Shown here: piece after piece, positions 1 through 64,000 of the stretch
How the letters are laid out: each line of letters starts with the position of its first letter
Numbering within the stretch: position 1 is the first letter of the stretch
IMG/VR virus record: IMGVR_UViG_3300027806_000037
Location: 1 to 64,000 of that record
DNA length: 64,000 bases
Source of the DNA: a virus
Lineage: Duplodnaviria; Heunggongvirae; Uroviricota; Caudoviricetes
Strand: one strand, 5' to 3'
Program-made: the position numbers and the translations under genes
The notes under the pieces: model-generated
Databases searched by the model: none
What the model was told of the DNA's origin: nothing
What the model saw: only the letters and a program-made list of their open reading frames with translations

Positions 1-13
1 TAAACATGAATTA

Positions 14-439
14 TTGTTTTTAGAACAATATCCACATGAAGCATATGAAAGTGAGAAGAAAAAAATTATTGAAGATTTAGAATTTTGTGAAAAAGAAATT
101 AGTAAAAGGTTAGAAAATAAAAAATTAGTTGATAAAATTTTTAAAGAAGCAAATGAGTGGGTAGTACCAACTGATGAACATATTGGTTTTAGAAATTTTG
201 TTATGGAACAGCTTTCATATGCTCAAAAAGATTGTGATATAAGTTATTATGACGAAAGAATTTCTGAATTAAAAAATCGACTTGAAACAATGTCCTTGGA
301 TGTTTTTTTAAAAGAAAAATATGATGAATTGAAAAAAGATTTTGAATATTCTTCCAAAAAATTAAAGGAACAAGAAGAAAACTGTGAAGAGTCGAATATT
401 TGGATTGAAGCTTTATTTAAAAGTTTGGGTGAACTATAA
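14..439 (+). CDS. hypothetical K/E-rich protein (TTG start in track; may begin upstream of window)
   Basis: 141-aa ORF, no recognisable motif. Confidence 0.35.
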   Translation: MFLEQYPHEAYESEKKKIIEDLEFCEKEISKRLENKKLVDKIFKEANEWVVPTDEHIGFRNFVMEQLSYAQKDCDISYYDERISELKNRLETMSLDVFLKEKYDELKKDFEYSSKKLKEQEENCEESNIWIEALFKSLGEL

Positions 440-470
440 AATAATTATAGATAAAAATATTTTAATTAAA

Positions 471-845
471 ATGGAATTTATTGAATATAATGGTAAGAGC
501 GAGGATTTTCCGGGATCTTGGGATCACGTTCTAGCTGATGATGTAAAAACGTATGTTCCGGTTGTGGAACGATTACATTGGGCATATGGATACCCAATCA
601 TAAGAAATATTTTTTATATGTTAGGCACAAATAAAAATCGTGATATATACTATGTTTATCCGGATTTTGGTAACAAATATTATATATACGCATCTGAGGA
701 TTTAAATAAGGCTAAGTTCTTTGTTGAAAATTTTATAGTAAAGGGGTTAAATAACGAATTACTAACATCAGAGACACGTATATTTGATTTACAAGAATAT
801 ACGCAAAAATTAAGTCAAATCATTAAAATTGTTGAAGAAAAATGA
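471..845 (+). CDS. hypothetical protein
   Basis: ATG at about 471 (MEFIEYNGK) inside track ORF 384..845; stop overlaps next start (ATGA). Confidence 0.45.
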   Translation: MEFIEYNGKSEDFPGSWDHVLADDVKTYVPVVERLHWAYGYPIIRNIFYMLGTNKNRDIYYVYPDFGNKYYIYASEDLNKAKFFVENFIVKGLNNELLTSETRIFDLQEYTQKLSQIIKIVEEK

Positions 846-1351
846 ATATAGTAAATAAAGCAAGGGAGTTTGCAATCAAAGCACACAATGCTGTGAATCA
901 AAAATATGATAATCAACCTTATGAGGTTCATCTTAAAATGGTCAGTGAATTTGCAAGTCAGTTCCAATATCTCCTTAAAGATGATGATTTGGAAATAGCG
1001 CAAGCATCCGCATGGTTACACGACACACTAGAGGATATTTACTTTATAAGTTACAACGACATCAAAAAGGAATTCGGTGAGCAAATTGCAGAAGCTGTCT
1101 ATGCATTAACGAATGAAAAAGGTAGGACGCGAAAAGACCGAGCGAATGCTAAATACTATCAGGGTATTCGCGATATTCCTGTTGCTAGATTCGTTAAGGT
1201 CTGCGATAGACTTGCAAATGCGAGTTATTCTATAAGTAATGATAGTTCAATGGTGAATGCGTATCGTAAAGAAAATGAGGAATTTAATCGTGAGTTATAT
1301 TGCGATGAATTAAAACCCATGTTTGATTATTTAAACCAAATATTAAAATAA
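842..1351 (+). CDS. HD-domain phosphohydrolase, RelA/SpoT-type (p)ppGpp hydrolase fold (small alarmone hydrolase-like)
   Basis: Motifs AIKAHNAVNQKYDNQPYEVHL ... AWLHDTLED ... FGEQIAEAVYALTNEK match the SpoT/Mesh1 HD hydrolase signature (A..AH..Q.R.SGEPYI.H; HD in LHDxxED; FG..VA.LV.GVT). Confidence 0.7.
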   Translation: MNIVNKAREFAIKAHNAVNQKYDNQPYEVHLKMVSEFASQFQYLLKDDDLEIAQASAWLHDTLEDIYFISYNDIKKEFGEQIAEAVYALTNEKGRTRKDRANAKYYQGIRDIPVARFVKVCDRLANASYSISNDSSMVNAYRKENEEFNRELYCDELKPMFDYLNQILK

Positions 1352-1359
1352 AATGTTTA

Positions 1360-1722
1360 ATGAAAGTAATAATAGCGGGTAGTAGAGACTTTAATGATTA
1401 TGAATTATTAAAGAAAACTTGCGATAAAATTTTAATAAATCAAAAGGATATCGAGATAGTGAGTGGAGGCGCTAAAGGTGCCGATGCTCTTGGTGAACGA
1501 TATGCAAATGAAAGGAGATATGGTCTTAAGATTTTTTTGGCGAATTGGGATGAATATAAAAAAAAAGCTGGTTATCTTCGAAATATTAAAATGTCTGAAT
1601 ATGCTGACGCTCTAATAGCATTTTGGGATGGCGAATCTAGAGGGACGAAACATATGATTGATATAGTAACTGAAAAGGGATTAAAAACTAGAATAATTAG
1701 ATATGGAATACAAAATAAATAA
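1360..1722 (+). CDS. SLOG-superfamily (DUF2493/YpsA-like) putative nucleotide-binding protein
   Basis: VIIAGSRDF ... VSGGAKGADALGERYA ... LIAFWDGESRGT pattern typical of the phage-associated DUF2493 Rossmann-like family. Confidence 0.55.
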   Translation: MKVIIAGSRDFNDYELLKKTCDKILINQKDIEIVSGGAKGADALGERYANERRYGLKIFLANWDEYKKKAGYLRNIKMSEYADALIAFWDGESRGTKHMIDIVTEKGLKTRIIRYGIQNK

Positions 1723-2242
1723 AAGTTTCTTCATAGATAGAGATAAAAATTCCCATTATTATTTAATTAATAATGAATTTCGTGAGCAATGGGAAGAATG
1801 GAATAATTTAAGTGAAGATGATGAAAGAAGTTGGAATATTCCAGATTTTGTAATTCCGGTTAATAAACATCCAAAACATTTAACATTTTCAGAACCAAAA
1901 CTTGGTGATGAATATTTTGATGATGGTCCAATCAGAGAATTTATTAATGATAATGGTGAGGGTTTCTCAGTTTATCCAGAATATAATCATAGTGGTGGAT
2001 TTTATTTTTCTTGGTTAGAAAACGGTGAAAGATGGTCAACAAAATATGGTTGGCAAGATATCATTGATATTATTAATGAACACGATGAAATGCTAAATAG
2101 AAAACCTGTTGCATGGTATGTACAAAGAACAGGAGGTCTTACAGAAAGGGAAAGAAATATTAAATACGGTCCATTTTTTAAGGAATCTGAAGCAGATGGG
2201 TGGGTTGACGAAAATCACACTAAAATTCCGTTATTTAGATAA
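1703..2242 (+). CDS. hypothetical protein
   Basis: 179-aa ORF, ATG start, W/Y-rich, no motif. Confidence 0.5.
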   Translation: MEYKINKSFFIDRDKNSHYYLINNEFREQWEEWNNLSEDDERSWNIPDFVIPVNKHPKHLTFSEPKLGDEYFDDGPIREFINDNGEGFSVYPEYNHSGGFYFSWLENGERWSTKYGWQDIIDIINEHDEMLNRKPVAWYVQRTGGLTERERNIKYGPFFKESEADGWVDENHTKIPLFR

Positions 2243-2612
2243 TACTATCTAAAAATATATTTGCAACCTCGTTATAAAATAAATTAGCGATTTCATCATC
2301 TTCCATATTCTTATCTTTGATTTCATCATAACCCAAAGCATACATTAAATGCTCAATATCATAATAAGAATACGGTAAACTAATCCAACTTGGTAAACCT
2401 TGCAAATACTCAATAAATGCTCGTTTCATACCACGTCTTTTGATTTCAAAATCATATTCATTCACGAATATTTCCAAACCGGTTTTTAATGGATTTTTTG
2501 TTGGTCTAATATCATACCCATCAAAATCTATATTATCCACAATAAAATCTTTTAAATTATTTTGTCTATCCGATTCCTTTAAAAGTTTTTTAATTTTTGT
2601 TCTTATATTCAT
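2235..2612 (-). CDS. hypothetical protein (one of few plausible minus-strand genes)
   Basis: 125-aa ORF, convergent with 1703..2242, fills a gap otherwise free of + ORFs. Confidence 0.4.
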   Translation of the reverse strand: MNIRTKIKKLLKESDRQNNLKDFIVDNIDFDGYDIRPTKNPLKTGLEIFVNEYDFEIKRRGMKRAFIEYLQGLPSWISLPYSYYDIEHLMYALGYDEIKDKNMEDDEIANLFYNEVANIFLDSII

Positions 2613-2668
2613 TTTATTTTTTATATATAAATACTTATGTTTATAAAAACATTCTTTCGCTTAAAAAT

Positions 2669-3739
2669 ATGCAAATAATAAATAACAAATTAAAATATAT
2701 ATTTATAATAATTTTTGGTTTTGTTTTCAACATTAAAACTTTCTCACAAACAGATTTGGTATTTTATGATTTTAATGTATGTAATAATAATCCTGATTAT
2801 ATTTTTCCATATTTTAATGCAACACCTGTGACAACAACTTTACCACTTGGTTCGGGATGTAGTAGCATTAATGATGGATGTGCAGCCGGATGCCCCGATT
2901 TGATTTGTACAAATAACAACACATCCTTTATAACAAAATCTTGGACTAGTCCAGCAATAAATCTCGCTCATTATTATGAGTTTACAATATCAACATATCC
3001 AAATGTTTCGTTTTATTTAAATCAATTAAGTTTTAGTTTCAGAAGATCATCCACTGGACCCACCAACCTTGCTGTATATATGAATGGTGTTTCTCAATCA
3101 ATATTTAATTCAACATCAACAAGTTGCGTTTCACTTGGTGCGGGAATTAATCAATTGGTGACTGGTTCAGCAAATTTTAAAATTTATTTTTGGGGTGGCT
3201 CGGTCGATGGGACAGTAAGAATTGATAATGTGAAACTCACACATTCGTTTACAACTTTACCAATTGAGTTAGTTTATTTTAATGTGAGGTCAATTGAAAA
3301 TAAAATTAATTTAGAGTGGTTGACATCATCAGAAGTGGATAATTCGCATTTTGAAATTGAAAAGTCATTTGATGCGTTTAATTTCTATAAAATAGCCAAT
3401 ATAATTTCAATTGGTTACTCACAACAAAATATATTGTATAATTATACAGATTTTAATGTAAATAATGATAAAATAATATATTATCGCTTAAAACAAGTTG
3501 ATTATGATGGTGATTATACATATTCACCAATAGTTTCAGTTAATAATAATTTTGATGCAATTTTAATACAAAATGGATTGGTTTCATTAACCAACCAACA
3601 TGAATACAAAATAGCTAATATTTGTGATATCTCTGGGAGATTTATTCATGATTTGAATAATGGATCAGTTCAGCTAAATGCTGGAATATATTTATTAAGA
3701 TTAAACGATAAAACCAAAAAAATTGTTTTAAACAATTAA
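2669..3739 (+). CDS. secreted protein with T9SS (Por) C-terminal sorting domain
   Basis: N-terminal signal peptide (IFIIIFGFVFNIKTFSQ); C-terminal about 70 aa (ILIQNGLVSL...ISGRFIHDL...LNAGIYLLRLNDKTKKIVLNN) matches the T9SS type A CTD pattern. Confidence 0.55.
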   Translation: MQIINNKLKYIFIIIFGFVFNIKTFSQTDLVFYDFNVCNNNPDYIFPYFNATPVTTTLPLGSGCSSINDGCAAGCPDLICTNNNTSFITKSWTSPAINLAHYYEFTISTYPNVSFYLNQLSFSFRRSSTGPTNLAVYMNGVSQSIFNSTSTSCVSLGAGINQLVTGSANFKIYFWGGSVDGTVRIDNVKLTHSFTTLPIELVYFNVRSIENKINLEWLTSSEVDNSHFEIEKSFDAFNFYKIANIISIGYSQQNILYNYTDFNVNNDKIIYYRLKQVDYDGDYTYSPIVSVNNNFDAILIQNGLVSLTNQHEYKIANICDISGRFIHDLNNGSVQLNAGIYLLRLNDKTKKIVLNN

Positions 3740-3787
3740 TTTGTTTTTCTAAACATTTTTATTTATATTTGCATATAAATACAAAAA

Positions 3788-4462
3788 ATGTTAATTACAA
3801 TAATATCTGATACCCACACAAAACATCATCACATTCCGAAAGAACATCTTCCGGGTGGAGACATGATTATTCATTGTGGTGATATTTCTTCGCGTGGTTA
3901 TAGAGAAGAGGTTAGATTGTTCCTTGAATGGTTTACCGATTTAGATTCCTATACACACAAAGTATTCATTGCTGGTAATCACGATTTCTTCTTTGAAGAT
4001 AACCCACTCCAATCAAAGGAATTGGTTCAAGAATATTCAAATATAATTTATCTTCAGGATAATATGGTTGAAATTGAGGGGGTCAAAATTTATGGCTCAC
4101 CTTGGCAACCAGAATTTTATAATTGGGCGTTTAATCTTCCAAGAAACGGTGAAAAACTTAAAGAAAAATGGAAAGCAATACCGGAGAATATTGATATATT
4201 AATTACACATGGTCCACCGTTTGGTTGTTTGGACAAAACAATTCAGGGACAATCCGTTGGATGCGAAATTTTGACCGAAGAAATTAAAAGAATTAATCCA
4301 ATAATTCATTGTTTTGGTCATATTCATTATTCTTATGGTTATATGCAAAGAGACAATATTAATTTTATTAATGCGTGTTCTCTTGGTGAAAATTATGTTT
4401 ATCAAAACAAACCTTTGAACATTGATTTGGATATGTCAAATAGAATGATTAGCTTTGTCTAA
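3788..4462 (+). CDS. calcineurin-like metallophosphoesterase
   Basis: DTH ... GDISSRG ... GNHD ... GHIH metal-binding motif order of the MPP superfamily. Confidence 0.75.
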   Translation: MLITIISDTHTKHHHIPKEHLPGGDMIIHCGDISSRGYREEVRLFLEWFTDLDSYTHKVFIAGNHDFFFEDNPLQSKELVQEYSNIIYLQDNMVEIEGVKIYGSPWQPEFYNWAFNLPRNGEKLKEKWKAIPENIDILITHGPPFGCLDKTIQGQSVGCEILTEEIKRINPIIHCFGHIHYSYGYMQRDNINFINACSLGENYVYQNKPLNIDLDMSNRMISFV

Positions 4463-4473
4463 ACAAAAAACAA

Positions 4474-4620
4474 ATGAAAAAATTAATTTTTGCACTTATT
4501 ATTGTTATTTTTGCATCTTCCTGTGCATCACAAAGATGTCATGGTGTTGGAAACACAACACATGCACTTAAAGCGAAAAAGCAGCAACAACAAAGAACGT
4601 TTTCACAATTTCCTTTCTAA
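4474..4620 (+). CDS. small putative lipoprotein (48 aa, not in track)
   Basis: MKKLIFALIIVIFASSC lipobox-like signal; Q-rich tail. Confidence 0.3.
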   Translation: MKKLIFALIIVIFASSCASQRCHGVGNTTHALKAKKQQQQRTFSQFPF

Positions 4621-5195
4621 TGTTTAAACATAGTTTTTCATATTATTTTAGAAATACTTGGGAATTTATCCGATGGGATATTCCAAGATTTTTTAAGAAC
4701 ATTTGGAGGTTCAGGAGAGAACTTAAATCCTTTGGTGGTTGGGACCGGTATTATACTATCTCAATGCTAAGAAGGTCTTTGATTACACAGAAAGAATCAA
4801 TGGAAAAGTTCAGCAATGAATATGAACCAACACTTAGATTGAAACTTTATTATATGAAGAGAGCAATTTATTTAACGGATTGCATTCTCGAAGATAAATT
4901 TCATGATATGGCGGAAGCTAGACTTGGTTATAAAACAGTTTTTAGAGATTTTAAATTTGAACCAATTGAAGGTTCTACCAGTAAAAGATTGGTTTTTGAT
5001 GAAGAAAGCGAAGAAGAAAGACAAGCGAACTGGAAAATTTTTGAGGAATCTTCAAAAATTGAGAAAGAAGTTTGGAATGAACTTTTTGATATTTTAAAAG
5101 GCGATATCTATAATGTTGATATGTATACCGAACATAAAGGTAAAGCATATGAAGATGTTCACAATGGTAAGGGTTTAATTAATTGGTGGTACTAA
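4620..5195 (+). CDS. hypothetical protein
   Basis: 191-aa ORF. Confidence 0.5.
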   Translation: MFKHSFSYYFRNTWEFIRWDIPRFFKNIWRFRRELKSFGGWDRYYTISMLRRSLITQKESMEKFSNEYEPTLRLKLYYMKRAIYLTDCILEDKFHDMAEARLGYKTVFRDFKFEPIEGSTSKRLVFDEESEEERQANWKIFEESSKIEKEVWNELFDILKGDIYNVDMYTEHKGKAYEDVHNGKGLINWWY

Positions 5196-5207
5196 AAAAA
5201 TAAAAAC

Positions 5208-5522
5208 ATGTCAGGAGGTTATTTTGATTATAAAAAATATCAACTTAATGATATCATTGATGATATTGAAAGAGTTTTAAATAGACAAGGAAAAGAAAGA
5301 CCAAAAGAAGAACGTTGGTGTAGTGATGAATATCTTGAAAAATATCCAGAAGAAAAATATTATCCAACCTATTCAAAAGAAATTCAAGAAAAATTGCAAG
5401 AAGCAATTAAATCATTAACAATTGCAAGAATTTATGTACAAAGAGTTGATTGGTTTTTATCGGGTGATGATGGCGATGAATCATTCTTGAGAGAATTGTC
5501 TGAAGAATTGGATAAGGTATAG
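5208..5522 (+). CDS. hypothetical acidic protein
   Basis: 104-aa ORF. Confidence 0.45.
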   Translation: MSGGYFDYKKYQLNDIIDDIERVLNRQGKERPKEERWCSDEYLEKYPEEKYYPTYSKEIQEKLQEAIKSLTIARIYVQRVDWFLSGDDGDESFLRELSEELDKV

Positions 5523-5545
5523 ATATTTATTGAAAAATAAAAATC

Positions 5546-5809
5546 ATGAGTACTGAAATGAGAAAACTCATAAATGAGTTTAATAACATTAACGAATCAA
5601 GTTTAAATAGAATATATAGTCATATTCAAAAATATGAATGCGCAATTATAACAGCGTTTAAAGGTAAGTTAACTAACTGTAGAACCGAAAATGATAATGA
5701 AAAAAGAATATATATTAGACAGAACAAGGATAGAAATAAACTTTTAAAATCAGCTTTATTATTTTTTGGATATCAAATTACAAAAGTAAAAGGTACTTAT
5801 GTTGAATAA
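5546..5809 (+). CDS. hypothetical protein
   Basis: 87-aa ORF. Confidence 0.4.
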   Translation: MSTEMRKLINEFNNINESSLNRIYSHIQKYECAIITAFKGKLTNCRTENDNEKRIYIRQNKDRNKLLKSALLFFGYQITKVKGTYVE

Positions 5810-5888
5810 ACCACAAACCCGCCACTTGCATATACACGCTGTTATAAGCAGGTGCGGTATTATAGCACAGAACTTGATTTGAAAGACG

Positions 5889-5937
5889 AAACCTTTTTCT
5901 TTTCTTTTTGTGTGGTGGGAAAATAAAATTTAAAATA
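5889..5937 (+). promoter_or_regulatory. conserved about 50-nt upstream element AACCTTTTTCTTTTCTTTTTGTGTGGTGGGAAAATAAAATTTAAAA (copy 1, upstream of IleRS-like gene)
   Basis: near-identical copy at about 10684..10748 upstream of another gene. Confidence 0.4.
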
Positions 5938-7911
5938 ATGAATAAAGTATTATTACCAAAAGAAGAAATTACACAGAAGTTAGATAGAGATAAACTTACT
6001 TTATTGAACGCTTCTATCAAAGATTATGTGAACAACTTGTATGAAAATTCAAATGATGAATACATTATACAAGATGGTGAACCATACGCCAATGGAGAAT
6101 TACATTTGGGACATTTTTTAAACAAAACCTTGAAAGATTTTGTTGTAAAATATTACTTAACAAAAGGTAAGAAAGTTAGGGTTTCATTTGGTTGGGACTG
6201 TCATGGTTTACCCATTGAAAATAAAGCAAAAGAAATGAGTGGTGATTTAATTCAAAATGCTAAATTAGTCGCAACCAAATATTGTGATATTCAAAATAAA
6301 ACTCTTGAACTTTTCGGGATTTATCCAACTGAAGGTAGGTTTAAAACTATGGATATTGATTTTATAGAAAGAGAATTATATATATACCACCAACTACTAA
6401 ATGCGGGTCTAATTCTTAAAAAGAATAAGCCTACTTGGTACTCACCAACATTAAAAACAGTATTGGCTAACTCAGAAATTGAATATAAAAAAATAGAAGA
6501 TGAATCTTTGTATTTTCTATTCAACTCTGATAGTTTTAAATTACTTGTTTGGACAACAACAGAATGGACTGTAAACGGAAATCAGGCAGTATGTTTAAGT
6601 AATAATATAAAATATGTTAAAACTGTTGACAATATTATTTGTAGTGAAAGTTTTGCTATTGAAAATAATTTAGATTATGATTTGTTTGATGTGAGTAATA
6701 TTAAGTCATATCATAACCACAATGGAGATTTATGTCCAATTATTTATGATGACTACGTTTCAGATGATAAAACAGGTATAGTACATCTTTGCGGTGGACA
6801 CGGTGATGAAGATTATCGAATTTTAATGGATAATAACATAACCCCCAAAAATGTGTGCGATAAAATCGGCTTATTAAAACACATAGAAGATTTTAAAATT
6901 GATGAAAAGTTTGTATATAAACGTGAAATTTACACACACGATTATCCAATTGATTGGCGTGAAGGGAATAAGGTGTATAAAGTATTAACGGAACAAACGT
7001 ATCTTGATTTTGATTTAAACAAAATAAAGACTTGTTTAAAAGAAATAAAGTTATCATCAAAAGACAGAAATCGTTTATCAACGACAATATTTTCACGCAA
7101 AGATTGGTGTATTTCAAGACAAAGAAAATGGGGTGTTAAAATACCTAATAGTAATGATATATTGGATGTTTGGTTTGATAGTGGTTCTACATTTATGATG
7201 TATGATAAACCTGCCGATATATACATTGAAGGTTCAGACCAACACAGAGGGTGGTTTCAAAGTTCGATTATATTAGCATCAATGATTGGTCGAGTACCAA
7301 CAAAAAGAATAATAACACACGGATTTATTGTTGATAACACATTAGAAAAACTATCAAAATCAAAAGGTAATGGCGGAAGTTTGGAAAAGCTGTATGAAAC
7401 ATATAACCCTGATGTATTAAGACTATGGGTTTTACTGTCAGATTTTAAAAACGATATTGTCTTTTCGGAAGATTCATTAAAAAACTCTGGTAAACAATAT
7501 TTTAAAATAAGAAACTTTCTCCGTTATTTATTTAATAATCTATATATATATGATTATGATGAAACAAAAGTTGATGAAAATATTTTTTTTAAAGTAAAAG
7601 AGTTGGAAAATAAATTTGATTTACTTGTCAATGAATTTGATTTGAATAAAGCAGTAAGGGGTTTTGTTGAATTTATAAACTATTATTCATCTTTGTTGAC
7701 GGAGGATATTAAAAATGAATTTTATGAATCTGACACAAATTCCAATATGAGAATTAAATATGAAACAGAGTTTTACTATGTTTTAAAACACTTAAATAAA
7801 CTACTTTTTTCGATTTTACCATTTCTTTCTATGGAAATAAAAAAAGCGTGGGAAGAAAAAAGAAAAGAAAAAGATTTACATGTAGGGACTATATTTGGAA
7901 ACGAGATGTAG
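5938..7911 (+). CDS. ileS: isoleucyl-tRNA synthetase-like class I aaRS, shortened (about 657 aa)
   Basis: PYANGELHLGHFLNKTLKDFVVKYY (HIGH region), GWDCHGLPIE, WTTTEWT, DWCISRQRKWGVKIP and KLSKSKGN (KMSKS) are IleRS signatures. Protein is about 250-400 aa shorter than canonical IleRS: reduced CP1, C-terminal Zn domain missing. Confidence 0.8.
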   Translation: MNKVLLPKEEITQKLDRDKLTLLNASIKDYVNNLYENSNDEYIIQDGEPYANGELHLGHFLNKTLKDFVVKYYLTKGKKVRVSFGWDCHGLPIENKAKEMSGDLIQNAKLVATKYCDIQNKTLELFGIYPTEGRFKTMDIDFIERELYIYHQLLNAGLILKKNKPTWYSPTLKTVLANSEIEYKKIEDESLYFLFNSDSFKLLVWTTTEWTVNGNQAVCLSNNIKYVKTVDNIICSESFAIENNLDYDLFDVSNIKSYHNHNGDLCPIIYDDYVSDDKTGIVHLCGGHGDEDYRILMDNNITPKNVCDKIGLLKHIEDFKIDEKFVYKREIYTHDYPIDWREGNKVYKVLTEQTYLDFDLNKIKTCLKEIKLSSKDRNRLSTTIFSRKDWCISRQRKWGVKIPNSNDILDVWFDSGSTFMMYDKPADIYIEGSDQHRGWFQSSIILASMIGRVPTKRIITHGFIVDNTLEKLSKSKGNGGSLEKLYETYNPDVLRLWVLLSDFKNDIVFSEDSLKNSGKQYFKIRNFLRYLFNNLYIYDYDETKVDENIFFKVKELENKFDLLVNEFDLNKAVRGFVEFINYYSSLLTEDIKNEFYESDTNSNMRIKYETEFYYVLKHLNKLLFSILPFLSMEIKKAWEEKRKEKDLHVGTIFGNEM

Positions 7912-7916
7912 CACTT

Positions 7917-8040
7917 GCTTATAACGGTTGCAAATATAAAACGTTTTAAACTAAACTTAAATTGAAAAACAGTATATAAATATAAACCAACAATAAATTT
8001 GGAACGCTGAAATAAATGTTTTATATTTGTTGTTATAAAC
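7917..8040. repeat. palindromic element (PE family: ATAACGGTTG-arm ... arm-TTGTTATAA)
   Basis: cttataacggttgcaaatataaaacgtttt ... aaatgttttatatttgttgttataa inverted arms. Confidence 0.5.
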
Positions 8041-8058
8041 ACGTTAAATTATTTTATT

Positions 8059-8337
8059 ATGAAAACATATAATGTAAAGTATGATGTTGGACAAGAAGTA
8101 TATATACTTTTATCCAAAAAAATATTTAAAAGTAAAATTGAAAAGATTAGAATTGTTCATGGGGTACCTTATATCAAAGGCGAAACAATGGAACAAATGG
8201 ATGGAATTGAAATTGATTACTTGGTTGTAGTTAATGAACAATTCTATCCTTCAGGTGGACATTTATCTAGTTATGATTGGTATAAACAGGATGATATTTT
8301 TTTGGATAAAGATGAACTGTTGCGGAAAATAATTTAA
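8059..8337 (+). CDS. hypothetical protein (PE-bracketed cassette ORF)
   Basis: 92-aa ORF between PE elements. Confidence 0.45.
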   Translation: MKTYNVKYDVGQEVYILLSKKIFKSKIEKIRIVHGVPYIKGETMEQMDGIEIDYLVVVNEQFYPSGGHLSSYDWYKQDDIFLDKDELLRKII

Positions 8338-8342
8338 TTGTT

Positions 8343-8397
8343 TATAACGTCTGATGATAAACAATCGTTTTAATGTGTTTTATTTGCTGTTATAAGT
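8343..8397. repeat. PE-family palindromic element (GATGATAAACAA...TTGTTTATC hairpin variant)
   Basis: ataacgtctgatgataaacaatcgttttaatgtgttttatttgctgttataag; same hairpin type recurs at about 12979..13040. Confidence 0.45.
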
Positions 8398-8419
8398 ATG
8401 TAATTTACAATTTATACCT

Positions 8420-8665
8420 ATGAAAAAAACGAAAAGAAAAATACATATTGGAAATGACCTATGGTTTTATTGGGTTGGTTCTGGTAGATGGGGTGAGGTA
8501 ACTCATGTAACGATATGTTCACCAGATGAACAATATTATAAAATAGATGCAAGTGATGTTGCAAGTAGTGAAATGTATGTTGGTGCGGAAGGGTCATTTC
8601 CAACACAAATATTACCGTCAAAAGTTAAAGAATATATTGAAAATAAAATAATAAATAAATTTTAA
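8420..8665 (+). CDS. hypothetical protein (cassette ORF)
   Basis: 81-aa ORF. Confidence 0.45.
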   Translation: MKKTKRKIHIGNDLWFYWVGSGRWGEVTHVTICSPDEQYYKIDASDVASSEMYVGAEGSFPTQILPSKVKEYIENKIINKF

Positions 8666-8673
8666 ATTATTAC

Positions 8674-8772
8674 TTATAACGGTTGGGTGTATGAGAAGGT
8701 TTGCTTAGATGAACTTTCAAATTAACCACTGAACTTTATAGCAAACTTTCTTATACACCTTGTTATGTGTAG
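8674..8772. repeat. PE-family palindromic element
   Basis: ttataacggttgggtgtatgagaaggtttgc ... gcaaactttcttatacaccttgttatgtgtagg; about 27-nt inverted arms, about 45-nt loop. Confidence 0.6.
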
Positions 8773-8836
8773 GTGTGGTTAATTAAGGTAGAATGTTAAA
8801 TAGTAGAAATGAACAAAAATTTTAAAAGAAAAATAT

Positions 8837-9247
8837 ATGAATTATAAACAAAAAATTACAACTATCAATTATTTTGAAAAGGTGGTTAAAATTTCTCTAA
8901 CAAGAGAAGAGTGGAATTCATCTGGAACTTGGGTAGAGTCAATGATGAAAAAAGGTTGTGAAAGACTGAGTAAGGATTGGTTTGAAGATTTACATCACTT
9001 AGTTATGCGACCAATAAGTGACGAAATAAACTTTTCTGGTAAAAACTATACTTATGATGTGGATATAACATTTGATATACCAAGAGAATTACTGAGAATG
9101 TTTGTATATTCAATCGGTCAAATTGCTTATGATTTTGATGTTAAAGGTATAACTTCGGTTACTGCTCAAAATATAGTGGGAAAAATAAACAAACAATTAA
9201 AAGAACAACTACCAAATGATGATAAATGGTTTCATTATGGATTTTGA
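8837..9247 (+). CDS. hypothetical protein (cassette ORF)
   Basis: 136-aa ORF. Flanks (gtggttaattaaggtagaatgtt...aaaaattttaaaagaaaaat upstream; tttcttttaaaattttcaaccgaaatgttgattagaacgatg...cttacacataacgt downstream) are repeated around ORF 13110..13334. Confidence 0.5.
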   Translation: MNYKQKITTINYFEKVVKISLTREEWNSSGTWVESMMKKGCERLSKDWFEDLHHLVMRPISDEINFSGKNYTYDVDITFDIPRELLRMFVYSIGQIAYDFDVKGITSVTAQNIVGKINKQLKEQLPNDDKWFHYGF

Positions 9248-9312
9248 TTTTTCTTTTAAAATTTTCAACCGAAATGTTGATTAGAACGATGAACGGAACG
9301 CTTACACATAAC
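9245..9312. repeat. about 70-bp direct repeat, copy 1 (TTTCTTTTAAAATTTT...GTTGATTAGAACGATG..GGAAC.CTTACACATAACGT)
   Basis: second copy at about 13325..13392. Confidence 0.55.
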
Positions 9313-9399
9313 GTATATCGGCTAAACGCAGTATTTAAAAACTTTTGCGAGGGAAATAATTAATCAATTAAATAATAATAATTAAAAACAAAAAGTAAA

Positions 9400-9723
9400 A
9401 TGGAAATCAAAACAAAATTTGACGTAAACAATTTGGTGAAAAGAAAATTCGACACCAATTCAAAGAACCAGATGAGTGCTTTGGAAGTAATGGAAGTGAT
9501 TGCACAAACTTGCTATGCAGGAACGCAGGTATTTTATTTGTGCAAACATGTAATTGCTCAAAAGGAATTTGTAGAAAAGTATTCTGAAAAAGGAGAATTT
9601 ACTTGGGTGATTGCTCACAGTATTTCACAAGAAGAAAATCAGGCAGGATGGAGAAAATACCGTGAAGATGAATTGATAGAAGCACCAAAAGAAGTGATTG
9701 ACATTATACTTGGTAATTCTTAA
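9400..9723 (+). CDS. hypothetical protein (cassette ORF)
   Basis: 107-aa ORF. Confidence 0.45.
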   Translation: MEIKTKFDVNNLVKRKFDTNSKNQMSALEVMEVIAQTCYAGTQVFYLCKHVIAQKEFVEKYSEKGEFTWVIAHSISQEENQAGWRKYREDELIEAPKEVIDIILGNS

Positions 9724-9767
9724 TTGTTCAATTGTGCGGTGGGAAAGTTTTTAAATATTGTCGTTTT

Positions 9768-9852
9768 AGCCGTTGTTATGCGAAGGTGTGGCAACTCCAA
9801 AATTTCAAATTATAGACAAAACTTTCTTGCCACACTTTTGCATAACGGTTGT
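9768..9852. repeat. PE-family palindromic element (inverted orientation)
   Basis: ccgttgttatgcgaaggtgtggcaa ... ttgccacacttttgcataacggttg. Confidence 0.55.
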
Positions 9853-9955
9853 AAATATGAGAAGTAAATTTTACCTATAAAAATTAGATAAATCAAAATT
9901 TATTTCTTATATTTGTTGTTATAAGTATGTAAAACAAACTAAATAATAATTAAAT

Positions 9956-10186
9956 ATGAAAATTGAAGGTCAAATTACGCTAGATGGTATATTATATACA
10001 CTGTTTATTTTATTCTGTTTATTTTTAACAATAGGTAGTTCTATTAGTGGGTGGTGGTATTTATCACACTTTGGATTCAGTGTAAAACAATTTTTGGTAA
10101 ATATTTTAGTTTCGTCTTCAACTTTATTTATGATCTGGATGATTTTCACTAAAATATTTATTATAAAAATAAACAGAATAAAGTAG
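9956..10186 (+). CDS. small membrane protein (cassette ORF)
   Basis: 76-aa ORF with two hydrophobic segments. Confidence 0.45.
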   Translation: MKIEGQITLDGILYTLFILFCLFLTIGSSISGWWYLSHFGFSVKQFLVNILVSSSTLFMIWMIFTKIFIIKINRIK

Positions 10187-10197
10187 TTTGTTTTATT

Positions 10198-10337
10198 ACT
10201 TATAACGGTTGAGTATAACCGAAGGTGGGGATTAGAAGTGCCGAACCCTGACTTACCTACAAAAGTAAATTAGAAGCACAATATCTGAATGTTGGAACTA
10301 CACCCCACTTTTGGTTATACTTTGTTAGGTGTATGTA
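10198..10337. repeat. PE-family palindromic element
   Basis: ttataacggttgagtataaccgaaggtgggg ... ccccacttttggttatactttgttaggtg. Confidence 0.55.
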
Positions 10338-10350
10338 AATTTTACGGATT

Positions 10351-10539
10351 ATGAAAGATATACAACTGTTAATTGATATGAAAGTTTCTTTAGGTAGGGA
10401 AACATTATTATTTCAGATACTTGGTAAGTATGGTGATAAAATACCAATGGAACTTCAAGAAGAACTACGAAAATTGGCAGAAGAAGAAAGAAACTTTGGT
10501 GAAATGAAGAAACGAACTTTGAAGGGTGTGTTGGAGTAA
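10351..10539 (+). CDS. hypothetical protein (cassette ORF)
   Basis: 62-aa ORF. Confidence 0.4.
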   Translation: MKDIQLLIDMKVSLGRETLLFQILGKYGDKIPMELQEELRKLAEEERNFGEMKKRTLKGVLE

Positions 10540-10548
10540 AATTTATTA

Positions 10549-10640
10549 CACCTAACGGTTGGGTGTATGAAACGTAGCCACGCACAATACTTAATATAAA
10601 CCACAGACCTTAATTGGCTATGTTTTATACACGATGTTAG
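10549..10640. repeat. PE-family palindromic element
   Basis: cctaacggttgggtgtatgaaacgtagcc ... ggctatgttttatacacgatgttagc. Confidence 0.55.
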
Positions 10641-10683
10641 CAGTAGTACGGATTTAAACTACAAATGCTCATTCGGAGAACTG

Positions 10684-10748
10684 AACCTTTTTCTTTTCTT
10701 TTTTGTGGGTTGGACAAAATAAATTTGAAAAATTTAAAAATAAATAAT
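10684..10748 (+). promoter_or_regulatory. second copy of conserved about 50-nt upstream element (AACCTTTTTCTTTTCTTTTTTGTGGGTTGGACAAAATAAATTTGAAAAATTTAAAA)
   Basis: matches 5889..5937. Confidence 0.4.
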
Positions 10749-10982
10749 ATGAAATTAGAAACAATTGTAAAAGTTACACCAGATGGTGGAGTTGAAATTC
10801 CTTCTGATATGAAAGTTGGAACTGGATTGATGAATATGGTAAAAGAATTACGTGATAATGAATGGAGAACATTTGAACATCACGATAATTGGATTAAAAA
10901 CGAACATTATCCAAATCCAACATTTGAACAACAATTTGATACAGGTAATGCTTATAAAGAAATGTTAAAAACTAAAATTTAA
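10749..10982 (+). CDS. hypothetical protein
   Basis: ATG (MKLETIVKV) inside track ORF 10665..10982. Confidence 0.45.
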   Translation: MKLETIVKVTPDGGVEIPSDMKVGTGLMNMVKELRDNEWRTFEHHDNWIKNEHYPNPTFEQQFDTGNAYKEMLKTKI

Positions 10983-10986
10983 AACT

Positions 10987-11586
10987 ATGATGAAAATTGA
11001 AGCAAAAAAAGACGGTAAAGGAAACATTGTAATATCGGAAGATTCCTTTGAAATGATACTGGCTTGTTTAGATAATCAAAAATTTGTTGGTGAACAGCCA
11101 CAAAATGGTGATTCGCTTTCGGTAGGCGAAGACAACTATTGGAAAGGACAAGAAGATATTCAAAACACTATTGACCATTATAATAGAGAATGTAGAAAAA
11201 TATTACATCAAAAATATGTTTTAAGAACAGAATCTGATGGTTATTTTCTTGCTAAAAAATATGAACATCAAACAGAAGATACTGAATGGACTGGTGAAGA
11301 TGTTGGATTAGTGTATGAACTATTCAAAGATACAAGAATAATTTATAATGAAACAAGAGATTTATTACCATTAGATGGTAGTGAAGAAATTAAGGAAGGA
11401 AGTACTCCAATTGGTAAAACAAAAGATGGGTGGATTGCAGTTGAACAAGAATCAAGACCTTGGTTAATTGAAAGAGCATTGGGATATGATGGTGATTATT
11501 TAACAATTTCTGAAGATGGCAGTAAGAATAGACCTTGGAAACAAGATGAAATTCGAAAAATTATAAACATATTTAATAATAAATAA
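10987..11586 (+). CDS. hypothetical protein
   Basis: 199-aa ORF. Confidence 0.5.
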   Translation: MMKIEAKKDGKGNIVISEDSFEMILACLDNQKFVGEQPQNGDSLSVGEDNYWKGQEDIQNTIDHYNRECRKILHQKYVLRTESDGYFLAKKYEHQTEDTEWTGEDVGLVYELFKDTRIIYNETRDLLPLDGSEEIKEGSTPIGKTKDGWIAVEQESRPWLIERALGYDGDYLTISEDGSKNRPWKQDEIRKIINIFNNK

Positions 11587-11587
11587 A

Positions 11588-11995
11588 ATGGGAATATTTG
11601 ATTGTTTAATAGATAAAGACAATGGAAAACCAAAATCTGATATGGAATATATTTACAGATTAGATATGGTTTGGATACCTAACAAACTTGAAAGTAAACC
11701 AATTAAAATTGGAACGATAATGAATAATGTTATTCAACGAGATAATGGCAGTTATGAATTTACTTGTAAAGAAACTGGTGAAAGATTACAAGCAACTTAT
11801 TCTTGGGCTTTGGCTGAAAACACACCAGAAAATGTTGAAAGAATAAAAATATATGATGATGAATATTTAAAATTCAAAGAATACGAAAGAAAAATAAATT
11901 CTTTGAGAAATAATATTATTACTCTTAAAGAGCGTGGAGAAAAAAGAAAAGAAAAAGATATTGCAGATGAAACTCAAATCGGAGAACAAATGTAG
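11588..11995 (+). CDS. hypothetical protein
   Basis: 135-aa ORF. Confidence 0.5.
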   Translation: MGIFDCLIDKDNGKPKSDMEYIYRLDMVWIPNKLESKPIKIGTIMNNVIQRDNGSYEFTCKETGERLQATYSWALAENTPENVERIKIYDDEYLKFKEYERKINSLRNNIITLKERGEKRKEKDIADETQIGEQM

Positions 11996-12000
11996 TATTA

Positions 12001-12062
12001 CACATAACGGTTCGGCGGGTTGCCGTTGTGCATTCAATAACGGCAACCCGACTGTTATGCGG
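12001..12062. repeat. PE-family palindromic element (compact)
   Basis: cataacggttcggcgggttgccgttgtgcattcaataacggcaacccgactgttatgcg. Confidence 0.55.
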
Positions 12063-12100
12063 GGTCATTCTTTTTCACTCGGTAAAAAGCAAAAGGTACA

Positions 12101-12403
12101 ATGGCAAAAAGGAAGTTAGGCCCATCGAGCGGCAAGTGCTCCAAGTGCGGAGGTCACATCAGCATCAATCCACCAAGACCGTGCCGCCGCTGCTCAGGCG
12201 AAAAGCCTCAGGCGAGCTCGGAAAAGAAAGAGCGCGTGTTCACCGAGAGCGAGGTGAAGGCGATGGTGCGAGAGATTCTCGCAGAACAGGAACGACTGCA
12301 TATAAGCGATGGATCCGGAGGACACGATATTGTGTGGGCGGTCGGGATCGGAGAGGTCGAGGCGGTGTTTAAAGCGCACGGCATTGTTCTCGATCCCGCA
12401 TAA
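12101..12403 (+). CDS. hypothetical protein encoded by a GC-rich (about 58% GC) cassette, likely foreign
   Basis: 100-aa ORF MAKRKLGPSSGKCSKCGGH...; its stop codon lies inside the ATAACGGTTG box of the next PE. Composition contrasts sharply with the about 30% GC surroundings. Confidence 0.5.
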   Translation: MAKRKLGPSSGKCSKCGGHISINPPRPCRRCSGEKPQASSEKKERVFTESEVKAMVREILAEQERLHISDGSGGHDIVWAVGIGEVEAVFKAHGIVLDPA

Positions 12404-12530
12404 CGGTTGACGGTATGAAAAGTTGGGGATTAAAAGATATAAACTTTCGCACCGATACAATGATAATTAATAGTACAAACCTTCGGGAACGCACACACGC
12501 CCCAATTTTTTATACCGTGTGTTATGCCCC
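12398..12530. repeat. PE-family palindromic element
   Basis: gcataacggttgacggtatgaaaagttgggg ... ccccaattttttataccgtgtgttatgcccc. Confidence 0.55.
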
Positions 12531-12549
12531 GTTTTTATCCAATTTTTTA

Positions 12550-12971
12550 TGTTACAAGACGAATTAGCATTACAATATAAATACAAAAAACTTCCATCAG
12601 AATTATCTGACAAGGTAAGAAACCAATATTTGTCTGAAATACCAAAATGTTTGAATATCAATGGTGATTCTGAATTTGAGTTAAAAACAGCAAACGGTAC
12701 AATAATTTCAAAAGGATATGAAAGAATTGTAATTGGAGATTATGGAGCGTTTATTGAATTTAACAGAAATCAAGTTATTGACGAAAATATTTGTATTCAA
12801 AAGGGGCAAGAATATAGAATTAACGATGAAAAATATAGTAAGAATGTGAAATATTTTTGGTTGACTGCAAAAGATTCATCGTGTATAAAGATATATTTAC
12901 AACAGAAAACGGTATCATACGCAGATTATAAACCAAATATGTATTACGTGTCTCCATTTGAGGTTTTTTAA
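12550..12971 (+). CDS. hypothetical protein (cassette ORF)
   Basis: ATG (MLQDELALQYKY) inside track ORF 12519..12971. Confidence 0.45.
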
Positions 12972-12978
12972 ATGGGGA

Positions 12979-13040
12979 ATAACGTCCGATGATAAACAAT
13001 CGTTTTAATGTTGTTTATCATTTGTTATGTGTAGGTGTGG
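12979..13040. repeat. PE-family element (ATGATAAACAA hairpin variant) plus shared right flank
   Basis: ataacgtccgatgataaacaatcgttttaatgttgtttatcatttgttatgtgtaggtgtgg. Confidence 0.5.
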
Positions 13041-13109
13041 ATTATTAAGGTGGAATGTTTAATCGGAGAACTGAACAAAAATTTTAAAAGAAAAATTAAT
13101 ATATAGATT

Positions 13110-13334
13110 ATGGGAAACATAGTTAAAAAATTTGAAAACTTTAAAGATGGGTTATACGTCACATGTAAAAACGCACCAGAAGATAATTACCAACTTCATA
13201 ATAAAAAGGATTATTTGGTTATTAAATATGATAACCAACCGTATGGTGTTGGACGAGTAACTATATTTAACCCTTCAAGTAGAAAGGAAGAAACATATCC
13301 TAAAACTATGTTTAGTGAACCATTTAACAAATAA
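13110..13334 (+). CDS. hypothetical protein (cassette ORF)
   Basis: 74-aa ORF flanked by the same modules as 8837..9247. Confidence 0.45.
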   Translation: MGNIVKKFENFKDGLYVTCKNAPEDNYQLHNKKDYLVIKYDNQPYGVGRVTIFNPSSRKEETYPKTMFSEPFNK

Positions 13335-13392
13335 TTTTTCTTTTAAAATTTTAAACATAGATGTTGATTAGAACGATGGGTGGAACACTTAC
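13325..13392. repeat. about 70-bp direct repeat, copy 2
   Basis: tttcttttaaaattttaaacatagatgttgattagaacgatgggtggaacacttacacataacgt. Confidence 0.55.
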
Positions 13393-13476
13393 ACATAACG
13401 TTTCGCAGCTTGGCGAGGTGCGGGATTTACAGCACTAAAGACGATTAGAATTACAAATTTTTAAATAAAAAACAAT

Positions 13477-13758
13477 ATGTCAAACGAAGTACAAAACCCC
13501 GCATCTTGCCAAACTGCTGTTATATGCCGCCTTTTTGATTTGGGAAGGAAAGGGTTAACATGGGATTGGTCAAAATTGGAACTGAAAAAACAATACTTTA
13601 TCAGTCGTGAAGATGTTTTGAATATGAATATGCTTTGGCAACTTGCACAAGGTGGTATAACTGAACAAGCACAATCTTTGAATGCAGAAGTATTGATTTG
13701 GGAAGATGTCATAAAAAACGGATGGTACTTGTTGCTGAGACCGCAAGGTGGCATATAA
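13477..13758 (+). CDS. hypothetical protein (cassette ORF, moderately GC-enriched)
   Basis: 93-aa ORF; stop inside an ATAACGGTTTGCG half-PE. Confidence 0.45.
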   Translation: MSNEVQNPASCQTAVICRLFDLGRKGLTWDWSKLELKKQYFISREDVLNMNMLWQLAQGGITEQAQSLNAEVLIWEDVIKNGWYLLLRPQGGI

Positions 13759-13790
13759 CGGTTTGCGTATTGCTGACGTTGCCAATTTGA
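13746..13790. repeat. PE half-element (left box only)
   Basis: catataacggtttgcgtattgctgacgttgcc. Confidence 0.35.
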
Positions 13791-13825
13791 AACACAAATG
13801 TTGAATTAAAAACAAAAAAATAAAT

Positions 13826-14044
13826 ATGAAAATCAGAGTTGAAGTTAAAGACGAAGCTGGCAATGTTCAGCAATACGTTGTTAGGCGCAGTTACTTGGTC
13901 AAATTTGTTGACCCGAAGAAAGAGTATCCTGTTACCTACACAATTAAACACGATGGCACAAGAGTAAATGAACCTGCAATGCTCAAAGGCGAAGATTTAA
14001 CCGAAAATCAAATTGCACAACTTTTCTCGAAGGGTTTGTTGTAA
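13826..14044 (+). CDS. hypothetical protein (cassette ORF)
   Basis: 72-aa ORF. Confidence 0.45.
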   Translation: MKIRVEVKDEAGNVQQYVVRRSYLVKFVDPKKEYPVTYTIKHDGTRVNEPAMLKGEDLTENQIAQLFSKGLL

Positions 14045-14046
14045 TT

Positions 14047-14150
14047 GCGCCTAACGATTGGGTGTATATGTAGTTTTTTATTTGGAAATGTCAAAACTTA
14101 TTCGTACCTTTGTAAAAAAAATTACATATACACCTTGTTATGTATAGTTT
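14047..14150. repeat. PE-family palindromic element
   Basis: cctaacgattgggtgtatatgtag ... ttacatatacaccttgttatgtatag. Confidence 0.55.
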
Positions 14151-14174
14151 ATTCACAAATTAAAATAAAAGTTT

Positions 14175-14381
14175 ATGAAACAACCAAAAATTAAAATAAC
14201 CGACATTCACGGTAAAGACTGGGGTATTAAAAAAGTAAAAACACTTCATTGGAATTTGGACGGAAAATTAAACACAATTCAAGTTGATTTTTCTGGAACT
14301 ATGGATATGTATGATTTAGATGATGAAGGCGTTTTTACTAATCCACATGGTAATATGAAAGGCGTTATCATTTGGGAATAA
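14175..14381 (+). CDS. hypothetical protein (last cassette ORF before recombinase)
   Basis: 68-aa ORF. Confidence 0.45.
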   Translation: MKQPKIKITDIHGKDWGIKKVKTLHWNLDGKLNTIQVDFSGTMDMYDLDDEGVFTNPHGNMKGVIIWE

Positions 14382-14392
14382 ATTATACATAA

Positions 14393-14486
14393 CTAGTATA
14401 TATAAGTAAGTATAATCTAACCACTTAAAAATAAAGGACTTGAATAATAAAATTATTAAGATTTGTGAAGAAAAGTTTATATATTT
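14393..14486 (+). repeat. 94-bp perfect direct repeat, copy A (covers promoter region and first 15 codons of the tyrosine recombinase)
   Basis: ctagtatatataagtaagtataatctaaccacttaaaaataaaggacttgaataataaaattattaagatttgtgaagaaaagtttatatattt, identical at 43982..44075. Confidence 0.8.
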
Positions 14487-15240
14487 AAACTATTCACCAA
14501 GAACAAAAGATAATTATCTTTCACATATAAAAAATTTCTTAAATCACATTGGTAGTAAACAAGTAATACATTGTAATGCTCAAGATTTTCAATCCTATTT
14601 AGATAATTATAAATTCACTTCAACAGCACAACAAAACCAAATCATTAACGCAATAAGATTTCTCTACAAATTTGGTCTTAATAAAAAATATGATAAAATA
14701 TCGTTTAAAAGACCTAAATCTGAGAAGAAACTACCAAAAGTAATTGATTCAAATTCAATCATTGATAAATTAAATAAGATTGATAATCTCAAACACAAAG
14801 CAATTCTCACCTTAACTTTTTCAGTTGGTCTACGAGTCTCAGAAATAATTAATCTTAAAATAGAGGATATTGATTCCAAGCGAATGTTAATCCACATTAA
14901 GAACGCAAAAGGAAGAAAAGATAGAGTTGTTCCATTATCTCAAAATGTATTAAGACTATTAAGAACTTATTATAAAAATTATATCCCAAAGGAATATCTC
15001 TTCAATGGACAAAACAGTACTAAATATTCAATAGGTAGTTGTCAGAAAATATACAAAAAATATATTGAATCTGATGGACATATACACACACTTAGACACA
15101 GTTTTGCAACATCCTTATTAGAAAATGGAACAGATTTAAGAATTATTCAAAAAATTCTTGGTCATTCAAATGTTAAAACCACAGAAATATACACACACGT
15201 TTCAAATCAAATTTTGAACAAAATTAATTTGCCAGTTTGA
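14440..15240 (+). CDS. tyrosine site-specific recombinase/integrase (XerC/D-like), apparent TTG start
   Basis: Catalytic set R (LRVSEI), K (HIKNAKGRKDR), HxxR (HTLRHSFAT), H...Y (LGHSNVKTTEIYTHV). No in-frame ATG near the N-terminus; the frame opens after a stop at about 14413. Confidence 0.8.
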   Translation: MNNKIIKICEEKFIYLNYSPRTKDNYLSHIKNFLNHIGSKQVIHCNAQDFQSYLDNYKFTSTAQQNQIINAIRFLYKFGLNKKYDKISFKRPKSEKKLPKVIDSNSIIDKLNKIDNLKHKAILTLTFSVGLRVSEIINLKIEDIDSKRMLIHIKNAKGRKDRVVPLSQNVLRLLRTYYKNYIPKEYLFNGQNSTKYSIGSCQKIYKKYIESDGHIHTLRHSFATSLLENGTDLRIIQKILGHSNVKTTEIYTHVSNQILNKINLPV

Positions 15241-15256
15241 AAAGTTTTAGTTATCT

Positions 15257-15556
15257 TTGTCAAAAATAACAAAAATGAAAAAAGAAGTTTTTGAAATTAT
15301 CATCTGGAATGATACATTTGGAAAAGTGGTTGATGAAAGATTTGTTGATGAAACACAATTTTCGATTTTTTTGAAAGCGATTAAGGGTTGCTTGGATACA
15401 ACACAAGATTTTAGTTATTTTAATGGAAAAAACTTTTTAATCCACATTCCTTTTGCAGTTTTGAAAAATAGCGTTATCTTTACCAAAGAAAATGAAATTG
15501 GTGTAAGTGAAATCATTAAATCAAAAGCTGAAGCTCTAACAACTAAAACAAAATAA
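15257..15556 (+). CDS. hypothetical protein
   Basis: 99-aa ORF. Confidence 0.45.
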   Translation: MSKITKMKKEVFEIIIWNDTFGKVVDERFVDETQFSIFLKAIKGCLDTTQDFSYFNGKNFLIHIPFAVLKNSVIFTKENEIGVSEIIKSKAEALTTKTK

Positions 15557-15560
15557 TAAA

Positions 15561-15710
15561 ATGGGAAAACTTTTCAAAATCATTCTTGGTGTTATTTTGG
15601 TATACATTGGCGGAAAAATGGTTTACAACAATGTAAAAGGTAAAAAAGATGAAGAATTTAATTTTAATGATTTTAAAGACTTGAAAGCAATTAAAGATAT
15701 TGAATTTTAA
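15561..15710 (+). CDS. small membrane protein (49 aa, not in track)
   Basis: MGKLFKIILGVILVYIGGK hydrophobic N-terminus. Confidence 0.3.
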   Translation: MGKLFKIILGVILVYIGGKMVYNNVKGKKDEEFNFNDFKDLKAIKDIEF

Positions 15711-15714
15711 AAAA

Positions 15715-15957
15715 ATGATAGAAAAAATTTTAGAGATATATGATGATGCTAGCTTTATGAAAGCTGACGGATTTGATAATGCAATAATCGGTATTGATGA
15801 GGTTGATATGCGATTAATATATTCGGTATCAAAATGTATTGACATTCTGAAAAAAGATGGTATGAATTATGAAGAAGCAAGAGAGTTTTTTGATTTTAAT
15901 GTGAGCGGTTCTTATGTTGGTGAAAAAACACCAATATGGTGTTATGATGATTTTTAA
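15715..15957 (+). CDS. hypothetical protein
   Basis: ATG (MIEKILEIY) inside track ORF 15700..15957. Confidence 0.45.
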   Translation: MIEKILEIYDDASFMKADGFDNAIIGIDEVDMRLIYSVSKCIDILKKDGMNYEEAREFFDFNVSGSYVGEKTPIWCYDDF

Positions 15958-16018
15958 TTTCTTGGTTTTTTAAACCAAGTGGTGGAGCGACCTGCAAGCG
16001 TTTGGTCCCAAATATAAA

Positions 16019-16050
16019 TGGTGATAGAAATATCACCATTTTATTTTTTT
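16019..16050 (+). terminator. rho-independent terminator
   Basis: GGTGATA-GAAA-TATCACC hairpin followed by TTTTATTTTTTT. Confidence 0.6.
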
Positions 16051-16080
16051 GTTATATTTATATATAAAACACTTCAAAAA

Positions 16081-16398
16081 ATGGCAAAATTCATTCTTAC
16101 CGAAAAACAAATGGCGGAAGTTCTTCAGCATATTGAGAAAACAAAAAAACAAGTTAATGAAGATAAGGACGGTTCTTATATGGCAAAACAACAATTATTT
16201 ACAATTGCAACATTAGCATATAAAATGTGGGAGCAATTGGGTGATGATGAACAACTTGATGATTGGATGGAATCAAAGATAGCACAAGCTGAACAATCCG
16301 TTGTTGCTGTTGTTAAAGCATATATGTATGATGAGGTTGAAGATAAAATGAAGGGAATGGATAAGTTGGACCATAATGATTTAATTATTGGGAATTGA
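16081..16398 (+). CDS. hypothetical protein
   Basis: ATG (MAKFILTEKQ) inside track ORF 16018..16398; the upstream part of the track ORF is the terminator. Confidence 0.5.
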   Translation: MAKFILTEKQMAEVLQHIEKTKKQVNEDKDGSYMAKQQLFTIATLAYKMWEQLGDDEQLDDWMESKIAQAEQSVVAVVKAYMYDEVEDKMKGMDKLDHNDLIIGN

Positions 16399-16438
16399 CC
16401 TTTTGACTTTTTCTTTTTATCTTTATGGTGTTAAACCA

Positions 16439-16654
16439 ATGGAAAAAAGAAAACTAAAAATAGAATTAAACGAATATTGTTATAATTGCGCTGATGGCTG
16501 TTGTACTCATTATGGTACAATAACCAAAGTTAATGGTCAAGAATTGGAATTGCATAATGATGATACAGCAACAATACTTAAACAAGTATTGAAACATTTG
16601 GGTTATGAAGTCGAAATAACAACTAATGTAGCAGATGATTATGGGAATGTTTGA
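16439..16654 (+). CDS. hypothetical Cys-containing protein
   Basis: ATG (MEKRKLKIEL); CYNCADGCCTH. Confidence 0.45.
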   Translation: MEKRKLKIELNEYCYNCADGCCTHYGTITKVNGQELELHNDDTATILKQVLKHLGYEVEITTNVADDYGNV

Positions 16655-16943
16655 TGATTTATATATTGATAAAAAACATCTACCTGACGAGTTAAAAGAT
16701 TATGAATTTGGTTGGAAAACCAAAAGTCATCATAGACTTCTTAATTTATTGAAAATCGATGAAAATGGTAATCTATTATTGGTTGATGTTGATGAATATG
16801 GTAATCATGGAGAAACTGAAAAACTAAATTATACTGGTGAGATTAGATTTTATCAAAATATTAACTCAATATGGTACGAATTTGTTGCTTTTTTTGTGAA
16901 AGGTGAAATGTTAAAAATAATTAAATTAGAAGAAAATGAGTAA
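16635..16943 (+). CDS. hypothetical protein
   Basis: 102-aa ORF. Confidence 0.45.
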   Translation: MIMGMFDDLYIDKKHLPDELKDYEFGWKTKSHHRLLNLLKIDENGNLLLVDVDEYGNHGETEKLNYTGEIRFYQNINSIWYEFVAFFVKGEMLKIIKLEENE

Positions 16944-17145
16944 AGAACTAAAACCAGTTGAATATAAAATTACAACAAAAGCTGATGTTGTGTTATATGA
17001 AGGATTTGATATTAAATTAGCGGTTAGAGCATATTCAGATCTTAGTGCGGATAAACGGTTTGAAAGACGTGGCGATGATGAATGGAAACTAAAATTCTAC
17101 AAACCCGAAAATAATGAGTTCTTTAAACCAAAAGTTTTTAGATAA
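16936..17145 (+). CDS. hypothetical protein
   Basis: 69-aa ORF. Confidence 0.4.
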   Translation: MSKELKPVEYKITTKADVVLYEGFDIKLAVRAYSDLSADKRFERRGDDEWKLKFYKPENNEFFKPKVFR

Positions 17146-17201
17146 TCTTTTTGGAATTTGAAATTTTTTTTCTTAGATTTGCATAATAAAATAAGCAAAA
17201 T

Positions 17202-18182
17202 ATGAAAGACGCAACGATTGAAATTATTTCTGAAGTCAAAGCTCATCCTGATGCAGATAGACTTGATCTTGTTAAGATTCTTGGGTTTCAATGCGTTACA
17301 CAAAAAGGACTTTATAAGGGTGGTGAGAAAATTGTTTATATTCGACCTGATGCGGTTCTTCCTATTGAACCTTGGACTGAAGAGTATCGAAAATATTCAC
17401 CAAAACGAATCAAAGCTGTAAAACTTCGTGGCGAATTTAGTGAAGGTATTATTGTTAGGTTTGAACAACTTCCAGTTGATTTATCAAATCTTCAAGTTGG
17501 CTCTGATGTGAGTGAACAAATTGGTGTTGTTCATTATGAAGCACCACAACCACAAGATCTTCAAGCAAAAGGTTATCTTCCGGTTGGAATTGGTCCCACT
17601 GATGAAATTCGATTTGAGAATATCATTGATGAACTTCCATTCGGTTCAATTGTTGATGTTACATCTAAAGTTGATGGACAAAGTTGTAGTTTCTATTATA
17701 ACATTGAAACTGATGAATTTGGTGTTCTTGGAAGAAACTTGGAAATGAAGTTGGATGCGGTAAATAACTATACCGCACATGTTGCTCGTTACAACATTAA
17801 AAATAAGCTTATTGACTATTGCAAAAAACATAATGTTTCTTTGTGCATTCGTGGTGAGTCGTTTGGTCAAGGGATTCAAAGTTCTGGAAACAATCCACAT
17901 TCTCAAAAACCAAAAGGGTGGGTAATGTTTTCTGTATATAACATTAAAGAACGTAAATATCATAGAAAGAACGATAGATTCTATTTTAGAAATGTTGCGC
18001 AAGAATTGGAATTACCATTCGTTGATATCATTGAATTGGATGTCGAATTAACTAATGAGTTGATTCAAAAATATTCGGTTGGTATTGATAAAATTGAAGG
18101 TAAACCTTTTGAGGGTGTTGTAATTAATCATGAAAATGGTTCTTTTAAAGTTATTAACAAATCTTATGATTCTAAAAAATGA
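17202..18182 (+). CDS. fusion of tRNA-binding OB domain (Myf/EMAP/CsaA type) and RNA ligase nucleotidyltransferase domain
   Basis: N-terminus EVKAHPDADRLDLVKI ... KGGEKIVYIRPDAVLP ... LRGEFSEGII matches the tRNA-binding domain of MetRS-C/PheT-N/CsaA. C-terminus has ligase motif I KVDGQS, motif III-like IRGESFG, motif IV EGVVI, motif V FKVINK. Confidence 0.6.
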   Translation: MKDATIEIISEVKAHPDADRLDLVKILGFQCVTQKGLYKGGEKIVYIRPDAVLPIEPWTEEYRKYSPKRIKAVKLRGEFSEGIIVRFEQLPVDLSNLQVGSDVSEQIGVVHYEAPQPQDLQAKGYLPVGIGPTDEIRFENIIDELPFGSIVDVTSKVDGQSCSFYYNIETDEFGVLGRNLEMKLDAVNNYTAHVARYNIKNKLIDYCKKHNVSLCIRGESFGQGIQSSGNNPHSQKPKGWVMFSVYNIKERKYHRKNDRFYFRNVAQELELPFVDIIELDVELTNELIQKYSVGIDKIEGKPFEGVVINHENGSFKVINKSYDSKK

Positions 18183-18373
18183 ACAATCGAAGAAATTCAT
18201 TGTTTGGTAAAAAAGTAGTTGTTGGTCCTTGGGGATGGGGTAAAATTGGCGAAGTAAGTGTTCAAAAAACAGATGTTACTGTTTTTTATTATGTGTTTGG
18301 TATCTTAGTACATTGTGTAACAGCACATAATGTTTCTTATGATACAGCAGTAGAAATGGGTTATAAAAAATAA
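18179..18373 (+). CDS. hypothetical protein
   Basis: 64-aa ORF. Confidence 0.35.
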   Translation: MNNRRNSLFGKKVVVGPWGWGKIGEVSVQKTDVTVFYYVFGILVHCVTAHNVSYDTAVEMGYKK

Positions 18374-18377
18374 AAAA

Positions 18378-18758
18378 ATGACTGATAATAAATATATACC
18401 AATAGTGACAGATGAGACCATTGAAAAATGGTCAGAAGGAGATAGTTTTGCTGCGGTTATTGCTGAAGAGGTTAGAGATGTTTATGAGATTCATATCTCA
18501 GAAGGTCGATTGAAGTGGGTCGAATATGTGGAAGTTCATCATCCATCAGTACCCGAAGAAGAATGGAAAAAATGGGTTGATGGTAATGATGTTGAATTTT
18601 CTATGTTGGTGACTAAATGTTGTAATAAAAATCCTTGGATTCCACCTTGGGCATATAAAAATGCAGAATTAGACCATATTAATAAAAGAATTGTTTATCC
18701 GAATAAGTGTTGGGTTTGTCCGGGATGTGGTAATCAAATTAAAAAACTAATAAAATGA
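18378..18758 (+). CDS. hypothetical Cys-rich (zinc-ribbon-like) protein
   Basis: CCNKNPW ... CWVCPGCGNQ. Confidence 0.45.
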   Translation: MTDNKYIPIVTDETIEKWSEGDSFAAVIAEEVRDVYEIHISEGRLKWVEYVEVHHPSVPEEEWKKWVDGNDVEFSMLVTKCCNKNPWIPPWAYKNAELDHINKRIVYPNKCWVCPGCGNQIKKLIK

Positions 18759-18970
18759 ATTTAAGAATCGTTGAAAGAACCTATCCAAGTGGAAATATCT
18801 TATATGTTATACAGAAGAAACATTGGTTATTTAAAGATAAGTGGGTGGATTGTGAAATAGCTTCTTTTGGTTTTTATGAGACCGCAAGATTTAAAACTTT
18901 AGAAGAAGCAAAAAAGAATCTTTATCTATTTAGTAAAACTAAAATTATTGATAAAGTTGTTTATCCATGA
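18755..18970 (+). CDS. hypothetical protein
   Basis: 71-aa ORF. Confidence 0.4.
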   Translation: MNLRIVERTYPSGNILYVIQKKHWLFKDKWVDCEIASFGFYETARFKTLEEAKKNLYLFSKTKIIDKVVYP

Positions 18971-19112
18971 TTTGTTTTGAATCACCAAAATGTTCGGAAT
19001 GTTTAGAATCCGCTGGATGGGCATTAGCTTGTGGATTCGATATTTTATTTTTTGTTGGTGGTTTATTCATCTTAATTCTAATGATAATTCGTCTTAAAAA
19101 TGAAAATAAAAA

Positions 19113-19472
19113 ATGAAAAAATTTGTTATTGAAAATATAGGTTGGCAAAGTATGAATATATTTGAATATTCGCATCCAAATAAAACAAAAATTGATTTTG
19201 AAAATGATGTTAAAATTGCGATTAAGAATGCTGCTGAATTTTTAACATCTAACTCAAATGATTATTTAATTTCGGTTGATGATTTGTTAAGGATAACTGA
19301 TAAAGAATTGTTAGCATTAGGATATAATCATCCACAAATACCTGATGTGATAATTTCGATTGATTCTGAAAGTTTAATTGATTCCAATTGTAAAGATATT
19401 GAGAATTTAGTTGGAAAAGAATTGTTCGATAAAATTAATTCACATAATAATGAACATAATCCATATTTATAG
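19113..19472 (+). CDS. hypothetical protein
   Basis: 119-aa ORF. Confidence 0.45.
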   Translation: MKKFVIENIGWQSMNIFEYSHPNKTKIDFENDVKIAIKNAAEFLTSNSNDYLISVDDLLRITDKELLALGYNHPQIPDVIISIDSESLIDSNCKDIENLVGKELFDKINSHNNEHNPYL

Positions 19473-19474
19473 TT

Positions 19475-19900
19475 ATGAACAAAAATTTTTTATATATAAT
19501 TTTAATTATTGTTAGTTTATTGGGTATTTCTTATGTAGTTTTGCCTGATAAATGGAAGATTGTATTGGGTAAATTAAAAGAAAACGAAACAATAATTAAT
19601 CTTAGAAAAGAAAATGAGGAACTTAAAAAACAAAATGAGGATATTGAAAAACAAAGAAAGGAATTGAGAGAACAAATTAAAGAAGATTCTTTATTTATTG
19701 TTAATTTACAAACGGAAAGAGTTAAAATTGATAAACAGTTAGACAAGAAAGATATTGACATTGAGAGAACAAAAGGTAAATTGAATGATGTATTGAAAGA
19801 ACAAAATATTACAAAAGAAAACATAAATAAGATTAAATCAACACCAAATGAAAAACGAGGTGAAGAGTTAATTTTTTCAATTAGCAAAAGATTAAAATGA
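19475..19900 (+). CDS. membrane-anchored coiled-coil protein (i-spanin-like topology, speculative)
   Basis: N-terminal TM (FLYIILIIVSLLGISYVVL) then K/E-rich coiled coil. Confidence 0.4.
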   Translation: MNKNFLYIILIIVSLLGISYVVLPDKWKIVLGKLKENETIINLRKENEELKKQNEDIEKQRKELREQIKEDSLFIVNLQTERVKIDKQLDKKDIDIERTKGKLNDVLKEQNITKENINKIKSTPNEKRGEELIFSISKRLK

Positions 19901-20403
19901 GAAATATTTTATCAATATTATTTTTACTTTTGGTTTCATTCGGTTATTGTCAAAATATCCGGTTGGATAGGGATGAATTACCAGCTTACGTGATTAAAAA
20001 TCAATCAGACACTCTTGGTATCATCTTCTCAGTTGAAAATGTTCAGAAGATTGATAAAGACCTTGAACTTCTTGAATATATTGAAAAATTAAATTCACAA
20101 GTCGATACCGTACAATATTATTATGTCAGTTTAATTAATGATTTAAATGAAAAAGTTGAATTGCAAAAATATAAAATTATTAACCTAACAAGTGAAATCT
20201 TTAAAAAAGATGAATTAATTAAAAAATTAAGAAAAGAAATTGCTTTATCTGACACAACAATTGTGAATAAAAACATTGAAATTAATAATTTAAATACAAT
20301 TATTGTTGAAAAAGATGAAGAAATTCAAAAGCAAAAGAATTTAAAAATTGGAGCAATTGTTGGTGGTAGTATTTTAGTTTTACTCGTATTAATTTTTGGT
20401 TGA
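19897..20403 (+). CDS. signal-peptide protein with coiled coil and C-terminal TM
   Basis: MRNILSILFLLLVSFGYCQ; C-terminal IGAIVGGSILVLLVLIFG. Confidence 0.4.
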   Translation: MRNILSILFLLLVSFGYCQNIRLDRDELPAYVIKNQSDTLGIIFSVENVQKIDKDLELLEYIEKLNSQVDTVQYYYVSLINDLNEKVELQKYKIINLTSEIFKKDELIKKLRKEIALSDTTIVNKNIEINNLNTIIVEKDEEIQKQKNLKIGAIVGGSILVLLVLIFG

Positions 20404-20456
20404 GAAATAAAATTTAATTAACTTAGGGTTCGTATATATTTATATAAAAAAATAAT

Positions 20457-21161
20457 ATGAGTCGATTAAGAAAAAATATTAAACGAATTTTAGAGCAAGA
20501 AGTTGGTTCTAATGAATGGATTGAAAAGAAATTAGCTAAACGAAAATCCATGTCATATGATGAGGTAAATAAATTGGGAAAAAACGTTTTAGAATTATAT
20601 AAAGACAAATTTACAGTTAATTATTTCATTGAAAGAGTTCCGTTTTTAAAAGACTATAATATTATACTTGAACCGGGAAGATCCCCACATGATGATAGAG
20701 AAGATGGAATGCAATATAGAATTGAATTTGGTTTAAAAAAAGTCTCACAAAATCAAAAAGTTAATATTGGAGGGACGTATGCTGATTTTGATAAAATATT
20801 CATGTTTTCTGATTTTACTTTTTTTCCAAATCAAAATGGCGATGCTGTTTTTTATTATTTTGTAATTAAAAATCGACTAGTTTTAGAACCAGCAAAAACA
20901 GAAGATCAAGAAACAAATCTTAAAATTAAGATATTTACACAAGCTGCGATGTTAGTGTCCCAAAAATTATCATATAATGGTCAAATAATGGTACACGGAG
21001 ATAAAGATTATTTTTTCAATCGAATAAAAAATGAATATGAATTCAATGACCCGACAGATTTTCCGGAAGACAAATTAGATAATATTATAAATGAGATTAA
21101 TAAATCTCTATTTAATTTTGAGGAATTTATTTCAAATTTTGATTTAAAAATTGAAAAATAA
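20457..21161 (+). CDS. hypothetical protein
   Basis: 234-aa ORF. Confidence 0.5.
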   Translation: MSRLRKNIKRILEQEVGSNEWIEKKLAKRKSMSYDEVNKLGKNVLELYKDKFTVNYFIERVPFLKDYNIILEPGRSPHDDREDGMQYRIEFGLKKVSQNQKVNIGGTYADFDKIFMFSDFTFFPNQNGDAVFYYFVIKNRLVLEPAKTEDQETNLKIKIFTQAAMLVSQKLSYNGQIMVHGDKDYFFNRIKNEYEFNDPTDFPEDKLDNIINEINKSLFNFEEFISNFDLKIEK

Positions 21162-21484
21162 TGGAATTTAGAGAAGATGTAATAATTAATATAAAAAATA
21201 TTTTACCAAGACTTTTTTGGTTAAGAAAAGAAAAAATTGATGGTGACACCATAAATGTTATTTGGGATAACAGAGAAGCTAATCAGATTGGTAAAGTTAT
21301 GTTTAAAAAAGCAAAAAACAAGTGGAATACTAAACCACTAATGACCTCTTCTTATATTATAACTGACGCAGATTTATTTGGTGTCATTGATTTATTACAC
21401 AAACATGTTAACTTTGATGAGAGAGAATATTCCGAGATTAAAAAAATTTTGGAAACCATGTCCAAAAATATCTTAAAAAGATAA
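21161..21484 (+). CDS. hypothetical protein
   Basis: 107-aa ORF. Confidence 0.45.
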   Translation: MEFREDVIINIKNILPRLFWLRKEKIDGDTINVIWDNREANQIGKVMFKKAKNKWNTKPLMTSSYIITDADLFGVIDLLHKHVNFDEREYSEIKKILETMSKNILKR

Positions 21485-21561
21485 AAAAGTTCGTTTTAAG
21501 GCTTGTCAAGTGCAAAAAGTTTACTATATTTGAGTTATAAACAAATTAAAACTTTTATAAA

Positions 21562-21777
21562 ATGAAAAATCTTAATCGTACAGCAAAGTTAGCATTTTTT
21601 AATGCACGTAGACGCGAAGGTGATGTCTCCAGAATTATCTCTGAAACCGGAATGAGTCCCAACCACACTCGCAGAATGTTAGCGGCAGAACGCAGAATTA
21701 ATGAAGAAACTGCTGATACCGCATATGAAATTAGCTACATGCGCAGAAAAAATAGCGAAATTGGTTATAGTCTTTAA
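21562..21777 (+). CDS. hypothetical R-rich protein
   Basis: 71-aa ORF. Confidence 0.4.
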   Translation: MKNLNRTAKLAFFNARRREGDVSRIISETGMSPNHTRRMLAAERRINEETADTAYEISYMRRKNSEIGYSL

Positions 21778-21796
21778 TAACCACAAAAATTAAATA

Positions 21797-21836
21797 AAAT
21801 CCCCACCCAAAAAGTGGGGATTTTAACTTTTCTTGA
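21797..21836 (+). terminator. rho-independent terminator
   Basis: AATCCCCACCC-AAAAA-GTGGGGATT hairpin followed by a T-run. Confidence 0.65.
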
Positions 21837-21879
21837 TATTTATAAAATGGGGATTATATTATTAATAATTAAGAATTAA

Positions 21880-22401
21880 ATGCTAGAAAAACTAATTGAT
21901 TTTATTCTTGAGATTATTGAGCAGATAATTCCTTTTAAAGTCCTAAAGGATTATCAGCAAGGAGTTTTATTTAGATTCGGTAAATTTAGAAAGGTTGTAA
22001 AACCCGGTATTCAGTTTAAAATTCCATTTTTTGATGATATTGAAATACATCCCGTTGTATATACAACAATTACATTACCACCACAAAGCATAGTTACCAG
22101 CGATGGAATTAATGTTGTTATTAGAGGACATATAAAATATAAAATAGAAGATATTAAGATATTTGGTGTTGAAGTTTATGATGCAATTGATGCATTATCG
22201 GATATGACCGGTGGTGTTATTTATGAGATAATAAGAACAAAAACTTGGGAAGAATCTTATACATCAAATTTAAGTTCACTCATAACAAAACAAGCAAGAG
22301 TTGAAGCTAAAAAGTGGGGAATTTATGTTGAGAAGGTAACAATTACCGATTATTCAAAAACACCTTCGTTAAGACTTTTTAATGGTGAGATATTGAAATA
22401 A
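21880..22401 (+). CDS. SPFH/band-7 (stomatin/HflK-like) domain protein
   Basis: KDYQQGVLFRFGKFRKVVKPGIQFKIPFFDDI resembles the start of the SPFH domain (V.ERLG.....PGL.F.IPFI). Confidence 0.55.
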   Translation: MLEKLIDFILEIIEQIIPFKVLKDYQQGVLFRFGKFRKVVKPGIQFKIPFFDDIEIHPVVYTTITLPPQSIVTSDGINVVIRGHIKYKIEDIKIFGVEVYDAIDALSDMTGGVIYEIIRTKTWEESYTSNLSSLITKQARVEAKKWGIYVEKVTITDYSKTPSLRLFNGEILK

Positions 22402-22435
22402 CGAAAAAGTTTTTCTATCTTTTGGTCATAAATAA

Positions 22436-22696
22436 TTGATTATGAAAGATAAGAGGGGAAACTATAAAAAACCAACTTTGAAACAAAAAGTTGAGATGTA
22501 TGAAAATGTTTTTAACCAAATGTATCTCTGTAGAAATTATTCATTAAATGACGATAGATATCGTCAAATTTTAGATAATATTAATATTTGGAGTAGAATG
22601 CAAGGAATGGAAGGACCATATCAGGGTGAAGAAAGAAATTATTATAATAATGTTTATGGTTCTTTCTGGAATCTTTTAAATGATAATCAAAAATGA
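22436..22696 (+). CDS. hypothetical protein
   Basis: 86-aa ORF. Confidence 0.4.
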   Translation: MIMKDKRGNYKKPTLKQKVEMYENVFNQMYLCRNYSLNDDRYRQILDNINIWSRMQGMEGPYQGEERNYYNNVYGSFWNLLNDNQK

Positions 22697-23007
22697 GAAA
22701 TTTACTTTTTTTAATATTTTTAGCTATTGGAATTAATGTTTATTCACAGGATTACCAACCAGTTTTAATAAAATGGGTTGATATTACAGCAACAGATGGT
22801 GGATGGAGAACATATGACGAAATGCTGGAATGGTCAGGAGCACAACAAGATACGGTAACACAACTTGGATTTATCGTTTATCAGGACGCAAATAAGCTAG
22901 TCTTAACTGATAGTTATTTTAGAAATGAGAACATGATTGGTTATTGTGTTTCAATACCAAAATCAACTATTGTATATATTAAAAAAATCTCTATTAGAGA
23001 AGAATAA
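22693..23007 (+). CDS. secreted hypothetical protein
   Basis: signal peptide MRNLLFLIFLAIGINVYSQ. Confidence 0.45.
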   Translation: MRNLLFLIFLAIGINVYSQDYQPVLIKWVDITATDGGWRTYDEMLEWSGAQQDTVTQLGFIVYQDANKLVLTDSYFRNENMIGYCVSIPKSTIVYIKKISIREE

Positions 23008-23064
23008 TTTTGGAAATCGAAAAGGATTCCATATCTTTGTGAAACAAATTAAAAATATTAAAAA

Positions 23065-23343
23065 ATGTATGACGCACACCTTTTTTTGGATGATGAAAAA
23101 TTTGAAAAAAATGAAACTAATCTAATTGATAATGAAAGAATGACAAGATTTCTTTATGAGTCATTTTATAATGATTTAATTGATATGGGTGATGAAAGGT
23201 TTATTAAAACAAAAGCAAGAGCTTTAACCAAAGACGTGAAAATTAAATCTTTAACCAGAGCAATTCAATATTTTTCGCAACCACACATCGAAGAATATGA
23301 AAAATGCACATACATGAAAAATATTTTGGATAAATTGATTTGA
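23065..23343 (+). CDS. hypothetical protein
   Basis: 92-aa ORF. Confidence 0.4.
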   Translation: MYDAHLFLDDEKFEKNETNLIDNERMTRFLYESFYNDLIDMGDERFIKTKARALTKDVKIKSLTRAIQYFSQPHIEEYEKCTYMKNILDKLI

Positions 23344-23396
23344 TTCTAACACCAAATTCAACTATAATTTAATATAAAATTTTAAATCAAATAAAA

Positions 23397-23978
23397 ATGC
23401 AAAAAATTAAACTTAGAGATACTGAAAAAGTATTCAATGGAATTACAGAAATGAGCAAATTGGTTCAGGAAAATTTAATTGGTTTTAATGAAAGTATTAC
23501 AATTCAAAATGATTTTCATCCTGAAATGGATTTTGAGGTAAAACTCAATCTTAATAATGAAATTGAAGAGATTACTCTTATTTTTAAATCTTCAAATGGT
23601 GATGATTTTAGTGTTATTATTGATGACCCATATGAAGTTCCGGAAGCGGTTGATTTCTTTCTTTTAAAAGAACAAGAACCTTTAGCTAGTATTATGAATA
23701 CGTTAGACACTTTAATTGCTTTTGAAGGAGAACATGACTTAGAAGTTTCAGTTGATTTGAATAACTCAGATGAGGTAACTTTGTATTTTACTGATGAAAG
23801 TTACGGATATAACTATAGAATACAAATTGATTCCGATTCAACTAACGTTACCAGAGATGAAACTGAAATTAATGATAATGAGGAGGAAGAAAAAAGAGAA
23901 AGATTGGAACAGGCTAGACTTGAACTTGATGAGTTGCAAAAAGAAATTGATTATTTGGAGGAAGAATTGAATGATTAG
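23397..23978 (+). CDS. hypothetical acidic protein with C-terminal coiled coil
   Basis: 193-aa ORF. Confidence 0.5.
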   Translation: MQKIKLRDTEKVFNGITEMSKLVQENLIGFNESITIQNDFHPEMDFEVKLNLNNEIEEITLIFKSSNGDDFSVIIDDPYEVPEAVDFFLLKEQEPLASIMNTLDTLIAFEGEHDLEVSVDLNNSDEVTLYFTDESYGYNYRIQIDSDSTNVTRDETEINDNEEEEKRERLEQARLELDELQKEIDYLEEELND

Positions 23979-24143
23979 TAGGCAACCAAATCACCAACTT
24001 ATTGTCTAACATTAAACATATATTACAATGCAATCACACGAAATTTTTATTATAGCATTTATTTCTCTCATTGGTTTATTATTTAGCGTACAAATTTTTC
24101 TTAAAAAAACGGATAAAAAATGATTTTTAAACAATAAATTAGT

Positions 24144-24428
24144 ATGAAGACGTTATTAAAGACGGTAATAATTGATAATGTAACATATGAAATTTATGGA
24201 TCATCTAATGATAGGGTTAATAAATTCGATGAGATTAAAAATTTAATTAGCGAATTAGAAAGACTTTGGGAGTTTTTGGATTCAGTTGAAAAAACACTAA
24301 ATAATAAATCTTTTATTGAAAAAGCAAATAAAGTTATTGTGGAAAAAGAAATCAAAAAATTTAATGATACGATTGATAAAATGCTCTCAATCGAGAATAT
24401 ATTATATAACTATTTAATTCTAAACTAA
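24144..24428 (+). CDS. hypothetical protein
   Basis: 94-aa ORF. Confidence 0.45.
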   Translation: MKTLLKTVIIDNVTYEIYGSSNDRVNKFDEIKNLISELERLWEFLDSVEKTLNNKSFIEKANKVIVEKEIKKFNDTIDKMLSIENILYNYLILN

Positions 24429-24631
24429 TGAGTGACTTAATGTGGTGGGGATATCTACATTCAAACGGTAATATCCAAGTTAAACGATGGTTTGGAGACC
24501 ATAAAGACTATACTGATGATTGTGAAGGAAATCCATTTGTGAGTGTGGTTATAACCCCATTTTATGCGAACAATCGTGATGAGGCTATAGCACACATAAC
24601 AAAAAAATTAAACGAGTTTGGAGAACTGTAG
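24428..24631 (+). CDS. hypothetical protein
   Basis: 67-aa ORF. Confidence 0.4.
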   Translation: MSDLMWWGYLHSNGNIQVKRWFGDHKDYTDDCEGNPFVSVVITPFYANNRDEAIAHITKKLNEFGEL

Positions 24632-24634
24632 AAA

Positions 24635-25015
24635 ATGCTAAGGGGTGAACAACTAACACTGGAAAAGTGGGAATATACTGGATTATTGGTTAATTTATCA
24701 GATGATGAGAAAATTAAACTTGTAAAATATTTTAATGATGCGGTTGTAAAATACAATCTTTTATCTGAAAATATTTTTGATGAAACCGGTGTCTCATATT
24801 TAATTTTACCAATCATAAGAAGACTTTTTGATATTTTACGTAATTATAAAATTAATAAAGATATTGATTTATTAATAATTGATAAAATATATAAAGATTT
24901 ATATAATTCAGATTGGTATAAAAAATTATATAATGAAGCTTATTATAAACTAGATAGTGAGTCGGAATTGGTTGTTAGGATAACAAAAACATATATAGAA
25001 CAACTAGAAAAATGA
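24635..25015 (+). CDS. hypothetical protein
   Basis: 126-aa ORF. Confidence 0.45.
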   Translation: MLRGEQLTLEKWEYTGLLVNLSDDEKIKLVKYFNDAVVKYNLLSENIFDETGVSYLILPIIRRLFDILRNYKINKDIDLLIIDKIYKDLYNSDWYKKLYNEAYYKLDSESELVVRITKTYIEQLEK

Positions 25016-25302
25016 TTTATACGCTTTGGATTGATTATTTTGCGACAGGTGAAGGAAGAACAGTTTTCTTAAATATTGTTGATGCAAATACAAAAGAACA
25101 AGCTTTATCGAGCATGTCAAGACATATTGGACAACAATATGCGGATTATTATATGGTTGGTGTTAAATATGAGGAAGGATTTAATCCCAAAAATCAATAT
25201 GTCGTTGAATGTCTTTCAAAAACTTTAATTGACAAATTGGAAAAAAATAAAGATAGAGCGATGATTGATATCTATTGTGAACAATATTTTAATTTTTCTT
25301 AA
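25012..25302 (+). CDS. hypothetical protein
   Basis: 96-aa ORF. Confidence 0.45.
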   Translation: MIYTLWIDYFATGEGRTVFLNIVDANTKEQALSSMSRHIGQQYADYYMVGVKYEEGFNPKNQYVVECLSKTLIDKLEKNKDRAMIDIYCEQYFNFS

Positions 25303-25303
25303 A

Positions 25304-25567
25304 ATGAAAAATATTTATTATATTGATAAAAACACAAGAATTCGTTTTATACCATCAAATGATGGTCTGGAATATCACATTCTTGAACGTAAAACATTTG
25401 TAAAGGTTTTTAATTATATACTTTTTACCTATTGGAGAGAATGTACCACTGTAACAAATTTAATGTTTAATTTAAGTTCCGATATTAATGAATTTATAAA
25501 ACATGTGTTAGAGAAAGAAAAGATGGAAAATAAAAAACCAACAAAATTTAAAGGTTATCCAGAATAA
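25304..25567 (+). CDS. hypothetical protein
   Basis: ATG (MKNIYYIDKN) inside track ORF 25265..25567. Confidence 0.4.
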   Translation: MKNIYYIDKNTRIRFIPSNDGLEYHILERKTFVKVFNYILFTYWRECTTVTNLMFNLSSDINEFIKHVLEKEKMENKKPTKFKGYPE

Positions 25568-25585
25568 ATAATCTCCGTTCCTTCT

Positions 25586-25601
25586 CCCCCCCCCCCCCCC
25601 C
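25586..25601. repeat. poly-C homopolymer tract (about 16 C) in a CT-rich block
   Basis: ctccgttccttctcccccccccccccccttaac. Confidence 0.8.
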
Positions 25602-25621
25602 TTAACAAAAAAAATAATAAA

Positions 25622-25801
25622 ATGAGTTACACAATATACAGAACTGTTAATTTACCTAATGAAAAACCATATGTACAATACATTACACATGGTTTTGAAA
25701 CTGAGGAAGAAGCAAATGTTTTTATAAAGAAACATTATGGACCGGATGATATTTTTAAAGAAGAGGTTGAAGCGTTCAAATATTTTGTTGTGCAAGAATA
25801 A
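25622..25801 (+). CDS. small hypothetical protein (59 aa, not in track) bracketed by poly-C tracts
   Basis: MSYTIYRTVNLPNEKPYVQYITHGFETEEEANVFIKKHYGPDD... Confidence 0.4.
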   Translation: MSYTIYRTVNLPNEKPYVQYITHGFETEEEANVFIKKHYGPDDIFKEEVEAFKYFVVQE

Positions 25802-25820
25802 TTCCCGTCTTCCTTTCCTT

Positions 25821-25839
25821 CCCCCCCCCCTCCCCCCCC
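25821..25839. repeat. poly-C tract (C10-T-C8) in a CT-rich block
   Basis: ttcccgtcttcctttccttccccccccccctcccccccctc. Confidence 0.8.
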
Positions 25840-25878
25840 TCTTATTTAATAAGATTAAAAAAAAATAGAAAATTTATA

Positions 25879-26073
25879 ATGAAAACAAAAGAACTATTAG
25901 AATTTTTGAAAACATTACCAGAAGAATTTCTAGATTATTCGATTGTTAATGGTGAGGAAGGTATTTTTGAAGATGAAATTAGATATAGAGTTGATAAACC
26001 AATAGTCAGTGTGATAGTTGACGAGGAAACCAAAGAAGTTGTGTTATGTCATCAATATTCTGAAAAAAAATAA
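25879..26073 (+). CDS. hypothetical protein
   Basis: 64-aa ORF. Confidence 0.4.
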   Translation: MKTKELLEFLKTLPEEFLDYSIVNGEEGIFEDEIRYRVDKPIVSVIVDEETKEVVLCHQYSEKK

Positions 26074-26337
26074 TAATAAAAATTAAAAATTCGTTTTTTA
26101 GTCTAATTTTTCTATTAGATACAATAACACATAATACAATACGTTTTATGGTTAATAATAGGTTTGAGTTAAGTTGAAAAATCTCACAAGTTACGAATAT
26201 TTTTTTTAATTTGGAATAGATGAACAATGAATAACATTAAATATTAAATTTCCAAATTAACTTATTAACTTATTAACTTTAACTATTTTTTTTGTGTTGA
26301 ATTTATTTTTTTATTACAATTTCATCTTGACTTCAGT

Positions 26338-26468
26338 AATCCTATTAGCGTCCATAACGCCTAATACAATAGACGCTATACAGCTTAATACAATAGCGTC
26401 CATAACGCCTAATACAATAGACGCTATACAGCTTAATACAATAGCGTCCATAACGTCTAATAGGACCG
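26338..26468. repeat. 48-bp tandem repeat (about 2.5 copies) with internal ATAGCGTC/GACGCTAT inverted repeats, the whole block enclosed by CCTATTAG...CTAATAGG
   Basis: unit gcgtccataacgcctaatacaatagacgctatacagcttaatacaata; lies inside a 650-bp ORF-free region that also has TTAACTTA direct repeats at about 26250..26280. Confidence 0.7.
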
Positions 26469-26737
26469 AATTAATCTCAAAAACCCAGCAAGATACGGAG
26501 AACTTTTTGATTCTGCAATAGCTAAAGAACATATAACAATAAATATAACAAAAGCAAGGATTTTAACATTTTTTTTCTGTTAATAACTTTTTCTTTCAAA
26601 CTATTTGGAAATACGAAGTCTTTTGCGTATACTTCGCGCACACGCACGTTCCTTATTAGTGTGGGGTATGGTCAAAAATTATTTTTCGTTGGCGCTTGTA
26701 TTTTTGAATTTTTGTTGTAGCTTTGCATAAATTAAAA

Positions 26738-26908
26738 ATGACGACCATGAATAAGCAACGAGTGATTGATGCTGACAATATGAGGACATTGGAAGTCTTT
26801 GATAGCAAAGACACCGATACTGTCCTCAGTCGTTATCGAGCGATGGGTAAGTGGGATGACGTTGATGTTGATGGGGATGGTGATATAATTTTGTTTAAGG
26901 ATGAGTAG
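26738..26908 (+). CDS. hypothetical acidic protein
   Basis: ATG after the TTTG promoter box (tgtagctttgcataaattaaaaATG). Confidence 0.45.
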   Translation: MTTMNKQRVIDADNMRTLEVFDSKDTDTVLSRYRAMGKWDDVDVDGDGDIILFKDE

Positions 26909-27007
26909 ATATAAATTAAACAACCATTGGGGCAAAGATACACAAACTTTTTAACAAAAAATTGGTCCATTGTTGAAAAGTTTTACTTGCATCGAACCGG
27001 AATTTTT

Positions 27008-27035
27008 TGTACCTTTGCATAAATGAAAGATAACA
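27008..27035 (+). promoter_or_regulatory. example of the conserved promoter/leader class (TnTnnTTTGyAT ... A-rich leader ... ATG)
   Basis: tgtacctttgcataaatgaaagataacaATG. More than 40 instances between 26.7 and 57 kb, e.g. ttatctttgtgttgtcaaacaaaccaaaaaccaacaaccaATG at about 36055. Confidence 0.55.
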
Positions 27036-27380
27036 ATGAAAATTTGCATTTATTTTAAGGATATTGATTCGGATGTATTTTTCTCAAATGAGGATTTGAA
27101 AGAGGGTGATGAAGTTTTTCCTATTGTTGAGTCAAGACTTGTAAATGGTGAGTGGTATTTAACGGGTCTGAGACTAAAAGATGGAATGTGTTCAGATGAA
27201 AAGCAATATTGCACTGGTTTTCCTAATGATTCTCATAAAATTATTAACTTATCGTATAGTGATTATCGTCCATATGAAGTTAGGACAAATCACGGATATG
27301 GACCGATTGAGTCTTATTTTAAGGTAATTAATATTGTTAAGAGAGAAAGAGTAGAACCAATAAAACCAAAACAACCATGA
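27036..27380 (+). CDS. hypothetical protein
   Basis: 114-aa ORF with conserved promoter. Confidence 0.5.
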   Translation: MKICIYFKDIDSDVFFSNEDLKEGDEVFPIVESRLVNGEWYLTGLRLKDGMCSDEKQYCTGFPNDSHKIINLSYSDYRPYEVRTNHGYGPIESYFKVINIVKRERVEPIKPKQP

Positions 27381-27706
27381 AGGTCACGATTTCAAAAATA
27401 ATCTCTAACGAACTCCAACACAAACTCATGGTGATACATGATACCGATGACTTGTTGGACGATTATTGTGTAACCAAAGATGAAGTTTACCAACTCGTTT
27501 CTTCACTTCCCGTTGATGGTGGTGAATGGGAAATTCCACAACATCACATGATGATGGTTATGGTAGAATGTCATGATTCTGCTGACATTAATGGTTATAT
27601 GATGTTGGAAGCAATGAAGGATGGTGATTATGAGAACGCTAAAGTGTTTGGTCAGATTGTGAGAGAGTTGGATAAACTTTTCAAAATTAATTTGGTGGTT
27701 CAATAA
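27377..27706 (+). CDS. hypothetical protein
   Basis: 109-aa ORF. Confidence 0.5.
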   Translation: MKVTISKIISNELQHKLMVIHDTDDLLDDYCVTKDEVYQLVSSLPVDGGEWEIPQHHMMMVMVECHDSADINGYMMLEAMKDGDYENAKVFGQIVRELDKLFKINLVVQ

Positions 27707-27742
27707 TTATTTGTACCTTTGTATCACTAAACCAAAGATAAT

Positions 27743-28120
27743 ATGGCAATTAAACCAAATGAACTTATTACGGATTCTGAAAAAATTAAAGAACAGGTTA
27801 ATATTGCAGTAGCAAGATTTGATAATATTCTTAAAAAGAAATCTCCGGATTTTAATTATTATACCGCATCAATAGATGGTGTATTATCTTTTGAAATCTG
27901 CAAAGAGATTGTTAAGGAATACATTAATGTTGGTTGGGCTTTTGCGAGATGTGTTCCATCTGAATCTGAACAATTTACAGAACTATGTCTTTGGATGATT
28001 AAAGATGTTCATACTGAACATTGTAGTATTTATTCTTGTAAGTATGGTGAAGAGGATTTTTGTACTGTCTATCAAAGACGTGTTCCACCAACAAGCAATA
28101 ATTGGGATGATGAATATTAG
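27743..28120 (+). CDS. hypothetical protein
   Basis: 125-aa ORF with conserved promoter. Confidence 0.5.
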   Translation: MAIKPNELITDSEKIKEQVNIAVARFDNILKKKSPDFNYYTASIDGVLSFEICKEIVKEYINVGWAFARCVPSESEQFTELCLWMIKDVHTEHCSIYSCKYGEEDFCTVYQRRVPPTSNNWDDEY

Positions 28121-28187
28121 GGGGTAATAAAATTTGCAGAATTAGAATTTTCATTATACCTTTGCATTAATCAAAACCAAAGTAACA

Positions 28188-28466
28188 ATGAATCAATACA
28201 CGCACCCTTTGTATGTCTCTCCCGCTAAGGATAAAAATCGTAAGAAATATGGTGAAGGTGATGGGAATTATTGCATTTGTTGTTATCTTCCGATGAAACC
28301 CGGTGAAACCAAAATGGTTCACATGAATGAAGATTGGTTGATTGTATCAAATGATGTTACAGATGAAAATTGTGAAGTATTGACTGGTGCTAAAAGTCAA
28401 GGTTGTTTTAATATTGGTAACTCTTGCGCGAAGAAACACCCCCAAAAATTCATAATTAGTTATTAA
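28188..28466 (+). CDS. hypothetical Cys-rich protein
   Basis: 92-aa ORF, CICCYLP ... C..C. Confidence 0.45.
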   Translation: MNQYTHPLYVSPAKDKNRKKYGEGDGNYCICCYLPMKPGETKMVHMNEDWLIVSNDVTDENCEVLTGAKSQGCFNIGNSCAKKHPQKFIISY

Positions 28467-28523
28467 CAATCGTAAAAGGTAACGGAATTATACATATATT
28501 TGCATCGTCAAACCAAAACAACA

Positions 28524-29315
28524 ATGGAAAAGAGCAAAACATACGAACACATGACCGATTCCGATAAGATGGTTTACGACCTTCTTTTTGAGAAACTTCA
28601 GAGTGTATATGCTGAGAATGAAGTAGGTATCAAGAACCTCAATAGTAATCTTGAATATTACTTCAAAGGTCTTGTTGATGTACCTGATACCATTGGACTT
28701 AATGTGAATTTTGGCGGTTACTCTACTACGTTGCGAATCACAGAAAAGGATAGCAAAAACTGGGGTCGTGATTTGAACATTTATGTTAAAGAGAATCGCG
28801 ATTATGTTAATAATAAGGTGGAAATTGAAGGTATTGAAATGTCGATGTCAAGTATGCGTTTTTCATCCACAAAATTTGATGTTGAAGATTTTGTTCACTT
28901 GATGCTTTGTGCGGAAATTGCAAAGCGTATGGATGAAGTTCAGAGTCAGATTGTTCGCGCATATCATGTCTACCATGAAATGAACAATAAAGTGTATAGT
29001 ATTTCCGCTCCGATGGATAAATTGGTACGAGAAACTCAACAAAGGGTTCGTGAAGAGCAACGAAATAAGGTTATGTCAGCTATTGCAGATGGTGTTACCA
29101 TTGAGTTCAAATACAAAGGTGGAACGGTAACGGAACATATCTTTATTCATAAAGTTAACAAGAAAACCGTTCATGCGACATTCTATAAGAATGGTTGGCG
29201 ACAAGATGAAGCAATGCGATTTAATCTTGATGATTTGATTGAGAAAATTGCGCGACAAGATTTCAAAATTGTTGATAACTCGGAGATTAAAAAGTTGCGC
29301 GAATCACAAAATTGA
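28524..29315 (+). CDS. hypothetical protein
   Basis: ATG (MEKSKTYEHM) following the promoter; track ORF 28500 starts at TTG within the promoter. Confidence 0.5.
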   Translation: MEKSKTYEHMTDSDKMVYDLLFEKLQSVYAENEVGIKNLNSNLEYYFKGLVDVPDTIGLNVNFGGYSTTLRITEKDSKNWGRDLNIYVKENRDYVNNKVEIEGIEMSMSSMRFSSTKFDVEDFVHLMLCAEIAKRMDEVQSQIVRAYHVYHEMNNKVYSISAPMDKLVRETQQRVREEQRNKVMSAIADGVTIEFKYKGGTVTEHIFIHKVNKKTVHATFYKNGWRQDEAMRFNLDDLIEKIARQDFKIVDNSEIKKLRESQN

Positions 29316-29355
29316 TGTATATTTGCATCGTCAAACTCTAAAACACAGAACAAAC

Positions 29356-30210
29356 ATGAACAATCGAATTGAACAAGTTTTGAACGAAACCGGACTTAAC
29401 TGGACCGTTCGTGAAGAAAGCATGGTAACAGCAAGCGGAATCGTGATTCCGGATCGCAAAGCACTCATCCGTGAGGATAATAATGAGGTATTGTCTGTGC
29501 ATGGTGAAGGTTATCAAGCATATCAGAATTACCAACTCGTTGAACTCTTGGATAGGGTTTCCGCACAAGTTGGTCTACCAATTCATTCAGGTGGTCTATT
29601 TGGTGAGGGTAAAAAAGTATTCATCCAACTTAAATCGAATGACCTTTCGCTCGGTTCTGACAAAGTTGTTGGATACATCACCGGAATTAATTCATTCGAT
29701 GGATCCACAAGTCTTGCGTTCGGACCAAGCAATTTGACCATTTCATGTCAGAATACATTTTTCTCGGTCTTCAGAACATTGGAGAATAAGATTAAGCATA
29801 CCAAGAATATGGAATTGCGAATTGATGATGTATGCAAAGGTATGGAGGTTGCAATGAAGGAAGAAGCAAAAATGTTTGAAACCATCAAACGAATGTTTGA
29901 AACAGAGTTTGGTGCGAAGGAACGAGATTTTGTCACCAAGACATTGTTTAACGTTAAGGATAATGTTAATCTTATGGATATTGATGCGGTATCGACAACC
30001 ACAAGAAATCGCATCACAACTTTTGAACATGACTTGCTCCGCGAATTGAAAGAAAAGGGTAATACCTTGTGGGGTTTGTTCTCAGGTGTGACACGATACA
30101 CAACGCACTCTTTGGGTAAAGGTGATAGTACGGAGAATAAGATGTTCGGAACCTATGGAAATCGTGAGCGACAAATTTTTAGGGAATTGAGCGAACTTGT
30201 GGAGGGATAA
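29356..30210 (+). CDS. DUF932-family protein (phage/ICE-associated)
   Basis: ATG (MNNRIEQVLNETGLNWTV...); GLNWTV ... SVHGEGYQAYQN ... VGYITGINSFDGSTSLAFGPS is the DUF932 pattern. Confidence 0.55.
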   Translation: MNNRIEQVLNETGLNWTVREESMVTASGIVIPDRKALIREDNNEVLSVHGEGYQAYQNYQLVELLDRVSAQVGLPIHSGGLFGEGKKVFIQLKSNDLSLGSDKVVGYITGINSFDGSTSLAFGPSNLTISCQNTFFSVFRTLENKIKHTKNMELRIDDVCKGMEVAMKEEAKMFETIKRMFETEFGAKERDFVTKTLFNVKDNVNLMDIDAVSTTTRNRITTFEHDLLRELKEKGNTLWGLFSGVTRYTTHSLGKGDSTENKMFGTYGNRERQIFRELSELVEG

Positions 30211-30285
30211 AAAAAGTTGCTCAGGTATTTGGAGGTAACGAAAATAGTTATACCTTTGTGGGGTCAAACCAAAACAACAACAACC

Positions 30286-30498
30286 ATGTTCCAACTCGTA
30301 GCAAGAATCAACGACTTTGCAACCTTCACCTTTAGTGCATCTGAGCATAAATGGTTGAATCATAAATTTCACGAAATCAATCCTTATGAAGTAGCTGTTG
30401 CTCGTCATGAAGATGTTGTGGAGGGAATGGAAATGCTCAAAGAAATCTTTGGACCTGTTCAAGCAAATATTGATGTAAAACTTTTGTGTCTTAACTAA
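30286..30498 (+). CDS. hypothetical protein
   Basis: ATG (MFQLVARINDF) after the promoter. Confidence 0.45.
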   Translation: MFQLVARINDFATFTFSASEHKWLNHKFHEINPYEVAVARHEDVVEGMEMLKEIFGPVQANIDVKLLCLN

Positions 30499-30585
30499 AA
30501 ATTAACAAAAAAGATTTGCATAAATCAAATGAAGGTTGTAATTTTGTCTCGGTAAATTAAATGTCTAACTAAAATCTAAGTACAC

Positions 30586-30723
30586 ATGGAAAATGTAGTG
30601 GTAAGTGAGAAGCGTAAAGTCGGTCGTCCCAAAGGTTCGGTGAACCCTAACTCTAAGCGTCAACAAAAGTTGCGCGAACGAGCAGAGCGAGATGCACATA
30701 AGACTGTTGAAGTGGAAGCATAA
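30586..30723 (+). CDS. AT-hook mini-protein, paralog 1 (45 aa, not in track)
   Basis: MENVVVSEKRKVGRPKGSVNPNSKRQQKLRERAERDAHKTVEVEA; GRP AT-hook core. Confidence 0.5.
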   Translation: MENVVVSEKRKVGRPKGSVNPNSKRQQKLRERAERDAHKTVEVEA

Positions 30724-30775
30724 GTAGGTGGGGTATTTGGGTCGGGTGAAATTGGTCATCCGATCCCCCACCGAA
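30724..30775 (+). terminator. hairpin downstream of AT-hook gene 1 (GGTGGGG...CCCCACC, A-run after)
   Basis: gtaggtggggtatttgggtcgggtgaaattggtcatccgatcccccaccgaaaaaaaag. Confidence 0.35.
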
Positions 30776-30863
30776 AAAAAAGAGAAAAAAGACTTGCAAA
30801 ATTGAATAAGAATAGTTAACTTTGTATCGGTAACAGAAACACAAACCTTAAACACGAAAAACG

Positions 30864-31022
30864 ATGGAAGCAACTCTTGAAGCACCGGTAACGTCTGTGG
30901 AAACTGCAAAGCGCAAGCGCGGTCGTCCCAAAGGTTCTGTTAAACCTGACTCTAAGCGTCAACAAAAGTTGCGCGAACGAGCAGAGCGAGAAGCAAGGAA
31001 AGCTGAGGAAGCACAAGGATAA
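30864..31022 (+). CDS. AT-hook mini-protein, paralog 2 (52 aa, not in track)
   Basis: MEATLEAPVTSVETAKRKRGRPKGSVKPDSKRQQKLREREREARKAEEAQG; about 90 nt nearly identical to paralog 1. Confidence 0.5.
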   Translation: MEATLEAPVTSVETAKRKRGRPKGSVKPDSKRQQKLRERAEREARKAEEAQG

Positions 31023-31039
31023 TTGGTTGGTTGGTTTGG

Positions 31040-31085
31040 TTAAGTAGGTGGAGAGGGTCGGTGAAAACGTCACCGACCCCCACCG
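31040..31085 (+). terminator. strong hairpin downstream of AT-hook gene 2
   Basis: GGTGGAGAGGGTCGGTGA-AAAC-GTCACCGACCCCCACC. Confidence 0.4.
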
Positions 31086-31100
31086 AAAAGTAAAAGAGTT

Positions 31101-31275
31101 CTTTGAATATCATATCTGTGGGTCAAGACCGCTCCTTGGTCGGGAGAAGAGAAACTTCGGTTGTGTAAACGACCTATGTTCATGTGTGATTGTAAAGCGA
31201 CAACTGCATGGTCTGCGACCAGCGATGTGGGTAAACCGTAATCCCACCACATGAACTTGCACACCCACAGATATG
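31101..31275 (+). ncRNA. candidate structured ncRNA (long-range stem CATATCTGTGGGT ... ACCCACAGATATG enclosing internal hairpins)
   Basis: 13-bp closing stem about 150 nt apart; internal ATGTGGG...CCCACCACAT hairpin; no credible ORF. Confidence 0.3.
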
Positions 31276-31339
31276 AAAATTTTCAGGTAAGTGTTGGAGA
31301 TATGAAAATAATGCTTATCTTTGTGATGTTCTTTGATTA

Positions 31340-31480
31340 GATTGTTTCGGTGACGCTTGGGTATCGTTAGGTCTTACAAATCCCAAGATTTATGTTCTGA
31401 CGCAAAGGAACACAGCGTTATGCTGTTATTTGGCGCAAATATTCCTAACCATTAATATTTTTAGTCACCGGAACAATTTA
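31340..31480 (+). ncRNA. candidate promoter-driven noncoding transcript (closed by CGGTGAC ... GTCACCG; internal CTTGGG...CCCAAG hairpin)
   Basis: preceded by a promoter copy gaaaataatgcttatctttgtgatgttctttga that is duplicated before tRNA-Leu. Confidence 0.3.
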
Positions 31481-31532
31481 ATTTGGAAATGTGAAATGGA
31501 TGTTGTATCTTTGTGATGTTCTTTGACTTAAT

Positions 31533-31849
31533 GCTCCCGTGGTGAAATTGGTAAACACAACAGACTTTAGACTTAACTACCTCATTTTCAGGTAGTTAGA
31601 ATTTGAGTGCATCACTTGAAAAGGTGAATGTAGAATACCGTAAATTCAGGGAACGCTTAACTGCCAATCCTGAGCCAAGCGTGATGAAAATCATGAAGGT
31701 GCAGAGACTAGACACGGTACGCCTAAAACGAAAGTTATGGCGATGGTATAGTCCAGACCACAAACCCAATATTGGGGCGGCGAAAGTCGAAGTGGTAAGA
31801 AAATCTGTCGCCCCCAACGGGCTTGTCAGTTCGATTCTGACCGGGAGCA
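31533..31849 (+). tRNA. tRNA-Leu(UAA) interrupted by a group I intron in the anticodon loop (exons about 31533..31567 and 31800..31849; 85-nt mature tRNA with long variable arm)
   Basis: Acceptor GCTCCCG/CGGGAGC, D-arm GTGA..ACAC, anticodon stem ACAGA/TCTGT, loop CUU^AAAA (U34^A35 insertion), variable arm CGCCCCCAACGGGCTT, T-arm GTCAG-TTCGATT-CTGAC, discriminator A. Confidence 0.75.
31568..31799 (+). ncRNA. group I self-splicing intron (about 232 nt)
   Basis: P AATTCAGGGAA (about 31643), Q AATCCTGAGC (about 31666), R GTGCAGAGACTAGACA (about 31699), S GATGGTATAGTCC (about 31742). P/Q and R/S are complementary (P4, P7). 3-prime terminal G then exon AAAATCTGT. Track ORF 31603..31893 runs past the exon and is taken as spurious. 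Confidence 0.75.
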
Positions 31850-31869
31850 CATTTTTAGGTTCGACTTTT

Positions 31870-31941
31870 GCCCCCATAGTTAAATGGATATAATAGAAAA
31901 CTTCTAATTTTCGGTTCCTAGTTCGATTCTAGGTGGGGGTA
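31870..31941 (+). tRNA. tRNA-Arg(UCU)
   Basis: Acceptor GCCCCCA/TGGGGGT, anticodon stem GAAAA/TTTTC, loop CTTCTAA (anticodon TCT), T-arm CCTAG-TTCGATT-CTAGG. Confidence 0.7.
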
Positions 31942-32008
31942 CTGAAACTTTTTCATCCTAAATCGAACTTTTGAATTATTCCTTATATTTATAGGGAAAG
32001 ATTCGATA

Positions 32009-32662
32009 ATGAGATTAAATAATGAAAAAACCAAAGGTGATATTGGTGTCACACAAGTAATAGCAGACTTAACTAAAAAGGGGTATCAAGTTGCAATCCC
32101 AATCGCGGAACATCTACAATATGATTTAATTTGTCACGATACGACAAATAATAAATTGTTTAGATTACAAGTTAAATACGATAAGGTTAATGCGATTCTT
32201 TGTACGAAAAATTTTCGCACAACTAACGGGGAGGTAGTAAAGAAATATGAGATTCACGATTTTGAATATTATGCAATTTATCTACCTGATATAGACGAGT
32301 GCGCATACATACCCAATGTTGGGTTAACACATATGACAGTAAGAACTACTTTACCTCTTTACAAAGATAGGGATATAATTTGGTGGGAAGACTATAAATA
32401 CCCAACCGGAACTACAATCACCTATCGTAAACCGAGTGATATTAACCCAAATTTTAGAATGATTTACCCTAAAAATACATATGGTAAACGTAAAGTCAAA
32501 AATCGCCCAACCAAAGAAGAATTACAAACGCTAATCGAAACAACACCATACACGAAAATAGGTGAATTATATGGTGTATCAGATAATGCAATACGGAAAT
32601 GGGCGAAATCTTATGGAATATTGAAAAATAAGTATAAGAAAAATTTGCAAGTCTCGGATTAA
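32009..32662 (+). CDS. hypothetical protein with possible PD-(D/E)xK-like N-terminus and C-terminal helix-turn-helix; candidate free-standing nuclease
   Basis: YDLICHD...FRLQVKYD (D ... QxK) and C-terminal TPYTKIGELYGVSDNAIRKWAKSYGI HTH-like; placement beside the intron-containing tRNA. Confidence 0.35.
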   Translation: MRLNNEKTKGDIGVTQVIADLTKKGYQVAIPIAEHLQYDLICHDTTNNKLFRLQVKYDKVNAILCTKNFRTTNGEVVKKYEIHDFEYYAIYLPDIDECAYIPNVGLTHMTVRTTLPLYKDRDIIWWEDYKYPTGTTITYRKPSDINPNFRMIYPKNTYGKRKVKNRPTKEELQTLIETTPYTKIGELYGVSDNAIRKWAKSYGILKNKYKKNLQVSD

Positions 32663-32885
32663 TGATGTAACTTTACAATCTCAATCACGGTTAACTGTTC
32701 ATCAGTATACTGCGTCAACAGCGAAAGTGAACAAGTGACTTAAATGCAGCGGTGCTTCGGTTGTTGACGCAACCGTAACTGGTTCGACTCCAGCGTGATT
32801 TGACCCGGATCTCACAACGGAACTACCATCCATCCGCTGTTGTGGGATAAAAAGAGATGGGTGGGTCGTCAACCGGGTAAACGGT
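32663..32885 (+). other. structured non-coding region with tRNA-like features
   Basis: AATCACG (about 32683) pairs with CGTGATT after a T-arm-like CTGG-TTCGACT-CCAG (about 32775..32800). A 10-bp hairpin TGCGTCAACA...TGTTGACGCA has a 40-nt loop. Further hairpin CACAACGG...CCGCTGTTGTG. Confidence 0.3.
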
Positions 32886-32887
32886 AC

Positions 32888-32920
32888 AGAGGTGGTAGCC
32901 AGTCACCTCATTTTTTTTTC
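32888..32920 (+). terminator. rho-independent terminator
   Basis: GAGGTG-gtagccagt-CACCTC followed by ATTTTTTTTT. Confidence 0.65.
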
Positions 32921-32979
32921 AAATGTGGTTGCACATACCAAAAAAATAATCTATCTTTGCATCACTAAACCAAACGAAT

Positions 32980-33330
32980 ATGAAATATATTGGAACACAT
33001 TCTTATAGTGATACTTCATATTACCAAGATGGTGATAAGTTCTATCGTGAGCAAAAAGAAAGCGTGGATACCTCCACAACTCTTAAAGAACATCTTAAAC
33101 ACGTTCAGCGAGTACTCGCTAACTATCCTGATGCTCTTTTCACAACAGAACGTTTGAAGTACGAGGATGGTTATGAGGTGGTATTCACATATAATGTAGA
33201 AGTACCAGCGTTCGATAAAAACCTCAATGAAGTTTTGCAAATGAATGCAAAACGAGAAGTACAACAAAAAGTAAATGATGCGAAACTTCTTGAAGAATTG
33301 AAAAAACGTTCACCCGAACTCTTCAAATAA
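32980..33330 (+). CDS. hypothetical protein
   Basis: 116-aa ORF with conserved promoter tctatctttgcatcactaaaccaaacgaatATG. Confidence 0.5.
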   Translation: MKYIGTHSYSDTSYYQDGDKFYREQKESVDTSTTLKEHLKHVQRVLANYPDALFTTERLKYEDGYEVVFTYNVEVPAFDKNLNEVLQMNAKREVQQKVNDAKLLEELKKRSPELFK

Positions 33331-33385
33331 ATTTGCATCTTCCGAATTATTGTTGTAACTTTACCAAACCAAAAACAGAAAACCA

Positions 33386-33706
33386 ATGTATCCACAATCA
33401 GTAAATGAATTTGTTGCTCAGGTTGTCCAATCTCTTGATGAGAGTGGATTTCTGACTGAAAATGATGTTGATAAGGAATCAGCAATCAAAGCATTCGGTG
33501 AGGTTGTATTTGAGCGATGGAAACGTGGTGATGATTTGGTAATGAGTGAGGAAGATGCTATTAAGGGTATGCAACTATCAATTGTTGAATCTACAATGAA
33601 GCAATTGATGAATAAAAATATGATTGATAGCATCGAAGATGAAAACGGTGAGCAGGTATTTTTCTTGACTGAAAAAGGTAAGGATTACGCAAACAAAAAT
33701 CTTTAA
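33386..33706 (+). CDS. hypothetical protein
   Basis: 106-aa ORF. Confidence 0.5.
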   Translation: MYPQSVNEFVAQVVQSLDESGFLTENDVDKESAIKAFGEVVFERWKRGDDLVMSEEDAIKGMQLSIVESTMKQLMNKNMIDSIEDENGEQVFFLTEKGKDYANKNL

Positions 33707-33707
33707 T

Positions 33708-33899
33708 ATGAAATACATTATTGGGTTAATTATTGCTGTCGTTGGTATAATTATCACTATTGGGGTTTTGATTTCGCCCCTTTATTATGTGATTACTAAG
33801 GACGAACCGTTGTATTTGCTTCTATTTCTCGTATCACCCATTGGCGCTACAATTGTTGCACACGTCTTTTTAGCTATTGCGAAACTATTTTATGATTAG
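33708..33899 (+). CDS. small membrane protein
   Basis: two TM segments. Confidence 0.45.
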   Translation: MKYIIGLIIAVVGIIITIGVLISPLYYVITKDEPLYLLLFLVSPIGATIVAHVFLAIAKLFYD

Positions 33900-33972
33900 G
33901 TCTAAAAATAGTTATTAACATTCGTTGGAGATAAAAGATTTATGTGTATATTTGTATTAAACAAAACAACAA

Positions 33973-34422
33973 ATGAAAGCAACGCTTGAAAACGGAATTG
34001 TCATCGAACTCACGCAAGAACAACTTGCTCAGATTGATAAACAACGAAATAAAGATGTTAAAACCAAAGAACAACGATTCTTGGAATTGATTTCAGGAAT
34101 TGATGTTCATCAACCGAAGGTTGATTTCCAAAAATATCCAAATCTCTTGTTTTGGTTTGATAAAGATGGAAATTATGTCTGCGAATACGATTGGAAAAAT
34201 AACCATTTTTGGTTCTCATATTCAAATGTTTGGTCAGTTTTTGAATCGGAATTCGCCCTTAATTATCAGGAAATCAGGATGTTCTTGAATGGTATGGTGG
34301 AAGAACATTTCAAATTGGAGGGTGTTACAACAAAGGCAACTCACGCCGCCCCTGCTGTTGCGGTGGAAGAACATTTCAAATTGGAGGGTGTTACAACCAA
34401 AAGTGACCCGTTGTATAATTAA
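33973..34422 (+). CDS. hypothetical protein, paralog A (contains internal 45-bp tandem duplication EEHFKLEGVTTK)
   Basis: about 95% identical to 38456..38839 over 125 aa. Confidence 0.55.
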   Translation: MKATLENGIVIELTQEQLAQIDKQRNKDVKTKEQRFLELISGIDVHQPKVDFQKYPNLLFWFDKDGNYVCEYDWKNNHFWFSYSNVWSVFESEFALNYQEIRMFLNGMVEEHFKLEGVTTKATHAAPAVAVEEHFKLEGVTTKSDPLYN

Positions 34423-34494
34423 TGTTAATAACTAAATTTGGTGGTTTGATTTTTTCTTTTTAACTTAGCATTAGAAACCAAAAACAACAAAACA

Positions 34495-43701: not shown

Positions 43702-43760
43702 CATAACGGACAAGTGTATACCGCGTGGCTTTGCATGCGGTATACACGTAGATGTGCAAC
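43702..43760. repeat. PE-family palindromic element
   Basis: gcataacggacaagtgtataccgcgtggctttgcatgcggtatacacgtagatgtgc. Confidence 0.5.
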
Positions 43761-43970
43761 GTTCTCTTCACTCTTAAAGCATTAGGCATGATAAAGACTA
43801 AGTACAGGGCAACGGTTCAAAAAGGCCAAGGCGATAAGTTCTTTGAATGGGAAGTTGTGGTCGAGGCATGGAACATTGGTGAGGCGGCAACGATGGTCCA
43901 CAACCAAGTAAAGGACTTCGACGGATGGACCGTTGCCATCGAACAAGATGATGATGCCGTTCTTTCTTGA
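43752..43970 (+). CDS. hypothetical protein (PE-bracketed, GC-enriched about 48%)
   Basis: 72-aa ORF immediately upstream of direct-repeat copy B. Confidence 0.45.
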   Translation: MCNVLFTLKALGMIKTKYRATVQKGQGDKFFEWEVVVEAWNIGEAATMVHNQVKDFDGWTVAIEQDDDAVLS

Positions 43971-43981
43971 ATGTTGCACAT

Positions 43982-44075
43982 CTAGTATATATAAGTAAGT
44001 ATAATCTAACCACTTAAAAATAAAGGACTTGAATAATAAAATTATTAAGATTTGTGAAGAAAAGTTTATATATTT
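43982..44075 (+). repeat. 94-bp perfect direct repeat, copy B
   Basis: identical to 14393..14486. Confidence 0.8.
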
Positions 44076-44109
44076 CATCGGAACTTATTCACACACAAGA
44101 AATTATTGA
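44029..44109 (+). pseudogene. truncated tyrosine-recombinase 5-prime fragment (first 15 codons, then divergence and stop after about 26 codons)
   Basis: ttgaataataaaattattaagatttgtgaagaaaagtttatatattt as at the recombinase start. Confidence 0.5.
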
Positions 44110-44176
44110 AAAAGTGGCGAATAATTTAATTAATTGAAAAGTTATTCATAACTTTGTCATATCAAAATCAAGAACA

Positions 44177-44494
44177 ATGAAAACCGTCTTCTGTGTATAT
44201 AAAGAATCAGACATGACTGAAGGACGTGGACCTTCTGTATTAGACTCAATTTGGGATAATCGTATTGAGGCTGAACGATTTATGGATGAACAACCCGGTG
44301 TTATGGGTCGTCCCGGTCCTTGGAGCGATAAAAAGGTTGGTAGGGATTGGTATATTGAAGAAGTTACTGTCTTTAGTAATGCTAAAGATAAAGTCGATGA
44401 AGAACAAAAAAAACTTATCAGGAAAGCACTTCGTAAATTAACTGAGGAAGAAATTGATGCACTTAATATCACACATTTGTTATATGAAAATTAA
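44177..44494 (+). CDS. hypothetical protein
   Basis: 105-aa ORF with promoter. Confidence 0.5.
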   Translation: MKTVFCVYKESDMTEGRGPSVLDSIWDNRIEAERFMDEQPGVMGRPGPWSDKKVGRDWYIEEVTVFSNAKDKVDEEQKKLIRKALRKLTEEEIDALNITHLLYEN

Positions 44495-44810
44495 ACCACT
44501 TCCCCAACACGTTGTCAATAAAATCGGAACTCTGTTCTTTCCCAATATTAGCAATGAATGGGAGATTTTTGATCCATCAAAATTGGAAGAAGATAGTAGA
44601 TGGAATGGATTAGATATTGTACCTAAAGGTTGGAATTCTCTTATTAATGATATTATTCAACCACTTCATTGTATTCAAATCTCTTTGGATGAAAATCATG
44701 GGTTTTTTGAATCAATTAAAGCCTACGATGATTCACTTGGGGAGATTAATTTGATTGAAACTAAGGAAATGGATAAATTGTTTGAGATTCTTGCAGAAGT
44801 TCAAGAATAA
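44484..44810 (+). CDS. hypothetical protein
   Basis: ATG (MKIKPLPQH) inside track ORF 44454..44810. Confidence 0.45.
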   Translation: MKIKPLPQHVVNKIGTLFFPNISNEWEIFDPSKLEEDSRWNGLDIVPKGWNSLINDIIQPLHCIQISLDENHGFFESIKAYDDSLGEINLIETKEMDKLFEILAEVQE

Positions 44811-44843
44811 TTCTATCTTTGTCAAACCAAAACACACAAACTC

Positions 44844-45068
44844 ATGGATATTTTTAATATGTCGGAAGACGAAATGCGTTTTGCTGAGGAAATTCAGTAT
44901 TCATGTCATAAAGCTGTTGAGCATATTATGAAGAATGGTAAAGCATCACATCAAGACGCTACTAATGTATTTCTTTTCAGTATGATTGCTAAACTTCAAA
45001 ACGAATGTCGTATTCTTGAAGACCGAATTAGGGATTTGGAATTTCAGGTAGACGGTCTTAATCATTAA
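44844..45068 (+). CDS. hypothetical protein
   Basis: 74-aa ORF with promoter. Confidence 0.45.
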   Translation: MDIFNMSEDEMRFAEEIQYSCHKAVEHIMKNGKASHQDATNVFLFSMIAKLQNECRILEDRIRDLEFQVDGLNH

Positions 45069-45073
45069 ATAAT

Positions 45074-45436
45074 ATGGCGGTTATTAGCATACAATATAAA
45101 GAACCTGACGTAAACTCTTATCAAGGTGTTAGCGTGTATAATACCTTTAAGCAAGAGCGTTTTAATTTTGATAGTGGTGATTTTGTAAAGGATTGGTATC
45201 TTGCATTAAAATTTGTAATTACTGGTGGTTTGGGAGAAATTTCTCATTTGGCACACTCATCCTCCGTAAATCACTTCATCATGGATGGTGGTTCAGAATT
45301 ATATGATTCCGCATATTTGGTCATGAAAAATGAAGTTGGTAATTTAGTTTATGACTATACACCTGAAGGAATTGAATTTTTTGTAAAGAGTGGAAGCAGA
45401 CCAACGTGGGAAGAGTTTAAGAAAATTAATGAATGA
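45074..45436 (+). CDS. hypothetical protein
   Basis: 120-aa ORF. Confidence 0.5.
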   Translation: MAVISIQYKEPDVNSYQGVSVYNTFKQERFNFDSGDFVKDWYLALKFVITGGLGEISHLAHSSSVNHFIMDGGSELYDSAYLVMKNEVGNLVYDYTPEGIEFFVKSGSRPTWEEFKKINE

Positions 45437-45494
45437 TAGTTGTGATTCTAACATATTATTCTTAATTTTAACCACTAAACAAATTGAGCGAAAA

Positions 45495-45665
45495 TGGAAG
45501 ATTATGAGTTGTTTGATAAAATTGAAAAGTTAAAAAAGCATAGCAATTCACTTCGATATCGTATTGTCTATGAATGGGTAAAAACTGACTATATTAGTTT
45601 TAAGGAATTTAAGGTAATAATGGAGCGTTGTTTTGTTACCACAACAGTAGATGAATCTGAATAAT
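45495..45665 (+). CDS. small hypothetical protein (56 aa, not in track)
   Basis: MEDYELFDKIEKLKKHSNSLRYRIVYEW... Confidence 0.3.
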
Positions 45666-45682
45666 TAATAATTATTTTTGAT

Positions 45683-45758
45683 TGTTAATAACTTTCACTT
45701 GCATTGAATCAGAAATTGTTGTAGCTTTGCATCATTAAACCAACAAAAACAATCAACC
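45683..45758 (+). repeat. about 75-bp identical repeat, copy 1 (stop-proximal GTTAATAAC motif plus promoter/leader)
   Basis: gattgttaataactttcacttgcattgaatcagaaattgttgtagctttgcatcattaaaccaacaaaaacaat, repeated at about 46728..46800. Confidence 0.7.
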
Positions 45759-45923
45759 ATGAAAACTCTCGCACATATTGGTCTTTATACTATTCTCACA
45801 ACTCTTTCATTTTTGATTACACTTATTCCTGAAGAAAAAGGTGGAATGACGGTGCGCTATATGTGTTTTATTCTTCTCGGTATGTTGTATAATGAAGCAA
45901 GTGATTATGTTAATAAACAATAA
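45759..45923 (+). CDS. small membrane protein (54 aa, not in track)
   Basis: MKTLAHIGLYTILTTLSFLITLIP... Confidence 0.3.
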   Translation: MKTLAHIGLYTILTTLSFLITLIPEEKGGMTVRYMCFILLGMLYNEASDYVNKQ

Positions 45924-46200
45924 AGAATATATTATTTGTTCAGCAATTTGGTTTGATGATGGTGTAAAACATCCCCATCAACCTAAGAACATTGATATTG
46001 GGTATGTTGTTTGCGGAAGGCGACATCATAACTGCTTTCAAATTCAGTTCATGATTGATATTAATCATATTGAGCGTGAACAAGGTTTTTTAACAAATAC
46101 CGATAGATTTGTTGATAGGGAAGAAGCTGGACAAATCGCTTATGATGCTGGTCAAATAACGGAAAAAAATAATTTTCTGTTTAGTGAGGATTTGTGGTAA
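45892..46200 (+). CDS. hypothetical protein
   Basis: 102-aa ORF. Confidence 0.45.
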   Translation: MKQVIMLINNKEYIICSAIWFDDGVKHPHQPKNIDIGYVVCGRRHHNCFQIQFMIDINHIEREQGFLTNTDRFVDREEAGQIAYDAGQITEKNNFLFSEDLW

Positions 46201-46237
46201 TAATTTATTATCTTTGCATCACCAAAACAAACTAACC

Positions 46238-46492
46238 ATGAAACTTCTTCTGTGCAAAGAATGCTCTGATGTGTTTTCTATTACATTTGATGATAAGAAG
46301 TGTGGTTGTGGAAAAACAACAGGTAAATATTTGGATAACATTAACGCAACATATAGTGGTCCCGCTGTTCCACTTGGATTTAATAACAGAACACTTATTA
46401 GTTCCGTTATTGAATTTGAGAAGACAGGTGAAGGAAGAGATTTCACAGCTTTTGTAATTGGTTCAGACTGTAAAACTTTTGTGAAAAAATGA
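46238..46492 (+). CDS. hypothetical Cys-containing protein
   Basis: ATG (MKLLLCKECSD) after the promoter. Confidence 0.45.
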   Translation: MKLLLCKECSDVFSITFDDKKCGCGKTTGKYLDNINATYSGPAVPLGFNNRTLISSVIEFEKTGEGRDFTAFVIGSDCKTFVKK

Positions 46493-46728
46493 ATACACTT
46501 AAATCGTTTAATGCCGCGCAAGCATGGAAAACAACACAAGCAGCTTGGTTAGATGAAATTGAAAAAATTCTTAATTTGATCCAAGAAAAAGCAAAAGCAA
46601 AAGAAACAACATTAGTTTTAGAATATAAGATGAATCAAATTTTGAAAAGAATTTTAATAGAAGAATATGGATTTAATGTTTCATATCATTATTTGACTGA
46701 CAAAATACTAACAGAAATTCGTTGGTGA
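46489..46728 (+). CDS. hypothetical protein
   Basis: 79-aa ORF. Confidence 0.45.
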   Translation: MNTLKSFNAAQAWKTTQAAWLDEIEKILNLIQEKAKAKETTLVLEYKMNQILKRILIEEYGFNVSYHYLTDKILTEIRW

Positions 46729-46800
46729 TTGTTAATAACTTTCACTTGCATTGAATCAGAAATTGTTGTAGCTTTGCATCATTAAACCAACAAAAACAAT
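46728..46800 (+). repeat. about 75-bp identical repeat, copy 2
   Basis: see 45683..45758. Confidence 0.7.
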
Positions 46801-47320
46801 GAGCGTAGACACTAAAGCAGTTATTCGAGGCAACGTCACATTGGATCAAATTTGTAATGCACTACAACAGCGGTATAATGCGTATGTTGAAGTATATAAT
46901 ACTGGCAATGAGCATTATTTTAGGATTACTCTTAATCTGAATAATAGTATTCGCATTATTTCTGTGTTTTATGGTGATTTCGCAAAAAATGATCATAATA
47001 TTCCGGGTATTCTACTTTCACTTGGATGTAATGATGAAGCGGTTGAGATTCTAACGTATCTTTGTGAGGTTTTTGGTGGTTATCTTGATGAGAATGATTG
47101 TGATAATCTTGGGTTTATACCGATTAATGAAACTGAATTTCAAAAGAGTGGGGAGTTGACGAAAGAAGAGAAATTCAAATTGAAAATTGCTCATAGCTTG
47201 GGTTATGAAAATATTGGTACATTTATGAGTTTGCTTGACGATTATTTGAAAGATAATGGTTTGCAGCTATGCCCAGTTGGGCAATTTGAAACACAAAATT
47301 ATCAACTTAAAACAAAGTAA
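46799..47320 (+). CDS. hypothetical protein
   Basis: 173-aa ORF. Confidence 0.5.
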   Translation: MSVDTKAVIRGNVTLDQICNALQQRYNAYVEVYNTGNEHYFRITLNLNNSIRIISVFYGDFAKNDHNIPGILLSLGCNDEAVEILTYLCEVFGGYLDENDCDNLGFIPINETEFQKSGELTKEEKFKLKIAHSLGYENIGTFMSLLDDYLKDNGLQLCPVGQFETQNYQLKTK

Positions 47321-47322
47321 AT

Positions 47323-47526
47323 ATGGAACACGAAAATTTGAACAACCAAGAAACTGCCCAATTGGGTGTAGGTGCTGTTATGCCACGTTTATTCGCCATC
47401 ACAACACAAGAAGGGTGGAATGAAATGTTTTGGGATAAAGACAAAGCACAACACAAAATTGATACCGAATATAAAAAGGACTTCCCTAATGAAGAGTTTT
47501 GGGTTGAGGAAGTTCGCGTCTCTTAA
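47323..47526 (+). CDS. hypothetical protein
   Basis: 67-aa ORF. Confidence 0.4.
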   Translation: MEHENLNNQETAQLGVGAVMPRLFAITTQEGWNEMFWDKDKAQHKIDTEYKKDFPNEEFWVEEVRVS

Positions 47527-47572
47527 ATGGGGCATAATTCGTAAATTTACATCATTAAAACAGAAAAAAAAA

Positions 47573-47788
47573 ATGACAAATCAAAAACGATATCGAGCGT
47601 TTAAGTTTGAAGAAACAAATGTAAATGGTGAAGTTTTCGCACAGTTTACAATGTATCGAGAAGGTTTGATTCGTAATACTGAATATTCTGACGTTTTCGA
47701 TACTGAAGAAGAAGCGATAGCGTTTTGCTATAAGACAAATCAATACGCTAACTGGGTTATTATTCCTGAAATTAGATTTATTGATTAA
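47573..47788 (+). CDS. hypothetical protein
   Basis: ATG (MTNQKRYRAF) inside track ORF 47372..47788. Confidence 0.4.
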   Translation: MTNQKRYRAFKFEETNVNGEVFAQFTMYREGLIRNTEYSDVFDTEEEAIAFCYKTNQYANWVIIPEIRFID

Positions 47789-47792
47789 AATA

Positions 47793-47981
47793 ATGAATAA
47801 AGTATCATATAAAGACCCCATTAACAATCATCCAAAAGAGTGGGAGCATTTTGTAGAAAACGCTCGTTATTATCCGGGTGGGTGGTATTGTTGTATTACA
47901 ATAGATGGAAGTGAAGTCCTTCAGTCAGAAGATACTGCTGAATTATTCCAACAATTACTCGATAATAATTCAAAAAAATGA
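47793..47981 (+). CDS. hypothetical protein
   Basis: ATG (MNKVSYKD) inside track ORF 47781..47981. Confidence 0.4.
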   Translation: MNKVSYKDPINNHPKEWEHFVENARYYPGGWYCCITIDGSEVLQSEDTAELFQQLLDNNSKK

Positions 47982-48196
47982 AATATAGTCTATTATTGGT
48001 CGCACTTCTATTTTCTTGTGATGTACCGCAAAGGGAAAGAACTCAATTCTCGGATGCGAAAAGAATTGGAACAGATACTGAAATTATTGAATATAGAGTT
48101 GTTGTGATTGATAGTTGTGAATATCTTTATACTGGTAGAGGTAAATTGACACATAAAGGAAATTGTAGATTCTGTGAAGAAAGAAAATGTAAATAA
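47978..48196 (+). CDS. lipoprotein/secreted Cys-containing protein
   Basis: MKYSLLLVALLFSC lipobox. Confidence 0.45.
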   Translation: MKYSLLLVALLFSCDVPQRERTQFSDAKRIGTDTEIIEYRVVVIDSCEYLYTGRGKLTHKGNCRFCEERKCK

Positions 48197-48335
48197 ATTT
48201 GCATATATCAAAAATAGTCCGTAGTTTTAGACCATTAATTATGAAAAGACACAACTTACCACCATTAATGTGGGCAATTCCAATCCTCGCTTTTGTAATT
48301 TATATTATTGTTGTACTAATTTCACTTTATTTACT

Positions 48336-48938
48336 ATGAAATTCAAAACATTAAAAGAACTTGACCGTTTTATTGGTGAGAAATTACTTAAACACTATGA
48401 AACGGAATTGACTGAACCTCTTACCTTAGATGAGATTGAAATCTTAAGAAAGGGTCCACCTGAACACATTACTTGGGGTAAAGTAAATGAAATTCGGAGT
48501 AAGTCCGAAGAAAGAATTACTTCTGTTCTCCAACTTCTTTATGAAATTGAGAATTATTACTTTAGTGGTTGGGATTATGGCTCTGATGAATCTGAAAGGT
48601 CCGAACTTAAATTCTATTCAGAAAATAGATTCTATGTTTATCTTTATTCGACTTCAGATTTAATAATGAGTGAAGTGTTTGAGGATAATGAAATTCCTGT
48701 TGGATATCTTTTTCTTGATAAAGAGCAGGTAATTAAGTCGTTTCTTTCGGATATTCGCACACATTATTCAAATCTTATTCAAGAACGTGAGAAACAATCA
48801 AAGAAAAGAACTGAAGCAAAGGTAAAGAAAACAGAAATGTTAAAATCCATTAGGAGTAAAGTGAGTGTGGATGAGTTCAAATTTATTGTTCGTAACTGTA
48901 ATTTAACAAAAAAAGAGGCGAAAGAATTGCTTGGATAA
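48336..48938 (+). CDS. hypothetical protein
   Basis: ATG (MKFKTLKELDRF) inside track ORF 48270..48938, which starts at GTG. Confidence 0.5.
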   Translation: MKFKTLKELDRFIGEKLLKHYETELTEPLTLDEIEILRKGPPEHITWGKVNEIRSKSEERITSVLQLLYEIENYYFSGWDYGSDESERSELKFYSENRFYVYLYSTSDLIMSEVFEDNEIPVGYLFLDKEQVIKSFLSDIRTHYSNLIQEREKQSKKRTEAKVKKTEMLKSIRSKVSVDEFKFIVRNCNLTKKEAKELLG

Positions 48939-48979
48939 GTAAAAAATTACTATCTTTGTAACCTTAAATTGAATCCACA

Positions 48980-49202
48980 ATGAAAACTATACCTGAAATT
49001 ATTGAGGAATATTCCAAACGAAAAATTTTTATTGAGGTTCTTGCTGACGCATATAAAACTTGATGGTACTGGTATTTGTTGGAGAGCGTATGTTCATTAT
49101 TTAGAAGATGGGATTTGGATTGCTGAAGATTTAGGTTGTACTATTGAGTGGGAAAAGGCGTTTAATATTTGTGTTAGATTCATCGAAAGTTACTTCAAAT
49201 AA
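48980..49202 (+). pseudogene. possible frameshifted gene (ATG frame of 27 aa stops; a +1-frame continuation of 66 aa follows)
   Basis: promoter ttactatctttgtaaccttaaattgaatccacaATG serves the short frame; the long frame (track ORF 49002..49202) has only a TTG start. Confidence 0.25.
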
Positions 49203-49213
49203 AACAACGATTA

Positions 49214-49630
49214 ATGAAAACTCTAACAGATAAACTTTTATCGGTCTTTAATAAACATAAAGACACAATCCAATATAAGGAGTGGAATGGGTCAATGATT
49301 GCGGAAGCAACATTTTTTAGGTCATTTCAGTTTGATAAAAAATTATACCATTTTGAAATTAGGGTAAGTAGGACGATTGACAATAATCCAAGTGTAACAG
49401 TATTCTTTCCCGGTAAACAAGAATTTACCATAATTGATTGGGGAACTCGAAATCGTATGTCAGGTTTCACGGTCTATAAATTAATTGACTGTGTTAATAA
49501 CTATTTTCTTGATGAAGAGAAACTTGTTCAGATTAAAAATGCAATGTTAGAAAATCTTCCATCTTGGGAGGAACTTATTGACAAGCGAAGGAAAACACTT
49601 GAAGAGATTTTTTCACAAAATAATTGGTAG
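49214..49630 (+). CDS. hypothetical protein
   Basis: 138-aa ORF. Confidence 0.5.
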   Translation: MKTLTDKLLSVFNKHKDTIQYKEWNGSMIAEATFFRSFQFDKKLYHFEIRVSRTIDNNPSVTVFFPGKQEFTIIDWGTRNRMSGFTVYKLIDCVNNYFLDEEKLVQIKNAMLENLPSWEELIDKRRKTLEEIFSQNNW

Positions 49631-49683
49631 AGTCAAAAATAAGACATATCTTTACATCGTTAATCACTAAAACCCCAAATCAA

Positions 49684-49995
49684 ATGAGTTTTGTAAAGAT
49701 TCCAGTAGATGAAATTTTCGGTGGTCACAGAATGAATTTGAATGGTAAAGACATTCGACGTGAAGGTATGGGAGATAATGTTAGGGTAATGCTTTACGCA
49801 CCAAGTAAACGAATTGCTCATTCATATTTCAGGAGCGTTGCTGAACTATCACCATACTGCTCAAATTGTGGTATGACTGAGAACTTCAAAGGTAAGAATC
49901 GACGTGAGGTTGCTCATAAACTATACAAAGCTGGATGGAGAAAAGATGATGAATATAAGAATCTGACGGTTCATCATTGTAAAGATTGTTGTTAA
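49684..49995 (+). CDS. hypothetical Cys-containing (zinc-binding?) protein
   Basis: ATG (MSFVKIPVDE) after promoter; CSNCG ... HHCKDCC. Confidence 0.45.
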   Translation: MSFVKIPVDEIFGGHRMNLNGKDIRREGMGDNVRVMLYAPSKRIAHSYFRSVAELSPYCSNCGMTENFKGKNRREVAHKLYKAGWRKDDEYKNLTVHHCKDCC

Positions 49996-50018
49996 TATAA
50001 TTCATAACTCATCATAAA

Positions 50019-50513
50019 ATGCTTTTAATCATCATTGGTTTTGTTATCGGTATTTTTATTGCAACCTACGATTTTAGGTATAGTATTTTTGATTATGATT
50101 TTTTTCGTATGTTACTTGTATCGAGTACAGGTGGATTTGTAGGATTAGTTATCGCATTTTCTATACCAGCGAAGAGTACGATGGTGCTTGAACATGAATA
50201 TGATGTTGTTTCCATGAATTTCACAAATAATCAAATTGGTGGTGATTTTTTTCTTGGTTCAGGTACAATTAACAATATACCCAAATATATGTTCTATTGC
50301 AAAGATTCTAACGGATTTATCCGACTTGAACAAATTGATTGTGAACGTTCAAAAATTAAGTATGGTCCAAAACCTTATGTGAAAAAATATGAATCTGAGT
50401 CAACTAACGATTTTATTAATTGGTTTGCGATTGATGAAATAGTAACTGAATATGTGATTCAAGTACCTGAAGGTAGTATTACACCACTAATTGATATTAA
50501 CTTACATAAGTAA
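50019..50513 (+). CDS. membrane-anchored hypothetical protein
   Basis: two N-terminal TM segments. Confidence 0.5.
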   Translation: MLLIIIGFVIGIFIATYDFRYSIFDYDFFRMLLVSSTGGFVGLVIAFSIPAKSTMVLEHEYDVVSMNFTNNQIGGDFFLGSGTINNIPKYMFYCKDSNGFIRLEQIDCERSKIKYGPKPYVKKYESESTNDFINWFAIDEIVTEYVIQVPEGSITPLIDINLHK

Positions 50514-50581
50514 ATATTTTTGTCAGGTATTGTTGTATATAACAAAAATTTCCTTATCTTTGTATCAACAAACACATCAAA

Positions 50582-51010
50582 ATGAAAACAGACATCTTAC
50601 TTAATCAAATGATGGAGTTTTTTGATTCCGAAGAGGGTAAAGAGAAAGTTCGTCAATATTTTGATGGAATTAAACAAAGGGAAAATATTGCTAATAATCA
50701 AATAGAAAGACTTAAAGGTAAATCACCCGAATATTTTATACAATTCACCAAGCAAGTAATCGAAAAATATAATTCCATCGAATATAACGATAGGTGGTAT
50801 AAGAGGGGAATTGAACCACCACAAGACCTTTTTTGGTTTCTTTATGAGTATGCGAAGAAATATGGTAGGGAATGTACTGAACAGGAGTGGGAGAAACTTT
50901 CATCCATGTTCACATCCGACCTTCGATTTTGTGAGGGATATTATTTTGAAAGAATGGATGGTCAGGGAAGTGTAATAGATATAAGACACCATACGAATTT
51001 GGAAGAATAA
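50582..51010 (+). CDS. hypothetical protein
   Basis: 142-aa ORF with promoter. Confidence 0.5.
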   Translation: MKTDILLNQMMEFFDSEEGKEKVRQYFDGIKQRENIANNQIERLKGKSPEYFIQFTKQVIEKYNSIEYNDRWYKRGIEPPQDLFWFLYEYAKKYGRECTEQEWEKLSSMFTSDLRFCEGYYFERMDGQGSVIDIRHHTNLEE

Positions 51011-51267
51011 TGAAAAACGTAGGGTTTGAAGTTGGTGATAAATTTGTATACCATTCAAAATATGGTGGCGTTACATTTGGTGTTATTGAAACCATTCTCC
51101 CAGTTAATGAATTAATTGGTAATGTGTGGACTGTAAAATACTATATTAATGGTAAGTATACCACAAATGAGATTCTTCATTATACGAGAATTGCAGATGA
51201 AGAAGAGATGGAAATGATTAACAAAGTCGGAAAATACGCTCAATATCGAAAAAATAATTACAAATGA
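51010..51267 (+). CDS. hypothetical protein
   Basis: 85-aa ORF. Confidence 0.45.
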   Translation: MKNVGFEVGDKFVYHSKYGGVTFGVIETILPVNELIGNVWTVKYYINGKYTTNEILHYTRIADEEEMEMINKVGKYAQYRKNNYK

Positions 51268-51530
51268 ACCAATTACCAAAAAAATATCAACAATATTGTT
51301 TAGCAATAACTTATGGGTTATTTGCTGATATGTTGAATCCGAAAAACCAAGGACCGAATTTCACATGGGATAAATTTCCGGTTATAGCTTCTGACTGGGC
51401 TGAAGGTAATATTGGTCTTTATTATGGAAATGTAAGTGAAAGACATAAAAAGATGATTGCTGAGGAATGTAAACTTTTAGCTGAAAGAATATTGAAAAGA
51501 AGTGAAATTAATTTGTGGTTTCAAAAATAA
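51264..51530 (+). CDS. hypothetical protein
   Basis: 88-aa ORF. Confidence 0.45.
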   Translation: MNQLPKKYQQYCLAITYGLFADMLNPKNQGPNFTWDKFPVIASDWAEGNIGLYYGNVSERHKKMIAEECKLLAERILKRSEINLWFQK

Positions 51531-51538
51531 GTAATACT

Positions 51539-51823
51539 ATGAACAAGACCAAAAAACACTATACAGAAGCAGATATTAATAAGTTTCTCCCTAAAGGATG
51601 GAAAGCAAAAGCATTAAATTCTGTTACTTTCAGAATTACAAAGAAAGAACAATTTGCTGGTGATGAAACGCACTCATTTATTTATTCACCATCCACACCT
51701 TGCACCGAAGTCGAGTTAATTCAGGGTTTGGTTTATTGCGCTCATTATGGTGGAACAGAGCATGGAAAAAACAAAGCTGTTGAGAATCTTAAAAATAAAA
51801 TTGCAAAAATGATTTTTGATTAA
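51539..51823 (+). CDS. hypothetical protein
   Basis: ATG (MNKTKKHYTE) inside track ORF 51515..51823. Confidence 0.45.
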   Translation: MNKTKKHYTEADINKFLPKGWKAKALNSVTFRITKKEQFAGDETHSFIYSPSTPCTEVELIQGLVYCAHYGGTEHGKNKAVENLKNKIAKMIFD

Positions 51824-51870
51824 GTTATTTTTCTTACCTTTGCATCATCAAACCAAAACTCCCAATAACC

Positions 51871-52044
51871 ATGATGACAAAAAGGGAAAAGGCGATGAAG
51901 TGGTGGAACGGACTTTCATCTGCACAAAAGACAAAACTCTGTGACACCAATACGGAACTTGTTGGTAAACATCGAAGGTGGGAAACTCTAACTGGTAGGG
52001 AAATCGAAATGCTTATGAATATTGACGATATTGTAAATGATTAA
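51871..52044 (+). CDS. small hypothetical protein (57 aa, not in track)
   Basis: MMTKREKAMKWWNGLSSAQKTKLCD... after conserved promoter. Confidence 0.35.
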   Translation: MMTKREKAMKWWNGLSSAQKTKLCDTNTELVGKHRRWETLTGREIEMLMNIDDIVND

Positions 52045-52208
52045 ATAATGTTCACTTCACTCTCCCCCTCCTTTTCTCATGTTCTCCCCCTTTTCGGGGT
52101 CAAACATTCGGGAGTGGTTCGTTCAGTTAACATTATTTAATCCCCCTTTTCTAATGGGTCATATTAGATGATGACTATATGCTACATTAGCATCAATAAA
52201 GAAAAACA

Positions 52209-52424
52209 ATGATGACAATTAGCAACAATGATATCCCACAAGATAGGGTTAATAGTTGTTGGTCTATCGACCTTTTAACTAACCCATATTACTGGGATAT
52301 AGAATATCATGAAGTCGTGACCCACAATAGAAGGGGAAGAAAGAAGGAACAAATTAGTGGGGTAAAGAATGGGTCATATAAGGGGTCAAAGAATGGGTCA
52401 CTAAGAAACCCTCTCATCCGTTGA
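52209..52424 (+). CDS. hypothetical protein (in G/C-run island)
   Basis: 71-aa ORF. Confidence 0.35.
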   Translation: MMTISNNDIPQDRVNSCWSIDLLTNPYYWDIEYHEVVTHNRRGRKKEQISGVKNGSYKGSKNGSLRNPLIR

Positions 52425-52599
52425 GATGTTCTGTTATAGGGGAAATAAAGGGGGTAGAACAACCTCTAAAGATGTCCCCCGCTAACCAATTAATGAATTA
52501 ATTATTTGCTGGAAATGCTTAATACCCTAAATATGAGGTAGTTAGGATAAATGGGGAATAAAAAACCCTGTTTTCACCATCAAAAAGGGGGTTTTTAAG

Positions 52600-52665
52600 C
52601 AATGTGGGATATAGTGGGGAATTGTGGAAGATAGTGGAATGTGGGGAAAGGGGATTATCCCCTCC
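52600..52665. repeat. iteron-like direct repeats ATAGTGGGGAATTGTGG / ATAGTGGAATGTGGGG
   Basis: gggatatagtggggaattgtggaagatagtggaatgtggggaaagggga in an ORF-free 370-bp stretch. Confidence 0.5.
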
Positions 52666-52797
52666 GTCAATTAATCCCCTCTGTTACAAAAAATTAAAAA
52701 ATCTTTACCACAAATATACGGATAAAATAGTTAAAAATCAAGTTTTTTCTTTCAAATCTTTTGTTTATCTTTGCAACCATTCAAAACATAACCAACA

Positions 52798-53083
52798 AAT
52801 GACTGAAATAGAAATCATCCGAACAGCACCTCCGAAGAAACCCGTTATTCATAAGGTGGGGAATTTCTATCGCAATAGCAATGACCACGGATTGTATCAA
52901 CTAACTGGGGGGATGAATACTAATGAAATATTCCTTATTGAAATCGAGAGTGGAATATTGTGGGAATCTCTTCAAGTGAAAGATATTAAGAATATTACAG
53001 ATGAAGAGTTTGATTTGCTTATTGGTCATGACCCAACGCTATTTGATTATGTGGAAAGGGTTCAAATTAATTATGTGCTTTAA
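52798..53083 (+). CDS. hypothetical protein
   Basis: ATG (MTEIEIIRTAPP) after the promoter; upstream part of track ORF 52604..53083 is the noncoding repeat region. Confidence 0.45.
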
Positions 53084-53139
53084 CTTGCATAATTGATTTC
53101 CCCTCCTTATCTTTGTTACCCACTAATACAAATCAATAA

Positions 53140-53556
53140 ATGATTACACATACAGCACAAGCAACAAACGCAATCAAATGGATTGATGCTCTTAAAGGGG
53201 GGAAGAGAGGATATAAAAAGGGAATATTCTCCCTTGGACAAAAAGTTAACCATAATACTAATGAACCACAATCTTATTGTTGTCTCGGTGTTGGTTGCAA
53301 GGTATTGAATGTGAAGGTTGATGATTGGGGTGTCTCATATGATGAGACCTTTACTAAGTTGGTTGGACTATATAATAACGAGGGTTATCTAAATAATAAA
53401 GTGATTGACTTTAATGACTGTCTTACCGGAATAAACGATTTTGTTTATAGCGGTGATAAAACCTTCACCAATATCAGAAAGTTCATTCTAAAGCATCTTG
53501 ATGATATCTTTATCCCCCCTGTCGCAAGTAAACTTAAACAACATTATGGGAAATGA
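53140..53556 (+). CDS. hypothetical protein
   Basis: 138-aa ORF. Confidence 0.5.
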   Translation: MITHTAQATNAIKWIDALKGGKRGYKKGIFSLGQKVNHNTNEPQSYCCLGVGCKVLNVKVDDWGVSYDETFTKLVGLYNNEGYLNNKVIDFNDCLTGINDFVYSGDKTFTNIRKFILKHLDDIFIPPVASKLKQHYGK

Positions 53557-53915
53557 ATAATCCTTGGTTTGAAAAATCAGATGATGGAACTTCTTGGGTC
53601 TTTACCGTAAGTGGTAAGGATGATGACCCAAACAATTTTCATGCTGAAGAACTTGATATGCTCTTTAAGTTTGGACCTAAATACTTTAGGGAGAACATCA
53701 CAAAAATTGTTCTTGAATATGATGGAGAATGTGAGTTTCATTTTAAGGATGATACACCATCGGTTTCCACAGCGTTCAGGGGGAAAAGTTATATCTTCTT
53801 GGAAGCGGTTGGTCTAATGTGTCTTGGTATGGTTATTAGATTCTCCGAAGCACAAAATAATCACCCACCTGAAGTTGTTAAATGGTTTAATAAGTTTCTT
53901 GATTATAGAAAATAA
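53553..53915 (+). CDS. hypothetical protein
   Basis: 120-aa ORF. Confidence 0.5.
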   Translation: MNNPWFEKSDDGTSWVFTVSGKDDDPNNFHAEELDMLFKFGPKYFRENITKIVLEYDGECEFHFKDDTPSVSTAFRGKSYIFLEAVGLMCLGMVIRFSEAQNNHPPEVVKWFNKFLDYRK

Positions 53916-53962
53916 ATTTGGATATATGAAATGAAATGCTTATCTTTGTAATGTCATGACGA

Positions 53963-54032
53963 GGGGGAGAATGATTCGGGTGAGGTTAAAAGGGTTTCTT
54001 TCTAATTAAACAAGTTGTTACCCCCCGAATCA
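53963..54032. repeat. long hairpin AATGATTCGGG...CCCCGAATCATT (11-12 bp stem, about 40-nt loop)
   Basis: seen directly. Confidence 0.5.
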
Positions 54033-54058
54033 TTTGAACCCATAATAAATAAAATAAC

Positions 54059-54175
54059 ATGGTACTACTTATTCTTCTCGCTGCTCTTACTGTTGGATTC
54101 GCTTCCCTTATGGAAGAGCATGGTATGCTTAAACGAAATGATGATAATGAACCACCACCGATGACAATTTGGTAA
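54059..54175 (+). CDS. small membrane peptide (38 aa, not in track)
   Basis: MVLLILLAALTVGFASLMEEHG... Confidence 0.25.
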   Translation: MVLLILLAALTVGFASLMEEHGMLKRNDDNEPPPMTIW

Positions 54176-54496
54176 AGCAAATATCATCCCCCATCTAATG
54201 TGGGGTCTCTATATGGGGATAATGGGGGTATAACACCCCCCTCCCCCTCCGTATCCCCTCCATATAGGGGGTTTTTTGACGGTTTTGGGGGGGATAATCC
54301 CAAACATAAAATCCTCAGAAAAATTTTTGGGAAATTTTTTGTAAAAATGACCTCCCCCTTTCTTAATCTATTTCTTTATTCTAAAACATGACCCCTTCTT
54401 ATAAGGAAGGGTAAAATCTATTTTAGAATTTTTGGAAAATTTTTTGGAAAAATGAATTTTATCATATATCTTTACAATCCTTAAATCAAAAAAGAA

Positions 54497-55144
54497 ATGA
54501 AAAAAAGAGAATTTACCAAAAGAGAACAAAATCGAATAGCGAAAAGGGAGTGGGAAAAATCCCAAAGAAACGCTATATTAAAAAATATTAATAACCTCTT
54601 AGGTAAGAAAAGAGAATTCTCTCATCCATATGTGGGTACTATAACAATATACAATAATTGTTTAGCATACGAAAATTGTAACTTCTCCAACGGATATAAA
54701 GGAAAATTAATTTTTAAGAAAGAATTTGTTGAATTGCTTGAAACGAAATATGGTAAGGATGCACATCTCCAAATAACAGACATTGGGGGTTCCGTCTCAT
54801 TTTTTGGAATAGGTAATTTGGAATATGACCAATTTGATTTTATTACTAAAAACTTTAATAACAATATTAAATTAATAGAGAATATATGTTTCATCAAAGA
54901 AAATGCTTATACAAATAATTATGGGGAAACAATTAATATGAATAAAACCCAAGATGGGGATGTTTATTTTAAGCATGGGGATTCTCATAATAAAATTATT
55001 AAGTTTGATGATTTGTTAAAGACTAATCCTCTAAAATTAGCAGCTATTCTAAATTTGTGGGAAAAGAAATCTGTATGTGGTTTATTATTCGGAACAAAAT
55101 ATGGTTATCTTATTCGATATATTATGAATCAATCTCCATATTGA
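54497..55144 (+). CDS. hypothetical protein, tandem paralog 1
   Basis: C-terminal half (YGETINMNKTQDGDVYFKHGDSHNKIIKFDDL ... KKSVCGLLFGTKYGYLIRYIMNQSPY) homologous to the next gene. Confidence 0.5.
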   Translation: MKKREFTKREQNRIAKREWEKSQRNAILKNINNLLGKKREFSHPYVGTITIYNNCLAYENCNFSNGYKGKLIFKKEFVELLETKYGKDAHLQITDIGGSVSFFGIGNLEYDQFDFITKNFNNNIKLIENICFIKENAYTNNYGETINMNKTQDGDVYFKHGDSHNKIIKFDDLLKTNPLKLAAILNLWEKKSVCGLLFGTKYGYLIRYIMNQSPY

Positions 55145-55260
55145 CCCTCCCCCATTTAAATAAATGAGGAGGTCATATGTTTAAAAGAATTTTTGGGAAA
55201 AATTTTGAATATTGGATTCTTCTCCCTACCTTTGTACCCAACAAAATAAACCTTATAAAA

Positions 55261-55575
55261 ATGAACTACAACTCGGAAATTAATTTTGCTAATAAAACCA
55301 ATTTTAATATTGTCAGGAAAGATGCTTATGCAAATAAGTATGGGGAAACGATTGACATGATTGAAACCCAAGATGGGGATGTTTATTTTAAGCATGAGGA
55401 TTTTCATAATCAATTTATTAAATTTGATGATTTGGTTAAGGGGGGTGAATTTAGGGATAACATTAAATTGATTATTATTATGAATCTTGAGGAAAAGAAA
55501 TTTGTATGTAATTTCTTAATGGGTACAAAATATGAATATCTTATTCCCCACATTATGAATCAATCTCCATATTGA
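55261..55575 (+). CDS. hypothetical protein, tandem paralog 2
   Basis: YGETIDMIETQDGDVYFKHEDFHNQFIKFDDL ... KKFVCNFLMGTKYEYLIPHIMNQSPY. Confidence 0.5.
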   Translation: MNYNSEINFANKTNFNIVRKDAYANKYGETIDMIETQDGDVYFKHEDFHNQFIKFDDLVKGGEFRDNIKLIIIMNLEEKKFVCNFLMGTKYEYLIPHIMNQSPY

Positions 55576-55678
55576 CCCCCTTAAGATAAATAAGGGTCAA
55601 AATGTGAAAAAGAATTTTTGGGAAATTCAAAACTTTTCCTTACCTTTGTATCAACAAACAATTTAAACAAAATAAACT

Positions 55679-56224
55679 ATGATGAATCTTTTTGAAAAAC
55701 TAACAAACAAACCCGTCACCGAATATGTTATCAGTTATTTGGATAATGTTGCGGATAAGAAAAAAAGGTTTAGAACCCCATCCGCTTTGAGGGAATTTTT
55801 GAAATCCAAAAAGTTTATTCGCGCCAAAACAATGGTTGAAGATAATAATCTATATGTTATCTATACCACATTAAATAAAGAAGGTTTCACGATTAAGTCC
55901 TCCGAATATTTTGATATTTCAAAGTATGAAAAGGAAATTAAGAATCAATTGGAGTTGTTTAATAATAAGTTGAAGTTCCAAATTGCTGAAAGCACCGATG
56001 AATATATTATCTTTAAGCTTCCCCTCAGAGTGGTTAGCACACCAACCATTCAGAATTCCGCTCCCGCTGTTGTTAATGGTAGCAGAACAAATAAGTTAAC
56101 CGAAGAAGATATCTTTAATATGAAATATGAATATCATGTTAAAGGGGTTCCAGCAACAAAGCTTGCAAACATCTTTAAGGTTTCATATTCCAAAGCATTA
56201 AAGGTTGTTGGTAGCGAATATTAA
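55679..56224 (+). CDS. hypothetical protein
   Basis: 181-aa ORF. Confidence 0.5.
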   Translation: MMNLFEKLTNKPVTEYVISYLDNVADKKKRFRTPSALREFLKSKKFIRAKTMVEDNNLYVIYTTLNKEGFTIKSSEYFDISKYEKEIKNQLELFNNKLKFQIAESTDEYIIFKLPLRVVSTPTIQNSAPAVVNGSRTNKLTEEDIFNMKYEYHVKGVPATKLANIFKVSYSKALKVVGSEY

Positions 56225-56233
56225 AATTTTAAC

Positions 56234-56401
56234 ATGGAAAATAAATTGCGCTGGTATTATACCGAATATCCGATGTGGAAATTTGTTGCAGACAATGATG
56301 AAGAAGCATTGAATCGAACAAATGCTAAAGTTGTCTATAGGGAAGATGATACTTCTCCCGATGGGATTCCTTTTGTTATTTTGCGAAATATACAAGATTA
56401 A
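56234..56401 (+). CDS. small hypothetical protein (55 aa, not in track)
   Basis: MENKLRWYYTEYPMWKFVADNDEEAL... Confidence 0.3.
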   Translation: MENKLRWYYTEYPMWKFVADNDEEALNRTNAKVVYREDDTSPDGIPFVILRNIQD

Positions 56402-56706
56402 TCATCAAAATCCGATGTAATGTTATTATCGGGTTCATAGAATAATTTGGTTGATTGAATCTTAGAATATTTTCTTACAACTTTTTCCGTGGGTTTTGGT
56501 TCTTTGTGAAATAATTCTTTTGGAATTTTCCCCAATTTTTGTTTGAAGAATAAATCATCATCCCAATCTTTCATGGAATATTTTTGCTCCAACGCTTCAC
56601 AAGCTTGTTTGCATTCATCTTCTGATGAAAATGTTCCAACAATTATGGTTTGTTCAATAACCCAATTATTATCTTTTTTAACCGGGGTAAATGTGATTCT
56701 TTTCAT
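56398..56706 (-). CDS. hypothetical protein (minus strand)
   Basis: internal ATG (MKRITFTPVKK) of track ORF 56398..56739; convergent with the + gene. Confidence 0.4.
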   Translation of the reverse strand: MKRITFTPVKKDNNWVIEQTIIVGTFSSEDECKQACEALEQKYSMKDWDDDLFFKQKLGKIPKELFHKEPKPTEKVVRKYSKIQSTKLFYEPDNNITSDFDD

Positions 56707-56777
56707 TATTTTTAATAAAAACTTAAAAAAGTTTTGCATAAAATCAATTCATTTCATATCTTTACAAAAAAAAAGAA

Positions 56778-57035
56778 ATGAACTTTACAGCTTATGATTT
56801 ACCAGATTGGATTAAAGTGGAACTACTTAATATTCATCGTGAATATGAAGTTAGACGATTGAAAACAAATCCAATTAAAATTGAAGCGTATGCTATTGAT
56901 GATGTAACGATTGAATATATTGTTAAGTATAATAGTTGGGCGGATGAGACTTATCGTATTGAGTTAGGTCTTAATTATAAATTATATCCTGAGCAATTTA
57001 AATTGCTTTATGATAATGGATTTCAAATTATTTAA
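56778..57035 (+). CDS. hypothetical protein
   Basis: 85-aa ORF. Confidence 0.45.
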   Translation: MNFTAYDLPDWIKVELLNIHREYEVRRLKTNPIKIEAYAIDDVTIEYIVKYNSWADETYRIELGLNYKLYPEQFKLLYDNGFQII

Positions 57036-57053
57036 CCTATAACATTTTTAAAA

Positions 57054-57272
57054 ATGAAATTATTTTCGGTTCAGAAAATTAAAAATTTCCATCCGATTAA
57101 AGGATATTGTGTTATTGAAACTTGTTTAGATGAAAACAAGTCACGTATTGTATTTTCAGGTTCAATTACGGATTGTTCTTCGTTTATTTCATTAAGTCAT
57201 TTAATGACGGATAAATTCTCAGAAGAGGAATTATTAAAAATGTATAAATTTGGTGAATCCATAAACCGATAA
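57054..57272 (+). CDS. hypothetical protein
   Basis: 72-aa ORF. Confidence 0.4.
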   Translation: MKLFSVQKIKNFHPIKGYCVIETCLDENKSRIVFSGSITDCSSFISLSHLMTDKFSEEELLKMYKFGESINR

Positions 57273-57301
57273 TTTTTTCATATTGAATCATATTTATTAT
57301 T

Positions 57302-57976
57302 ATGATTCAATTGGTTAATACATTAAAAACTGTCATTTCAGATAATATTTTGCTTAAAGAGCAAAATGACAATTCATCCAAGGTTGATGAATATATGACC
57401 AATTTTTTATCCAATCTAACAAAGATTAAAGATTCTGATGGTTTTATTTATGCAACCAAAGATAATAAAAATCTTGTTATTATTGAGGATGCTGATTATT
57501 TATATATTAATAAAAAATTCTATGATGATTTTCCAGATTTTGTTAAAGATGGTTTTGGGGGTTGGGTATATAAACTTTGGAAAAAGTATGGTATTCACGA
57601 ATTCCCCGGATCAAAAAATGTTTTATATTATTTAAAGATAAGAAAACCGGTAAATACATATTTAACATTGACATTCCAAGATTTGGAGGTTTATAAAGAG
57701 GATGATGAAATTCATTTTATTAATATAAAAGAAAATAGAACGGTTGTTATATTATTGAATAATGAGGCATGGATTGATGGAAATATTTATGACAATTTAG
57801 CATCGGTTCTTAGTCTTAATGAAGATTATCAAAAAAGAATTGCTTTTATAAATTGGTTTTATGATGTTTATAACTTTAATGTTGATTCAGTCAAAAAAAT
57901 GATATCTGGACCCGCAGATGAGATTATATATCAAGGAGAAAAAATTGGTCTGGTTAAAGATAAAATTAATAATTAA
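57302..57976 (+). CDS. hypothetical protein
   Basis: 224-aa ORF. Confidence 0.5.
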   Translation: MIQLVNTLKTVISDNILLKEQNDNSSKVDEYMTNFLSNLTKIKDSDGFIYATKDNKNLVIIEDADYLYINKKFYDDFPDFVKDGFGGWVYKLWKKYGIHEFPGSKNVLYYLKIRKPVNTYLTLTFQDLEVYKEDDEIHFINIKENRTVVILLNNEAWIDGNIYDNLASVLSLNEDYQKRIAFINWFYDVYNFNVDSVKKMISGPADEIIYQGEKIGLVKDKINN

Positions 57977-57982
57977 TATTAA

Positions 57983-58228
57983 ATGAGATTAAGTGAATCA
58001 GATATTCGCAGAATTGTAAATAAGGTTCTTAATGAGCAATATGACCCAGAAAGAATTTATGATAGAGCATATATCATAAATCGTCTAAAGAACGGTCCAA
58101 GAGAACTTAAAAAATACATAAAAGAGCTTCCTATTATTGGTTGTTGGGACTCTATGGGTAATCCACAAACATGCACAAAAATTCCTGAGGTAATATATGT
58201 TTATCTAACTGGTAGATATTTATCATAA
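57983..58228 (+). CDS. hypothetical protein, N-terminus paralogous to the next gene
   Basis: RLSESDIRRIVNKVLNEQYD vs RLTESDLIKLVKRIINEQYD. Confidence 0.45.
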   Translation: MRLSESDIRRIVNKVLNEQYDPERIYDRAYIINRLKNGPRELKKYIKELPIIGCWDSMGNPQTCTKIPEVIYVYLTGRYLS

Positions 58229-58240
58229 AATAAGGGTACG

Positions 58241-58615
58241 ATGAAAAAAGTAATAAGATTAACAGAATCAGATTTAATTAAATTAGTTAAAAGAATTATT
58301 AATGAACAATATGATGATGAATCGATTGCATCACAAATTGTAAATAAATTACTTGAAGCTGGAATGCCCGACCAATATGCGGATAATGCTTTGGTTGATT
58401 TAATTGAAATTGAGCAGACTAACGACAATAAGGAAAGAAGACAGTTGGTTAGTGATTTTAGGTCGGAAATCAATAGAATTTTAGATAAGTTTGGTGTTGG
58501 TAGAAATATAACCAATCCTGAAGAGATGAGAGCATTTGAGAGAAAAATTAGGACTGTCGATATTTTATTGAGTAATTTATATAGGAAAATAGATTCTGAA
58601 ATTAGTTTAAATTAA
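58241..58615 (+). CDS. hypothetical protein
   Basis: 124-aa ORF. Confidence 0.45.
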   Translation: MKKVIRLTESDLIKLVKRIINEQYDDESIASQIVNKLLEAGMPDQYADNALVDLIEIEQTNDNKERRQLVSDFRSEINRILDKFGVGRNITNPEEMRAFERKIRTVDILLSNLYRKIDSEISLN

Positions 58616-58673
58616 ATTTGGTAATTTCGTTTTTCCTATCTATCTTTGCGCTGAACAATTAATTTATATAAAA

Positions 58674-58892
58674 ATGAAAAAAGTAATTCTTTCGGTACTC
58701 ACAGTTGTTGCAATGGTTTCTTGCGGTAAGAAACATGACGAGGTTTCACCAAGTGAAGCTAAAAAAGAAGATAGTCTTACGGTTATTGTCGATGGAAAAA
58801 TCGGTAGAATCCAACGAGACACCCTTTATGGTGTTAATGAAGAAGTTGGTGATTTTTATATGGTTATTGAAGAAAGAATTGTTTTCGAATAA
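58674..58892 (+). CDS. lipoprotein
   Basis: MKKVILSVLTVVAMVSC lipobox. Confidence 0.5.
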   Translation: MKKVILSVLTVVAMVSCGKKHDEVSPSEAKKEDSLTVIVDGKIGRIQRDTLYGVNEEVGDFYMVIEERIVFE

Positions 58893-59441
58893 TTACTTTC
58901 TTTGGTATGTTGGTTTCATCCCACCAATTTTTTCAATAGGTTTAACAATTGTTGGTTGTTGACTCGTTTTTGTTCTACGATTTATTAATTTTATTTGATA
59001 ATCTAAATACGCATCAACTGTATTCGTACCTAAGTTACCATCAACAAAATCTCTTTCTTGACCAGAACTATCTTTAAATTTTAAAGGTAAACCAGCAAGT
59101 TTCACTAAATCAGTTTGTAATGCTTTAATAGCTTCAACTGAAATATTTGATTTTTTTGCTAATTCTGTTAATTGATTCATTGTATATTTTTTTAAATCCG
59201 CTTTAGCTCTTTGTAATTCTTCGATATGCTCATCAGATGTTTTATCAGACTTATTCGCTGTTGGTGAATATTTAAAAAGTTTAAACGTTTCAGCAATAAA
59301 TTTTGTCGCTGGAACACTTTCTTGACTCATCGTTAAACCTGTGGATGATTGTTCATTTAAATAAAATCTTTTTGTTGCATTTTGGTGCATTTCAAGAATA
59401 TTTTGTCTTTCTTCTTCTGATAAAATAAATAAATTTTTCAT
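58893..59441 (-). CDS. hypothetical protein (minus strand)
   Basis: 182-aa ORF, no competing + ORF. Confidence 0.5.
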   Translation of the reverse strand: MKNLFILSEEERQNILEMHQNATKRFYLNEQSSTGLTMSQESVPATKFIAETFKLFKYSPTANKSDKTSDEHIEELQRAKADLKKYTMNQLTELAKKSNISVEAIKALQTDLVKLAGLPLKFKDSSGQERDFVDGNLGTNTVDAYLDYQIKLINRRTKTSQQPTIVKPIEKIGGMKPTYQRK

Positions 59442-59507
59442 TTTTTCTTTTTTATATAAATATATGAAGAACAGTATTTTGACTATATTTATATAAAAAT
59501 CATACTG

Positions 59508-61466
59508 ATGAAACTATCGACAATTCTTATTAATGAGGATTTTAAAACTCAATTTAAAAAATTCACTGAAAAAGACGGTGTGGATAAAGATACCGTTAAT
59601 TATTATTTCAAATATTTTAAAAAAATAAAAAGCAAATATCCCAAAGCGTTTGAGATGGGGGGTATTAATATTTCAATACCACCAGAAAAACGAAAAGATA
59701 TTGATAACTACCAAACATTTAAGGAATTAGAACAAGTTGTTGATTATTTGCGAGGCCAAGTCGATATTGAGGATGATGCTGCTGTTAGTGTATCTGGAGA
59801 TACAACAATATATGAAGATGATAATTTAAAAATATCTAAAGGTACATCACCACAATCTTGTGTGTCAATAAGACAAGCTGGAAGCGAAGGAAAAAATATT
59901 AGTTGGTGTGTTGCTAGAACAACAGATAGTTTATATTATAGGTATAGACTAGGAAGTAATGAAGGTACGTTTTATTTTGTGAAAAACAAAAATAAAAACA
60001 AATCAGATAAATATTTCTTTTTTGTTATACAGGTAACAAATACCGGTGGTTACATTGTTACATCAGCGGAGAATGATGGTGATAAACCAATGTCTTGGGA
60101 AGAAATTATTAAAATTGAGCCACTATTAGCAAATTTAAAAGAAATTTTCAAACACGATAAAGTTAAACCAGAAGAAAGAGAAGCACAAGGATTGGATAAG
60201 GTGAATAACTCAACCTATCCTTCTCTTACATATAATCAAAAGAAAAAATACATTGAGGGTTTGAGAAAACTTTCAGATTCTATGTTCAAAGTAACACCAA
60301 TTGAATTATTGGAATATTATGTTAATTTAAATGCTCATTTATTAAGTACAAATCAAATTATTTTCTTAGAGGAAAGGAATCCAAAACTTTTAAAAAGATA
60401 TTATGTTTTATTAAATAGAAAAATAGAAAATAATGAATTTTTAAAAGATTTAAAAAAATTAGATGATGATAATAGCTATGAAATTGATTTGGATAAATAT
60501 AAGGGGGGCGATTTAATTACTTCTGTTAGTTTAGGTCGATATTCAAATACGATTGAGCTTGATGTTAAAGATATGGATGATGTTTACAGTGCTGCGGATA
60601 TAGAACCAGACCAACTCAATTACATTAAAACTGTGGCGGCTGGATACAATGATGTTGATTGGGATAGATATCAATTAAGTAGTATGTGGTCATTTTTTGA
60701 CACTGAAACAGAAGATTTAATGATTAAACTCTTAACTTTTGTTGGTGTTCCAGAAAAAGATATCGATACTATTGATAGAGAAGGAAAATTAGAGGAAATA
60801 TTAAAAAAATTTGATTTTGATGATAAAATTTTTGAAGCGTTCATGTCTGAACATGCTAGTGCGGAAGAAAGAGCGCGAGAAGAAGCGGCAAAAGAAATGT
60901 TAAAAGCATATAATGAATTGCCATTAGAGTTTAATGGTGGTAGATATGCGACGATAGATATCACAGATATTAATGATTTTATTTCTGCAATAATATCAAT
61001 AGACCCGACAATATCAAATTTTGAAGATGCGGTAATTAAGCTTTTAGAATCGGCGGATTTAGGTGGAGATTTATATGACTTACAAGAGTATAATTATTAT
61101 GATTCTACTGAACTAAATACTGAAATGAGGCGTGTAATCGAGAATATAATTGAGGATGTTGAATCTGAAGGTTACGGCGAATATTTTGGAAAAATTGCTG
61201 ACGTTTTGGATAAATTAGGTTTTAAAAATGATAAAATCAGTAATGAAATAGTAGAAATAACAATTGAAGATAAATTTCCAGATTATGATAAGGGATTTTC
61301 AGAAGAACTATTTAAAGACCCAATAATTAAAATTAGATTAGTTAATAAAAAAACAAATAAAACTGAAGTTGGTAATATTAAATTATCATCATTACCTAAT
61401 TATGTTCAAAATTATCAACTATTTGAGCAAACGAACAGAATTAAAAAAATGATGACTATAATCTAA
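59508..61466 (+). CDS. large hypothetical protein (652 aa), acidic C-terminal half
   Basis: long uninterrupted ORF. Confidence 0.55.
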   Translation: MKLSTILINEDFKTQFKKFTEKDGVDKDTVNYYFKYFKKIKSKYPKAFEMGGINISIPPEKRKDIDNYQTFKELEQVVDYLRGQVDIEDDAAVSVSGDTTIYEDDNLKISKGTSPQSCVSIRQAGSEGKNISWCVARTTDSLYYRYRLGSNEGTFYFVKNKNKNKSDKYFFFVIQVTNTGGYIVTSAENDGDKPMSWEEIIKIEPLLANLKEIFKHDKVKPEEREAQGLDKVNNSTYPSLTYNQKKKYIEGLRKLSDSMFKVTPIELLEYYVNLNAHLLSTNQIIFLEERNPKLLKRYYVLLNRKIENNEFLKDLKKLDDDNSYEIDLDKYKGGDLITSVSLGRYSNTIELDVKDMDDVYSAADIEPDQLNYIKTVAAGYNDVDWDRYQLSSMWSFFDTETEDLMIKLLTFVGVPEKDIDTIDREGKLEEILKKFDFDDKIFEAFMSEHASAEERAREEAAKEMLKAYNELPLEFNGGRYATIDITDINDFISAIISIDPTISNFEDAVIKLLESADLGGDLYDLQEYNYYDSTELNTEMRRVIENIIEDVESEGYGEYFGKIADVLDKLGFKNDKISNEIVEITIEDKFPDYDKGFSEELFKDPIIKIRLVNKKTNKTEVGNIKLSSLPNYVQNYQLFEQTNRIKKMMTII

Positions 61467-61656
61467 TAAATTTAAACCAAAATCTTTCGTGTAAGAAGTA
61501 AATTAAAGGTTTAATTATTAATTCAATAAAACTCATTGTTGCGCCGATTTTAAAATCACCGGTGGCTAAATATCCAATAGTAAAGGTAAAAATGGAACCA
61601 ATTAATCTATAGGAAATTGTTTTAAGGATATGTCTGAGTAATGATTTATCTTTCAT
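61456..61656 (-). CDS. small membrane protein
   Basis: 66 aa, two hydrophobic helices. Confidence 0.4.
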   Translation of the reverse strand: MKDKSLLRHILKTISYRLIGSIFTFTIGYLATGDFKIGATMSFIELIIKPLIYFLHERFWFKFIRL

Positions 61657-62048
61657 AATTTACCTTCATTTTTCATTTCTTCTCTAATTTTTGTTGCTGA
61701 AATATCATGTATTTCTTGAGGTGGAATATGCTCAATTATATCATATCCAACACCTCTACCATAATTTATTGATTCAATATCTGGTATCACTATAATTTCT
61801 AATCTACCGTCCGAAATTAAATCCGATAGTTCAGATTTTAAATTATTAACAACCCATTCAGTACTAAAAGGATTTTTTTCATCAACAGCAACATCACGAA
61901 CACATAATAAAACATTTTTACCATCATTTAATTGTTGGTCGATTAACCATCGATGTCCTTTGTGCCAAGGTTGCCATCTTCCAACAAACATGGAATATTT
62001 TTTATCATTTGATGATGATGTATTACCTTTTGCGATATAGTTTTTCAT
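61653..62048 (-). CDS. nucleotidyltransferase of the NadM/NadR NMN adenylyltransferase type
   Basis: FVGRWQPWHKGHRWLI matches the G-R-F-Q-P-x-H-x-G-H signature. Confidence 0.55.
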   Translation of the reverse strand: MKNYIAKGNTSSSNDKKYSMFVGRWQPWHKGHRWLIDQQLNDGKNVLLCVRDVAVDEKNPFSTEWVVNNLKSELSDLISDGRLEIIVIPDIESINYGRGVGYDIIEHIPPQEIHDISATKIREEMKNEGKL

Positions 62049-62476
62049 CTATTTAATTTATTTAAAAGTTCATGAAAAGTTTCTTCTATTGACTTATTTG
62101 TTGTATCGATATCTATGTAATTTTCGGTCGGTGATTCATAATCAATTACATGATATTGTTCTCTACCTCTTACCTCATTACAATGAACGTAAATCTCAAT
62201 AACATTGTTTTTAATTTCATTCCTAATTTCTTTATATGGTGCAACTAATGATAAAATAACATCATGGTTTAGATTATCTAAATATATTGCTATATTTTGT
62301 GCTGTTCTTATATTTTGAATTCTGCCGGTTTTTTCGTAATTTTGATTATTAAATAATTTTCTAATATCATCACCATCAATATGGAAAACAGAATTAAATT
62401 TGGATAAATAATCTTTTAATTTAATTGCTAATGTGGTTTTACCATGTCCGGGTTGTCCTGTAAAATAGTATATCAT
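62045..62476 (-). CDS. P-loop kinase (APS-kinase/ribosylnicotinamide-kinase-like fold)
   Basis: MIYYFTGQPGHGKTTLA Walker A; internal ATG start of track ORF 62045..62515. Confidence 0.5.
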   Translation of the reverse strand: MIYYFTGQPGHGKTTLAIKLKDYLSKFNSVFHIDGDDIRKLFNNQNYEKTGRIQNIRTAQNIAIYLDNLNHDVILSLVAPYKEIRNEIKNNVIEIYVHCNEVRGREQYHVIDYESPTENYIDIDTTNKSIEETFHELLNKLNR

Positions 62477-62496
62477 TTTTATAAAAAAAATACAAC

Positions 62497-62778
62497 ATGA
62501 AAAACATAAAGTCAATCTTTAAAAATAACACACATTTAATGGATGAGCCTGAAGTTCAAGAACTTATTGATTATTGTGATGAATTAGAATCACAATTGAT
62601 AGATGTTAAGCAGAGTGAGCAATTCTCAAAGGAAGATATCTTTAAAGAAATGATTCGTGAAATTTTGGTTGGTTGTGATGAAATTTTAGAAGGGCAAGAT
62701 ATCGATTATAAAAAAATGATTGAAAACCTTAAATTCTATATAAAAACAAATTGTGAGGAGTATAATATAAGATTATGA
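62497..62778 (+). CDS. hypothetical acidic protein
   Basis: 93-aa ORF. Confidence 0.45.
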   Translation: MKNIKSIFKNNTHLMDEPEVQELIDYCDELESQLIDVKQSEQFSKEDIFKEMIREILVGCDEILEGQDIDYKKMIENLKFYIKTNCEEYNIRL

Positions 62779-62801
62779 TATATTTATTATAAAAAACTTC
62801 G

Positions 62802-63179
62802 ATGAGTAACATTATCATAACAGAGAAACAACTTGAGCTTTTAATCAATGAAGCGTCAATTGGTAGTGATATTACCAACTTAAGACTTGGTAATATTGCA
62901 AAGGGTTTGAAGGGTGTTTGGAGAGGAGAAGGTTATGATTATTTTAGTTACCTCAATACATTAAAAAATGTTCTTAAAAAGTTAGATAAGGTTGATAAAC
63001 CAAATGAATCTATATTAAATGAATTGGATAAAATTAAATCATCATTATCTGGTTCAAAAATGCCACAAAGTAAAAAGAATAATATAATAAATGCGATTGA
63101 TGCTGCAAAATCAAATTTTTTACAATATCGTGCAATAATCGACCAATTAACTAAAAAGTTGGAAAATAAGTTGGATTAA
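62802..63179 (+). CDS. hypothetical protein
   Basis: 125-aa ORF. Confidence 0.45.
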   Translation: MSNIIITEKQLELLINEASIGSDITNLRLGNIAKGLKGVWRGEGYDYFSYLNTLKNVLKKLDKVDKPNESILNELDKIKSSLSGSKMPQSKKNNIINAIDAAKSNFLQYRAIIDQLTKKLENKLD

Positions 63180-64000
63180 TGATGACTAATCGTAAAAAAA
63201 TTATAATTACTGAATCTCAATATAAACGGTTACTTTTTGAACAAAAAAATACTGTTAAAATTACAGATAATGTTTTATCAAAAGTATTTCAAGATGATGA
63301 TGAAAAATTATTTAATAAGTTTCTTAACAAAAGAAATTATAATGAAATAATATTTCCATTCGATGATTATGAAATTGTTACTCCAAATATAAGTAAATTA
63401 CCTGATAATATGATTTTTGAGGATAATTTAGTTTTAAATTTACCTAATCTAGAGAAATTACCAGAAAATTTAACGATTAACGGTAACTTACACGTTTCTG
63501 CACCGAAAGTGACTGAATTACCTGAAAGTCTAACTGTTGATGGTTATCTAATAATAATTGATACTGGAATCGTATTAGATGCTGAACAAACAAATTTCGT
63601 AAAAGAAAATATTGGTTCGGAGGGTATTTTCTCAAAAAATAATCTAAAGGTAACTATTGAAATTGATTTGATTGATTCGGCGGGTTATTTAAATGTTGGT
63701 AGAGATTATTCTGATGAAATTTTTAATAGAATTTTTGGTGATGATTATTTTGAATGGTTTAGTTATTATGATGGTTTTGATTTAAAATCAACTATGGATT
63801 ATTATGTTGATAGAAATAATGAATCAAAAATTGAAGAAATTGTTCAGAAATATATTGAAACAAATAATATGTTTGAGGAAACTGAAGACATGGATTTAAC
63901 TGAAAAAATAGATTATCTTGATCTTGATGAAATTAAAGATGCTTTAGCGTCCGCTGAAATGGATGCAACAAATTCTGAATATCAAAATTCACTTATACGA
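63180..64000 (+). CDS. hypothetical protein, 3-prime partial (runs off window)
   Basis: ATG at 63180 (MMTNRKKIIITESQYK...); open to the window end, with LPxNL-type short repeats. Confidence 0.45.

Follow-up and report, generated by a model that had tools for sequence, protein, structure and literature searches.

Small-gene cassettes stacked beside an Xer-like tyrosine recombinase in a huge phage: a probable integron-like platform

Why should the small ORFs in one part of a phage genome be bracketed by imperfect palindromes, and why should the series end at a tyrosine recombinase gene? The question is raised by the 64-kb stretch of DNA analysed here (the window), which belongs to a huge phage of Bacteroidota-type hosts in which small-gene cassettes are stacked beside an Xer-like tyrosine recombinase. 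A reading made from the sequence alone had proposed an integron-like phage cassette system with a small, co-directional recombinase that is not an IntI, and the present analysis supports it. Between 5.65 and 14.39 kb there are 14 cassettes (C0–C13), every one headed by a hairpin element (PE), and the array closes at a terminal half-site 47 nt 5' of the recombinase gene (Table 1). The cargo consists of small ORFans and one gene resembling an aminoacyl-tRNA synthetase (aaRS); we can only guess that these have accessory, host-takeover or anti-defence functions.

The layout differs in places from the sequence-only reading. The bracketing of small ORFs stands, with 13 complete PEs and a half-site, but the array is longer than first noted: it does not start at 7.9 kb, since the aaRS-like gene is also bracketed, by GTTATAAGCAGGTGC at 5841 and its reverse complement GTTATAAGCAAGTGC at 7925. 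Both orientations had been reported, whereas all PEs lie on the + strand; the seeming inverted copy at 9775–9846 consists of the cassette-end inverted repeats of an ORF-less segment. Loops are not limited to 10–50 nt, but reach about 70 nt, and that of PE 9309–9778 holds an entire ORF. Three stop codons had been placed in the ATAAC box: those at 12403 and 13758 are indeed the TAA of TAAC, but the one at 14044 falls 7 nt short of it. The unit singled out for its high GC content is C8, at 55% against 21–38% for the other cassettes. The flanks common to the ORFs at 8837 and 13110 were also confirmed (75 nt at 91% and 77 nt at 84% identity): C10 has the leader and trailer of C3, yet the two ORFs are unrelated. 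The ORF of C3 is itself hugged by a perfect 19-nt inverted repeat (8816–8834 and 9247–9265).

The PEs are not generic intergenic hairpins spread along the genome. A covariance model run over all 64 kb with filters off confines them to 7.9–14.1 kb and 43.3 kb, with one extra weak match, lacking boxes, at 56116. Similarly, ATAACGGTTG, exact or with one mismatch, occurs 8 times in 7.9–13.8 kb and only twice (at 43323 and 57737) in the other 56 kb.

Table 1. Cassettes, hairpin elements and recombination-site features of the window.
Feature	Position	Strand	PE	ORF(s)	Remarks
Candidate distal PE (weak)	5649..5844	+			TAACAGCGT...ACGCTGTTA; 9-bp stem, 180-nt interior; right box GTTA (5841–5844) is the opening of the aaRS cassette
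C0	5652..7924	+		5938–7911	2273 nt; class-I aminoacyl-tRNA-synthetase-like gene
C1	7925..8347	+	7922–8035	8059–8337 (92 aa)	
C2	8348..8679	+	8345–8392	8420–8665 (81 aa)	short PE
C3	8680..9311	+	8677–8765	8837–9247 (136 aa)	PE 84 bits (covariance model); 75-nt leader, 77-nt trailer
C4	9312..9845	+	9309–9778 (split)	9400–9723 (107 aa)	ORF in PE loop; then ORF-less hairpin segment 9779–9842
C5	9846..10205	+	9843–9921	9956–10186 (76 aa)	
C6	10206..10555	+	10203–10327	10351–10539 (62 aa)	
C7	10556..12007	+	10553–10639	10749–10982, 10987–11586, 11588–11995	three ORFs
C8	12008..12403	+	12005–12057	12101–12403 (100 aa)	55% GC
C9	12404..12982	+	12401–12524	12549–12971 (140 aa)	
C10	12983..13398	+	12980–13027	13110–13334 (74 aa)	short PE, widespread type GTCCGATGATAAACAATCGTTTTAATG...
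C11	13399..13758	+	13396–13522	13477–13758	ATG in PE loop; stop is TAA of next box
C12	13759..14054	+	13756–13883	13826–14044	ATG in PE loop
C13 (last)	14055..14392	+	14052–14140	14175–14381 (68 aa)	
Terminal attI-like half-site	14382..14404	+			AT-TATACA-TAAC-TAGTATATATA (N6-TAAC-TAGTATATATA); box at 14390
Xer-like tyrosine recombinase gene	14440..15240	+		14440–15240 (266 aa)	TTG start, complete
Secondary mini-array	43324..43706	+	43324–43406	43425–43694 (89 aa)	PE 65 bits
Aberrant PE-like unit	43704..43981	+		43752/43788–43970	higher-GC ORF
Second terminal-site copy	43982..44075	+			right half of site and first 47 nt of recombinase gene; 100% over 94 nt

A PE is made up of TAACG, a GTT bulge, a covarying stem of 17 bp or more, and TGTTA. 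The alignment of 42 diverse PEs gives as consensus a 5-bp TAACG/TGTTA helix, a 5' bulge of 3–4 nt and a 17-bp stem, with compensatory changes at 15 of the 17 stem pairs. Pairing extends to 96.5% of cells, as opposed to 70% in shuffles, and covariation scores 0.658 as opposed to 0.17. Because the PEs entering the covariation and strand statistics had first been chosen by Watson-Crick stem score, the paired percentage is inflated, but the G.T conservation and the strand asymmetry are not. In 259–263 of 283 PEs the + strand folds more stably than the – strand (p about 1e-40), and covariance-model scores on the two strands are 84 against 20, 71 against 26, and 65 against 20 bits. The copies thus fold as was expected of attC-like sites, into a conserved, covarying, bulged hairpin that is better formed on one strand.

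The flanks just outside the boxes pair across each ORF, and not within one PE. In the window, the right flank of one PE matches the left flank of the next at 8.9 of 12 positions, against 4.9 for the two flanks of the same PE (permutation 0/100000). The pairing is weakest in C7 (6/12); in C0 it joins GTTA-TAAGCA-G-GTGC to GCAC-T-TGCTTA-TAAC. The same rule holds for 160 PE pairs from other genomes, with 7.43 matches against 4.39 within a PE and 4.24 for random pairing, and in 126 of the 160 a T.G is conserved at flank position 7.

The adjoining recombinase gene is complete, as had been claimed. Its product matches Pfam Phage_integrase (1.9e-37), has an N-terminal SAM-like domain and a catalytic domain, and aligns at the catalytic motifs LRVSE, KGRKDR, HTLRHS, GHS and Y. 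The best family matches are XerA, XerC, XerD and IntI-type recombinases. The IntI-specific insertion is absent from the 266-aa protein, which falls short of the cut-off for integron-integrase models (161 against 265 bits). Relatives 55–80% identical were found at 80 IMG/VR loci, the longest contig measuring 362 kb. For 26 loci searched for 10 kb on both sides of the recombinase gene, 110 of 111 covariance-model matches lie upstream, all on the strand of the gene; the corresponding figures for 30 loci are 112 PEs upstream and none downstream on the + strand, with a density that climbs toward the gene. The right part of the terminal site is kept in 68 of 68 non-redundant related loci, whereas the last cassette supplies the left part. 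The half-site consensus, just upstream of the recombinase, is TAAC-TAT(T/A)ATATATA. Against this linkage, some PE clusters have no recombinase close by: the huge phage LR756500.1 has a PE array but no homolog within 20 kb on either side, and Polaribacter phage P12002L has PEs but no annotated integrase.

Related phages thus keep the recombinase and the terminal site but carry entirely different cassettes, the outcome that the sequence-only reading had anticipated for a cassette system. Across 121 loci the recombinase was found in 89, but no homolog turned up for any of the 15 array ORFs. Loci L001 and L002 have backbones 94% identical and arrays with nothing in common, while between L001 and L014 (backbone about 96–97% identical) the order of the common cassettes differs. 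One cassette of 960 nt, 99.9% identical from TAAC to TAAC, is internal in L001 and last in L014 and L015, where its right-hand neighbours have only TAAC in common with those in L001. Cassettes of 277 nt (97%) and 422 nt (98%) are common to phages with 72% and 67% recombinase identity, and the PE, leader and ORF homolog of C8 recur, with identical TAAC-to-TAAC limits, in a genome of about 52% GC (L130–L135). As judged from these alignments, cassettes have been exchanged between phages and reordered within arrays, and the breakpoints map within the 4 nt of the TAAC box, one junction narrowing the exchange point to TAA|C. A crossover at TAAC explains neither the unrelated ORFs within an identical leader and trailer pair nor one population variant, in which the break is in the PE loop and not at TAAC. 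The array of the window phage was identical in every sample recovered, and therefore no ongoing activity is seen at that scale.

On the basis of these observations, we consider it likely that the phage carries an integron-like cassette platform, served by a recombinase that is not an IntI and that probably acts on the folded sense strand. The mobile unit would run from one TAAC box to the next, and would comprise C-G, the hairpin, GTTA, a 5' flank x, one or more ORFs, a 3' flank x' and TAA. We infer that the recombinase catalyses the exchange, and that its substrate is single-stranded. It would join two TAAC boxes and so excise the cassette as a circle, in which x' would meet x and add about 11 bp to the PE stem, the conserved T.G wobble among them; the computed hairpin energy averages –22.6 kcal/mol for the circle form and –14.8 for the array form. 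The circle would then re-insert at the terminal half-site beside the recombinase gene. The sense (+) strand is the probable substrate because the conserved G.T wobbles and the 3-nt GTT bulge make it fold better, and one strand only would be exchanged, as in attC x attI recombination.

The resemblance to integrons is extensive. In both, a tyrosine recombinase of the Xer/IntI neighbourhood stands beside a fixed insertion site followed by a cassette array, whose content is hypervariable and horizontally exchanged. In both, the sites are imperfect palindromes conserved in structure rather than sequence, with AAC...GTT outer boxes, a bulge, a variable loop and strand-asymmetric folding; the crossover is at AA|C, and each cassette is complementary at its far end to the site that it carries. 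The same DNA pattern also led to a bona fide gammaproteobacterial integron (L180), and its geometry, read on the recombinase strand, is identical (PMC8946536): with the recombinase read rightward, the folded-strand sites lie upstream and the attI-like site is at the 5' end of the gene. The integron-like reading is further backed by the end complementarity, the TAAC-to-TAAC limits of common cassettes and the conserved attI-like half-site. The differences, besides the enzyme, are that the phage cassette ORFs face the recombinase, with each hairpin 5' of its ORF; that the outer stem has about 11 bp, a conserved T.G among them, rather than 7 bp (RYYYAAC/GTTRRRY); and that the setting is a huge-phage genome, with TAAC and an AT-rich palindrome as the attI-like site. 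No description of the complete platform was found in the literature, where related hairpins have been described as attC sites that have no integrase (Qi et al., 2023, PMC9892861).

Elements exploiting Xer enzymes offer a different evolutionary logic. IMEX such as the CTX phage depend on an Xer-type recombinase and stack in tandem at one site, which every insertion restores; in this way CTX, TLC and similar elements accumulate at dif in Vibrio, and CTX uses a folded single-stranded attP with XerCD. In the pdif modules of Acinetobacter plasmids, the bounding sites alternate in orientation. The phage array is like these systems in its Xer-type (not IntI) enzyme and in tandem stacking at a regenerated terminal site. 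Its recombinase might then have a core job, such as multimer resolution at a dif-like terminal site, with the cassettes as selfish hairpin hijackers: the chemistry would be the same, but the purpose would not. The unusual conservation of the recombinase (at least 76% identity in the best 120 of at least 5896 clusters), not matched by its neighbours, fits such a role. We nevertheless regard it as unlikely, since the terminal site shows only TAAC and an AT palindrome, with no 11-6-11 dif-like arrangement or 28-bp XerC/XerD-type site, and nearly all relatives carry arrays, which suggests benefit over parasitism. Moreover, the phage itself encodes the recombinase and the adjoining site, and its units are single small genes, ordinary co-oriented phage-like ORFs without replication or mobility genes, rather than replicons or resistance modules. 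An improbable alternative is that the PEs are regulatory hairpins of a hyperplastic region, shuffled by homologous or microhomology recombination or template switching, and that the recombinase is an unrelated lysogeny integrase with attP adjacent by chance. It has a precedent in the PeSLs of large virulent T4-type phages, repeated intergenic stem-loops that flank ORFans, drive modular shuffling and give mini-circles, and for which circular intermediates have been proposed (PMC2839356, PMC4122927). Accessory genes often cluster near int/attP, PEs occur in phages without an annotated integrase, and some PE loops contain a host-type TTTG...TAnnTTTG promoter (e.g. 14085–14113 of the window). PeSLs, however, have conserved sequences (a strong sigma-70 promoter and a terminator) and recombine by homology, with no dedicated recombinase, whereas PE stems covary and so offer little homology, and the breakpoints lie within a 4-nt box whose two sides lack homology, as between a PE interior and the terminal site. 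Promoter and terminator motifs are not general in PEs: host –7 boxes are present in 34 of 283 on the + strand and 43 on the – strand, one intrinsic terminator was found against an expectation of 3.0, and sigma-70-like sites occur as often as by chance. A recombinase and a terminal site are adjacent in every case, the latter is a TAAC box too, with a left flank that pairs to the last cassette, and the presence of the elements in almost no bacterial genomes argues against lysogeny.

The sense orientation of every element and the G.U-compatible wobbles at several conserved positions would also suit processing or stability structures in a polycistronic transcript, comparable to the RNase III sites between T7 early genes, with the x/x' pairings part of the same structures and shuffling a side effect. 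The sense strand folds better under RNA parameters too (–29.8 vs –24.2 kcal/mol), and its G.T wobbles are equally compatible with RNA structure and single-stranded DNA. We give this little credence: it leaves unexplained the sharp TAAC breakpoints, the reordering of cassettes, the half-site at the recombinase and complementarity across translated ORFs of up to 2 kb, and no Rfam family matches the PEs. Hardly tenable is the origin of the array as a bacterial integron fragment (a CALIN, an attC cluster without integrase) acquired by the phage from its host. IntegronFinder and HattCI do class PE-like hairpins of virulent phages as attC, and these sites, some of which IntI1 recombines, have been treated as integron components usable by the bacterial enzyme (Qi et al., 2023, PMC9892861). 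There too, hairpins of the form ...ATAACG...CTTGTTAT... bracket phage genes, but no cognate phage recombinase, terminal site or cassette-end rule is described. One of them, P12002L_attC1 (TGCTAACGGCTACGGCTAAACGGTCGTTTTAATGCCGTTTTAGCCATTGTTAGG) of Polaribacter phage P12002L, is in the PE family, with the loop of window PEs 8345 and 12980 and the arms of PE 9309. It is the only tested site that clearly belongs there, and it is the one that IntI1 failed to recombine (PMC9892861). With the three further PEs that the covariance model finds around gp54/gp55, which obey the end-complementarity rule, this phage has four PEs and no annotated integrase. Cassette ORFs in the window are oriented opposite to those of integron cassettes, no IntI is present, and the system goes together with a phage-specific recombinase clade whose contigs reach 566 kb.

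The linkage of PEs to the terminal site extends to the only other PE cluster of the window, near 43–44 kb, which is closed by a second copy of the terminal site, which starts precisely at the C of TAAC. The end flanks of its cassette are GTTATGCACAG and TTGTGCATAAC, and the aberrant unit between this cassette and the site copy is flanked by an 11-nt inverted repeat, AGATGTGCAAC / GTTGCACATCT.

Thirteen copies of a palindromic hairpin element (PE; left box TAACG, right box TGTTA) lie between 7.9 and 14.1 kb, each heading a cassette, and are followed by a half-site at 14390. This upholds the sequence-only reading that the small ORFs are bracketed by one family of palindromes. That reading also saw the elements in both orientations, which is not so: all 13 are on the + strand. 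An aaRS-like gene is bracketed in the same way as the other cassettes, which places the start of the array at about 5.65 kb. This bracketing points to cassettes as a means by which the translation genes of huge phages can move.

The window has a GC content of about 30%, and nearly all of its ORFs are on the + strand. It also encodes two tRNAs and an RNA ligase, and promoter boxes of the Bacteroidota type (TAnnTTTG) are repeated across 26-52 kb. The cassette ORFs gave nothing usable against Pfam and PHROGs, the clear matches being limited to the aaRS-like gene and the recombinase. Megablast with 7-16 kb as query found nothing among 50,697 phage records, and blastn with one PE matched only 42 nt of LR756500.1, a huge phage. 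The aaRS-like gene and ORF 10749 are preceded by a common 5' leader (GAAC-CTTTTTCTTTTCTTTTT-GTG-GGTGG...AAAATAAA), and a T-rich stretch resembling it precedes a further ORF.

Positions of the features discussed, in window coordinates
Feature	Position	Size	Remarks
Common 5' leader	5870-5937; 10664-10748		ahead of aaRS-like gene and ORF 10749
aaRS-like gene, class I	5938-7911	657 aa	tRNA-synt_1 1e-65; in 2.3-kb cassette with complementary ends
Leader/trailer, first copy	8766-8834/9247-9308		ORF at 8837
ORF-less hairpin	9779-9842		20-bp stem; PE covariance model 24 bits (weak)
PE with loop breakpoint	10203-10327
Leader/trailer, second copy	13028-13096/13334-13395		ORF at 13110
Terminal half-site, attI-like	14382-14404
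Recombinase gene	14440-15240 (+)	266 aa	Xer-like
T-rich stretch			ahead of ORF at 16388
GTTAWTAAC copies	18150-49501	9 nt	examples: 33911, 34424, 38841, 42203
Tandem units	26346-26465	24 nt each	four to five units
Duplication	33933-34494; 38416-38911
Second array	43324-44075
Duplication	45679-45753; 46726-46800
Duplication	54900-55147; 55319-55578

A covariance model built from the PEs of other genomes, run unfiltered over the 64 kb, found matches only at 7.9-14.1 kb and at 43324, apart from one weak match without boxes at 56116. The elements are thus confined to two arrays, and are not the REP-like or terminator hairpins at intergenic positions genome-wide that would have spoken against a cassette system. 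The same is seen in relatives, where 110 of 111 matches (26 loci, 540 kb) lie upstream of the recombinase, all on the + strand. The PEs are also not followed by T-runs.

A consensus was drawn from 283 non-redundant PEs, which had been selected by a filter for Watson-Crick stems. Its left side reads A-T-T-N5-(A/C)-TAAC-G-(G/T)TT-G and the right side T-T-N3-TATA-N5-TGTTA-(T/G)-N5-G-T; lengths range from 48 to 199 nt, with main classes of 80-90 and 110-130 nt. If the elements were attC-like, a conserved bulged hairpin was to be expected on one strand, and this is what the folds give. RNAalifold, run on 42 diverse PEs of 80-95 nt, predicts a 5-bp TAACG/TGTTA helix closed by a G.T pair, a 5' bulge (GTT) of 3-4 nt, and then a 17-bp stem with a variable loop. 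Compensatory changes affect 15 of the 17 stem pairs, a single position showing as many as four types of pair, and one G.T pair is conserved in 39 of the 42 sequences. The proportion of alignment cells that are paired, which the stem filter inflates, is 96.5%, against 70% after shuffling and 33-52% with the partner column slid; wobble conservation and strand bias are unaffected by the filter. Of the two strands, the sense (+) strand has the more stable predicted fold in 259-263 of the 283 copies (RNA or DNA parameters; p about 1e-40).

The attC sites of integrons are imperfect palindromes of 57-141 nt, with outer boxes R'' (RYYYAAC) and R' (GTTRRRY). PEs resemble them in combining a conserved structure with variable sequence and a variable terminal loop. 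As predicted folds they would also have the strand selectivity of attC, as seen in the strand bias, the GTT bulge and the G.T wobbles. TAAC and GTTA, which contain AAC and GTT, are invariant by selection, and the purine/pyrimidine pattern is not kept beyond them, position -1 being A in 68% and position +1 being T in 65%.

Several other identities were considered for the PEs. As host promoters in general they fail, with -7 boxes in just 34 of 283 copies and no strand bias; sigma-70-like sites number 69, against 57 +/- 7 expected. As intrinsic terminators they were also rejected (1 terminator-like site found in the array, 3.0 expected), and a search of Rfam matched no family. A double-stranded core of the dif/lox type (arm-spacer-arm) at the boxes was rejected because the N6 and the inner arms vary independently, and a 28-bp site of 11-6-11 arms and spacer is conserved neither at the boxes nor at the terminal site.

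The ends of the cassettes follow a rule that goes beyond what had been observed in the sequence-only reading. The 12 nt 3' of a PE right box are complementary to the 12 nt 5' of the left box of the next PE, across the intervening ORF. The complementarity is 8.9/12 across the ORF, compared with 4.9/12 within the same PE and 4.6 for unrelated pairs (permutations 0/100000). In other genomes, 160 non-redundant adjacent PE pairs give 7.43, compared with 4.39 within the same PE and 4.24 under random pairing. It spans positions 1-6 and 8-11, with a conserved T.G mismatch at position 7 in 126 of the 160 pairs. When a cassette's own ends are joined, a longer hairpin results, with a mean predicted DNA energy of -22.6 kcal/mol, against -14.8 kcal/mol for the hairpin in array context and -18.6 kcal/mol for the opposite strand. 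In integrons, such a pattern results from the insertion of a circle that bears one long hairpin site, when the crossover falls within this site. The limits of cassettes common to several phages map inside TAAC, and a partial copy of the terminal site at 43 kb has the C of TAAC as its first base, so that its junction falls at TAA|C. The window and its relatives would thus appear to share with integrons an AA|C (G|TT) crossover and a cassette start complementary to its own inverse core.

Mobility was assessed by an all-against-all comparison of the regions upstream of recombinase loci, which contain near-identical segments in differing contexts, ending exactly at boxes. A 960-nt cassette, 99.9% identical, is internal in locus L001 (-3387 to -2428) and last in L014 and L015, where it abuts TAAC|TATTTTATATA; compared with L001, the right-hand neighbours have only TAAC in common. 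Identity between L001 and L014 from the recombinase onward is about 96-97%, yet the cassettes they have in common (99.9-100%) are reordered and each has private cassettes adjoining the recombinase. The same backbone with different cassettes, as anticipated for an integron-like array, is found in L001 and L002, which are 94% identical from the terminal site onward and have arrays with nothing in common. Cassettes 97-98% identical are common to phages whose recombinases are 72% and 67% identical. Window cassette C8 (55% GC) recurs in a genome of about 52% GC, identity being about 97% for PE and leader and 72% for the protein of the ORF, with the similarity running from AACGG to TAACG. Judged from these sequence comparisons, the unit of exchange runs from TAAC to TAAC, and cassettes move between phages and change position; the array always ends at a fixed half-site beside the recombinase.

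Within the window phage's own population no cassette polymorphism was seen, the array being the same in all contigs with an identical recombinase or C8 except L127. This contig (1-986), which comes from a different lake sample, matches the window at 99.9% identity from position 10262 on and differs upstream. Its breakpoint is in a PE loop, at a conserved loop motif, and it may be an assembly chimera or a product of loop-mediated recombination.

Integrons are considered an invention of bacteria and, since recently, also of archaea, and are defined by IntI, whose additional domain is an insertion that contacts extrahelical bases. The phage recombinase matches Pfam Phage_integrase (1.9e-37) and has a SAM-like N-terminal domain. 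It falls below the cut-off of every NCBIfam model matched, with 195 bits for XerA_Arch (cut-off 220), 161 for XerC, 161 for the integron-integrase model TIGR02249 (cut-off 265) and 159 for XerD. The match to TIGR02249 is in two pieces, and on alignment with VchIntIA (2a3v) residues 174-209 lie opposite residues 177-260, so that about 48 aa of the IntI-specific insertion are missing. These features mark it as a simple Xer-like enzyme and not an IntI, as had been proposed. It is a member of the Xer family, as in Xer/dif-IMEX systems, its best solved relative is P. abyssi XerA (4a8e, 3.9e-37), and the aligned catalytic motifs are present.

In integrons, intI is divergent from the cassettes, most of which have no promoter of their own and are transcribed from Pc, a promoter at the attI end. 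Here, by contrast, the cassette ORFs are co-directional with the recombinase and point toward it, as was noticed from the sequence; this holds for all window cassettes, and in relatives 158 of 175 cassettes have their longest ORF on the same strand as the recombinase (median cassette 465 nt, 177 cassettes). A strict pattern, TAAC-TAT(T/A)ATATATA, lies 38-60 nt before the recombinase start in nearly all of 49 loci, and variants of the half-site are found in 68 of 68 non-redundant upstream regions. Adjoining the recombinase gene as it does, the half-site would correspond to attI; cassettes common from phage to phage occupy the last position in L014, L015 and L049.

IMG/VR has 80 loci with relatives of the recombinase at 55-80% identity, the longest of their contigs measuring 362 kb. 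A protein search extended the family to at least 5896 clusters (90% identity) on contigs of up to 566 kb, mostly labelled 'XerD' by current annotation pipelines; the best 120 of these clusters are all at least 76% identical. A simple hairpin scan of 30 loci (10 kb per side) found 112 PEs upstream of the recombinase, on its strand, and 0 downstream, the count rising toward the recombinase to 30 in the last kilobase. In 121 loci (1.6 Mb), tblastn found no match to any of the window's 15 array ORFs; the genes downstream of its recombinase recur in only a few of these loci.

Among cultured phages, the closest recombinase is 41% identical (Cellulophaga phage Ingeline). Polaribacter phage Freya_10 (L122, 1-4150) and Cellulophaga phage Ingeline_1 (L123, 5818-6001) have integrases 36-41% identical to that of the window, with ATTGTTGCTAACACCC directly 5' of the integrase in both. 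TTGTTGCTAAC lies just upstream of the integrase in Freya and Ingeline phages, a clear PE array being absent, and these loci may be a distant small-phage version of the platform. The pre-integrase region ranges from 83 to 4180 nt among Freya_1 to Freya_10.

The PE pattern was also run over 596 Gb of bacterial and archaeal genomes. It gave 77 matches, roughly the estimated chance number, and no evidence of prophages with PEs; only L139, L194 and, with some doubt, L198 and L178 resemble the PE family. One further match (L180, a Gammaproteobacteria MAG, CBDCUI010000009.1, 2128-6292) is a classical chromosomal integron, with a 327-aa IntI and four attC sites. The bottom strands of its attC sites read TAACG...CTTGTTA upstream of IntI, and ...CTCTAAC|TATAAG adjoins the gene. 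It served as a control for geometry, which is the same as in the phage array except that the cassette ORFs are on the other strand.

PE clusters without a nearby recombinase occur in two phages. LR756500.1 (462 kb, uncultured) has an array of about 10 PEs on the - strand at about 15.3-19.7 kb of the locus, and the 20 kb to each side of it contain no homolog of the recombinase. The other is Polaribacter phage P12002L (NC_028924), with PE-family hairpins at 29226-30060 and 38035-39245. From an application of IntegronFinder/HattCI to phage genomes, Qi et al. 2023 (PMC9892861) reported attC clusters without integrase in virulent phages; IntI1 recombined 5 of 6 of their phage sites, the exception being P12002L_attC1. 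This site is a PE-family member (30037-30057, - strand), and the covariance model finds three more PEs around gp54/gp55, which obey the end rule. P12002L is a cultured, virulent phage of 48.7 kb with no annotated integrase, in which at least four PEs bracket DNA methyltransferase genes. A phage recombinase, a terminal site and the end rule are all absent from the description of Qi et al., and no description of the complete phage platform was found in the literature searched by motif and concept, most subscription journals being outside its scope.

On the basis of these observations, we propose that the recombinase would excise a cassette as a circle by TAAC x TAAC exchange, that x and x', the 5' and 3' end flanks, would complete the long hairpin in the circle, and that the circle would insert at the terminal site. 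The substrate is probably the folded sense strand, with single-strand exchange as in attC x attI recombination (PMC8946536), as the strand bias, bulge and wobbles suggest. More speculatively, the positive GC skew along the entire window would make the foldable strand the template for lagging-strand synthesis, a position in which folding would be favoured.

The chemistry would be the same if the cassettes were elements exploiting Xer and piling up at a dimer-resolution site. This would explain the high conservation of the recombinase, but the terminal site lacks a dif-like site. The sense-strand wobbles are also compatible with PEs being RNA processing elements, a function that accounts for nothing seen at the DNA level. 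Among phages, cassette shuffling has its nearest precedent in the PeSLs of T4-type phages (PMC2839356, PMC4122927), each a conserved strong sigma-70-type early promoter with a terminator stem-loop. In PEs, such promoter and terminator motifs are not general and the stems covary. Shuffling by homology, as with PeSLs, is contradicted by 4-nt breakpoints without flanking homology, the junction partners (for example a PE interior and the terminal site) having only TAAC in common. Capture of a bacterial attC cluster is likewise contradicted, by the opposed orientation of the cassette ORFs, the absence of IntI and a recombinase clade that is phage-specific.

Recombination of folded hairpins by the phage enzyme may have a wider meaning, to which we give a little less than an even chance. 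Huge phages of aquatic Bacteroidota would own an integron, in which an Xer-like enzyme without the IntI domain has independently acquired the ability to recombine folded ssDNA hairpins at AA|C and maintains a self-contained cassette pool, circulating among co-infecting phages of very different lineage and GC; this would also explain the orphan 'attC' clusters of smaller virulent phages. If so, it would be a complete and widespread virus-encoded integron analogue, and a simple Xer-like enzyme would have solved structure-specific recombination a second time, independently. It would bear on the evolution of IntI from Xer, give a new interpretation of integrase-less attC clusters in virulent phages, and offer a concrete mechanism by which large phages could come to have hypervariable regions rich in ORFans and by which genes could pass between phages that are unrelated. 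The thousands of cassettes would be a catalogue of candidate phage accessory, host-takeover or anti-defence genes, and the enzyme a possible small orthogonal recombination tool.

The second array holds one PE, one regular cassette and one aberrant unit of higher GC, flanked by AGATGTGCAAC / GTTGCACATCT. It closes with 94 nt that exactly repeat the right half of the terminal site together with the first 47 nt of the recombinase gene, and looks like a secondary insertion platform or a scar of ectopic recombination. In the main array, the observation that the same flanks surround different ORFs is borne out: two unrelated ORFs lie inside the same 75-nt leader and 77-nt trailer, each hugged by a perfect 19-nt inverted repeat (AAAATTTTAAAAGAAAAAT / ATTTTTCTTTTAAAATTTT). 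The leader and trailer of this type (C3/C10) are also present in L139, and the trailer in L045 and L079. One window ORF is located inside a PE loop, and an ORF-less segment running from a right box to the left box that follows forms a PE-like hairpin; segments of the forms GTTA-[hairpin]-TAAC and TAAC-[hairpin]-GTTA may be related. The common leader and trailer, in-loop ORF, ORF-less hairpin and loop breakpoint suggest a second level of modularity beyond the TAAC crossover.

GTTAWTAAC, a 9-nt palindrome that amounts to two PE boxes fused, occurs 13 times in the window, against 1.1 expected. Most copies are about 27 nt upstream of TAnnTTTG -7 boxes, in a repeated intergenic family, and the palindrome may be a binding site of a dimeric regulator, or of the recombinase. 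A region without long ORFs contains tandem units (TAGCGTCCATAACGCCTAATACAA / TAGACGCTATACAGCTTAATACAA). The small-gene region also has duplications unrelated to PEs, dispersed or tandem, of 75-300 nt and 82-100% identity.

Follow-up and report, generated by a model that had tools for sequence, protein, structure and literature searches.

[quoted passage not shown] In the S. aureus enzyme, the zinc-binding domain reads G34 via Trp890 and Arg888, the helical anticodon-binding domain ARD1 is base-specific for A35 only, and IleRS is said to tell tRNAIle and tRNAMet apart solely via N34 (PMC11685878). Engineered eukaryote-type IleRS truncated at the C-terminus activated isoleucine but failed to transfer it to tRNA (PMC11685878), and changes to the C-terminus of IleRS adjust its turnover (bioRxiv 10.64898/2026.02.03.703510). 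In huge phages, as many as 15 aminoacyl-tRNA synthetase (aaRS) genes have been counted (PMC7162821). Here we describe a phage gene for an unusually short member of this enzyme family, which its sequence leads us to regard as probably a working, proofreading IleRS that would serve AUA- and Ile-rich phage translation with altered or relaxed recognition of the wobble base.

The gene lies in a 64,000-nt stretch of viral DNA that we analysed as a whole (the window). The open reading frame listing of the window gives a frame on the + strand from 5908 to 7911, in which an ATG at 5938, the start common to gene callers on public contigs and to all homologues, opens a minimal type-1-like IleRS gene of 657 codons plus a TAG stop (5938..7911, + strand). 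Translation from the coordinates recovers the motifs by which a preliminary description had recognised a short IleRS: HLGH at aa 56-59 (6103-6114), WTTTEWT at 6550-6570, DWCISRQRKWGVKIP at 7102-7146 and KLSKS at aa 471-475 (7348-7362), with GWDCHGLPIE likewise found in the translation. The dimensions given there (~657 aa, with ~420 aa between HIGH and KMSKS and a tail of ~180 aa) are close to those we measured. The protein has 657 aa, the two motifs lie 415 aa apart (versus 536 aa in P0097, the nearest full-length relative, 908 aa long, which we used as length reference), and 182 residues follow KMSKS (versus 304). Motifs and alignments thus bear out the central idea of a naturally minimal IleRS with an intact catalytic core. 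Upstream of the gene, neither a T-box nor another known leader was found (no Rfam match at gathering threshold or at E <= 1), the leader folds modestly better than shuffled sequence (z = -2.1), and neither terminators nor promoters occur in excess.

The assignment to IleRS goes well beyond chance. The protein matches Pfam tRNA-synt_1 (E = 1e-65) and NCBIfam ileS (TIGR00392; 385.4 bits, E = 6e-115), the competing valS, leuS and metG models reaching 168, 113 and 111 bits; it also matches a PHROG family with a 903-position profile. H. pylori IleRS (8wnf) is matched in the PDB with E = 3e-81 and 277 bits, and the top PDB matches are all IleRS1 (277, 252 and 245 bits), with P. megaterium IleRS1 at 245 bits and IleRS2 at 160. 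An AlphaFold2 model forms a compact fold with high confidence (pLDDT 93.1, pTM 0.87) and retrieves IleRS structures as its top Foldseek matches (TMq 0.79-0.82). The catalytic domain is of the HUP-1 type with a canonical HIGH motif, as in IleRS1, and the class Ia signature is kept across the family: HxGH occurs in 68/68 members, and every variant listed has K/R-x-x-K-S. The isoleucine pocket motifs GWDCHGLP and EGxDQHRGWFQSS are present, and D87, Q435 and W439, among others, are invariant across 73 sequences. Residue 48, the position of the T. thermophilus pocket residue Pro46, is Glu instead of Pro (GEPYANG) in 18 of the 68 members, so that fine specificity could differ. On balance, we favour the view that the protein is a streamlined, phage-encoded descendant of a bacterial type-1 IleRS, noting that the deep nodes of our neighbour-joining tree carry 4-51% support and that the intended IleRS2 outgroup rooted uncleanly.

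The same scores bear on the suggestion, made in the preliminary description, of an antibiotic-resistance-type variant, which we considered in the form of a phage-carried, mupirocin-like inhibitor bypass. Second IleRS copies (IleRS2, MupA, MupB) do give mupirocin resistance (PMC10485003; bioRxiv preprint), yet we find nothing here to support this reading and consider it highly improbable: the closest similarity is to the mupirocin-sensitive type-1 domain of H. pylori and P. megaterium and not to IleRS2, the MupA and MupB models yield 128 and 148 bits where their cutoffs stand at 1900, and the hyper-resistance motif [A/G]xHH is absent from a family in which every member has the canonical HxGH.

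A short protein whose score with ileS stays below the equivalog cutoff (385.4 versus 621.4 bits) might also be a pseudogene, part of a gene, or the product of misassembly or a frameshift in a normal ~900-aa ileS. We assign this reading next to no probability. The score falls short because CP3 and the C-terminal domains are missing, while the segments that do match align end to end. An identical 657-aa protein occurs on 19 independently assembled public contigs, and about 68 clusters of relatives (626-699 aa, 47-100% identity, on contigs of up to 602,809 bp) form a monophyletic family with 100% bootstrap support in the neighbour-joining tree, its 68 homologues sharing both architecture and end point. 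Overall dN/dS is 0.035-0.075, which, like the high pLDDT, does not fit a decaying gene. Reading through the TAG stop (7909-7911) in frame adds 18 codons before a TGA, and there is no IleRS-like coding potential 3' of the gene in any frame. Stop context, identical copies and the lack of downstream coding together rule out the fragment of a longer or frameshifted ORF that had been held out as a caveat. Stop-codon recoding that hides a longer frame was considered separately and rejected, as ORF-length statistics under TGA, TAG or TAA reassignment give no signal; TAA, TGA and TAG all serve as stops in the window.

Nor is this family alone in its end point. Other viral lineages likewise end directly after the helical domain, and at least two well-supported viral clades are without the C-terminal module, for which, given the weak deep nodes of the tree, either one loss or several may be responsible. 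A C-terminally truncated homologue of 735 aa is encoded in LR745206.1, a 634,780-bp uncultured phage record, 3.6 kb away from an array of tRNA genes, Ile(GAU), Ile(UAU) and CAU among them, and many other huge-phage IleRS are full length (841-958 aa) with a zinc-binding domain. Note that the phage assignment of our locus is based on the IMG/VR classification of its relatives and on gene content; a megablast search of 25 kb against GenBank phages returned no match.

Relative to P0097, 252 aa are missing in total: 128 at the C-terminus, 53 in CP3 and the remainder in loops. Alignments place the first half of the Rossmann/HUP catalytic domain, with HLGH and GWDCHGLPIE, at aa 41-166 (6058..6435, + strand), where a 10-aa loop has been deleted after aa 102. 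Alignments and conserved residues define the connective peptide (CP) core and editing domain that follow at aa 167-340 (6436..6957, + strand), and then come the CP2 helix pair and the DWCISRQRKWGVKIP strand at aa 341-404 (6958..7149, + strand), with helices at 360-368 and 374-385 in the AlphaFold2 model; the CP2/DWCISRQRKWGVKIP region is the most conserved of the family (mean pairwise identity 0.71). At P403-N-S-N-D407 (7144..7158, + strand) the alignments reveal a deletion junction at which the 53-aa CP3 subdomain, as defined in PMC7191050, is absent, its counterpart being residues 471-523 of P0097. A CP3 HMM has no match in the 657-aa family and matches only a viral family of ~738 aa. Much of the shortened distance between HIGH and KMSKS is explained by loss of CP3, not by loss of editing. 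The segment between this junction and ARD1 (7156..7467, + strand) was delimited by alignments and conserved residues, and the helical anticodon-binding domain ARD1 itself, supported by Pfam and alignment, occupies aa 511-645 (7468..7872, + strand).

The preliminary description had taken the CP1/editing region to be largely missing, adding that an intact T-rich motif would speak against this. The motif is intact. CP core and editing domain together span 174 aa compared with 210, ~33 aa having been trimmed from five loops, and WTTTEWT, listed earlier among the core motifs, is in fact the motif of the editing site, at the start of the T-rich peptide WTTTEWTVNGNQA (6550-6588); KTGIVHLCGGHGDEDY (6769-6816) lies within the same domain. 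Across 73 short and full-length sequences, T206 and T207 are invariant, T208 and T211 are conserved in more than 90%, and N215, H283 and D292 show no or almost no variation. These residues correspond to T241-243/T246, N250, H333 and D342 of the E. coli enzyme. With dN/dS at 0.04-0.11 across the region, the claim of a largely missing editing domain is refuted: a domain with all known catalytic residues is retained, and it is predicted to hydrolyse Val-tRNAIle. That editing should persist in the 657-aa family is not automatic, for in P0256 (635 aa), a divergent minimal lineage, the editing residues have been lost.

At the C-terminal end, the same description had considered the anticodon and zinc-binding domains largely missing, and here it was right in part. 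ARD1 is kept: the protein matches Pfam Anticodon_1 (PF08264) with 31.3 bits (cutoff 25.1), the domain aligns to residues 626-780 of S. aureus IleRS, R525, N526, Y596 and R605 are invariant in a column analysis of 73 sequences, and dN/dS is 0.02-0.12. What is gone is everything beyond. The protein stops 12 residues after ARD1, where canonical enzymes go on to ARD2 and zinc-binding domains, so that the 128-aa stretch of C-terminal junction/ARD2 and zinc-binding domain (P0097 782-908) has no counterpart; the IleRS tail contains no C..C/CxxC pairs, and an HMM of the C-terminal region finds no match in the 64-kb window or in related loci. A split gene with a detached C-terminal domain was rejected after tblastn and HMM searches of the window and 12 related loci, in which the final ~135-160 aa of full-length IleRS1 served as query. 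These gave matches at chance level only (E > 0.1), among them an ORF with a CxxC..CxxC pattern at 12101-12403.

Might the missing module instead be replaced by a partner acting in trans, which would supply both the grip on the anticodon arm and the N34 read-out and leave specificity canonical? Canonical IleRS deprived of its C-terminal domains loses charging (PMC11685878), phage genomes of 500-600 kb offer ample room for such a gene, and most ORFs in the window are without annotation. Indeed, some 40 further ORFs searched against Pfam, PHROGs and NCBIfam yielded almost none, with no capsid or terminase seen. We nevertheless consider a trans partner unlikely. HMM and tblastn searches for ARD2 and the zinc-binding domain, run on the window and on 10 kb to either side of 12 related loci, come back empty (E > 0.1), and no neighbouring gene is common to P0001-type and P0015-type loci, a ClpS gene 3' of the IleRS gene being confined to the P0015 subgroup. 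Furthermore, with two or more viral clades lacking the module, each would need a partner of its own.

The wider locus offers clues to the tRNAs such an enzyme would meet. At 35091..35693 (+ strand), 27 kb away from the IleRS gene, the window encodes a 200-aa protein that consists only of the N-domain of the PP-loop lysidine synthetase TilS (Pfam PF01171, E = 3e-33). It scores 126.4 bits with the TilS N-domain model TIGR02432 (cutoff 93.6) and 60.9 with the full-length TilS equivalog (cutoff 606), the C-terminal domains of TilS being absent, and a ~200-aa family comprises at least 910 clusters. A tRNA gene with anticodon CAU, detected by ARAGORN and Rfam, follows 27 nt 3' of the TilS gene (35720..35794, + strand); it is of the non-initiator kind, with C4-G69, U5.G68 and A73. 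In a relative (L078), a tRNA(CAU) with C4-G69/C5-G68 lies 61 nt from the TilS gene of that locus. We infer from these features that the tRNA is tRNAIle2, a substrate first of TilS and then of IleRS, and that the TilS N-domain protein is its putative partner in AUA decoding, with lysidine formation predicted. In codon usage, Ile makes up 8.7% of codons, with ATA accounting for 24% of Ile codons, and AGA for 49% of Arg codons in a window that also encodes a tRNA-Arg(UCU). Genes for RNA ligases and further RNA-maintenance functions lie nearby. A single-sequence scan of IMG/VR for co-occurrence of TilS returned one distant match only. A link between loss of the zinc-binding domain and tRNA-Ile(UAU) was rejected: this tRNA is also found near full-length phage IleRS (L022, L041), so that there is no tRNA-repertoire signature for the loss.

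How, then, would the enzyme work? With HIGH, KMSKS and the GWDCHGLP and QHRGWF pocket all kept, it should activate isoleucine, and with CP core, editing domain and CP2 helices in place it should grip the acceptor end and proofread Val-tRNAIle. During infection, it would charge host tRNAIle(GAU) and, once phage TilS has made lysidine, phage tRNA(CAU), thereby helping to translate an AT-rich phage genome whose genes abound in Ile and AUA codons.

One argument against this explanation comes from the truncated IleRS, by analogy with which the protein might not aminoacylate on its own. Since these enzymes keep activation and lose transfer (PMC11685878), and since roles outside translation are well established for aaRS paralogues, one can imagine an isoleucine-activating enzyme that charges no tRNA: a maker of Ile-AMP or Ap4A, an isoleucine sensor, or a regulator or decoy that sequesters tRNAIle. 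Three observations make this improbable in our eyes. First, aminoacyl-tRNA is the only substrate of post-transfer editing, and still the editing residues do not vary and show the constraint reported above. Second, the RN and R residues of ARD1 are conserved under equally strong selection, although a pure adenylate former would need neither editing domain nor ARD1. Third, tRNA(CAU) and TilS are encoded in the same window. Purifying selection on a tRNA-dependent editing site and on ARD1 argues that tRNA is the substrate.

Returning to a charging enzyme, we asked what absence of the N34 reader implies. Choice of tRNA would have to depend on A35/U36 together with acceptor stem and tRNA body, and discrimination at position 34 would be either relaxed or achieved by a new mechanism inside ARD1. 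Relaxed or altered N34 specificity is plausible, and would fit the pairing of TilS with tRNA(CAU). More specifically, we put forward, as a tentative proposal somewhat short of even odds, that this is a natural IleRS that charges and proofreads tRNAIle without an N34 module, being either blind to N34 or equipped with a new read-out in ARD1. Were it N34-blind, one enzyme could serve GAU, lysidine-CAU and UAU tRNAs. Given that N34 is said to be the sole discriminator between tRNAIle and tRNAMet, such an enzyme would run the risk of making Ile-tRNAMet, so that tRNAMet would have to be told apart by other elements or by rapid TilS modification. For the alternative, aa 595-597 hold a family-specific F-Y-E motif that is a candidate read-out.

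If this proposal is true, the C-terminal domains are not indispensable to charging by IleRS, and the protein would be the smallest known editing-competent IleRS. The family offers a natural experiment with three sides: what a minimal functional and proofreading IleRS consists of, how tRNAIle can be discriminated from tRNAMet without the usual reader, and how huge phages with AT-rich genomes may have rebuilt AUA/Ile decoding from tRNAIle2, a minimal TilS and a minimal IleRS. It might also provide a compact scaffold for synthetase engineering.

Set against known systems, the protein shares with bacterial IleRS1 (S. aureus 1FFY/1QU2, H. pylori 8WNF, P. megaterium 8C9E) the catalytic fold, isoleucine pocket, CP core, editing residues, CP2 and helical anticodon domain, at ~26-35% identity, but lacks CP3 (53 aa), ARD2 and the treble-clef zinc-binding domain, which reads N34 and is the defining feature of IleRS1, and has trimmed loops. 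Among class Ia enzymes, the monomeric core of MetRS also reads the anticodon with its helical domain alone and has no extra C-terminal domains; it has no editing domain, and C34 is read by a specific Trp. The 657-aa protein would rely on its helical domain in the same way, any equivalent read-out being putative. Like the aaRS genes of huge phages (PMC7162821), the gene is carried on a phage-like genome, several hundred kb in size, that also encodes tRNAs and functions in tRNA modification and repair; the excerpted text of that report gives presence and phylogeny of aaRS genes, not domain architecture. Among cellular IleRS, loss of INS and exchange of ARD3 for ZBD (Modrusan et al. 2026) likewise trim C-terminal tRNA binding, for which a trade of stringency for turnover has been proposed, but these enzymes always keep ARD2 and a terminal N34-reading domain, and the phage protein has neither. 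That survey covered GTDB and EukProt only and required a type-specific C-terminal domain, so that the viral family was undetectable there; cellular-only surveys with such a requirement miss part of the architectural diversity of aaRS. Similar in outline are the engineered truncated IleRS of C. albicans, S. cerevisiae and T. thermophilus, which end at or soon after the helical anticodon-binding domain, just as the 657-aa protein does. Those constructs, however, are artificial and reported to be inactive in charging, whereas the phage family is natural and under strong purifying selection.

The IleRS gene lies in a single open frame on the plus strand (5908..7911), in which the ATG at 5938, the start also chosen by gene callers on public contigs and common to all homologues, yields a protein of 657 aa. 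Judged by sequence, its identity is unambiguous: the protein scores 385 bits against NCBIfam ileS (E = 6e-115) and only 168 bits against valS, matches Pfam tRNA-synt_1 (E = 1e-65), exceeds the cutoff for Anticodon_1, and has its top PDB sequence matches in H. pylori, S. aureus and P. megaterium IleRS1. Translating the coordinates recovers every motif listed in the preliminary description, each in its place, and the spacings reported there are accurate: 415 aa separate HIGH from KMSKS, compared with 536 in P0097, the nearest full-length relative (908 aa), and 182 rather than 304 aa follow KMSKS. AlphaFold2, run on an alignment of 73 sequences, gives a model of very high confidence (pLDDT 93.1, pTM 0.87) that superposes on IleRS crystal structures with a query-normalised TM score of 0.79-0.82.

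So short a protein might simply be a fragment of a longer ORF, as the preliminary description had allowed. It is not. Reading through the TAG stop gains just 18 codons, and the window contains neither a stop-codon recoding signal nor IleRS-like coding potential, downstream or elsewhere. The identical 657-aa protein occurs on 19 contigs from different samples, and about 68 clusters (90% identity; 626-699 aa), 47-100% identical to it, share the same architecture. IMG/VR classes relatives as viral, and the family is monophyletic (bootstrap 100%). The longest contigs that carry its members measure 602,809, 533,056 and 518,834 bp; one member (locus L011) belongs to a genome of 54% GC. Comparison of three P0015-subgroup alleles gives dN/dS values of 0.035-0.075 over the full gene, 0.04-0.11 over the CP core plus editing domain and 0.02-0.12 over ARD1, the helical anticodon-binding domain. 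That the short gene is an artefact or pseudogene thus has next to no probability; sequence and model together show an IleRS core that is intact, folded and under strong constraint.

To map the deletions, the 68 short homologues were aligned with full-length IleRS1, using P0097 as the reference, 252 residues of which have no counterpart in the minimal IleRS. The largest deletion (P0097 782-908, 128 aa) is C-terminal and lies beyond the final helix of the anticodon-binding domain; it takes away the junction/ARD2 and the CxxC...CxxC zinc-binding domain. A second, of 53 aa, lies between WCISRQRKWGVKIP and DVWFDSG, the same position as the CP3 subdomain as defined in C. albicans IleRS. The topology of CP3 varies; in S. 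aureus IleRS the subdomain is a unit of three helices (PMC7191050). About 33 aa are missing from five loops of the editing domain, and other loops have lost 10, 10, 9 and 6 aa. By alignment, then, CP3 and the junction/zinc-binding module are absent.

What remains is equally informative. The preliminary description had held editing to be largely missing, but the CP core and editing domain still comprise 174 aa (210 aa in the full-length reference), and in short and full-length sequences alike conservation is complete or above 90% for the T-rich peptide WTTTEWT and for N215, H283 and D292; we take these positions to be E. coli IleRS T241-243/T246, N250, H333 and D342. By the criterion that the preliminary description itself had set, an intact T-rich motif, its view of editing is refuted. 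Its claim that the anticodon and zinc domains are lost holds for the zinc-binding part and fails for the anticodon-binding part: ARD1 is kept (aa 511-645), with invariant R525, N526, Y596 and R605, which by motif spacing look equivalent to the A35-contacting residues of other IleRS. At aa 48 (6079-6081), which corresponds to Pro46 of T. thermophilus, the first proline of the pocket that binds Ile, 18 of the 68 members carry GEPYANG in place of the near-universal GPPYANG, the others having P or C. Glu48 might alter amino-acid or inhibitor specificity; that the protein is a resistance-type enzyme, as had been proposed, we consider very improbable.

What might such an enzyme do? In S. aureus IleRS, Trp890 and Arg888 act on G34, the zinc-binding domain of bacterial IleRS1 recognises base 34, by which tRNAIle and tRNAMet are told apart, and ARD1 is base-specific for A35 only; C-terminally truncated IleRS activates Ile but does not charge tRNA (PMC11685878). 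Imagine that the minimal IleRS likewise served only in activation, or in regulation. We think this unlikely, as conservation of both the editing site and ARD1 is hard to square with it. Editing acts on aminoacyl-tRNA, and since both parts are under purifying selection we infer that tRNA is the substrate. Its selection without a canonical reader of N34, the wobble base, would require discrimination at position 34 to be relaxed or achieved differently. N34-independent or novel N34 recognition is accordingly a possibility that we entertain tentatively, at somewhat less than even chances. A trans-acting partner could also make good the loss; none was found in the 64-kb window or in the +/-10 kb flanks of 12 related loci, and we doubt that one is needed. 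Evolution has remodelled the C-terminal elements of IleRS, trading stringency off against turnover (preprint 10.64898/2026.02.03.703510).

Of the surrounding genes, the one at 35091-35693 tells us most. It encodes a 200-aa TilS N-domain-only protein (126 bits against a cutoff of 93.6, lysidine synthetase N-terminal model TIGR02432), without any of the C-terminal domains by which cellular TilS binds tRNA. Its homologues of similar length (about 200 aa) are very numerous, with at least 910 clusters at E <= 1e-10, and some of them lie on contigs of 368-462 kb. A tRNA with anticodon CAU follows 27 nt downstream (35720-35794); it is not of the initiator type and has C4-G69, U5.G68 and A73, and on a 386-kb contig a 60%-identical TilS lies 61 nt from a tRNA(CAU) with C4-G69/C5-G68. 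E. coli TilS uses these acceptor-stem pairs, which makes tRNAIle2 the most likely identity of the window's tRNA(CAU). Apart from it, the window has a single tRNA, tRNA-Arg(UCU). Ile makes up 8.7% of codons, ATA 24% of Ile codons and AGA 49% of Arg codons, so that codon usage matches the tRNA set. Overall, we consider it reasonably probable that the minimal IleRS charges tRNA without a canonical N34 reader and serves Ile/AUA-rich phage translation: it would provide such a proteome with Ile-tRNAIle, together with the tRNAIle2 and TilS that the phage itself encodes.

Further viral IleRS lineages are cut off at precisely the boundary described here. A clade of ~735-742 aa is C-terminally truncated with CP3 retained; it includes the 735-aa homologue of LR745206.1, a 634,780-bp uncultured-phage record in which an 18-gene tRNA array (locus L001, 11834-13941), with tRNA-Ile(GAU), tRNA-Ile(UAU) and tRNA(CAU), lies 3.6 kb downstream of the gene. 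Several more 50%-identity representatives (695-770 aa) end there too. A separate 635-aa minimal lineage, P0256 (~35% identical), lacks both CP3 and the C-terminal module. Its editing site has decayed: the T-rich peptide reads TTL, Asn has become Cys, and His and Asp have both become Gln. P0256 may be an editing-defective natural IleRS, and its decay shows that retention of the editing site in our family reflects selection. Numerous other IleRS of huge phages have the full length (841-958 aa), zinc-binding domain included. tmRNA genes occur a few kb from 738-742-aa IleRS on huge-phage contigs (L013 18161-18553; L015 7187-7571), and suppressor-like tRNA(CUA) genes, labelled 'Pyl' by ARAGORN, on contigs with full-length IleRS (L022 18242-18319; L023 9450-9523), which suggests stop-codon recoding in those huge phages. 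In the P0015 subgroup a gene for ClpS, an N-degron adaptor, begins 4-6 nt after IleRS (L002 11921-12202, L081 8042-8323, L082 3919-4197), with an IS605 OrfB/TnpB-like gene about 2.6 kb beyond it in L002.

The window itself (28% GC) carries mostly small unannotated ORFs, and nearly all of its genes are on the plus strand; neither capsid nor terminase was found within its 64 kb, and its viral assignment is based on relatives and gene content. IleRS sits in an RNA-maintenance neighbourhood (1-18182, plus 1-2483 of the related locus L004) with a T4 Rnl1-like RNA ligase, which L004 shows to lie immediately before the window's first base, an HD protein (842-1351), a metallophosphatase (3788-4462), a tyrosine integrase (14440-15240), a DRB0094-type RNA ligase (17202-18182) and a NUDIX protein. 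A 128-nt leader (5806-5937) separates the IleRS start from the preceding ORF. It contains an imperfect hairpin (about 5819-5857), after which come another stem and a run rich in T; the leader folds 2.1 sd below the shuffle mean, and it yielded no T-box, other Rfam match or terminator call. In a ~550-bp GC-rich stretch (11995-12549), no gene is called on any of the public contigs and Rfam gave no match; an ORF in it at 12101-12403 with CxxC...CxxC gave only chance-level matches to the IleRS zinc-binding domain. Another GC-rich (about 0.41), ORF-poor stretch (30500-32662) holds a sub-threshold group I intron match (RF00028, 31588-31776; 42 bits where the gathering score is 50, with E = 7e-9 for 1.8 kb searched), followed by tRNA-Arg(UCU) (31870-31942) and a PD-(D/E)XK endonuclease ORF (32009-32662). 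The stretch may represent an intron or a homing-endonuclease element, or else a structured RNA of another kind.

That phages can encode aaRS is already known (PMC7162821). We found no description of the minimal architecture in the literature on phage, jumbo-phage or megaphage IleRS, and the PHROG that the protein matches, a profile of 903 positions, carries no annotation. A 2026 survey of about 97,000 IleRS covered cellular genomes only and required a type-specific C-terminal domain (preprint 10.64898/2026.02.03.703510), so this family would be excluded from it. The minimal IleRS contradicts the expected indispensability of the C-terminal domains and makes the minimal requirements of IleRS tRNA recognition directly testable. 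Set against bacterial IleRS1, from which it appears to descend and like which it would work, it lacks the type-defining ARD2 and zinc-binding domain; it also falls below the NCBIfam ileS equivalog cutoff, and should be classed as an IleRS1-derived minimal variant rather than a canonical member.

Follow-up and report, generated by a model that had tools for sequence, protein, structure and literature searches.

A predicted ATP-dependent RNA ligase of the Rnl5 family encoded by an uncultured freshwater phage

The gene and its family

A complete gene for an ATP-dependent RNA ligase of the Rnl5 family lies at 17202..18182 on the plus strand (stop codon included) of the window, i.e. the whole 64-kb stretch of phage DNA that we analysed. 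Inspection of the open reading frame shows that it runs from ATG to stop, encodes 326 amino acids (aa) and begins at the first start codon past the upstream stop. Over its full length the product is homologous to the Rnl5 enzymes, the family of DraRnl and NgrRnl. The Pfam scan found PF21189 (PHA02142 OB-fold) at aa 4-85 with E 3e-12 and PF09414 (RNA_ligase) at aa 153-314 with E 1e-14. The sequence of the NgrRnl crystal structure (PDB 5COT) aligns to aa 2-322 with E 4.7e-28, and PHROG 968, named "RNA ligase", matches with E 5e-42. The AF2 model described below agrees with this assignment. In the NCBIfam scan TIGR02306 matches with E 1.6e-36 and 125.9 bits, below the NCBI curated equivalog cutoff of 151.15 bits, suggesting that the phage protein belongs to a divergent branch; its identity to NgrRnl and DraRnl is 26-30%. 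An identical protein is already on record at JGI as 'RNA ligase (TIGR02306 family)'.

The first-pass annotation of this DNA, made from the letters alone, described the protein as an OB domain fused to an RNA-ligase nucleotidyltransferase domain, and both halves are indeed matched far above chance by Pfam, TIGR02306, 5COT and PHROG. It also took the fusion for an economical variant of tRNA repair, which it is not, since the same domain order defines Rnl5 (PMC1807946, PMC4408790). The OB plus nucleotidyltransferase architecture was described in 2007, a phage homologue included (PMC1807946), and the name Rnl5 was given in 2015 (PMC4408790). As this is the standard Rnl5 design, the fusion is real but not new.

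The nucleotidyltransferase domain and its motifs

The C-terminal nucleotidyltransferase (adenylyltransferase) domain covers approximately aa 131-326 (17592..18179, plus strand), as delimited by the PF09414 match, the alignment with NgrRnl and DraRnl and the Foldseek matches restricted to this domain. The ligase has no C-terminal appendage, and the protein ends 22 aa past the motif IV glutamate E304.

All the NgrRnl residues of this domain that we examined for contacts with ATP or metal are kept in the phage ligase according to the alignment; the motifs given here all lie on the plus strand. The segment TDEIR (aa 133-137, 17598..17612) carries T133 and R137, the equivalents of NgrRnl T145, which contacts the ribose 3'-OH, and R149, which contacts the ATP gamma-phosphate (PMC7261155). 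Motif I, KVDGQS (aa 156-161, 17667..17684), holds K156, aligned with NgrRnl K170 and DraRnl K165 and predicted from the sequence to be the AMP-accepting lysine, and D158, aligned with NgrRnl D172, a ligand of the catalytic metal (PMC7261155). Motif Ia, as defined in DraRnl (PMC1807946), is G177-R178 (17730..17735), matching DraRnl S185-K186, with R178 at the position of NgrRnl R190. In motif III, IRGESFG (aa 216-222, 17847..17867), E219 corresponds to NgrRnl E227, a contact of the ribose 2'-OH and of metal, and the aromatic residue of motif IIIa, F243 (17928..17930), corresponds to NgrRnl F248, which stacks on the adenine (PMC7261155). Motif IV, EGVVI (aa 304-308, 18111..18125), places E304 at NgrRnl E312 and DraRnl E305. 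Motif V, FKVINK (aa 315-320, 18144..18161), places K316 at K326 of both enzymes, and in NgrRnl this lysine contacts the alpha and gamma phosphates of ATP (PMC7261155).

Conservation was assessed over 36 members of the clade of this ligase, with 58-82% identity. Eight of the nine mapped NgrRnl positions in this domain are invariant among them, T133 (36/36) included, the exception being R137 (31/36). Other invariant residues are K156, D158, G159, R178, R217, G218, E219, S220, F243, E304, G305, F315 and K316. The motif strings had been named as I, III, IV and V in the first-pass annotation, and these calls agree with the structure-based NgrRnl alignment at K170, E227, E312 and K326. The two strings it quoted for the N-terminal domain, HPDADRL (aa 15-21) and LRGEFSEGI (aa 75-83), are present as well.

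The N-terminal OB module

The OB module, the signature domain of Rnl5, occupies approximately aa 1-115 (17202..17546, plus strand). It is defined by the PF21189 match, a weak match of the NCBIfam model pheT_bact (the B2 region of PheRS beta) to aa 8-107 with E 1.3e-3, beta strands across aa 4-85 of the AF2 model, Foldseek, residue mapping and clade conservation. The Foldseek matches covering only this domain include PheRS beta (6oz5_D, 1e-5), a CsaA-like tRNA-binding protein (3bu2, 6.5e-4, 24% identity), the C-terminal domain of MetRS (5h34, 6e-3) and 9a77_B. The tRNA_bind model PF01588 gave no match at E<=1 in the Pfam scan. On the evidence of these profile and model comparisons, we regard the module as homologous to the tRNA-binding fold of the PheRS-beta B2 and CsaA type. 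An earlier claim that residues 1-110 match the Myf/EMAP/CsaA fold is hence upheld for the OB topology, by Foldseek and pheT_bact, but not by the PF01588 sequence model. Burroughs & Aravind (2016) and the 2015 PNAS paper on the NgrRnl structure are said to discuss OB/EMAP-type domains in RNA ligases. The likeness of the Rnl5 OB module to tRNA-binding domains was published in 2004-2007, with a phage homologue (PMC1807946).

In the two characterised enzymes the OB module acts in the first step of ligation, where it engages the ATP gamma-phosphate and metal complex. Its deletion from DraRnl or NgrRnl abolishes adenylylation while a pre-adenylylated nick is still sealed, and the specificity for an RNA 3'-OH maps to the nucleotidyltransferase domain (PMC1807946, PMC7261155, PMC4408790). 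The N-domain residues relevant for adenylylation are K26, Q31 and R79 in DraRnl and R4, D53 and K121 in NgrRnl (PMC1807946, PMC7261155), the latter three contacts being singly redundant (PMC7261155). The alignment places K25, Q30 and R69 of the phage ligase at the three DraRnl positions and D50 at NgrRnl D53. NgrRnl R4 has no aligned counterpart, with K2 adjacent, and H111, invariant in the 36 clade members, sits at the position of K121, where DraRnl carries Phe. We found no report of tRNA binding by any Rnl5 OB module in the literature searched.

Predicted structure and comparison with known ligases

The AF2 model of the ligase (pLDDT 90.5) has the two-domain fold of Rnl5. The 13 best PDB matches found by Foldseek are all NgrRnl, with TM scores 0.81-0.85 over both domains, and the comparison of the model with NgrRnl gives TM 0.84 and rmsd 2.9 A, again over both domains. 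The matches restricted to the nucleotidyltransferase domain are to T4 Rnl1, Rnl2 and Rnl3, with TM ~0.4-0.47 for T4 Rnl1 and Rnl2. Structure prediction, which the first-pass annotation had proposed as a check, thus puts the C-terminal half within the nucleotidyltransferase superfamily.

NgrRnl (PDB 5COT, 5COU, 6VT0-6VTG) shares with the phage ligase the order of an N-terminal OB module and a C-terminal nucleotidyltransferase domain with no C-terminal appendage. Its residues T145, R149, K170, D172, R190, E227, F248, E312, K326 and D53 are all kept. The two proteins differ in that they are only ~27-30% identical, that the phage ligase has His111 for K121, lacks an aligned counterpart of R4 and connects its OB strands by a shorter loop, and that NgrRnl comes from an amoeba, Naegleria gruberi. 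DraRnl (Deinococcus radiodurans DRB0094, in the TIGR02306 seed) has the same two-domain architecture, and besides the three N-domain residues given above its K165, G168, E305 and K326 correspond to K156, G159, E304 and K316. It is 26% identical to the phage ligase and has KLHG in motif I (His), whereas the phage ligase has KVDG (Asp, as in NgrRnl).

The phage homologues of Rnl5 (PHROG 968, PF21189) belong to the same family and length class and carry the same annotation, 'RNA ligase', but none of the GenBank phage records is more than 35% identical to the ligase. Examples are found in Aeromonas phage 44RR.8t, Pseudomonas Pakpunavirus PAK_P1 (gp38c) and Sinorhizobium phage phiM12 (gp279). A phage Rnl5 member had been aligned with DraRnl already in 2007 (PMC1807946).

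T4 Rnl1 and Rnl2 share the covalent nucleotidyltransferase core and the three-step chemistry, but they have distinct C-terminal helical domains of their own and no N-terminal OB module (PMC1807946, PMC7261155). Nick sealing by T4 Rnl2 is the behaviour that would be expected, by analogy, of the phage ligase (PMC4408790). T4 Rnl1 is matched by Foldseek over the nucleotidyltransferase core only (TM 0.42); its tRNA specificity is reported to reside in its C domain, as cited in PMC4408790, and the phage ligase has no such C-terminal tRNA-specificity domain.

The proposed reaction

The kept residues make it very probable that the protein is active as an ATP-dependent ligase. We hold with high confidence the wider reading as well, i.e. 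that it is an Rnl5-family ATP-dependent polynucleotide ligase of a large, AT-rich freshwater phage, whose activity and preference for nicked duplexes would follow by homology. By analogy with DraRnl and NgrRnl, K156 would attack the ATP alpha-phosphate to form ligase-AMP. In this first step D158, E219 and E304 would hold a metal, K316 and R137 would act on the ATP phosphates, and the OB module would close over the gamma-phosphate and a second metal with D50 and H111. The AMP would then be handed to a 5'-phosphate, and the 3'-OH of an RNA strand would attack, so that a 3'-OH/5'-PO4 nick in a duplex is sealed. The enzyme may likewise be expected to depend on Mn/Mg and to favour nicked duplexes in which RNA provides the 3'-OH.

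The nicks that the characterised Rnl5 enzymes seal lie in duplexes and have RNA on the 3'-OH side. NgrRnl performs poorly on single-stranded RNA, and the sealing of breaks in loops is ascribed to Rnl1 and Rnl4 (PMC4408790). Both DraRnl and NgrRnl also join an RNA 3'-OH to a 5'-phosphate DNA end (PMC1807946, PMC4408790).

Spread of the family

The family is large, with 6765 cluster representatives at E<=1e-3, and 312 GenBank phage records contain a homologue, mostly annotated 'RNA ligase'. The clade of our ligase, separate from the GenBank phage members, counts over 120 clusters with identities of >=56%; its sequences derive from contigs of uncultured freshwater phages, which reach 386 kb in length. 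Megablast found no near-identical DNA in GenBank phages.

The OB-plus-ligase protein is of little discovery value in itself, being a textbook Rnl5 of a kind that hundreds of sequenced phages carry and that automatic annotation already names correctly. What remains of value is the question of the in vivo job of Rnl5 ligases; no functional study or activity measurement of a phage Rnl5 was found in the literature searched. The genomes of the clade carry many genes for tRNAs and translation, and some encode Pnkp and a second RNA ligase beside Rnl5, making them a reasonable place to test RNA repair by Rnl5 in infection.

Gene neighbourhood

No recognisable healing enzyme was found near the ligase by Pfam, NCBIfam and PHROG scans of 57 other ORFs, with Pfam over 7.2-25.6 kb. 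These scans covered 9 neighbours with PHROG, 37 other ORFs with Pfam and eight ORFs with NCBIfam. The scanned window ORFs yielded no recognisable 2H, HAD-PNKP, KptA, macro, RlaP, RtcB or CCA-adding enzyme, and searches of the 64-kb window with tblastn and with HMMs derived from three relatives turned up neither Pnkp nor a second ligase. Pfam and PHROG recognised no replication or repair genes adjoining the ligase in the window.

The window encodes an IleRS-like protein, a TilS N-domain and two tRNAs, 9-18 kb from the ligase. These tRNA-centred genes, which had been offered as context for tRNA repair, are real, but they lie at a distance and look like a decoding kit rather than a repair kit. 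The metallophosphoesterase at 3788 had been put forward as an end-healing partner. We reject this candidate: it is MPPED2-like, lies 12.7 kb and ~25 ORFs upstream of the ligase, and is not co-conserved, since tblastn found no counterpart of it less than 10 kb from the ligase in any of the ~35 related loci. The metallophosphoesterase beside the Rnl5 gene of phiM12 bears no sequence relation to the one in the window.

We searched related loci by tblastn with the window neighbours and with the metallophosphoesterase, kinase, HD protein, IleRS-like and TilS-like proteins. No conserved ligase neighbourhood was found across 39 related loci beyond near-identical contigs, and we discarded the gene neighbourhood as a functional clue because nothing adjoining the ligase is kept among them. 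The window shows loose synteny with one related locus.

In three relatives with 64-67% identity, genes for Pnkp and for an HNH-RNA ligase lie 2.3 kb upstream of Rnl5, and these are the only relatives in which Pnkp adjoins the Rnl5 gene. This Pnkp is of the T4/Capnocytophaga type (PDB 4xrp at E 1e-51). In 13 of ~35 related loci the ligase has tRNA genes no more than 10 kb away, and in one locus (L013) an array of 24 tRNAs ends 555 nt upstream of Rnl5. In PAK_P1-type phages the Rnl5 gene is close to the DNA primase/helicase region.

Possible biological roles

Two kinds of role come into consideration, i.e. sealing in RNA repair or counter-defence and sealing ribonucleotide-ended nicks in the phage DNA, and we judge them to be about evenly balanced. 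An RNA-repair role is plausible: the adjacent Pnkp and HNH-ligase in three relatives mildly favour it, and the frequent nearness of relatives to tRNA arrays gives it some support.

The role on the DNA side, which we entertain tentatively, would be to seal phage-DNA nicks with ribonucleotide 3' ends, e.g. primer remnants or gap-filling ribo-patches, a task that has been proposed for DraRnl in Deinococcus. The only genetic evidence on Rnl5 points to DNA repair and not to RNA repair, as deletion of DraRnl delays genome reassembly after irradiation and the ligase activity is required (PMC5397189). The joining of RNA 3'-OH to DNA by DraRnl and NgrRnl, the lack of a recognised RNA-healing enzyme nearby in most relatives and in the window, and the gene position in PAK_P1-type phages are consistent with it. 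The tRNA arrays near the gene and the sub-lineage that pairs Rnl5 with Pnkp and a second RNA ligase argue against it, as do the neighbours in the window, none of them recognisable as replication or repair genes.

It is unlikely that the OB domain is a built-in tRNA-recognition module and that the protein, with the metallophosphoesterase at 3788 as healer, provides self-contained repair of tRNAs cut in the anticodon loop. The first-pass annotation had proposed that it reseals tRNAs cut by anticodon nucleases, and this is unsupported as stated, because the characterised Rnl5 enzymes seal duplex nicks and are feeble on single strands (PMC4408790). The fold group of the OB module (PheRS-beta B2, CsaA and Trbp111 type), the translation genes of the window, relatives near tRNA arrays such as L013 and the Pnkp of three relatives would suit such repair, and no test of Rnl5 on tRNA substrates is reported in the literature searched. 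Against it, the OB module of DraRnl and NgrRnl serves adenylylation and RNA-3'OH specificity lies elsewhere, breaks in loops are left to Rnl1 and Rnl4, and neither the distant MPPED2-like protein nor its unrelated counterpart in phiM12 makes a conserved healer. In the relatives with Pnkp, the second, different ligase beside it could be the tRNA sealer. Two features of T4-type heal-and-seal repair, i.e. Pnkp encoded with the ligase and an Rnl1-type C-terminal domain, were not found within the window.

We also give little credence to the idea that the OB module of this clade of huge freshwater phages kept or regained RNA binding from a tRNA-binding-domain ancestor and that the ligase, beside Pnkp and the HNH-Rnl2-type ligase, is a dedicated sealer of broken tRNAs, one arm of a counter-defence that employs several ligases against host tRNA nucleases. 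If true, it would provide the first physiological RNA substrate for Rnl5 enzymes. Candidate breaks for such a sealer are those in stems, or tRNA halves held by base pairing.

It is extremely improbable that the protein is a degenerate, non-catalytic relic with the ligase-like fold retained for binding only: the score below the TIGR02306 cutoff and the Lys-to-His change at the K121 position would fit such a pseudo-ligase, but residue conservation speaks against it, with every examined NgrRnl contact of the nucleotidyltransferase domain present and eight of nine positions invariant, and in DraRnl, too, the K121 position is not Lys but Phe.

A divergent member of the Rnl5 family

The gene at 17202..18182 (+), which begins at the first start codon past the upstream stop, encodes a protein of 326 aa that is a divergent addition to the already known Rnl5 kind of RNA ligases. 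The antisense and out-of-frame ORFs overlapping it are without support. All the motifs quoted in the first-pass annotation are present, i.e. HPDADRL (aa 15-21), LRGEFSEGI (aa 75-83), KVDGQS (aa 156-161), IRGESFG (aa 216-222), EGVVI (aa 304-308) and FKVINK (aa 315-320). In Pfam, aa 4-85 match the PHA02142 OB-fold (PF21189, E 3e-12) and aa 153-314 match RNA_ligase (PF09414, E 1e-14). The NCBIfam model TIGR02306 (RNA_lig_DRB0094) matches with E 1.6e-36 and 125.9 bits, under its curated cutoff of 151.15 bits, and aa 8-107 show weak NCBIfam similarity to PheRS beta in its B2 region. PHROG 968 (RNA ligase) covers the full length with E 5e-42. The only real matches among the PDB sequences are entries of the Naegleria gruberi RNA ligase NgrRnl (5COT and others), aligned from residue 2 to 322 with E 4.7e-28.

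We found the identical protein on at least 23 metagenomic contigs from freshwater JGI and ENA samples, the longest being 256 kb; in the JGI annotation it already bears the name RNA ligase (TIGR02306 family). The same architecture is shared by over 120 clusters with at least 56% identity, from contigs as long as 386 kb, and an exhaustive HMMER scan gave 6765 cluster representatives at E<=1e-3, of which 3322 also reached E<=1e-10. Homologues were found in 312 GenBank phage records (256 at 80% coverage or more), every one below 35% identity, and in 35 plasmids including Deinococcus MP1. Most of the 30 GenBank phage records listed carry the annotation RNA ligase.

Active-site residues and predicted structure

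We mapped the residues through two alignments, one by HMMER to the NgrRnl chain (numbered native +1) and one by MAFFT with two phage homologues and the Deinococcus radiodurans ligase DraRnl, whose sequence was taken from plasmid MP1. T133, R137, K156, D158, R178, E219, F243, E304, K316 and D50 correspond to T145, R149, K170, D172, R190, E227, F248, E312, K326 and D53 of NgrRnl, respectively, while K25, Q30 and R69 correspond to K26, Q31 and R79 of DraRnl. In a clade alignment of 36 sequences with 58-82% identity to the window ligase, the mapped residues other than Q30, to which the tally does not extend, are invariant except R137 (31/36) and K25 (19/36). Two positions depart from NgrRnl: K121 is replaced by an invariant His111, and R4 has no aligned counterpart, with K2 adjacent. 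These departures are no argument against activity, since Phe occupies the K121 position in DraRnl, and in NgrRnl each of the R4, D53 and K121 contacts is individually redundant (PMC7261155).

The AlphaFold2 model, with the 36 clade members as alignment input, has a mean pLDDT of 90.5. Its best 13 Foldseek matches in PDB are all NgrRnl and span both domains with TM 0.81-0.85 and rmsd ~3 A, followed by T4 Rnl1, Rnl3 and T4 Rnl2, which match the nucleotidyltransferase core only with TM ~0.4. The predicted C-terminal half hence falls inside the nucleotidyltransferase superfamily. It is very probable that the window protein is a nick-sealing ligase of the Rnl5 type with predicted activity, an estimate covering the family and the chemistry.

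The N-terminal module and the possible substrates

The N-terminal domain alone matches PheRS beta, the CsaA-like tRNA-binding protein 3bu2 and MetRS-C in Foldseek, and the likeness of the OB module to tRNA-binding domains noticed in the first-pass annotation is borne out. The fusion is the published, defining Rnl5 architecture and therefore not the "economical variant" proposed there. The only demonstrated job of the OB module in characterised members is catalytic (step 1) rather than tRNA reading: without the module, DraRnl is neither adenylylated nor able to carry out the complete nick-sealing reaction, yet it still seals a pre-adenylylated nick (PMC1807946), and OB-domain residues sit on the ATP gamma-phosphate and metal complex in crystal structures (PMC7261155). 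The RNA-3'OH specificity of NgrRnl maps to the nucleotidyltransferase domain, the enzyme is feeble on single-stranded RNA, and Rnl1 and Rnl4, linked to stem-loop breaks, are set against nick sealers (PMC4408790). Novelty, tRNA recognition by the OB module and anticodon-loop repair all run contrary to the two characterised members and find no support.

The physiological role of Rnl5 has been termed "uncharted", and the only genetics, on DraRnl, concern ribonucleotide-ended nicks sealed during DNA repair (PMC5397189). In vivo the window ligase may act in RNA repair or in the sealing of ribonucleotide-ended DNA nicks.

The metallophosphoesterase at 3788..4462 (+), once suggested as an end-healing partner, is MPPED2-like (PDB 3rl4, E 1e-44), and that partnership finds no support. 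The gene ends 12.7 kb before the ligase, and in none of ~35 related loci did it turn up 10 kb or less from the ligase. Its close homology to mammalian MPPED2 suggests a phosphodiesterase acting on small molecules or cyclic nucleotides, and not an enzyme of Pnkp/lambda-phosphatase type. A metallophosphoesterase 2.1 kb upstream of Rnl5 in phage phiM12 has no sequence kinship with it. No Pnkp (end-healing kinase-phosphatase) or second RNA ligase was detectable within the 64-kb window, beyond which the genome continues.

Gene neighbourhoods of the relatives

Three related loci with 64-67% identity carry a divergently transcribed pair of Pnkp and HNH-RNA_ligase genes 2.3 kb upstream of Rnl5 (L005, 6788..8695; L037, 3867..6642; L038, 4786..6703), a putative three-enzyme RNA-repair cluster. 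The Pnkp combines an AAA_33 kinase with a HAD_PNKP phosphatase and is closest to Capnocytophaga Pnkp1 (PDB 4xrp, E 1e-51), with T4 Pnk at E 3e-36. The HNH-fused ligase has no sequence match in PDB; a survey of jumbo phages reported this architecture among phage ligases of the Rnl2 family (PMC7824862). Among the other related loci, HMMs of the two proteins matched only an incomplete Pnkp, at the edge of L024. The two members of the pair are separated in L037 by an inserted gene resembling homing endonucleases (NUMOD3/TnsA-like).

Of ~35 loci, which are phylogenetically non-independent and were counted without control genes, 13 have tRNA genes no more than 10 kb from Rnl5. In one relative with 58% identity (L013), an array of 23 tRNAs (2396..9446) ends 555 nt upstream of Rnl5 and a 24th lies 2.6 kb downstream. 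The Pnkp clusters and nearby tRNAs give mild circumstantial support to an RNA-side role for Rnl5; because of this non-independence and lack of control genes, they are no evidence that the OB module reads tRNA. In a 363-kb relative (L017), ARAGORN called two tRNAs at 16344..17086 (-), 5-6 kb from Rnl5: one has the anticodon CTA ("Pyl", amber suppressor type), the other an odd anticodon loop. These calls may hint at stop-codon reassignment.

Other genes in the window

The window has a GC content of 27-39% and nearly all its genes on the + strand, and no near-identical GenBank phage was found. The immediate neighbours of the ligase are small ORFs without Pfam or PHROG function, with recognisable genes at a greater distance. 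A weakly SpoT/RelA-hydrolase-like HD-domain gene (842..1351, +) directly adjoins a YspA/SLOG gene of cpYpsA type (1360..1722, +); YpsA/DprA-like genes are also near Rnl5 in L005, L037 and phiM12. A tyrosine recombinase/integrase (14440..15240, +; Phage_integrase, E 2e-37), which could be an integrase or a resolvase, is set amid small early-type ORFs in a genome apparently larger than 250 kb. Further genes encode a Band_7 protein (21880), a DUF932 protein (29239), tRNA-Arg(TCT) (31870) and a PD-(D/E)XK nuclease (32009).

A TilS N-terminal PP-loop protein (35091..35693, +; TIGR02432, 126 bits, above cutoff) is followed after 27 nt by a tRNA with anticodon CAT (35720..35794, +), called Met by ARAGORN. 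A short IleRS-like class I synthetase of 667 aa (5908..7911, +; TIGR00392, 385 bits, below the cutoff of 621) lies 27 kb upstream of this pair, and together they look like a phage kit for AUA decoding (tRNA-Ile2, lysidine synthase and IleRS) in a 30% GC genome. The TilS-like gene is retained, with 60% identity, in the relative L039.

An APS-kinase-like P-loop kinase (62045..62515, -; E 3e-15 to Pfam APS_kinase, NCBIfam scores under the cutoffs) and a weak cytidylyltransferase-like protein (61653..62048, -) overlap by 4 nt and form one of the window's few gene pairs on the minus strand. The small ORFs at 33973..34422 (+) and 38456..38839 (+) are paralogous, the same L039 proteins matching both at ~30-34% identity, which indicates that the phage lineage carries a small multi-copy gene family.

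Follow-up and report, generated by a model that had tools for sequence, protein, structure and literature searches.

What role does a 664-nt non-coding gap, filled with nested direct and inverted repeats, play in the genome of an uncultured tailed phage? The gap lies in a stretch of 64,000 nt of the phage sequence (the whole stretch that was analyzed, referred to as the window), and a preliminary description had proposed it as a candidate replication origin or regulatory switch. As far as sequence comparison can tell, the origin interpretation is not supported by the relatives of this phage, and a regulatory reading, plausible though unproven, appears to fit better. The gap is tentatively interpreted, with less than even confidence, as a conserved non-coding transcription boundary or control cassette, which includes a slippage-prone hairpin and heads an array of promoters and small genes. 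It is an element ordinary in kind, carried by an unusual, uncultured phage.

The source of the window is a large (about 256 kb) freshwater phage with Bacteroidota-type promoters. The 64-kb window encodes a class I aminoacyl-tRNA synthetase, an RNA ligase, a tyrosine recombinase, a DUF932 protein, homing endonucleases and 2 tRNAs. The RNA ligase gene is also found on a public contig of 256 kb, and the source is therefore a jumbo phage. Both near and distant searches of the INPHARED phages revealed no relative of the window. All of its sizeable ORFs are located on the plus strand, on which the motif TAnnTTTG occurs 112 times, versus about 45 expected. Among these occurrences, 42 constitute strict promoter cassettes, with a TTG at the right spacing upstream and an ATG 10-40 nt downstream (consensus of the 42: TTTGgaa-N-TAtCTTTG...CAAACCAAAAC...ATG). 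The TTG/TAnnTTTG promoter is of the -33/-7 type known from Bacteroides and Flavobacterium. The palindrome GTTAWTAAC, which is present in the repeated module described below, is likewise over-represented in the window (13 occurrences versus about 1.7 expected) and is usually positioned 35-38 nt ahead of the -7 box.

The gap had been described as separating a heterogeneous upstream gene set from a long run of genes with uniform promoters. This claim holds in part: 31 of the strict cassettes occur in the 37 kb at or to the right of position 26718, versus 11 in the 26.7 kb to the left. A boundary in composition is also apparent, as the GC content rises at the region from 26-28% to 31-41%. Upstream hairpins, in contrast, are not a general property of the promoters; the best hairpin upstream of the 42 cassettes has a mean of -7.3 kcal/mol versus a background of -6.5 kcal/mol. 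The other promoters of the window thus lack stem-loops, and the hairpin of the gap is not a generic part of the cassette.

Relatives of the phage were collected from metagenomes. An exact sequence look-up of the neighboring 114-aa and 96-aa proteins yielded 16 metagenome contigs of the same species, and wherever these contigs span the region, they match the window at 100% identity outside the repeats. The repeat array contains five units in six assemblies, three units in three (L024, L026 and L032) and two units in one (L030), a spread that represents either real length polymorphism or assembly collapse. Five diverged relatives were obtained by other routes: L047 and L045/L046 via homologues of the upstream 64-aa gene (76-79% amino-acid identity), L049 and L048 via a metagenome scan with a 21-mer from a conserved block (about 91-93% nucleotide identity), and L051 via a homologue of the downstream 53-aa gene. 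Synteny of the region is preserved in L047, L045, L049 and L051. Scans of IMG/VR with a 39-nt string from the array and with a 32-nt block gave no matches, and a degenerate two-unit pattern gave four chance matches in IMG/VR, attributable to an unrelated contig and to a low-complexity coding repeat from giant-virus bins. The DUF932 neighbor led to 22 jumbo-phage loci that have only the DUF932 gene in common, and the 114-aa neighbor is absent from IMG/VR, its homologues being located in other synteny.

Public contigs, whichever side they approach from, terminate within or next to two C-rich tracts just to the left of the region, and only one ends in the array. The position of the contig ends at poly-C tracts, rather than at the repeats, indicates homopolymer-related failure of sequencing or assembly and not an end of the genome, a possibility that was accordingly rejected. 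The two tracts probably explain why public contigs break here. The coordinates of these and the other features are collected in Table 1.

Table 1. Features of the non-coding gap and its flanks (coordinates are those of the window).
Feature	Position	Strand	Remarks
C16 tract	25586-25601	+	just left of the region
C10TC8 tract	about 25821-25839	+	just left of the region
64-aa gene	25879-26073		upstream flank of the gap
Whole non-coding region (putative boundary)	26074-26737 (664 nt)	.	between the 64-aa gene (25879-26073) and the 53/56-aa gene
Module 1	26095-26300	+	decayed paralogue of module 2; nhmmer with 5-copy module profile: 26149-26300, E 4e-26
Module 1 remnant stem	CTATTAG 26112-26118 / TAATAGG 26156-26162	+	no longer folds better than shuffles, z -0.8
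ATTAACTT x3	26256-26279	+	TRF, 100% match; TTAAC-motif expansion near the 3' end of module 1
Stem-loop	26341-26464	+	closing arms CCTATTAG 26341-26348 and CTAATAGG 26457-26464
Module 2 core	26465-26595	+	AT-rich, non-coding, ~130 nt; nhmmer E 3e-32
Inverted repeat TTAACA-T8C-TGTTAA	26563-26583	+	in module 2 core
Palindrome GTTAATAAC	26579-26587	+	overlaps the inverted repeat; T-rich run after it
Conserved TTTGGA	26604-26609	+	GTATACTTCGCGCACACGCACGTTCCTTATTA block starts exactly 20 nt after
ACGAAGT/ACTTCG inverted pair	26613-26636	+	not kept as a pair in relatives
GC-rich block GTATACTTCGCGCACACGCACGTTCCTTATTA	26627-26658	+	32 nt; invariant in four lineages, one change in L051
First canonical host-type promoter of the array	26696-26725	+	-33 TTG 26696-26698; -7 TAGCTTTG 26718-26725
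TATTTTTG	26699-26706	+	overlaps the first promoter of the array
Small acidic protein gene, 53-56 aa	26738/26747-26908	+	homologues 89-100% identity

The repeats listed in the preliminary description are all real: each is present in the sequence where it had been placed, and each exceeds chance expectation. The reported 2.5 copies of a 48-bp unit correspond to 2.4 copies of a 48-nt unit detected by TRF at 26346-26462 (98% matches), with a score of 227 that is the highest of any tandem repeat in the 64-kb window; the same array is also read by TRF as 4.9 copies of a 24-nt unit at 74%. The inverted pair reported inside the units was recovered as GACGCTAT (at 26372 and 26420) and ATAGCGTC (at 26393 and 26441), both of them 8-mers that occur twice each in the array and nowhere else in the window. 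The inverted repeat said to close the block, CCTATTAG at 26341 and CTAATAGG at 26457, is a pair essentially unique to this spot. The array folds far better than its shuffled versions on the two strands (z -4.2 and -4.3). Palindromes of the ACGAAGT/ACTTCG type are also present, at 26613-26619 and 26631-26636, but they are not conserved as a pair: the left arm ACGAAGT is replaced by CTGAACT in L047 and L045, and in L051 both arms are altered and pairing is not restored.

The designation of the gap as free of ORFs is correct insofar as it contains no conserved ORF (none is common to the window and its relatives) and no protein family. Two mechanically called ORFs nevertheless cross the array, one of 72 aa on the minus strand (26314-26532) and one of 75 aa on the plus strand (26294-26521), and the former is annotated as a gene in some of the public metagenomes. 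The 64-aa and 53-aa proteins encoded on either side of the gap belong to no protein family.

When the relatives were aligned, the gap proved to consist of two tandem paralogous modules in both the window and L047, and of one module each in L049, L051 and L045. The modules are ~200 nt in length, and their cores were delimited by nhmmer to 26149-26300 and 26450-26584 of the window. Each module starts with a stem-loop closed by CCTATTAG/CTAATAGG, the exception being L045/L046, which lack the array sequence and in its place have two AT-rich hairpins of unrelated sequence (z -4.2). In its single-unit form, observed in L051 and in module 1 of L047, the element is a plain 28-nt hairpin, CCTATTAGCG(T/C)CCATAACGCCTAATAGG, with a dG of -13.3 (z -5.3) and -11.2 (z -3.7), respectively. 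Three 24-nt units are located within the closing stem in L049, L048 and module 2 of L047, compared with five in the window, where the loop has the order A B A B A' and thereby makes the 48-nt x2.4 array. The closing stem is predicted in the single-, three- and five-unit forms alike. The interiors of the units, however, are GACGC/GCGTC in the window versus GGAGC/GCTCC in L049 and L047, and they fold differently.

Module 1 is absent from L049, L051 and L045, and its identity to the corresponding module of L047 is only 62%. Its relationship to the array is still discernible in a repeat family (D3), which joins 26112-26141 to the array at 80%. The module alignment shows the ATTAACTT triplet as inserted with respect to every other copy of the module. 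A single TTAAC occupies the same site in the other copies, module 1 of L047 carries ATTAAGATATTAACATTAAC, and the triplet itself is unique to this phage; judging from the alignment, it is a local TTAAC expansion in a decayed module. The number and content of the units and the triplet differ in the diverged relatives, and the supposed iterons and AT-rich repeats are therefore attributed to lineage-specific slippage. The 48-nt array in particular is, on this comparison, a slippage product inside a conserved stem-loop. A few diverged metagenomic relatives were thus sufficient to distinguish conserved sequence from recent slippage. With respect to the upstream gene, the hairpin is located ~15-45 nt past the stop codon in L045, L047 and L049 (the upstream gene of L049 being a different one). 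In the window the first hairpin after the upstream gene is decayed, and the intact one is situated 270 nt past the stop codon.

In contrast to the array, the sequence that follows it is strongly constrained. Invariant columns of the alignment define three blocks in the core of module 2, CAAAAACCCAGCAAGrTACG, TTTTTGAwTyTGCAATAGC and ATAACAATAAATATAACA, and the inverted repeat TTAACA-T8C-TGTTAA, the palindrome GTTAATAAC and the T-rich run are identical in all lineages. The core (26465-26592) is 84% identical to that of L047 and 79% identical to that of L045, compared with 75% for the upstream flanking gene and 80% and 77% for the downstream gene (L047 and L045, respectively). Beyond the core, the GTATACTTCGCGCACACGCACGTTCCTTATTA block is unique in the window even when 3 mismatches are allowed, and TATACTTC (26628-26635) within it would sit where a -7 box is expected. 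The first canonical promoter of the array has the architecture TTG-N19-TAGCTTTG and is located 20 nt before the ATG of the 26738 gene; both its -33 and its -7 elements are kept in L047, L045, L049 and L051. The conserved blocks are located at -60 to -250 relative to this promoter. The 53-56-aa gene always accompanies the cassette and is found downstream of it in the same four relatives. A conserved, AT-rich, non-coding segment of this kind is equally to be expected of an origin or of a cis-acting site for packaging or injection.

Very little of this conservation appears to concern RNA structure. RNAalifold detected almost no covariation in the module body on either strand, and a consensus of seven module copies reaches an energy of only -4 kcal/mol and a covariation term of +1.4. 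With the exception of the hairpin stem, the constraint is therefore on primary sequence, as would be the case for DNA contacted by protein.

How such a boundary or control cassette might operate can be proposed from these arrangements. In rightward transcripts the stem-loop would form, together with a weak AT-rich hairpin and its T-run at 26563-26595, and read-through from the low-GC operon to the left may be halted, attenuated or processed by both hairpins. The blocks conserved in sequence would serve as contact sites for RNA polymerase or for a regulator that determines how active the array's first promoter is; the 32-nt block is placed where a second, non-canonical promoter might lie. Several observations count in favor of this reading: the excess of TAnnTTTG and of GTTAWTAAC, the concentration of strict cassettes from 26718 rightwards, the lack of a conserved ORF or protein family, the near absence of covariation, a hairpin soon after the upstream stop codon in L045, L047 and L049, a non-coding identity that equals or exceeds the coding identity, the resemblance of TTTTTGAwTyTGCAATAGC to a real promoter spacer (TTTTTGAATT..GTAGCTTTG), and a closing stem that is kept as the repeat number varies. 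The main stem-loop lacks a U-tract after it, and this feature, in combination with the absence of stem-loops from the other cassettes, weakens the case. The distance of the intact hairpin of the window from the upstream stop codon also counts against it. No DNA-binding regulator was found among the 126 ORFs of the window. Of the regulatory switch that had been suggested, the regulatory part fits the conserved non-coding DNA directly before the first promoter of the array, but a switch with two states is unsupported.

Possible, but unlikely, is an interpretation of the gap as one or two small non-coding RNA genes, or as a 3'-UTR-derived RNA, in which a 5' stem-loop, an unstructured body of ~110 nt and an AT-rich hairpin with a U-run have been duplicated in tandem. 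A -7-like box, TAAkTTTy, precedes the hairpin (by 5 nt in L049 and L051), yet no -33 element accompanies it. At the other end, all lineages share an identical TTAACA-T8C-TGTTAA and the TAACTTTTTCTTTC after it, and L047 and L045 add a hairpin, GTTAAAA..TTTTAAC, ahead of a T10 run, but the window, L049 and L051 lack this terminator-like hairpin owing to a 10-nt indel. The length of ~155 nt in L051 and the tandem duplication would both be typical sRNA traits, and the expansion of an intergenic repeat in a phage has precedent (PMC3475682). On the other hand, the body is without conserved secondary structure, its covariation term being positive. At the gathering score, Rfam 15 recognized only the two tRNAs in the window, and when E values up to 5 were admitted for 25500-27100 only sub-threshold chance matches appeared. 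Nor does any genome sequence resemble the unit: a scan of 185,579 species genomes for the exact pattern TAGCGYCCATAACGYCTAATA gave no match, exact matches being the only ones detectable in such a scan.

An iteron-type origin consists of at least three like-oriented copies of one 17-22-bp site, the number and phase of which are kept in relatives. It is also expected to include a conserved AT-rich unwinding element, a cognate initiator gene, DnaA boxes and a switch in skew or a peak in marker frequency. An origin in the gap, in which the 24-nt units would bind an initiator and the AT-rich stretch 26200-26330 would melt (or, in a variant, a T4- or T7-style promoter would lie beside an unwinding element), is considered improbable. 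Five 24-nt units do adjoin a stretch of 14-22% GC, promoters are found immediately to the right, and module 2 and the invariant block, as conserved non-coding sequence, could be origin DNA. If this less exotic version, based on module 2 and the invariant 32-nt block, were true, it would represent the first mapped origin of the phage group. Against an origin, the number of units is 5, 3, 1 or 0 depending on the lineage, and the units are of two alternating types that are only 74% alike and whose interiors differ by lineage. The AT-rich stretch and the ATTAACTT triplet, the latter confined to this phage, belong to the decayed module 1, which is missing in L049, L051 and L045, and 26200-26330 is not the AT-richest place of the window. 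The repeats are thus absent or non-conserved in relatives, a pattern that the preliminary description itself had named as contrary to its proposal, and the origin reading is thereby deprived of its original basis.

The gene content provides no support for an origin either. Searches of the 126 ORFs of the 64-kb window with Pfam and PHROGs revealed no Rep, O, P, DnaA-like, primase-helicase, helicase-loader or Par gene. The region contains no DnaA box, and TTATCCACA occurs in the window only at 2533 (plus strand) and 59579 (minus strand). A spacing of 24 nt corresponds to 2.3 helical turns, which would place the sites on different faces of the helix. The GC skew is positive in every 2-kb interval, with a minimum of 0.054 at 25-27 kb; it follows transcription, all genes being co-oriented, and is uninformative on the origin because every gene is on one strand. 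Tandem and inverted repeats beside AT-rich DNA are therefore insufficient as evidence for an origin, and a tempting misreading is hereby corrected.

It is quite improbable that the gap represents functionless debris, namely decaying tandem duplicates of a promoter cassette accompanied by a neutral variable-number repeat. Module 1 is clearly in decay, as indicated by its low identity to L047 and its remnant stem, the length of the array is unstable, and the module resembles a promoter stripped of its -33 and TTTG elements. Conservation of module 2 and the 32-nt block, however, is at least as high as that of the flanking genes in lineages that are ~25% apart, which is not the behavior of neutral sequence.

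Two further proposals are very unlikely. By analogy with a phage-borne mimic of an antitoxin RNA (pseudo-ToxI, see below), the stem-loop array might be an early-transcribed, expandable decoy RNA that titrates a protein of host defense or a toxin, such that different hosts would select the 1-, 3- and 5-unit states; if true, it would be without precedent among Bacteroidota jumbo phages. Just as improbable is a DNA site acting in cis in the arrest of injection, in packaging or at genome ends, similar to the iss of phage T5. The gap is large and untranslated, contains palindromes and nested repeats, and is positioned between gene sets that differ in composition and promoter density, and many public contigs end less than 1 kb away. 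Those ends, however, cluster from both sides at the poly-C tracts 25586-25601 and about 25821-25841, the window and several further contigs run on without a break, and the region is without DnaA boxes, which are a conserved hallmark of the T5 iss (bioRxiv 10.1101/866236).

The weakest of the proposals, a minus-strand gene for a small protein of 72 aa (26314-26532) with an internal 16-aa repeat, is extremely unlikely: its frame is open through the array, the copy-number variants differ by multiples of 24 nt and the gene is called in some public annotations, but it would be the sole minus-strand gene in about 25 kb and has no upstream promoter motif, its ATG is GTG in L049, the upstream frame differs in L047 (where only ORFs of 20 and 31 aa are left), the changes between the window and L049 outside the array are, on our own reading, 4 non-synonymous to 1 synonymous, and a comparison with 1.84 billion representatives returned only the ORF itself, a truncated copy and low-complexity matches. 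A protein-coding array in general was rejected on the same grounds, as neither the start nor the frame of the ORF is kept in relatives and no protein family is represented.

Several other candidates were rejected outright. An attP site, in which the invariant block would be the core of a host attB and the tyrosine recombinase (14440-15240) would act on it, was dismissed because the single genome match, in Enterobacterales, is what chance predicts (about one match for a 20-mer in 596 Gb). All ~15 public copies are in the same orientation, and an invertible switch was discarded. Neither spacers nor an RT or Cas gene were present for a CRISPR-like or retron-like element, and no ParA or ParB gene was found for a partition site of the sopC type.

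The region can be compared with four kinds of known systems. The injection-stop region (iss) of T5 is an untranslated repeat region with ordered DnaA boxes (bioRxiv 10.1101/866236). It shares with the present region an untranslated character, direct and inverted repeats, palindromes and a position that parts two gene classes; unlike the iss, 26074-26737 has no DnaA box and no sign of a terminal repeat, and it is much shorter. Iteron origins, such as lambda ori and plasmid oriV, are likewise non-coding and contain several copies of ~20 nt beside AT-rich DNA. Here, in contrast, two alternating unit types are arranged inside a palindrome at a spacing of 24 nt, their number is not conserved, neither an adjacent initiator gene nor a DnaA box is present, and the AT-rich element is missing from the relatives.

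The pseudo-ToxI of phage PhiTE is a repeat that expands by slippage from 1.5 to 4.5-5.5 copies (PMC3475682). The two systems have in common an intergenic tandem repeat with a unit of tens of nt in a large phage (PhiTE being lytic), represented here by 1, 3 or 5 half-units. The copy number varies between close relatives, at 5, 3 or 2 units among the 100%-identical contigs (some of which may be affected by assembly collapse) and at 3 or 1 units among the diverged ones. They differ in that the structure here is a nested hairpin rather than the pseudoknots of ToxI, and neither an antitoxin array of a host nor a toxin with a matching repeat is known here, as far as a scan for exact matches can reveal.

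The nearest described kind is the promoter-early stem-loop (PeSL) cassette of T4-type phages, which is about 100 nt in length (PMC2839356, PMC4122927). As in PeSL cassettes, a composite intergenic stem-loop and a promoter of the host-sigma consensus are located right before a small orphan gene, and the setting is packed with near-identical promoter cassettes, 42 of them in this window. The junctions of indels between relatives also fall inside cassettes. In this case, the window genes at 27036-28120 are missing in L049, with the crossover inside TACCTTTGCAT; positions 1239-1262 of L049 align both to 27000-27023 and to 28145-28168 of the window, and the event is therefore an indel of 3 genes with a crossover in the -7 box. 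The differences are equally evident: the region is 664 nt long (six times longer), its promoter is of the Bacteroidota -33/-7 type rather than the sigma-70 -35/-10 type, the stem-loop is separated from the promoter by ~250 nt with a long conserved spacer, and the other ~40 cassettes of the window have no stem-loop. By analogy, the region may work like a boundary of the PeSL type, with putative terminator activity, and is not filed here as a member of that class. The shuffling of promoter cassettes in T4-type coliphages thus has a counterpart built on Bacteroidota -33/-7 promoters, and the closing stem, the structure-poor module of ~130 nt and the 32-nt block provide targets for the study of transcription control in uncultured Bacteroidota jumbo phages.

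Across the non-coding region (26074-26737), GC content steps from 26-28% (window 1-26000) to 31-41% (27000-34000), and the density of promoter cassettes, each a Bacteroidota-type promoter (-33 TTG / -7 TAnnTTTG) with a small gene, doubles between the same intervals. The left and right flanks look like separate expression or ancestry classes. In the left portion of the window, where GC content is low, lie genes for a class I aminoacyl-tRNA synthetase, for an RNA ligase and for a tyrosine recombinase. Within the region itself, public gene calls for two metagenome contigs (L025 and L028) list a 72-aa hypothetical protein on the minus strand (26314-26532); this ORF arises from the tandem repeat and is probably a false gene call.

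In this genome of 30% GC, long C runs (C16 and C10TC8 in the window, at least C19 in the relative L049) are found on the sense strand only, with small genes starting 20-40 nt downstream. Their position is kept across relatives, and public contigs arriving from both sides end at them. They might serve in the loading of Rho, as a contingency tract prone to slippage, or as an alternative promoter element.

The 9-bp palindrome GTTAWTAAC occurs at 13 sites in the window, an over-representation of ∼8-fold. It is usually placed 35-38 nt 5' of the -7 box of an early promoter, often directly following the preceding stop codon, and may be a regulator site or an UP-like element.

Positions of features in the window and in related or DUF932-carrying loci
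Feature	Source	Position	Remark
Class I aminoacyl-tRNA synthetase	window	5908-7911	
Tyrosine recombinase	window	14440-15240	short, XerC/D-like; phage ∼256 kb
RNA ligase	window	17202-18182	
Long C runs	window	25586-25601, 25821-25839, 52058-52093, 54228-54267	sense strand
Long C runs	relatives	L049 104-128; L047 1-15; L045 912-930	sense strand
GTTAWTAAC	window	28459, 33911, 34778, 40138, 42203, 45684, 46731	example sites
23-nt arrays	jumbo-phage loci	L013 1989-2037, 11886-11951; L014 6350-6415; L016 1599-1676; L018 1958-2003	

A 13-nt tandem repeat, GGAATTGATGTTCA, recurs in two paralogous gene-plus-promoter cassettes (33973-34500, with the repeat at 34083, and 38456-38920, with the repeat at 38566); the two also carry identical upstream strings, located at 34433 in one and at 38850 in the other. 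Unrelated jumbo-phage contigs carrying DUF932 have arrays in which a 23-nt unit, built around a TGCGCA core, is repeated in tandem 2-3.4 times; both orientations occur. Short arrays between genes seem to be a frequent feature of such phages.

The gene differences between the window and L049, a metagenome relative with 92% identity, represent shuffling mediated by promoter cassettes. Three genes (27036-28120) are missing from L049, whose positions 1239-1262 correspond to both 27000-27023 and 28145-28168 of the window, and the crossover falls within the -7 box TACCTTTGCAT common to two promoter cassettes. The gene 5' of the hairpin was also exchanged, a 146-aa gene (L049 177-615) standing in place of 25879-26073 and module 1, the decayed paralogue. 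Both changes resemble the cassette-mediated shuffling described for PeSLs, the promoter-early stem-loop cassettes of T4-type phages (PMC2839356, PMC4122927).
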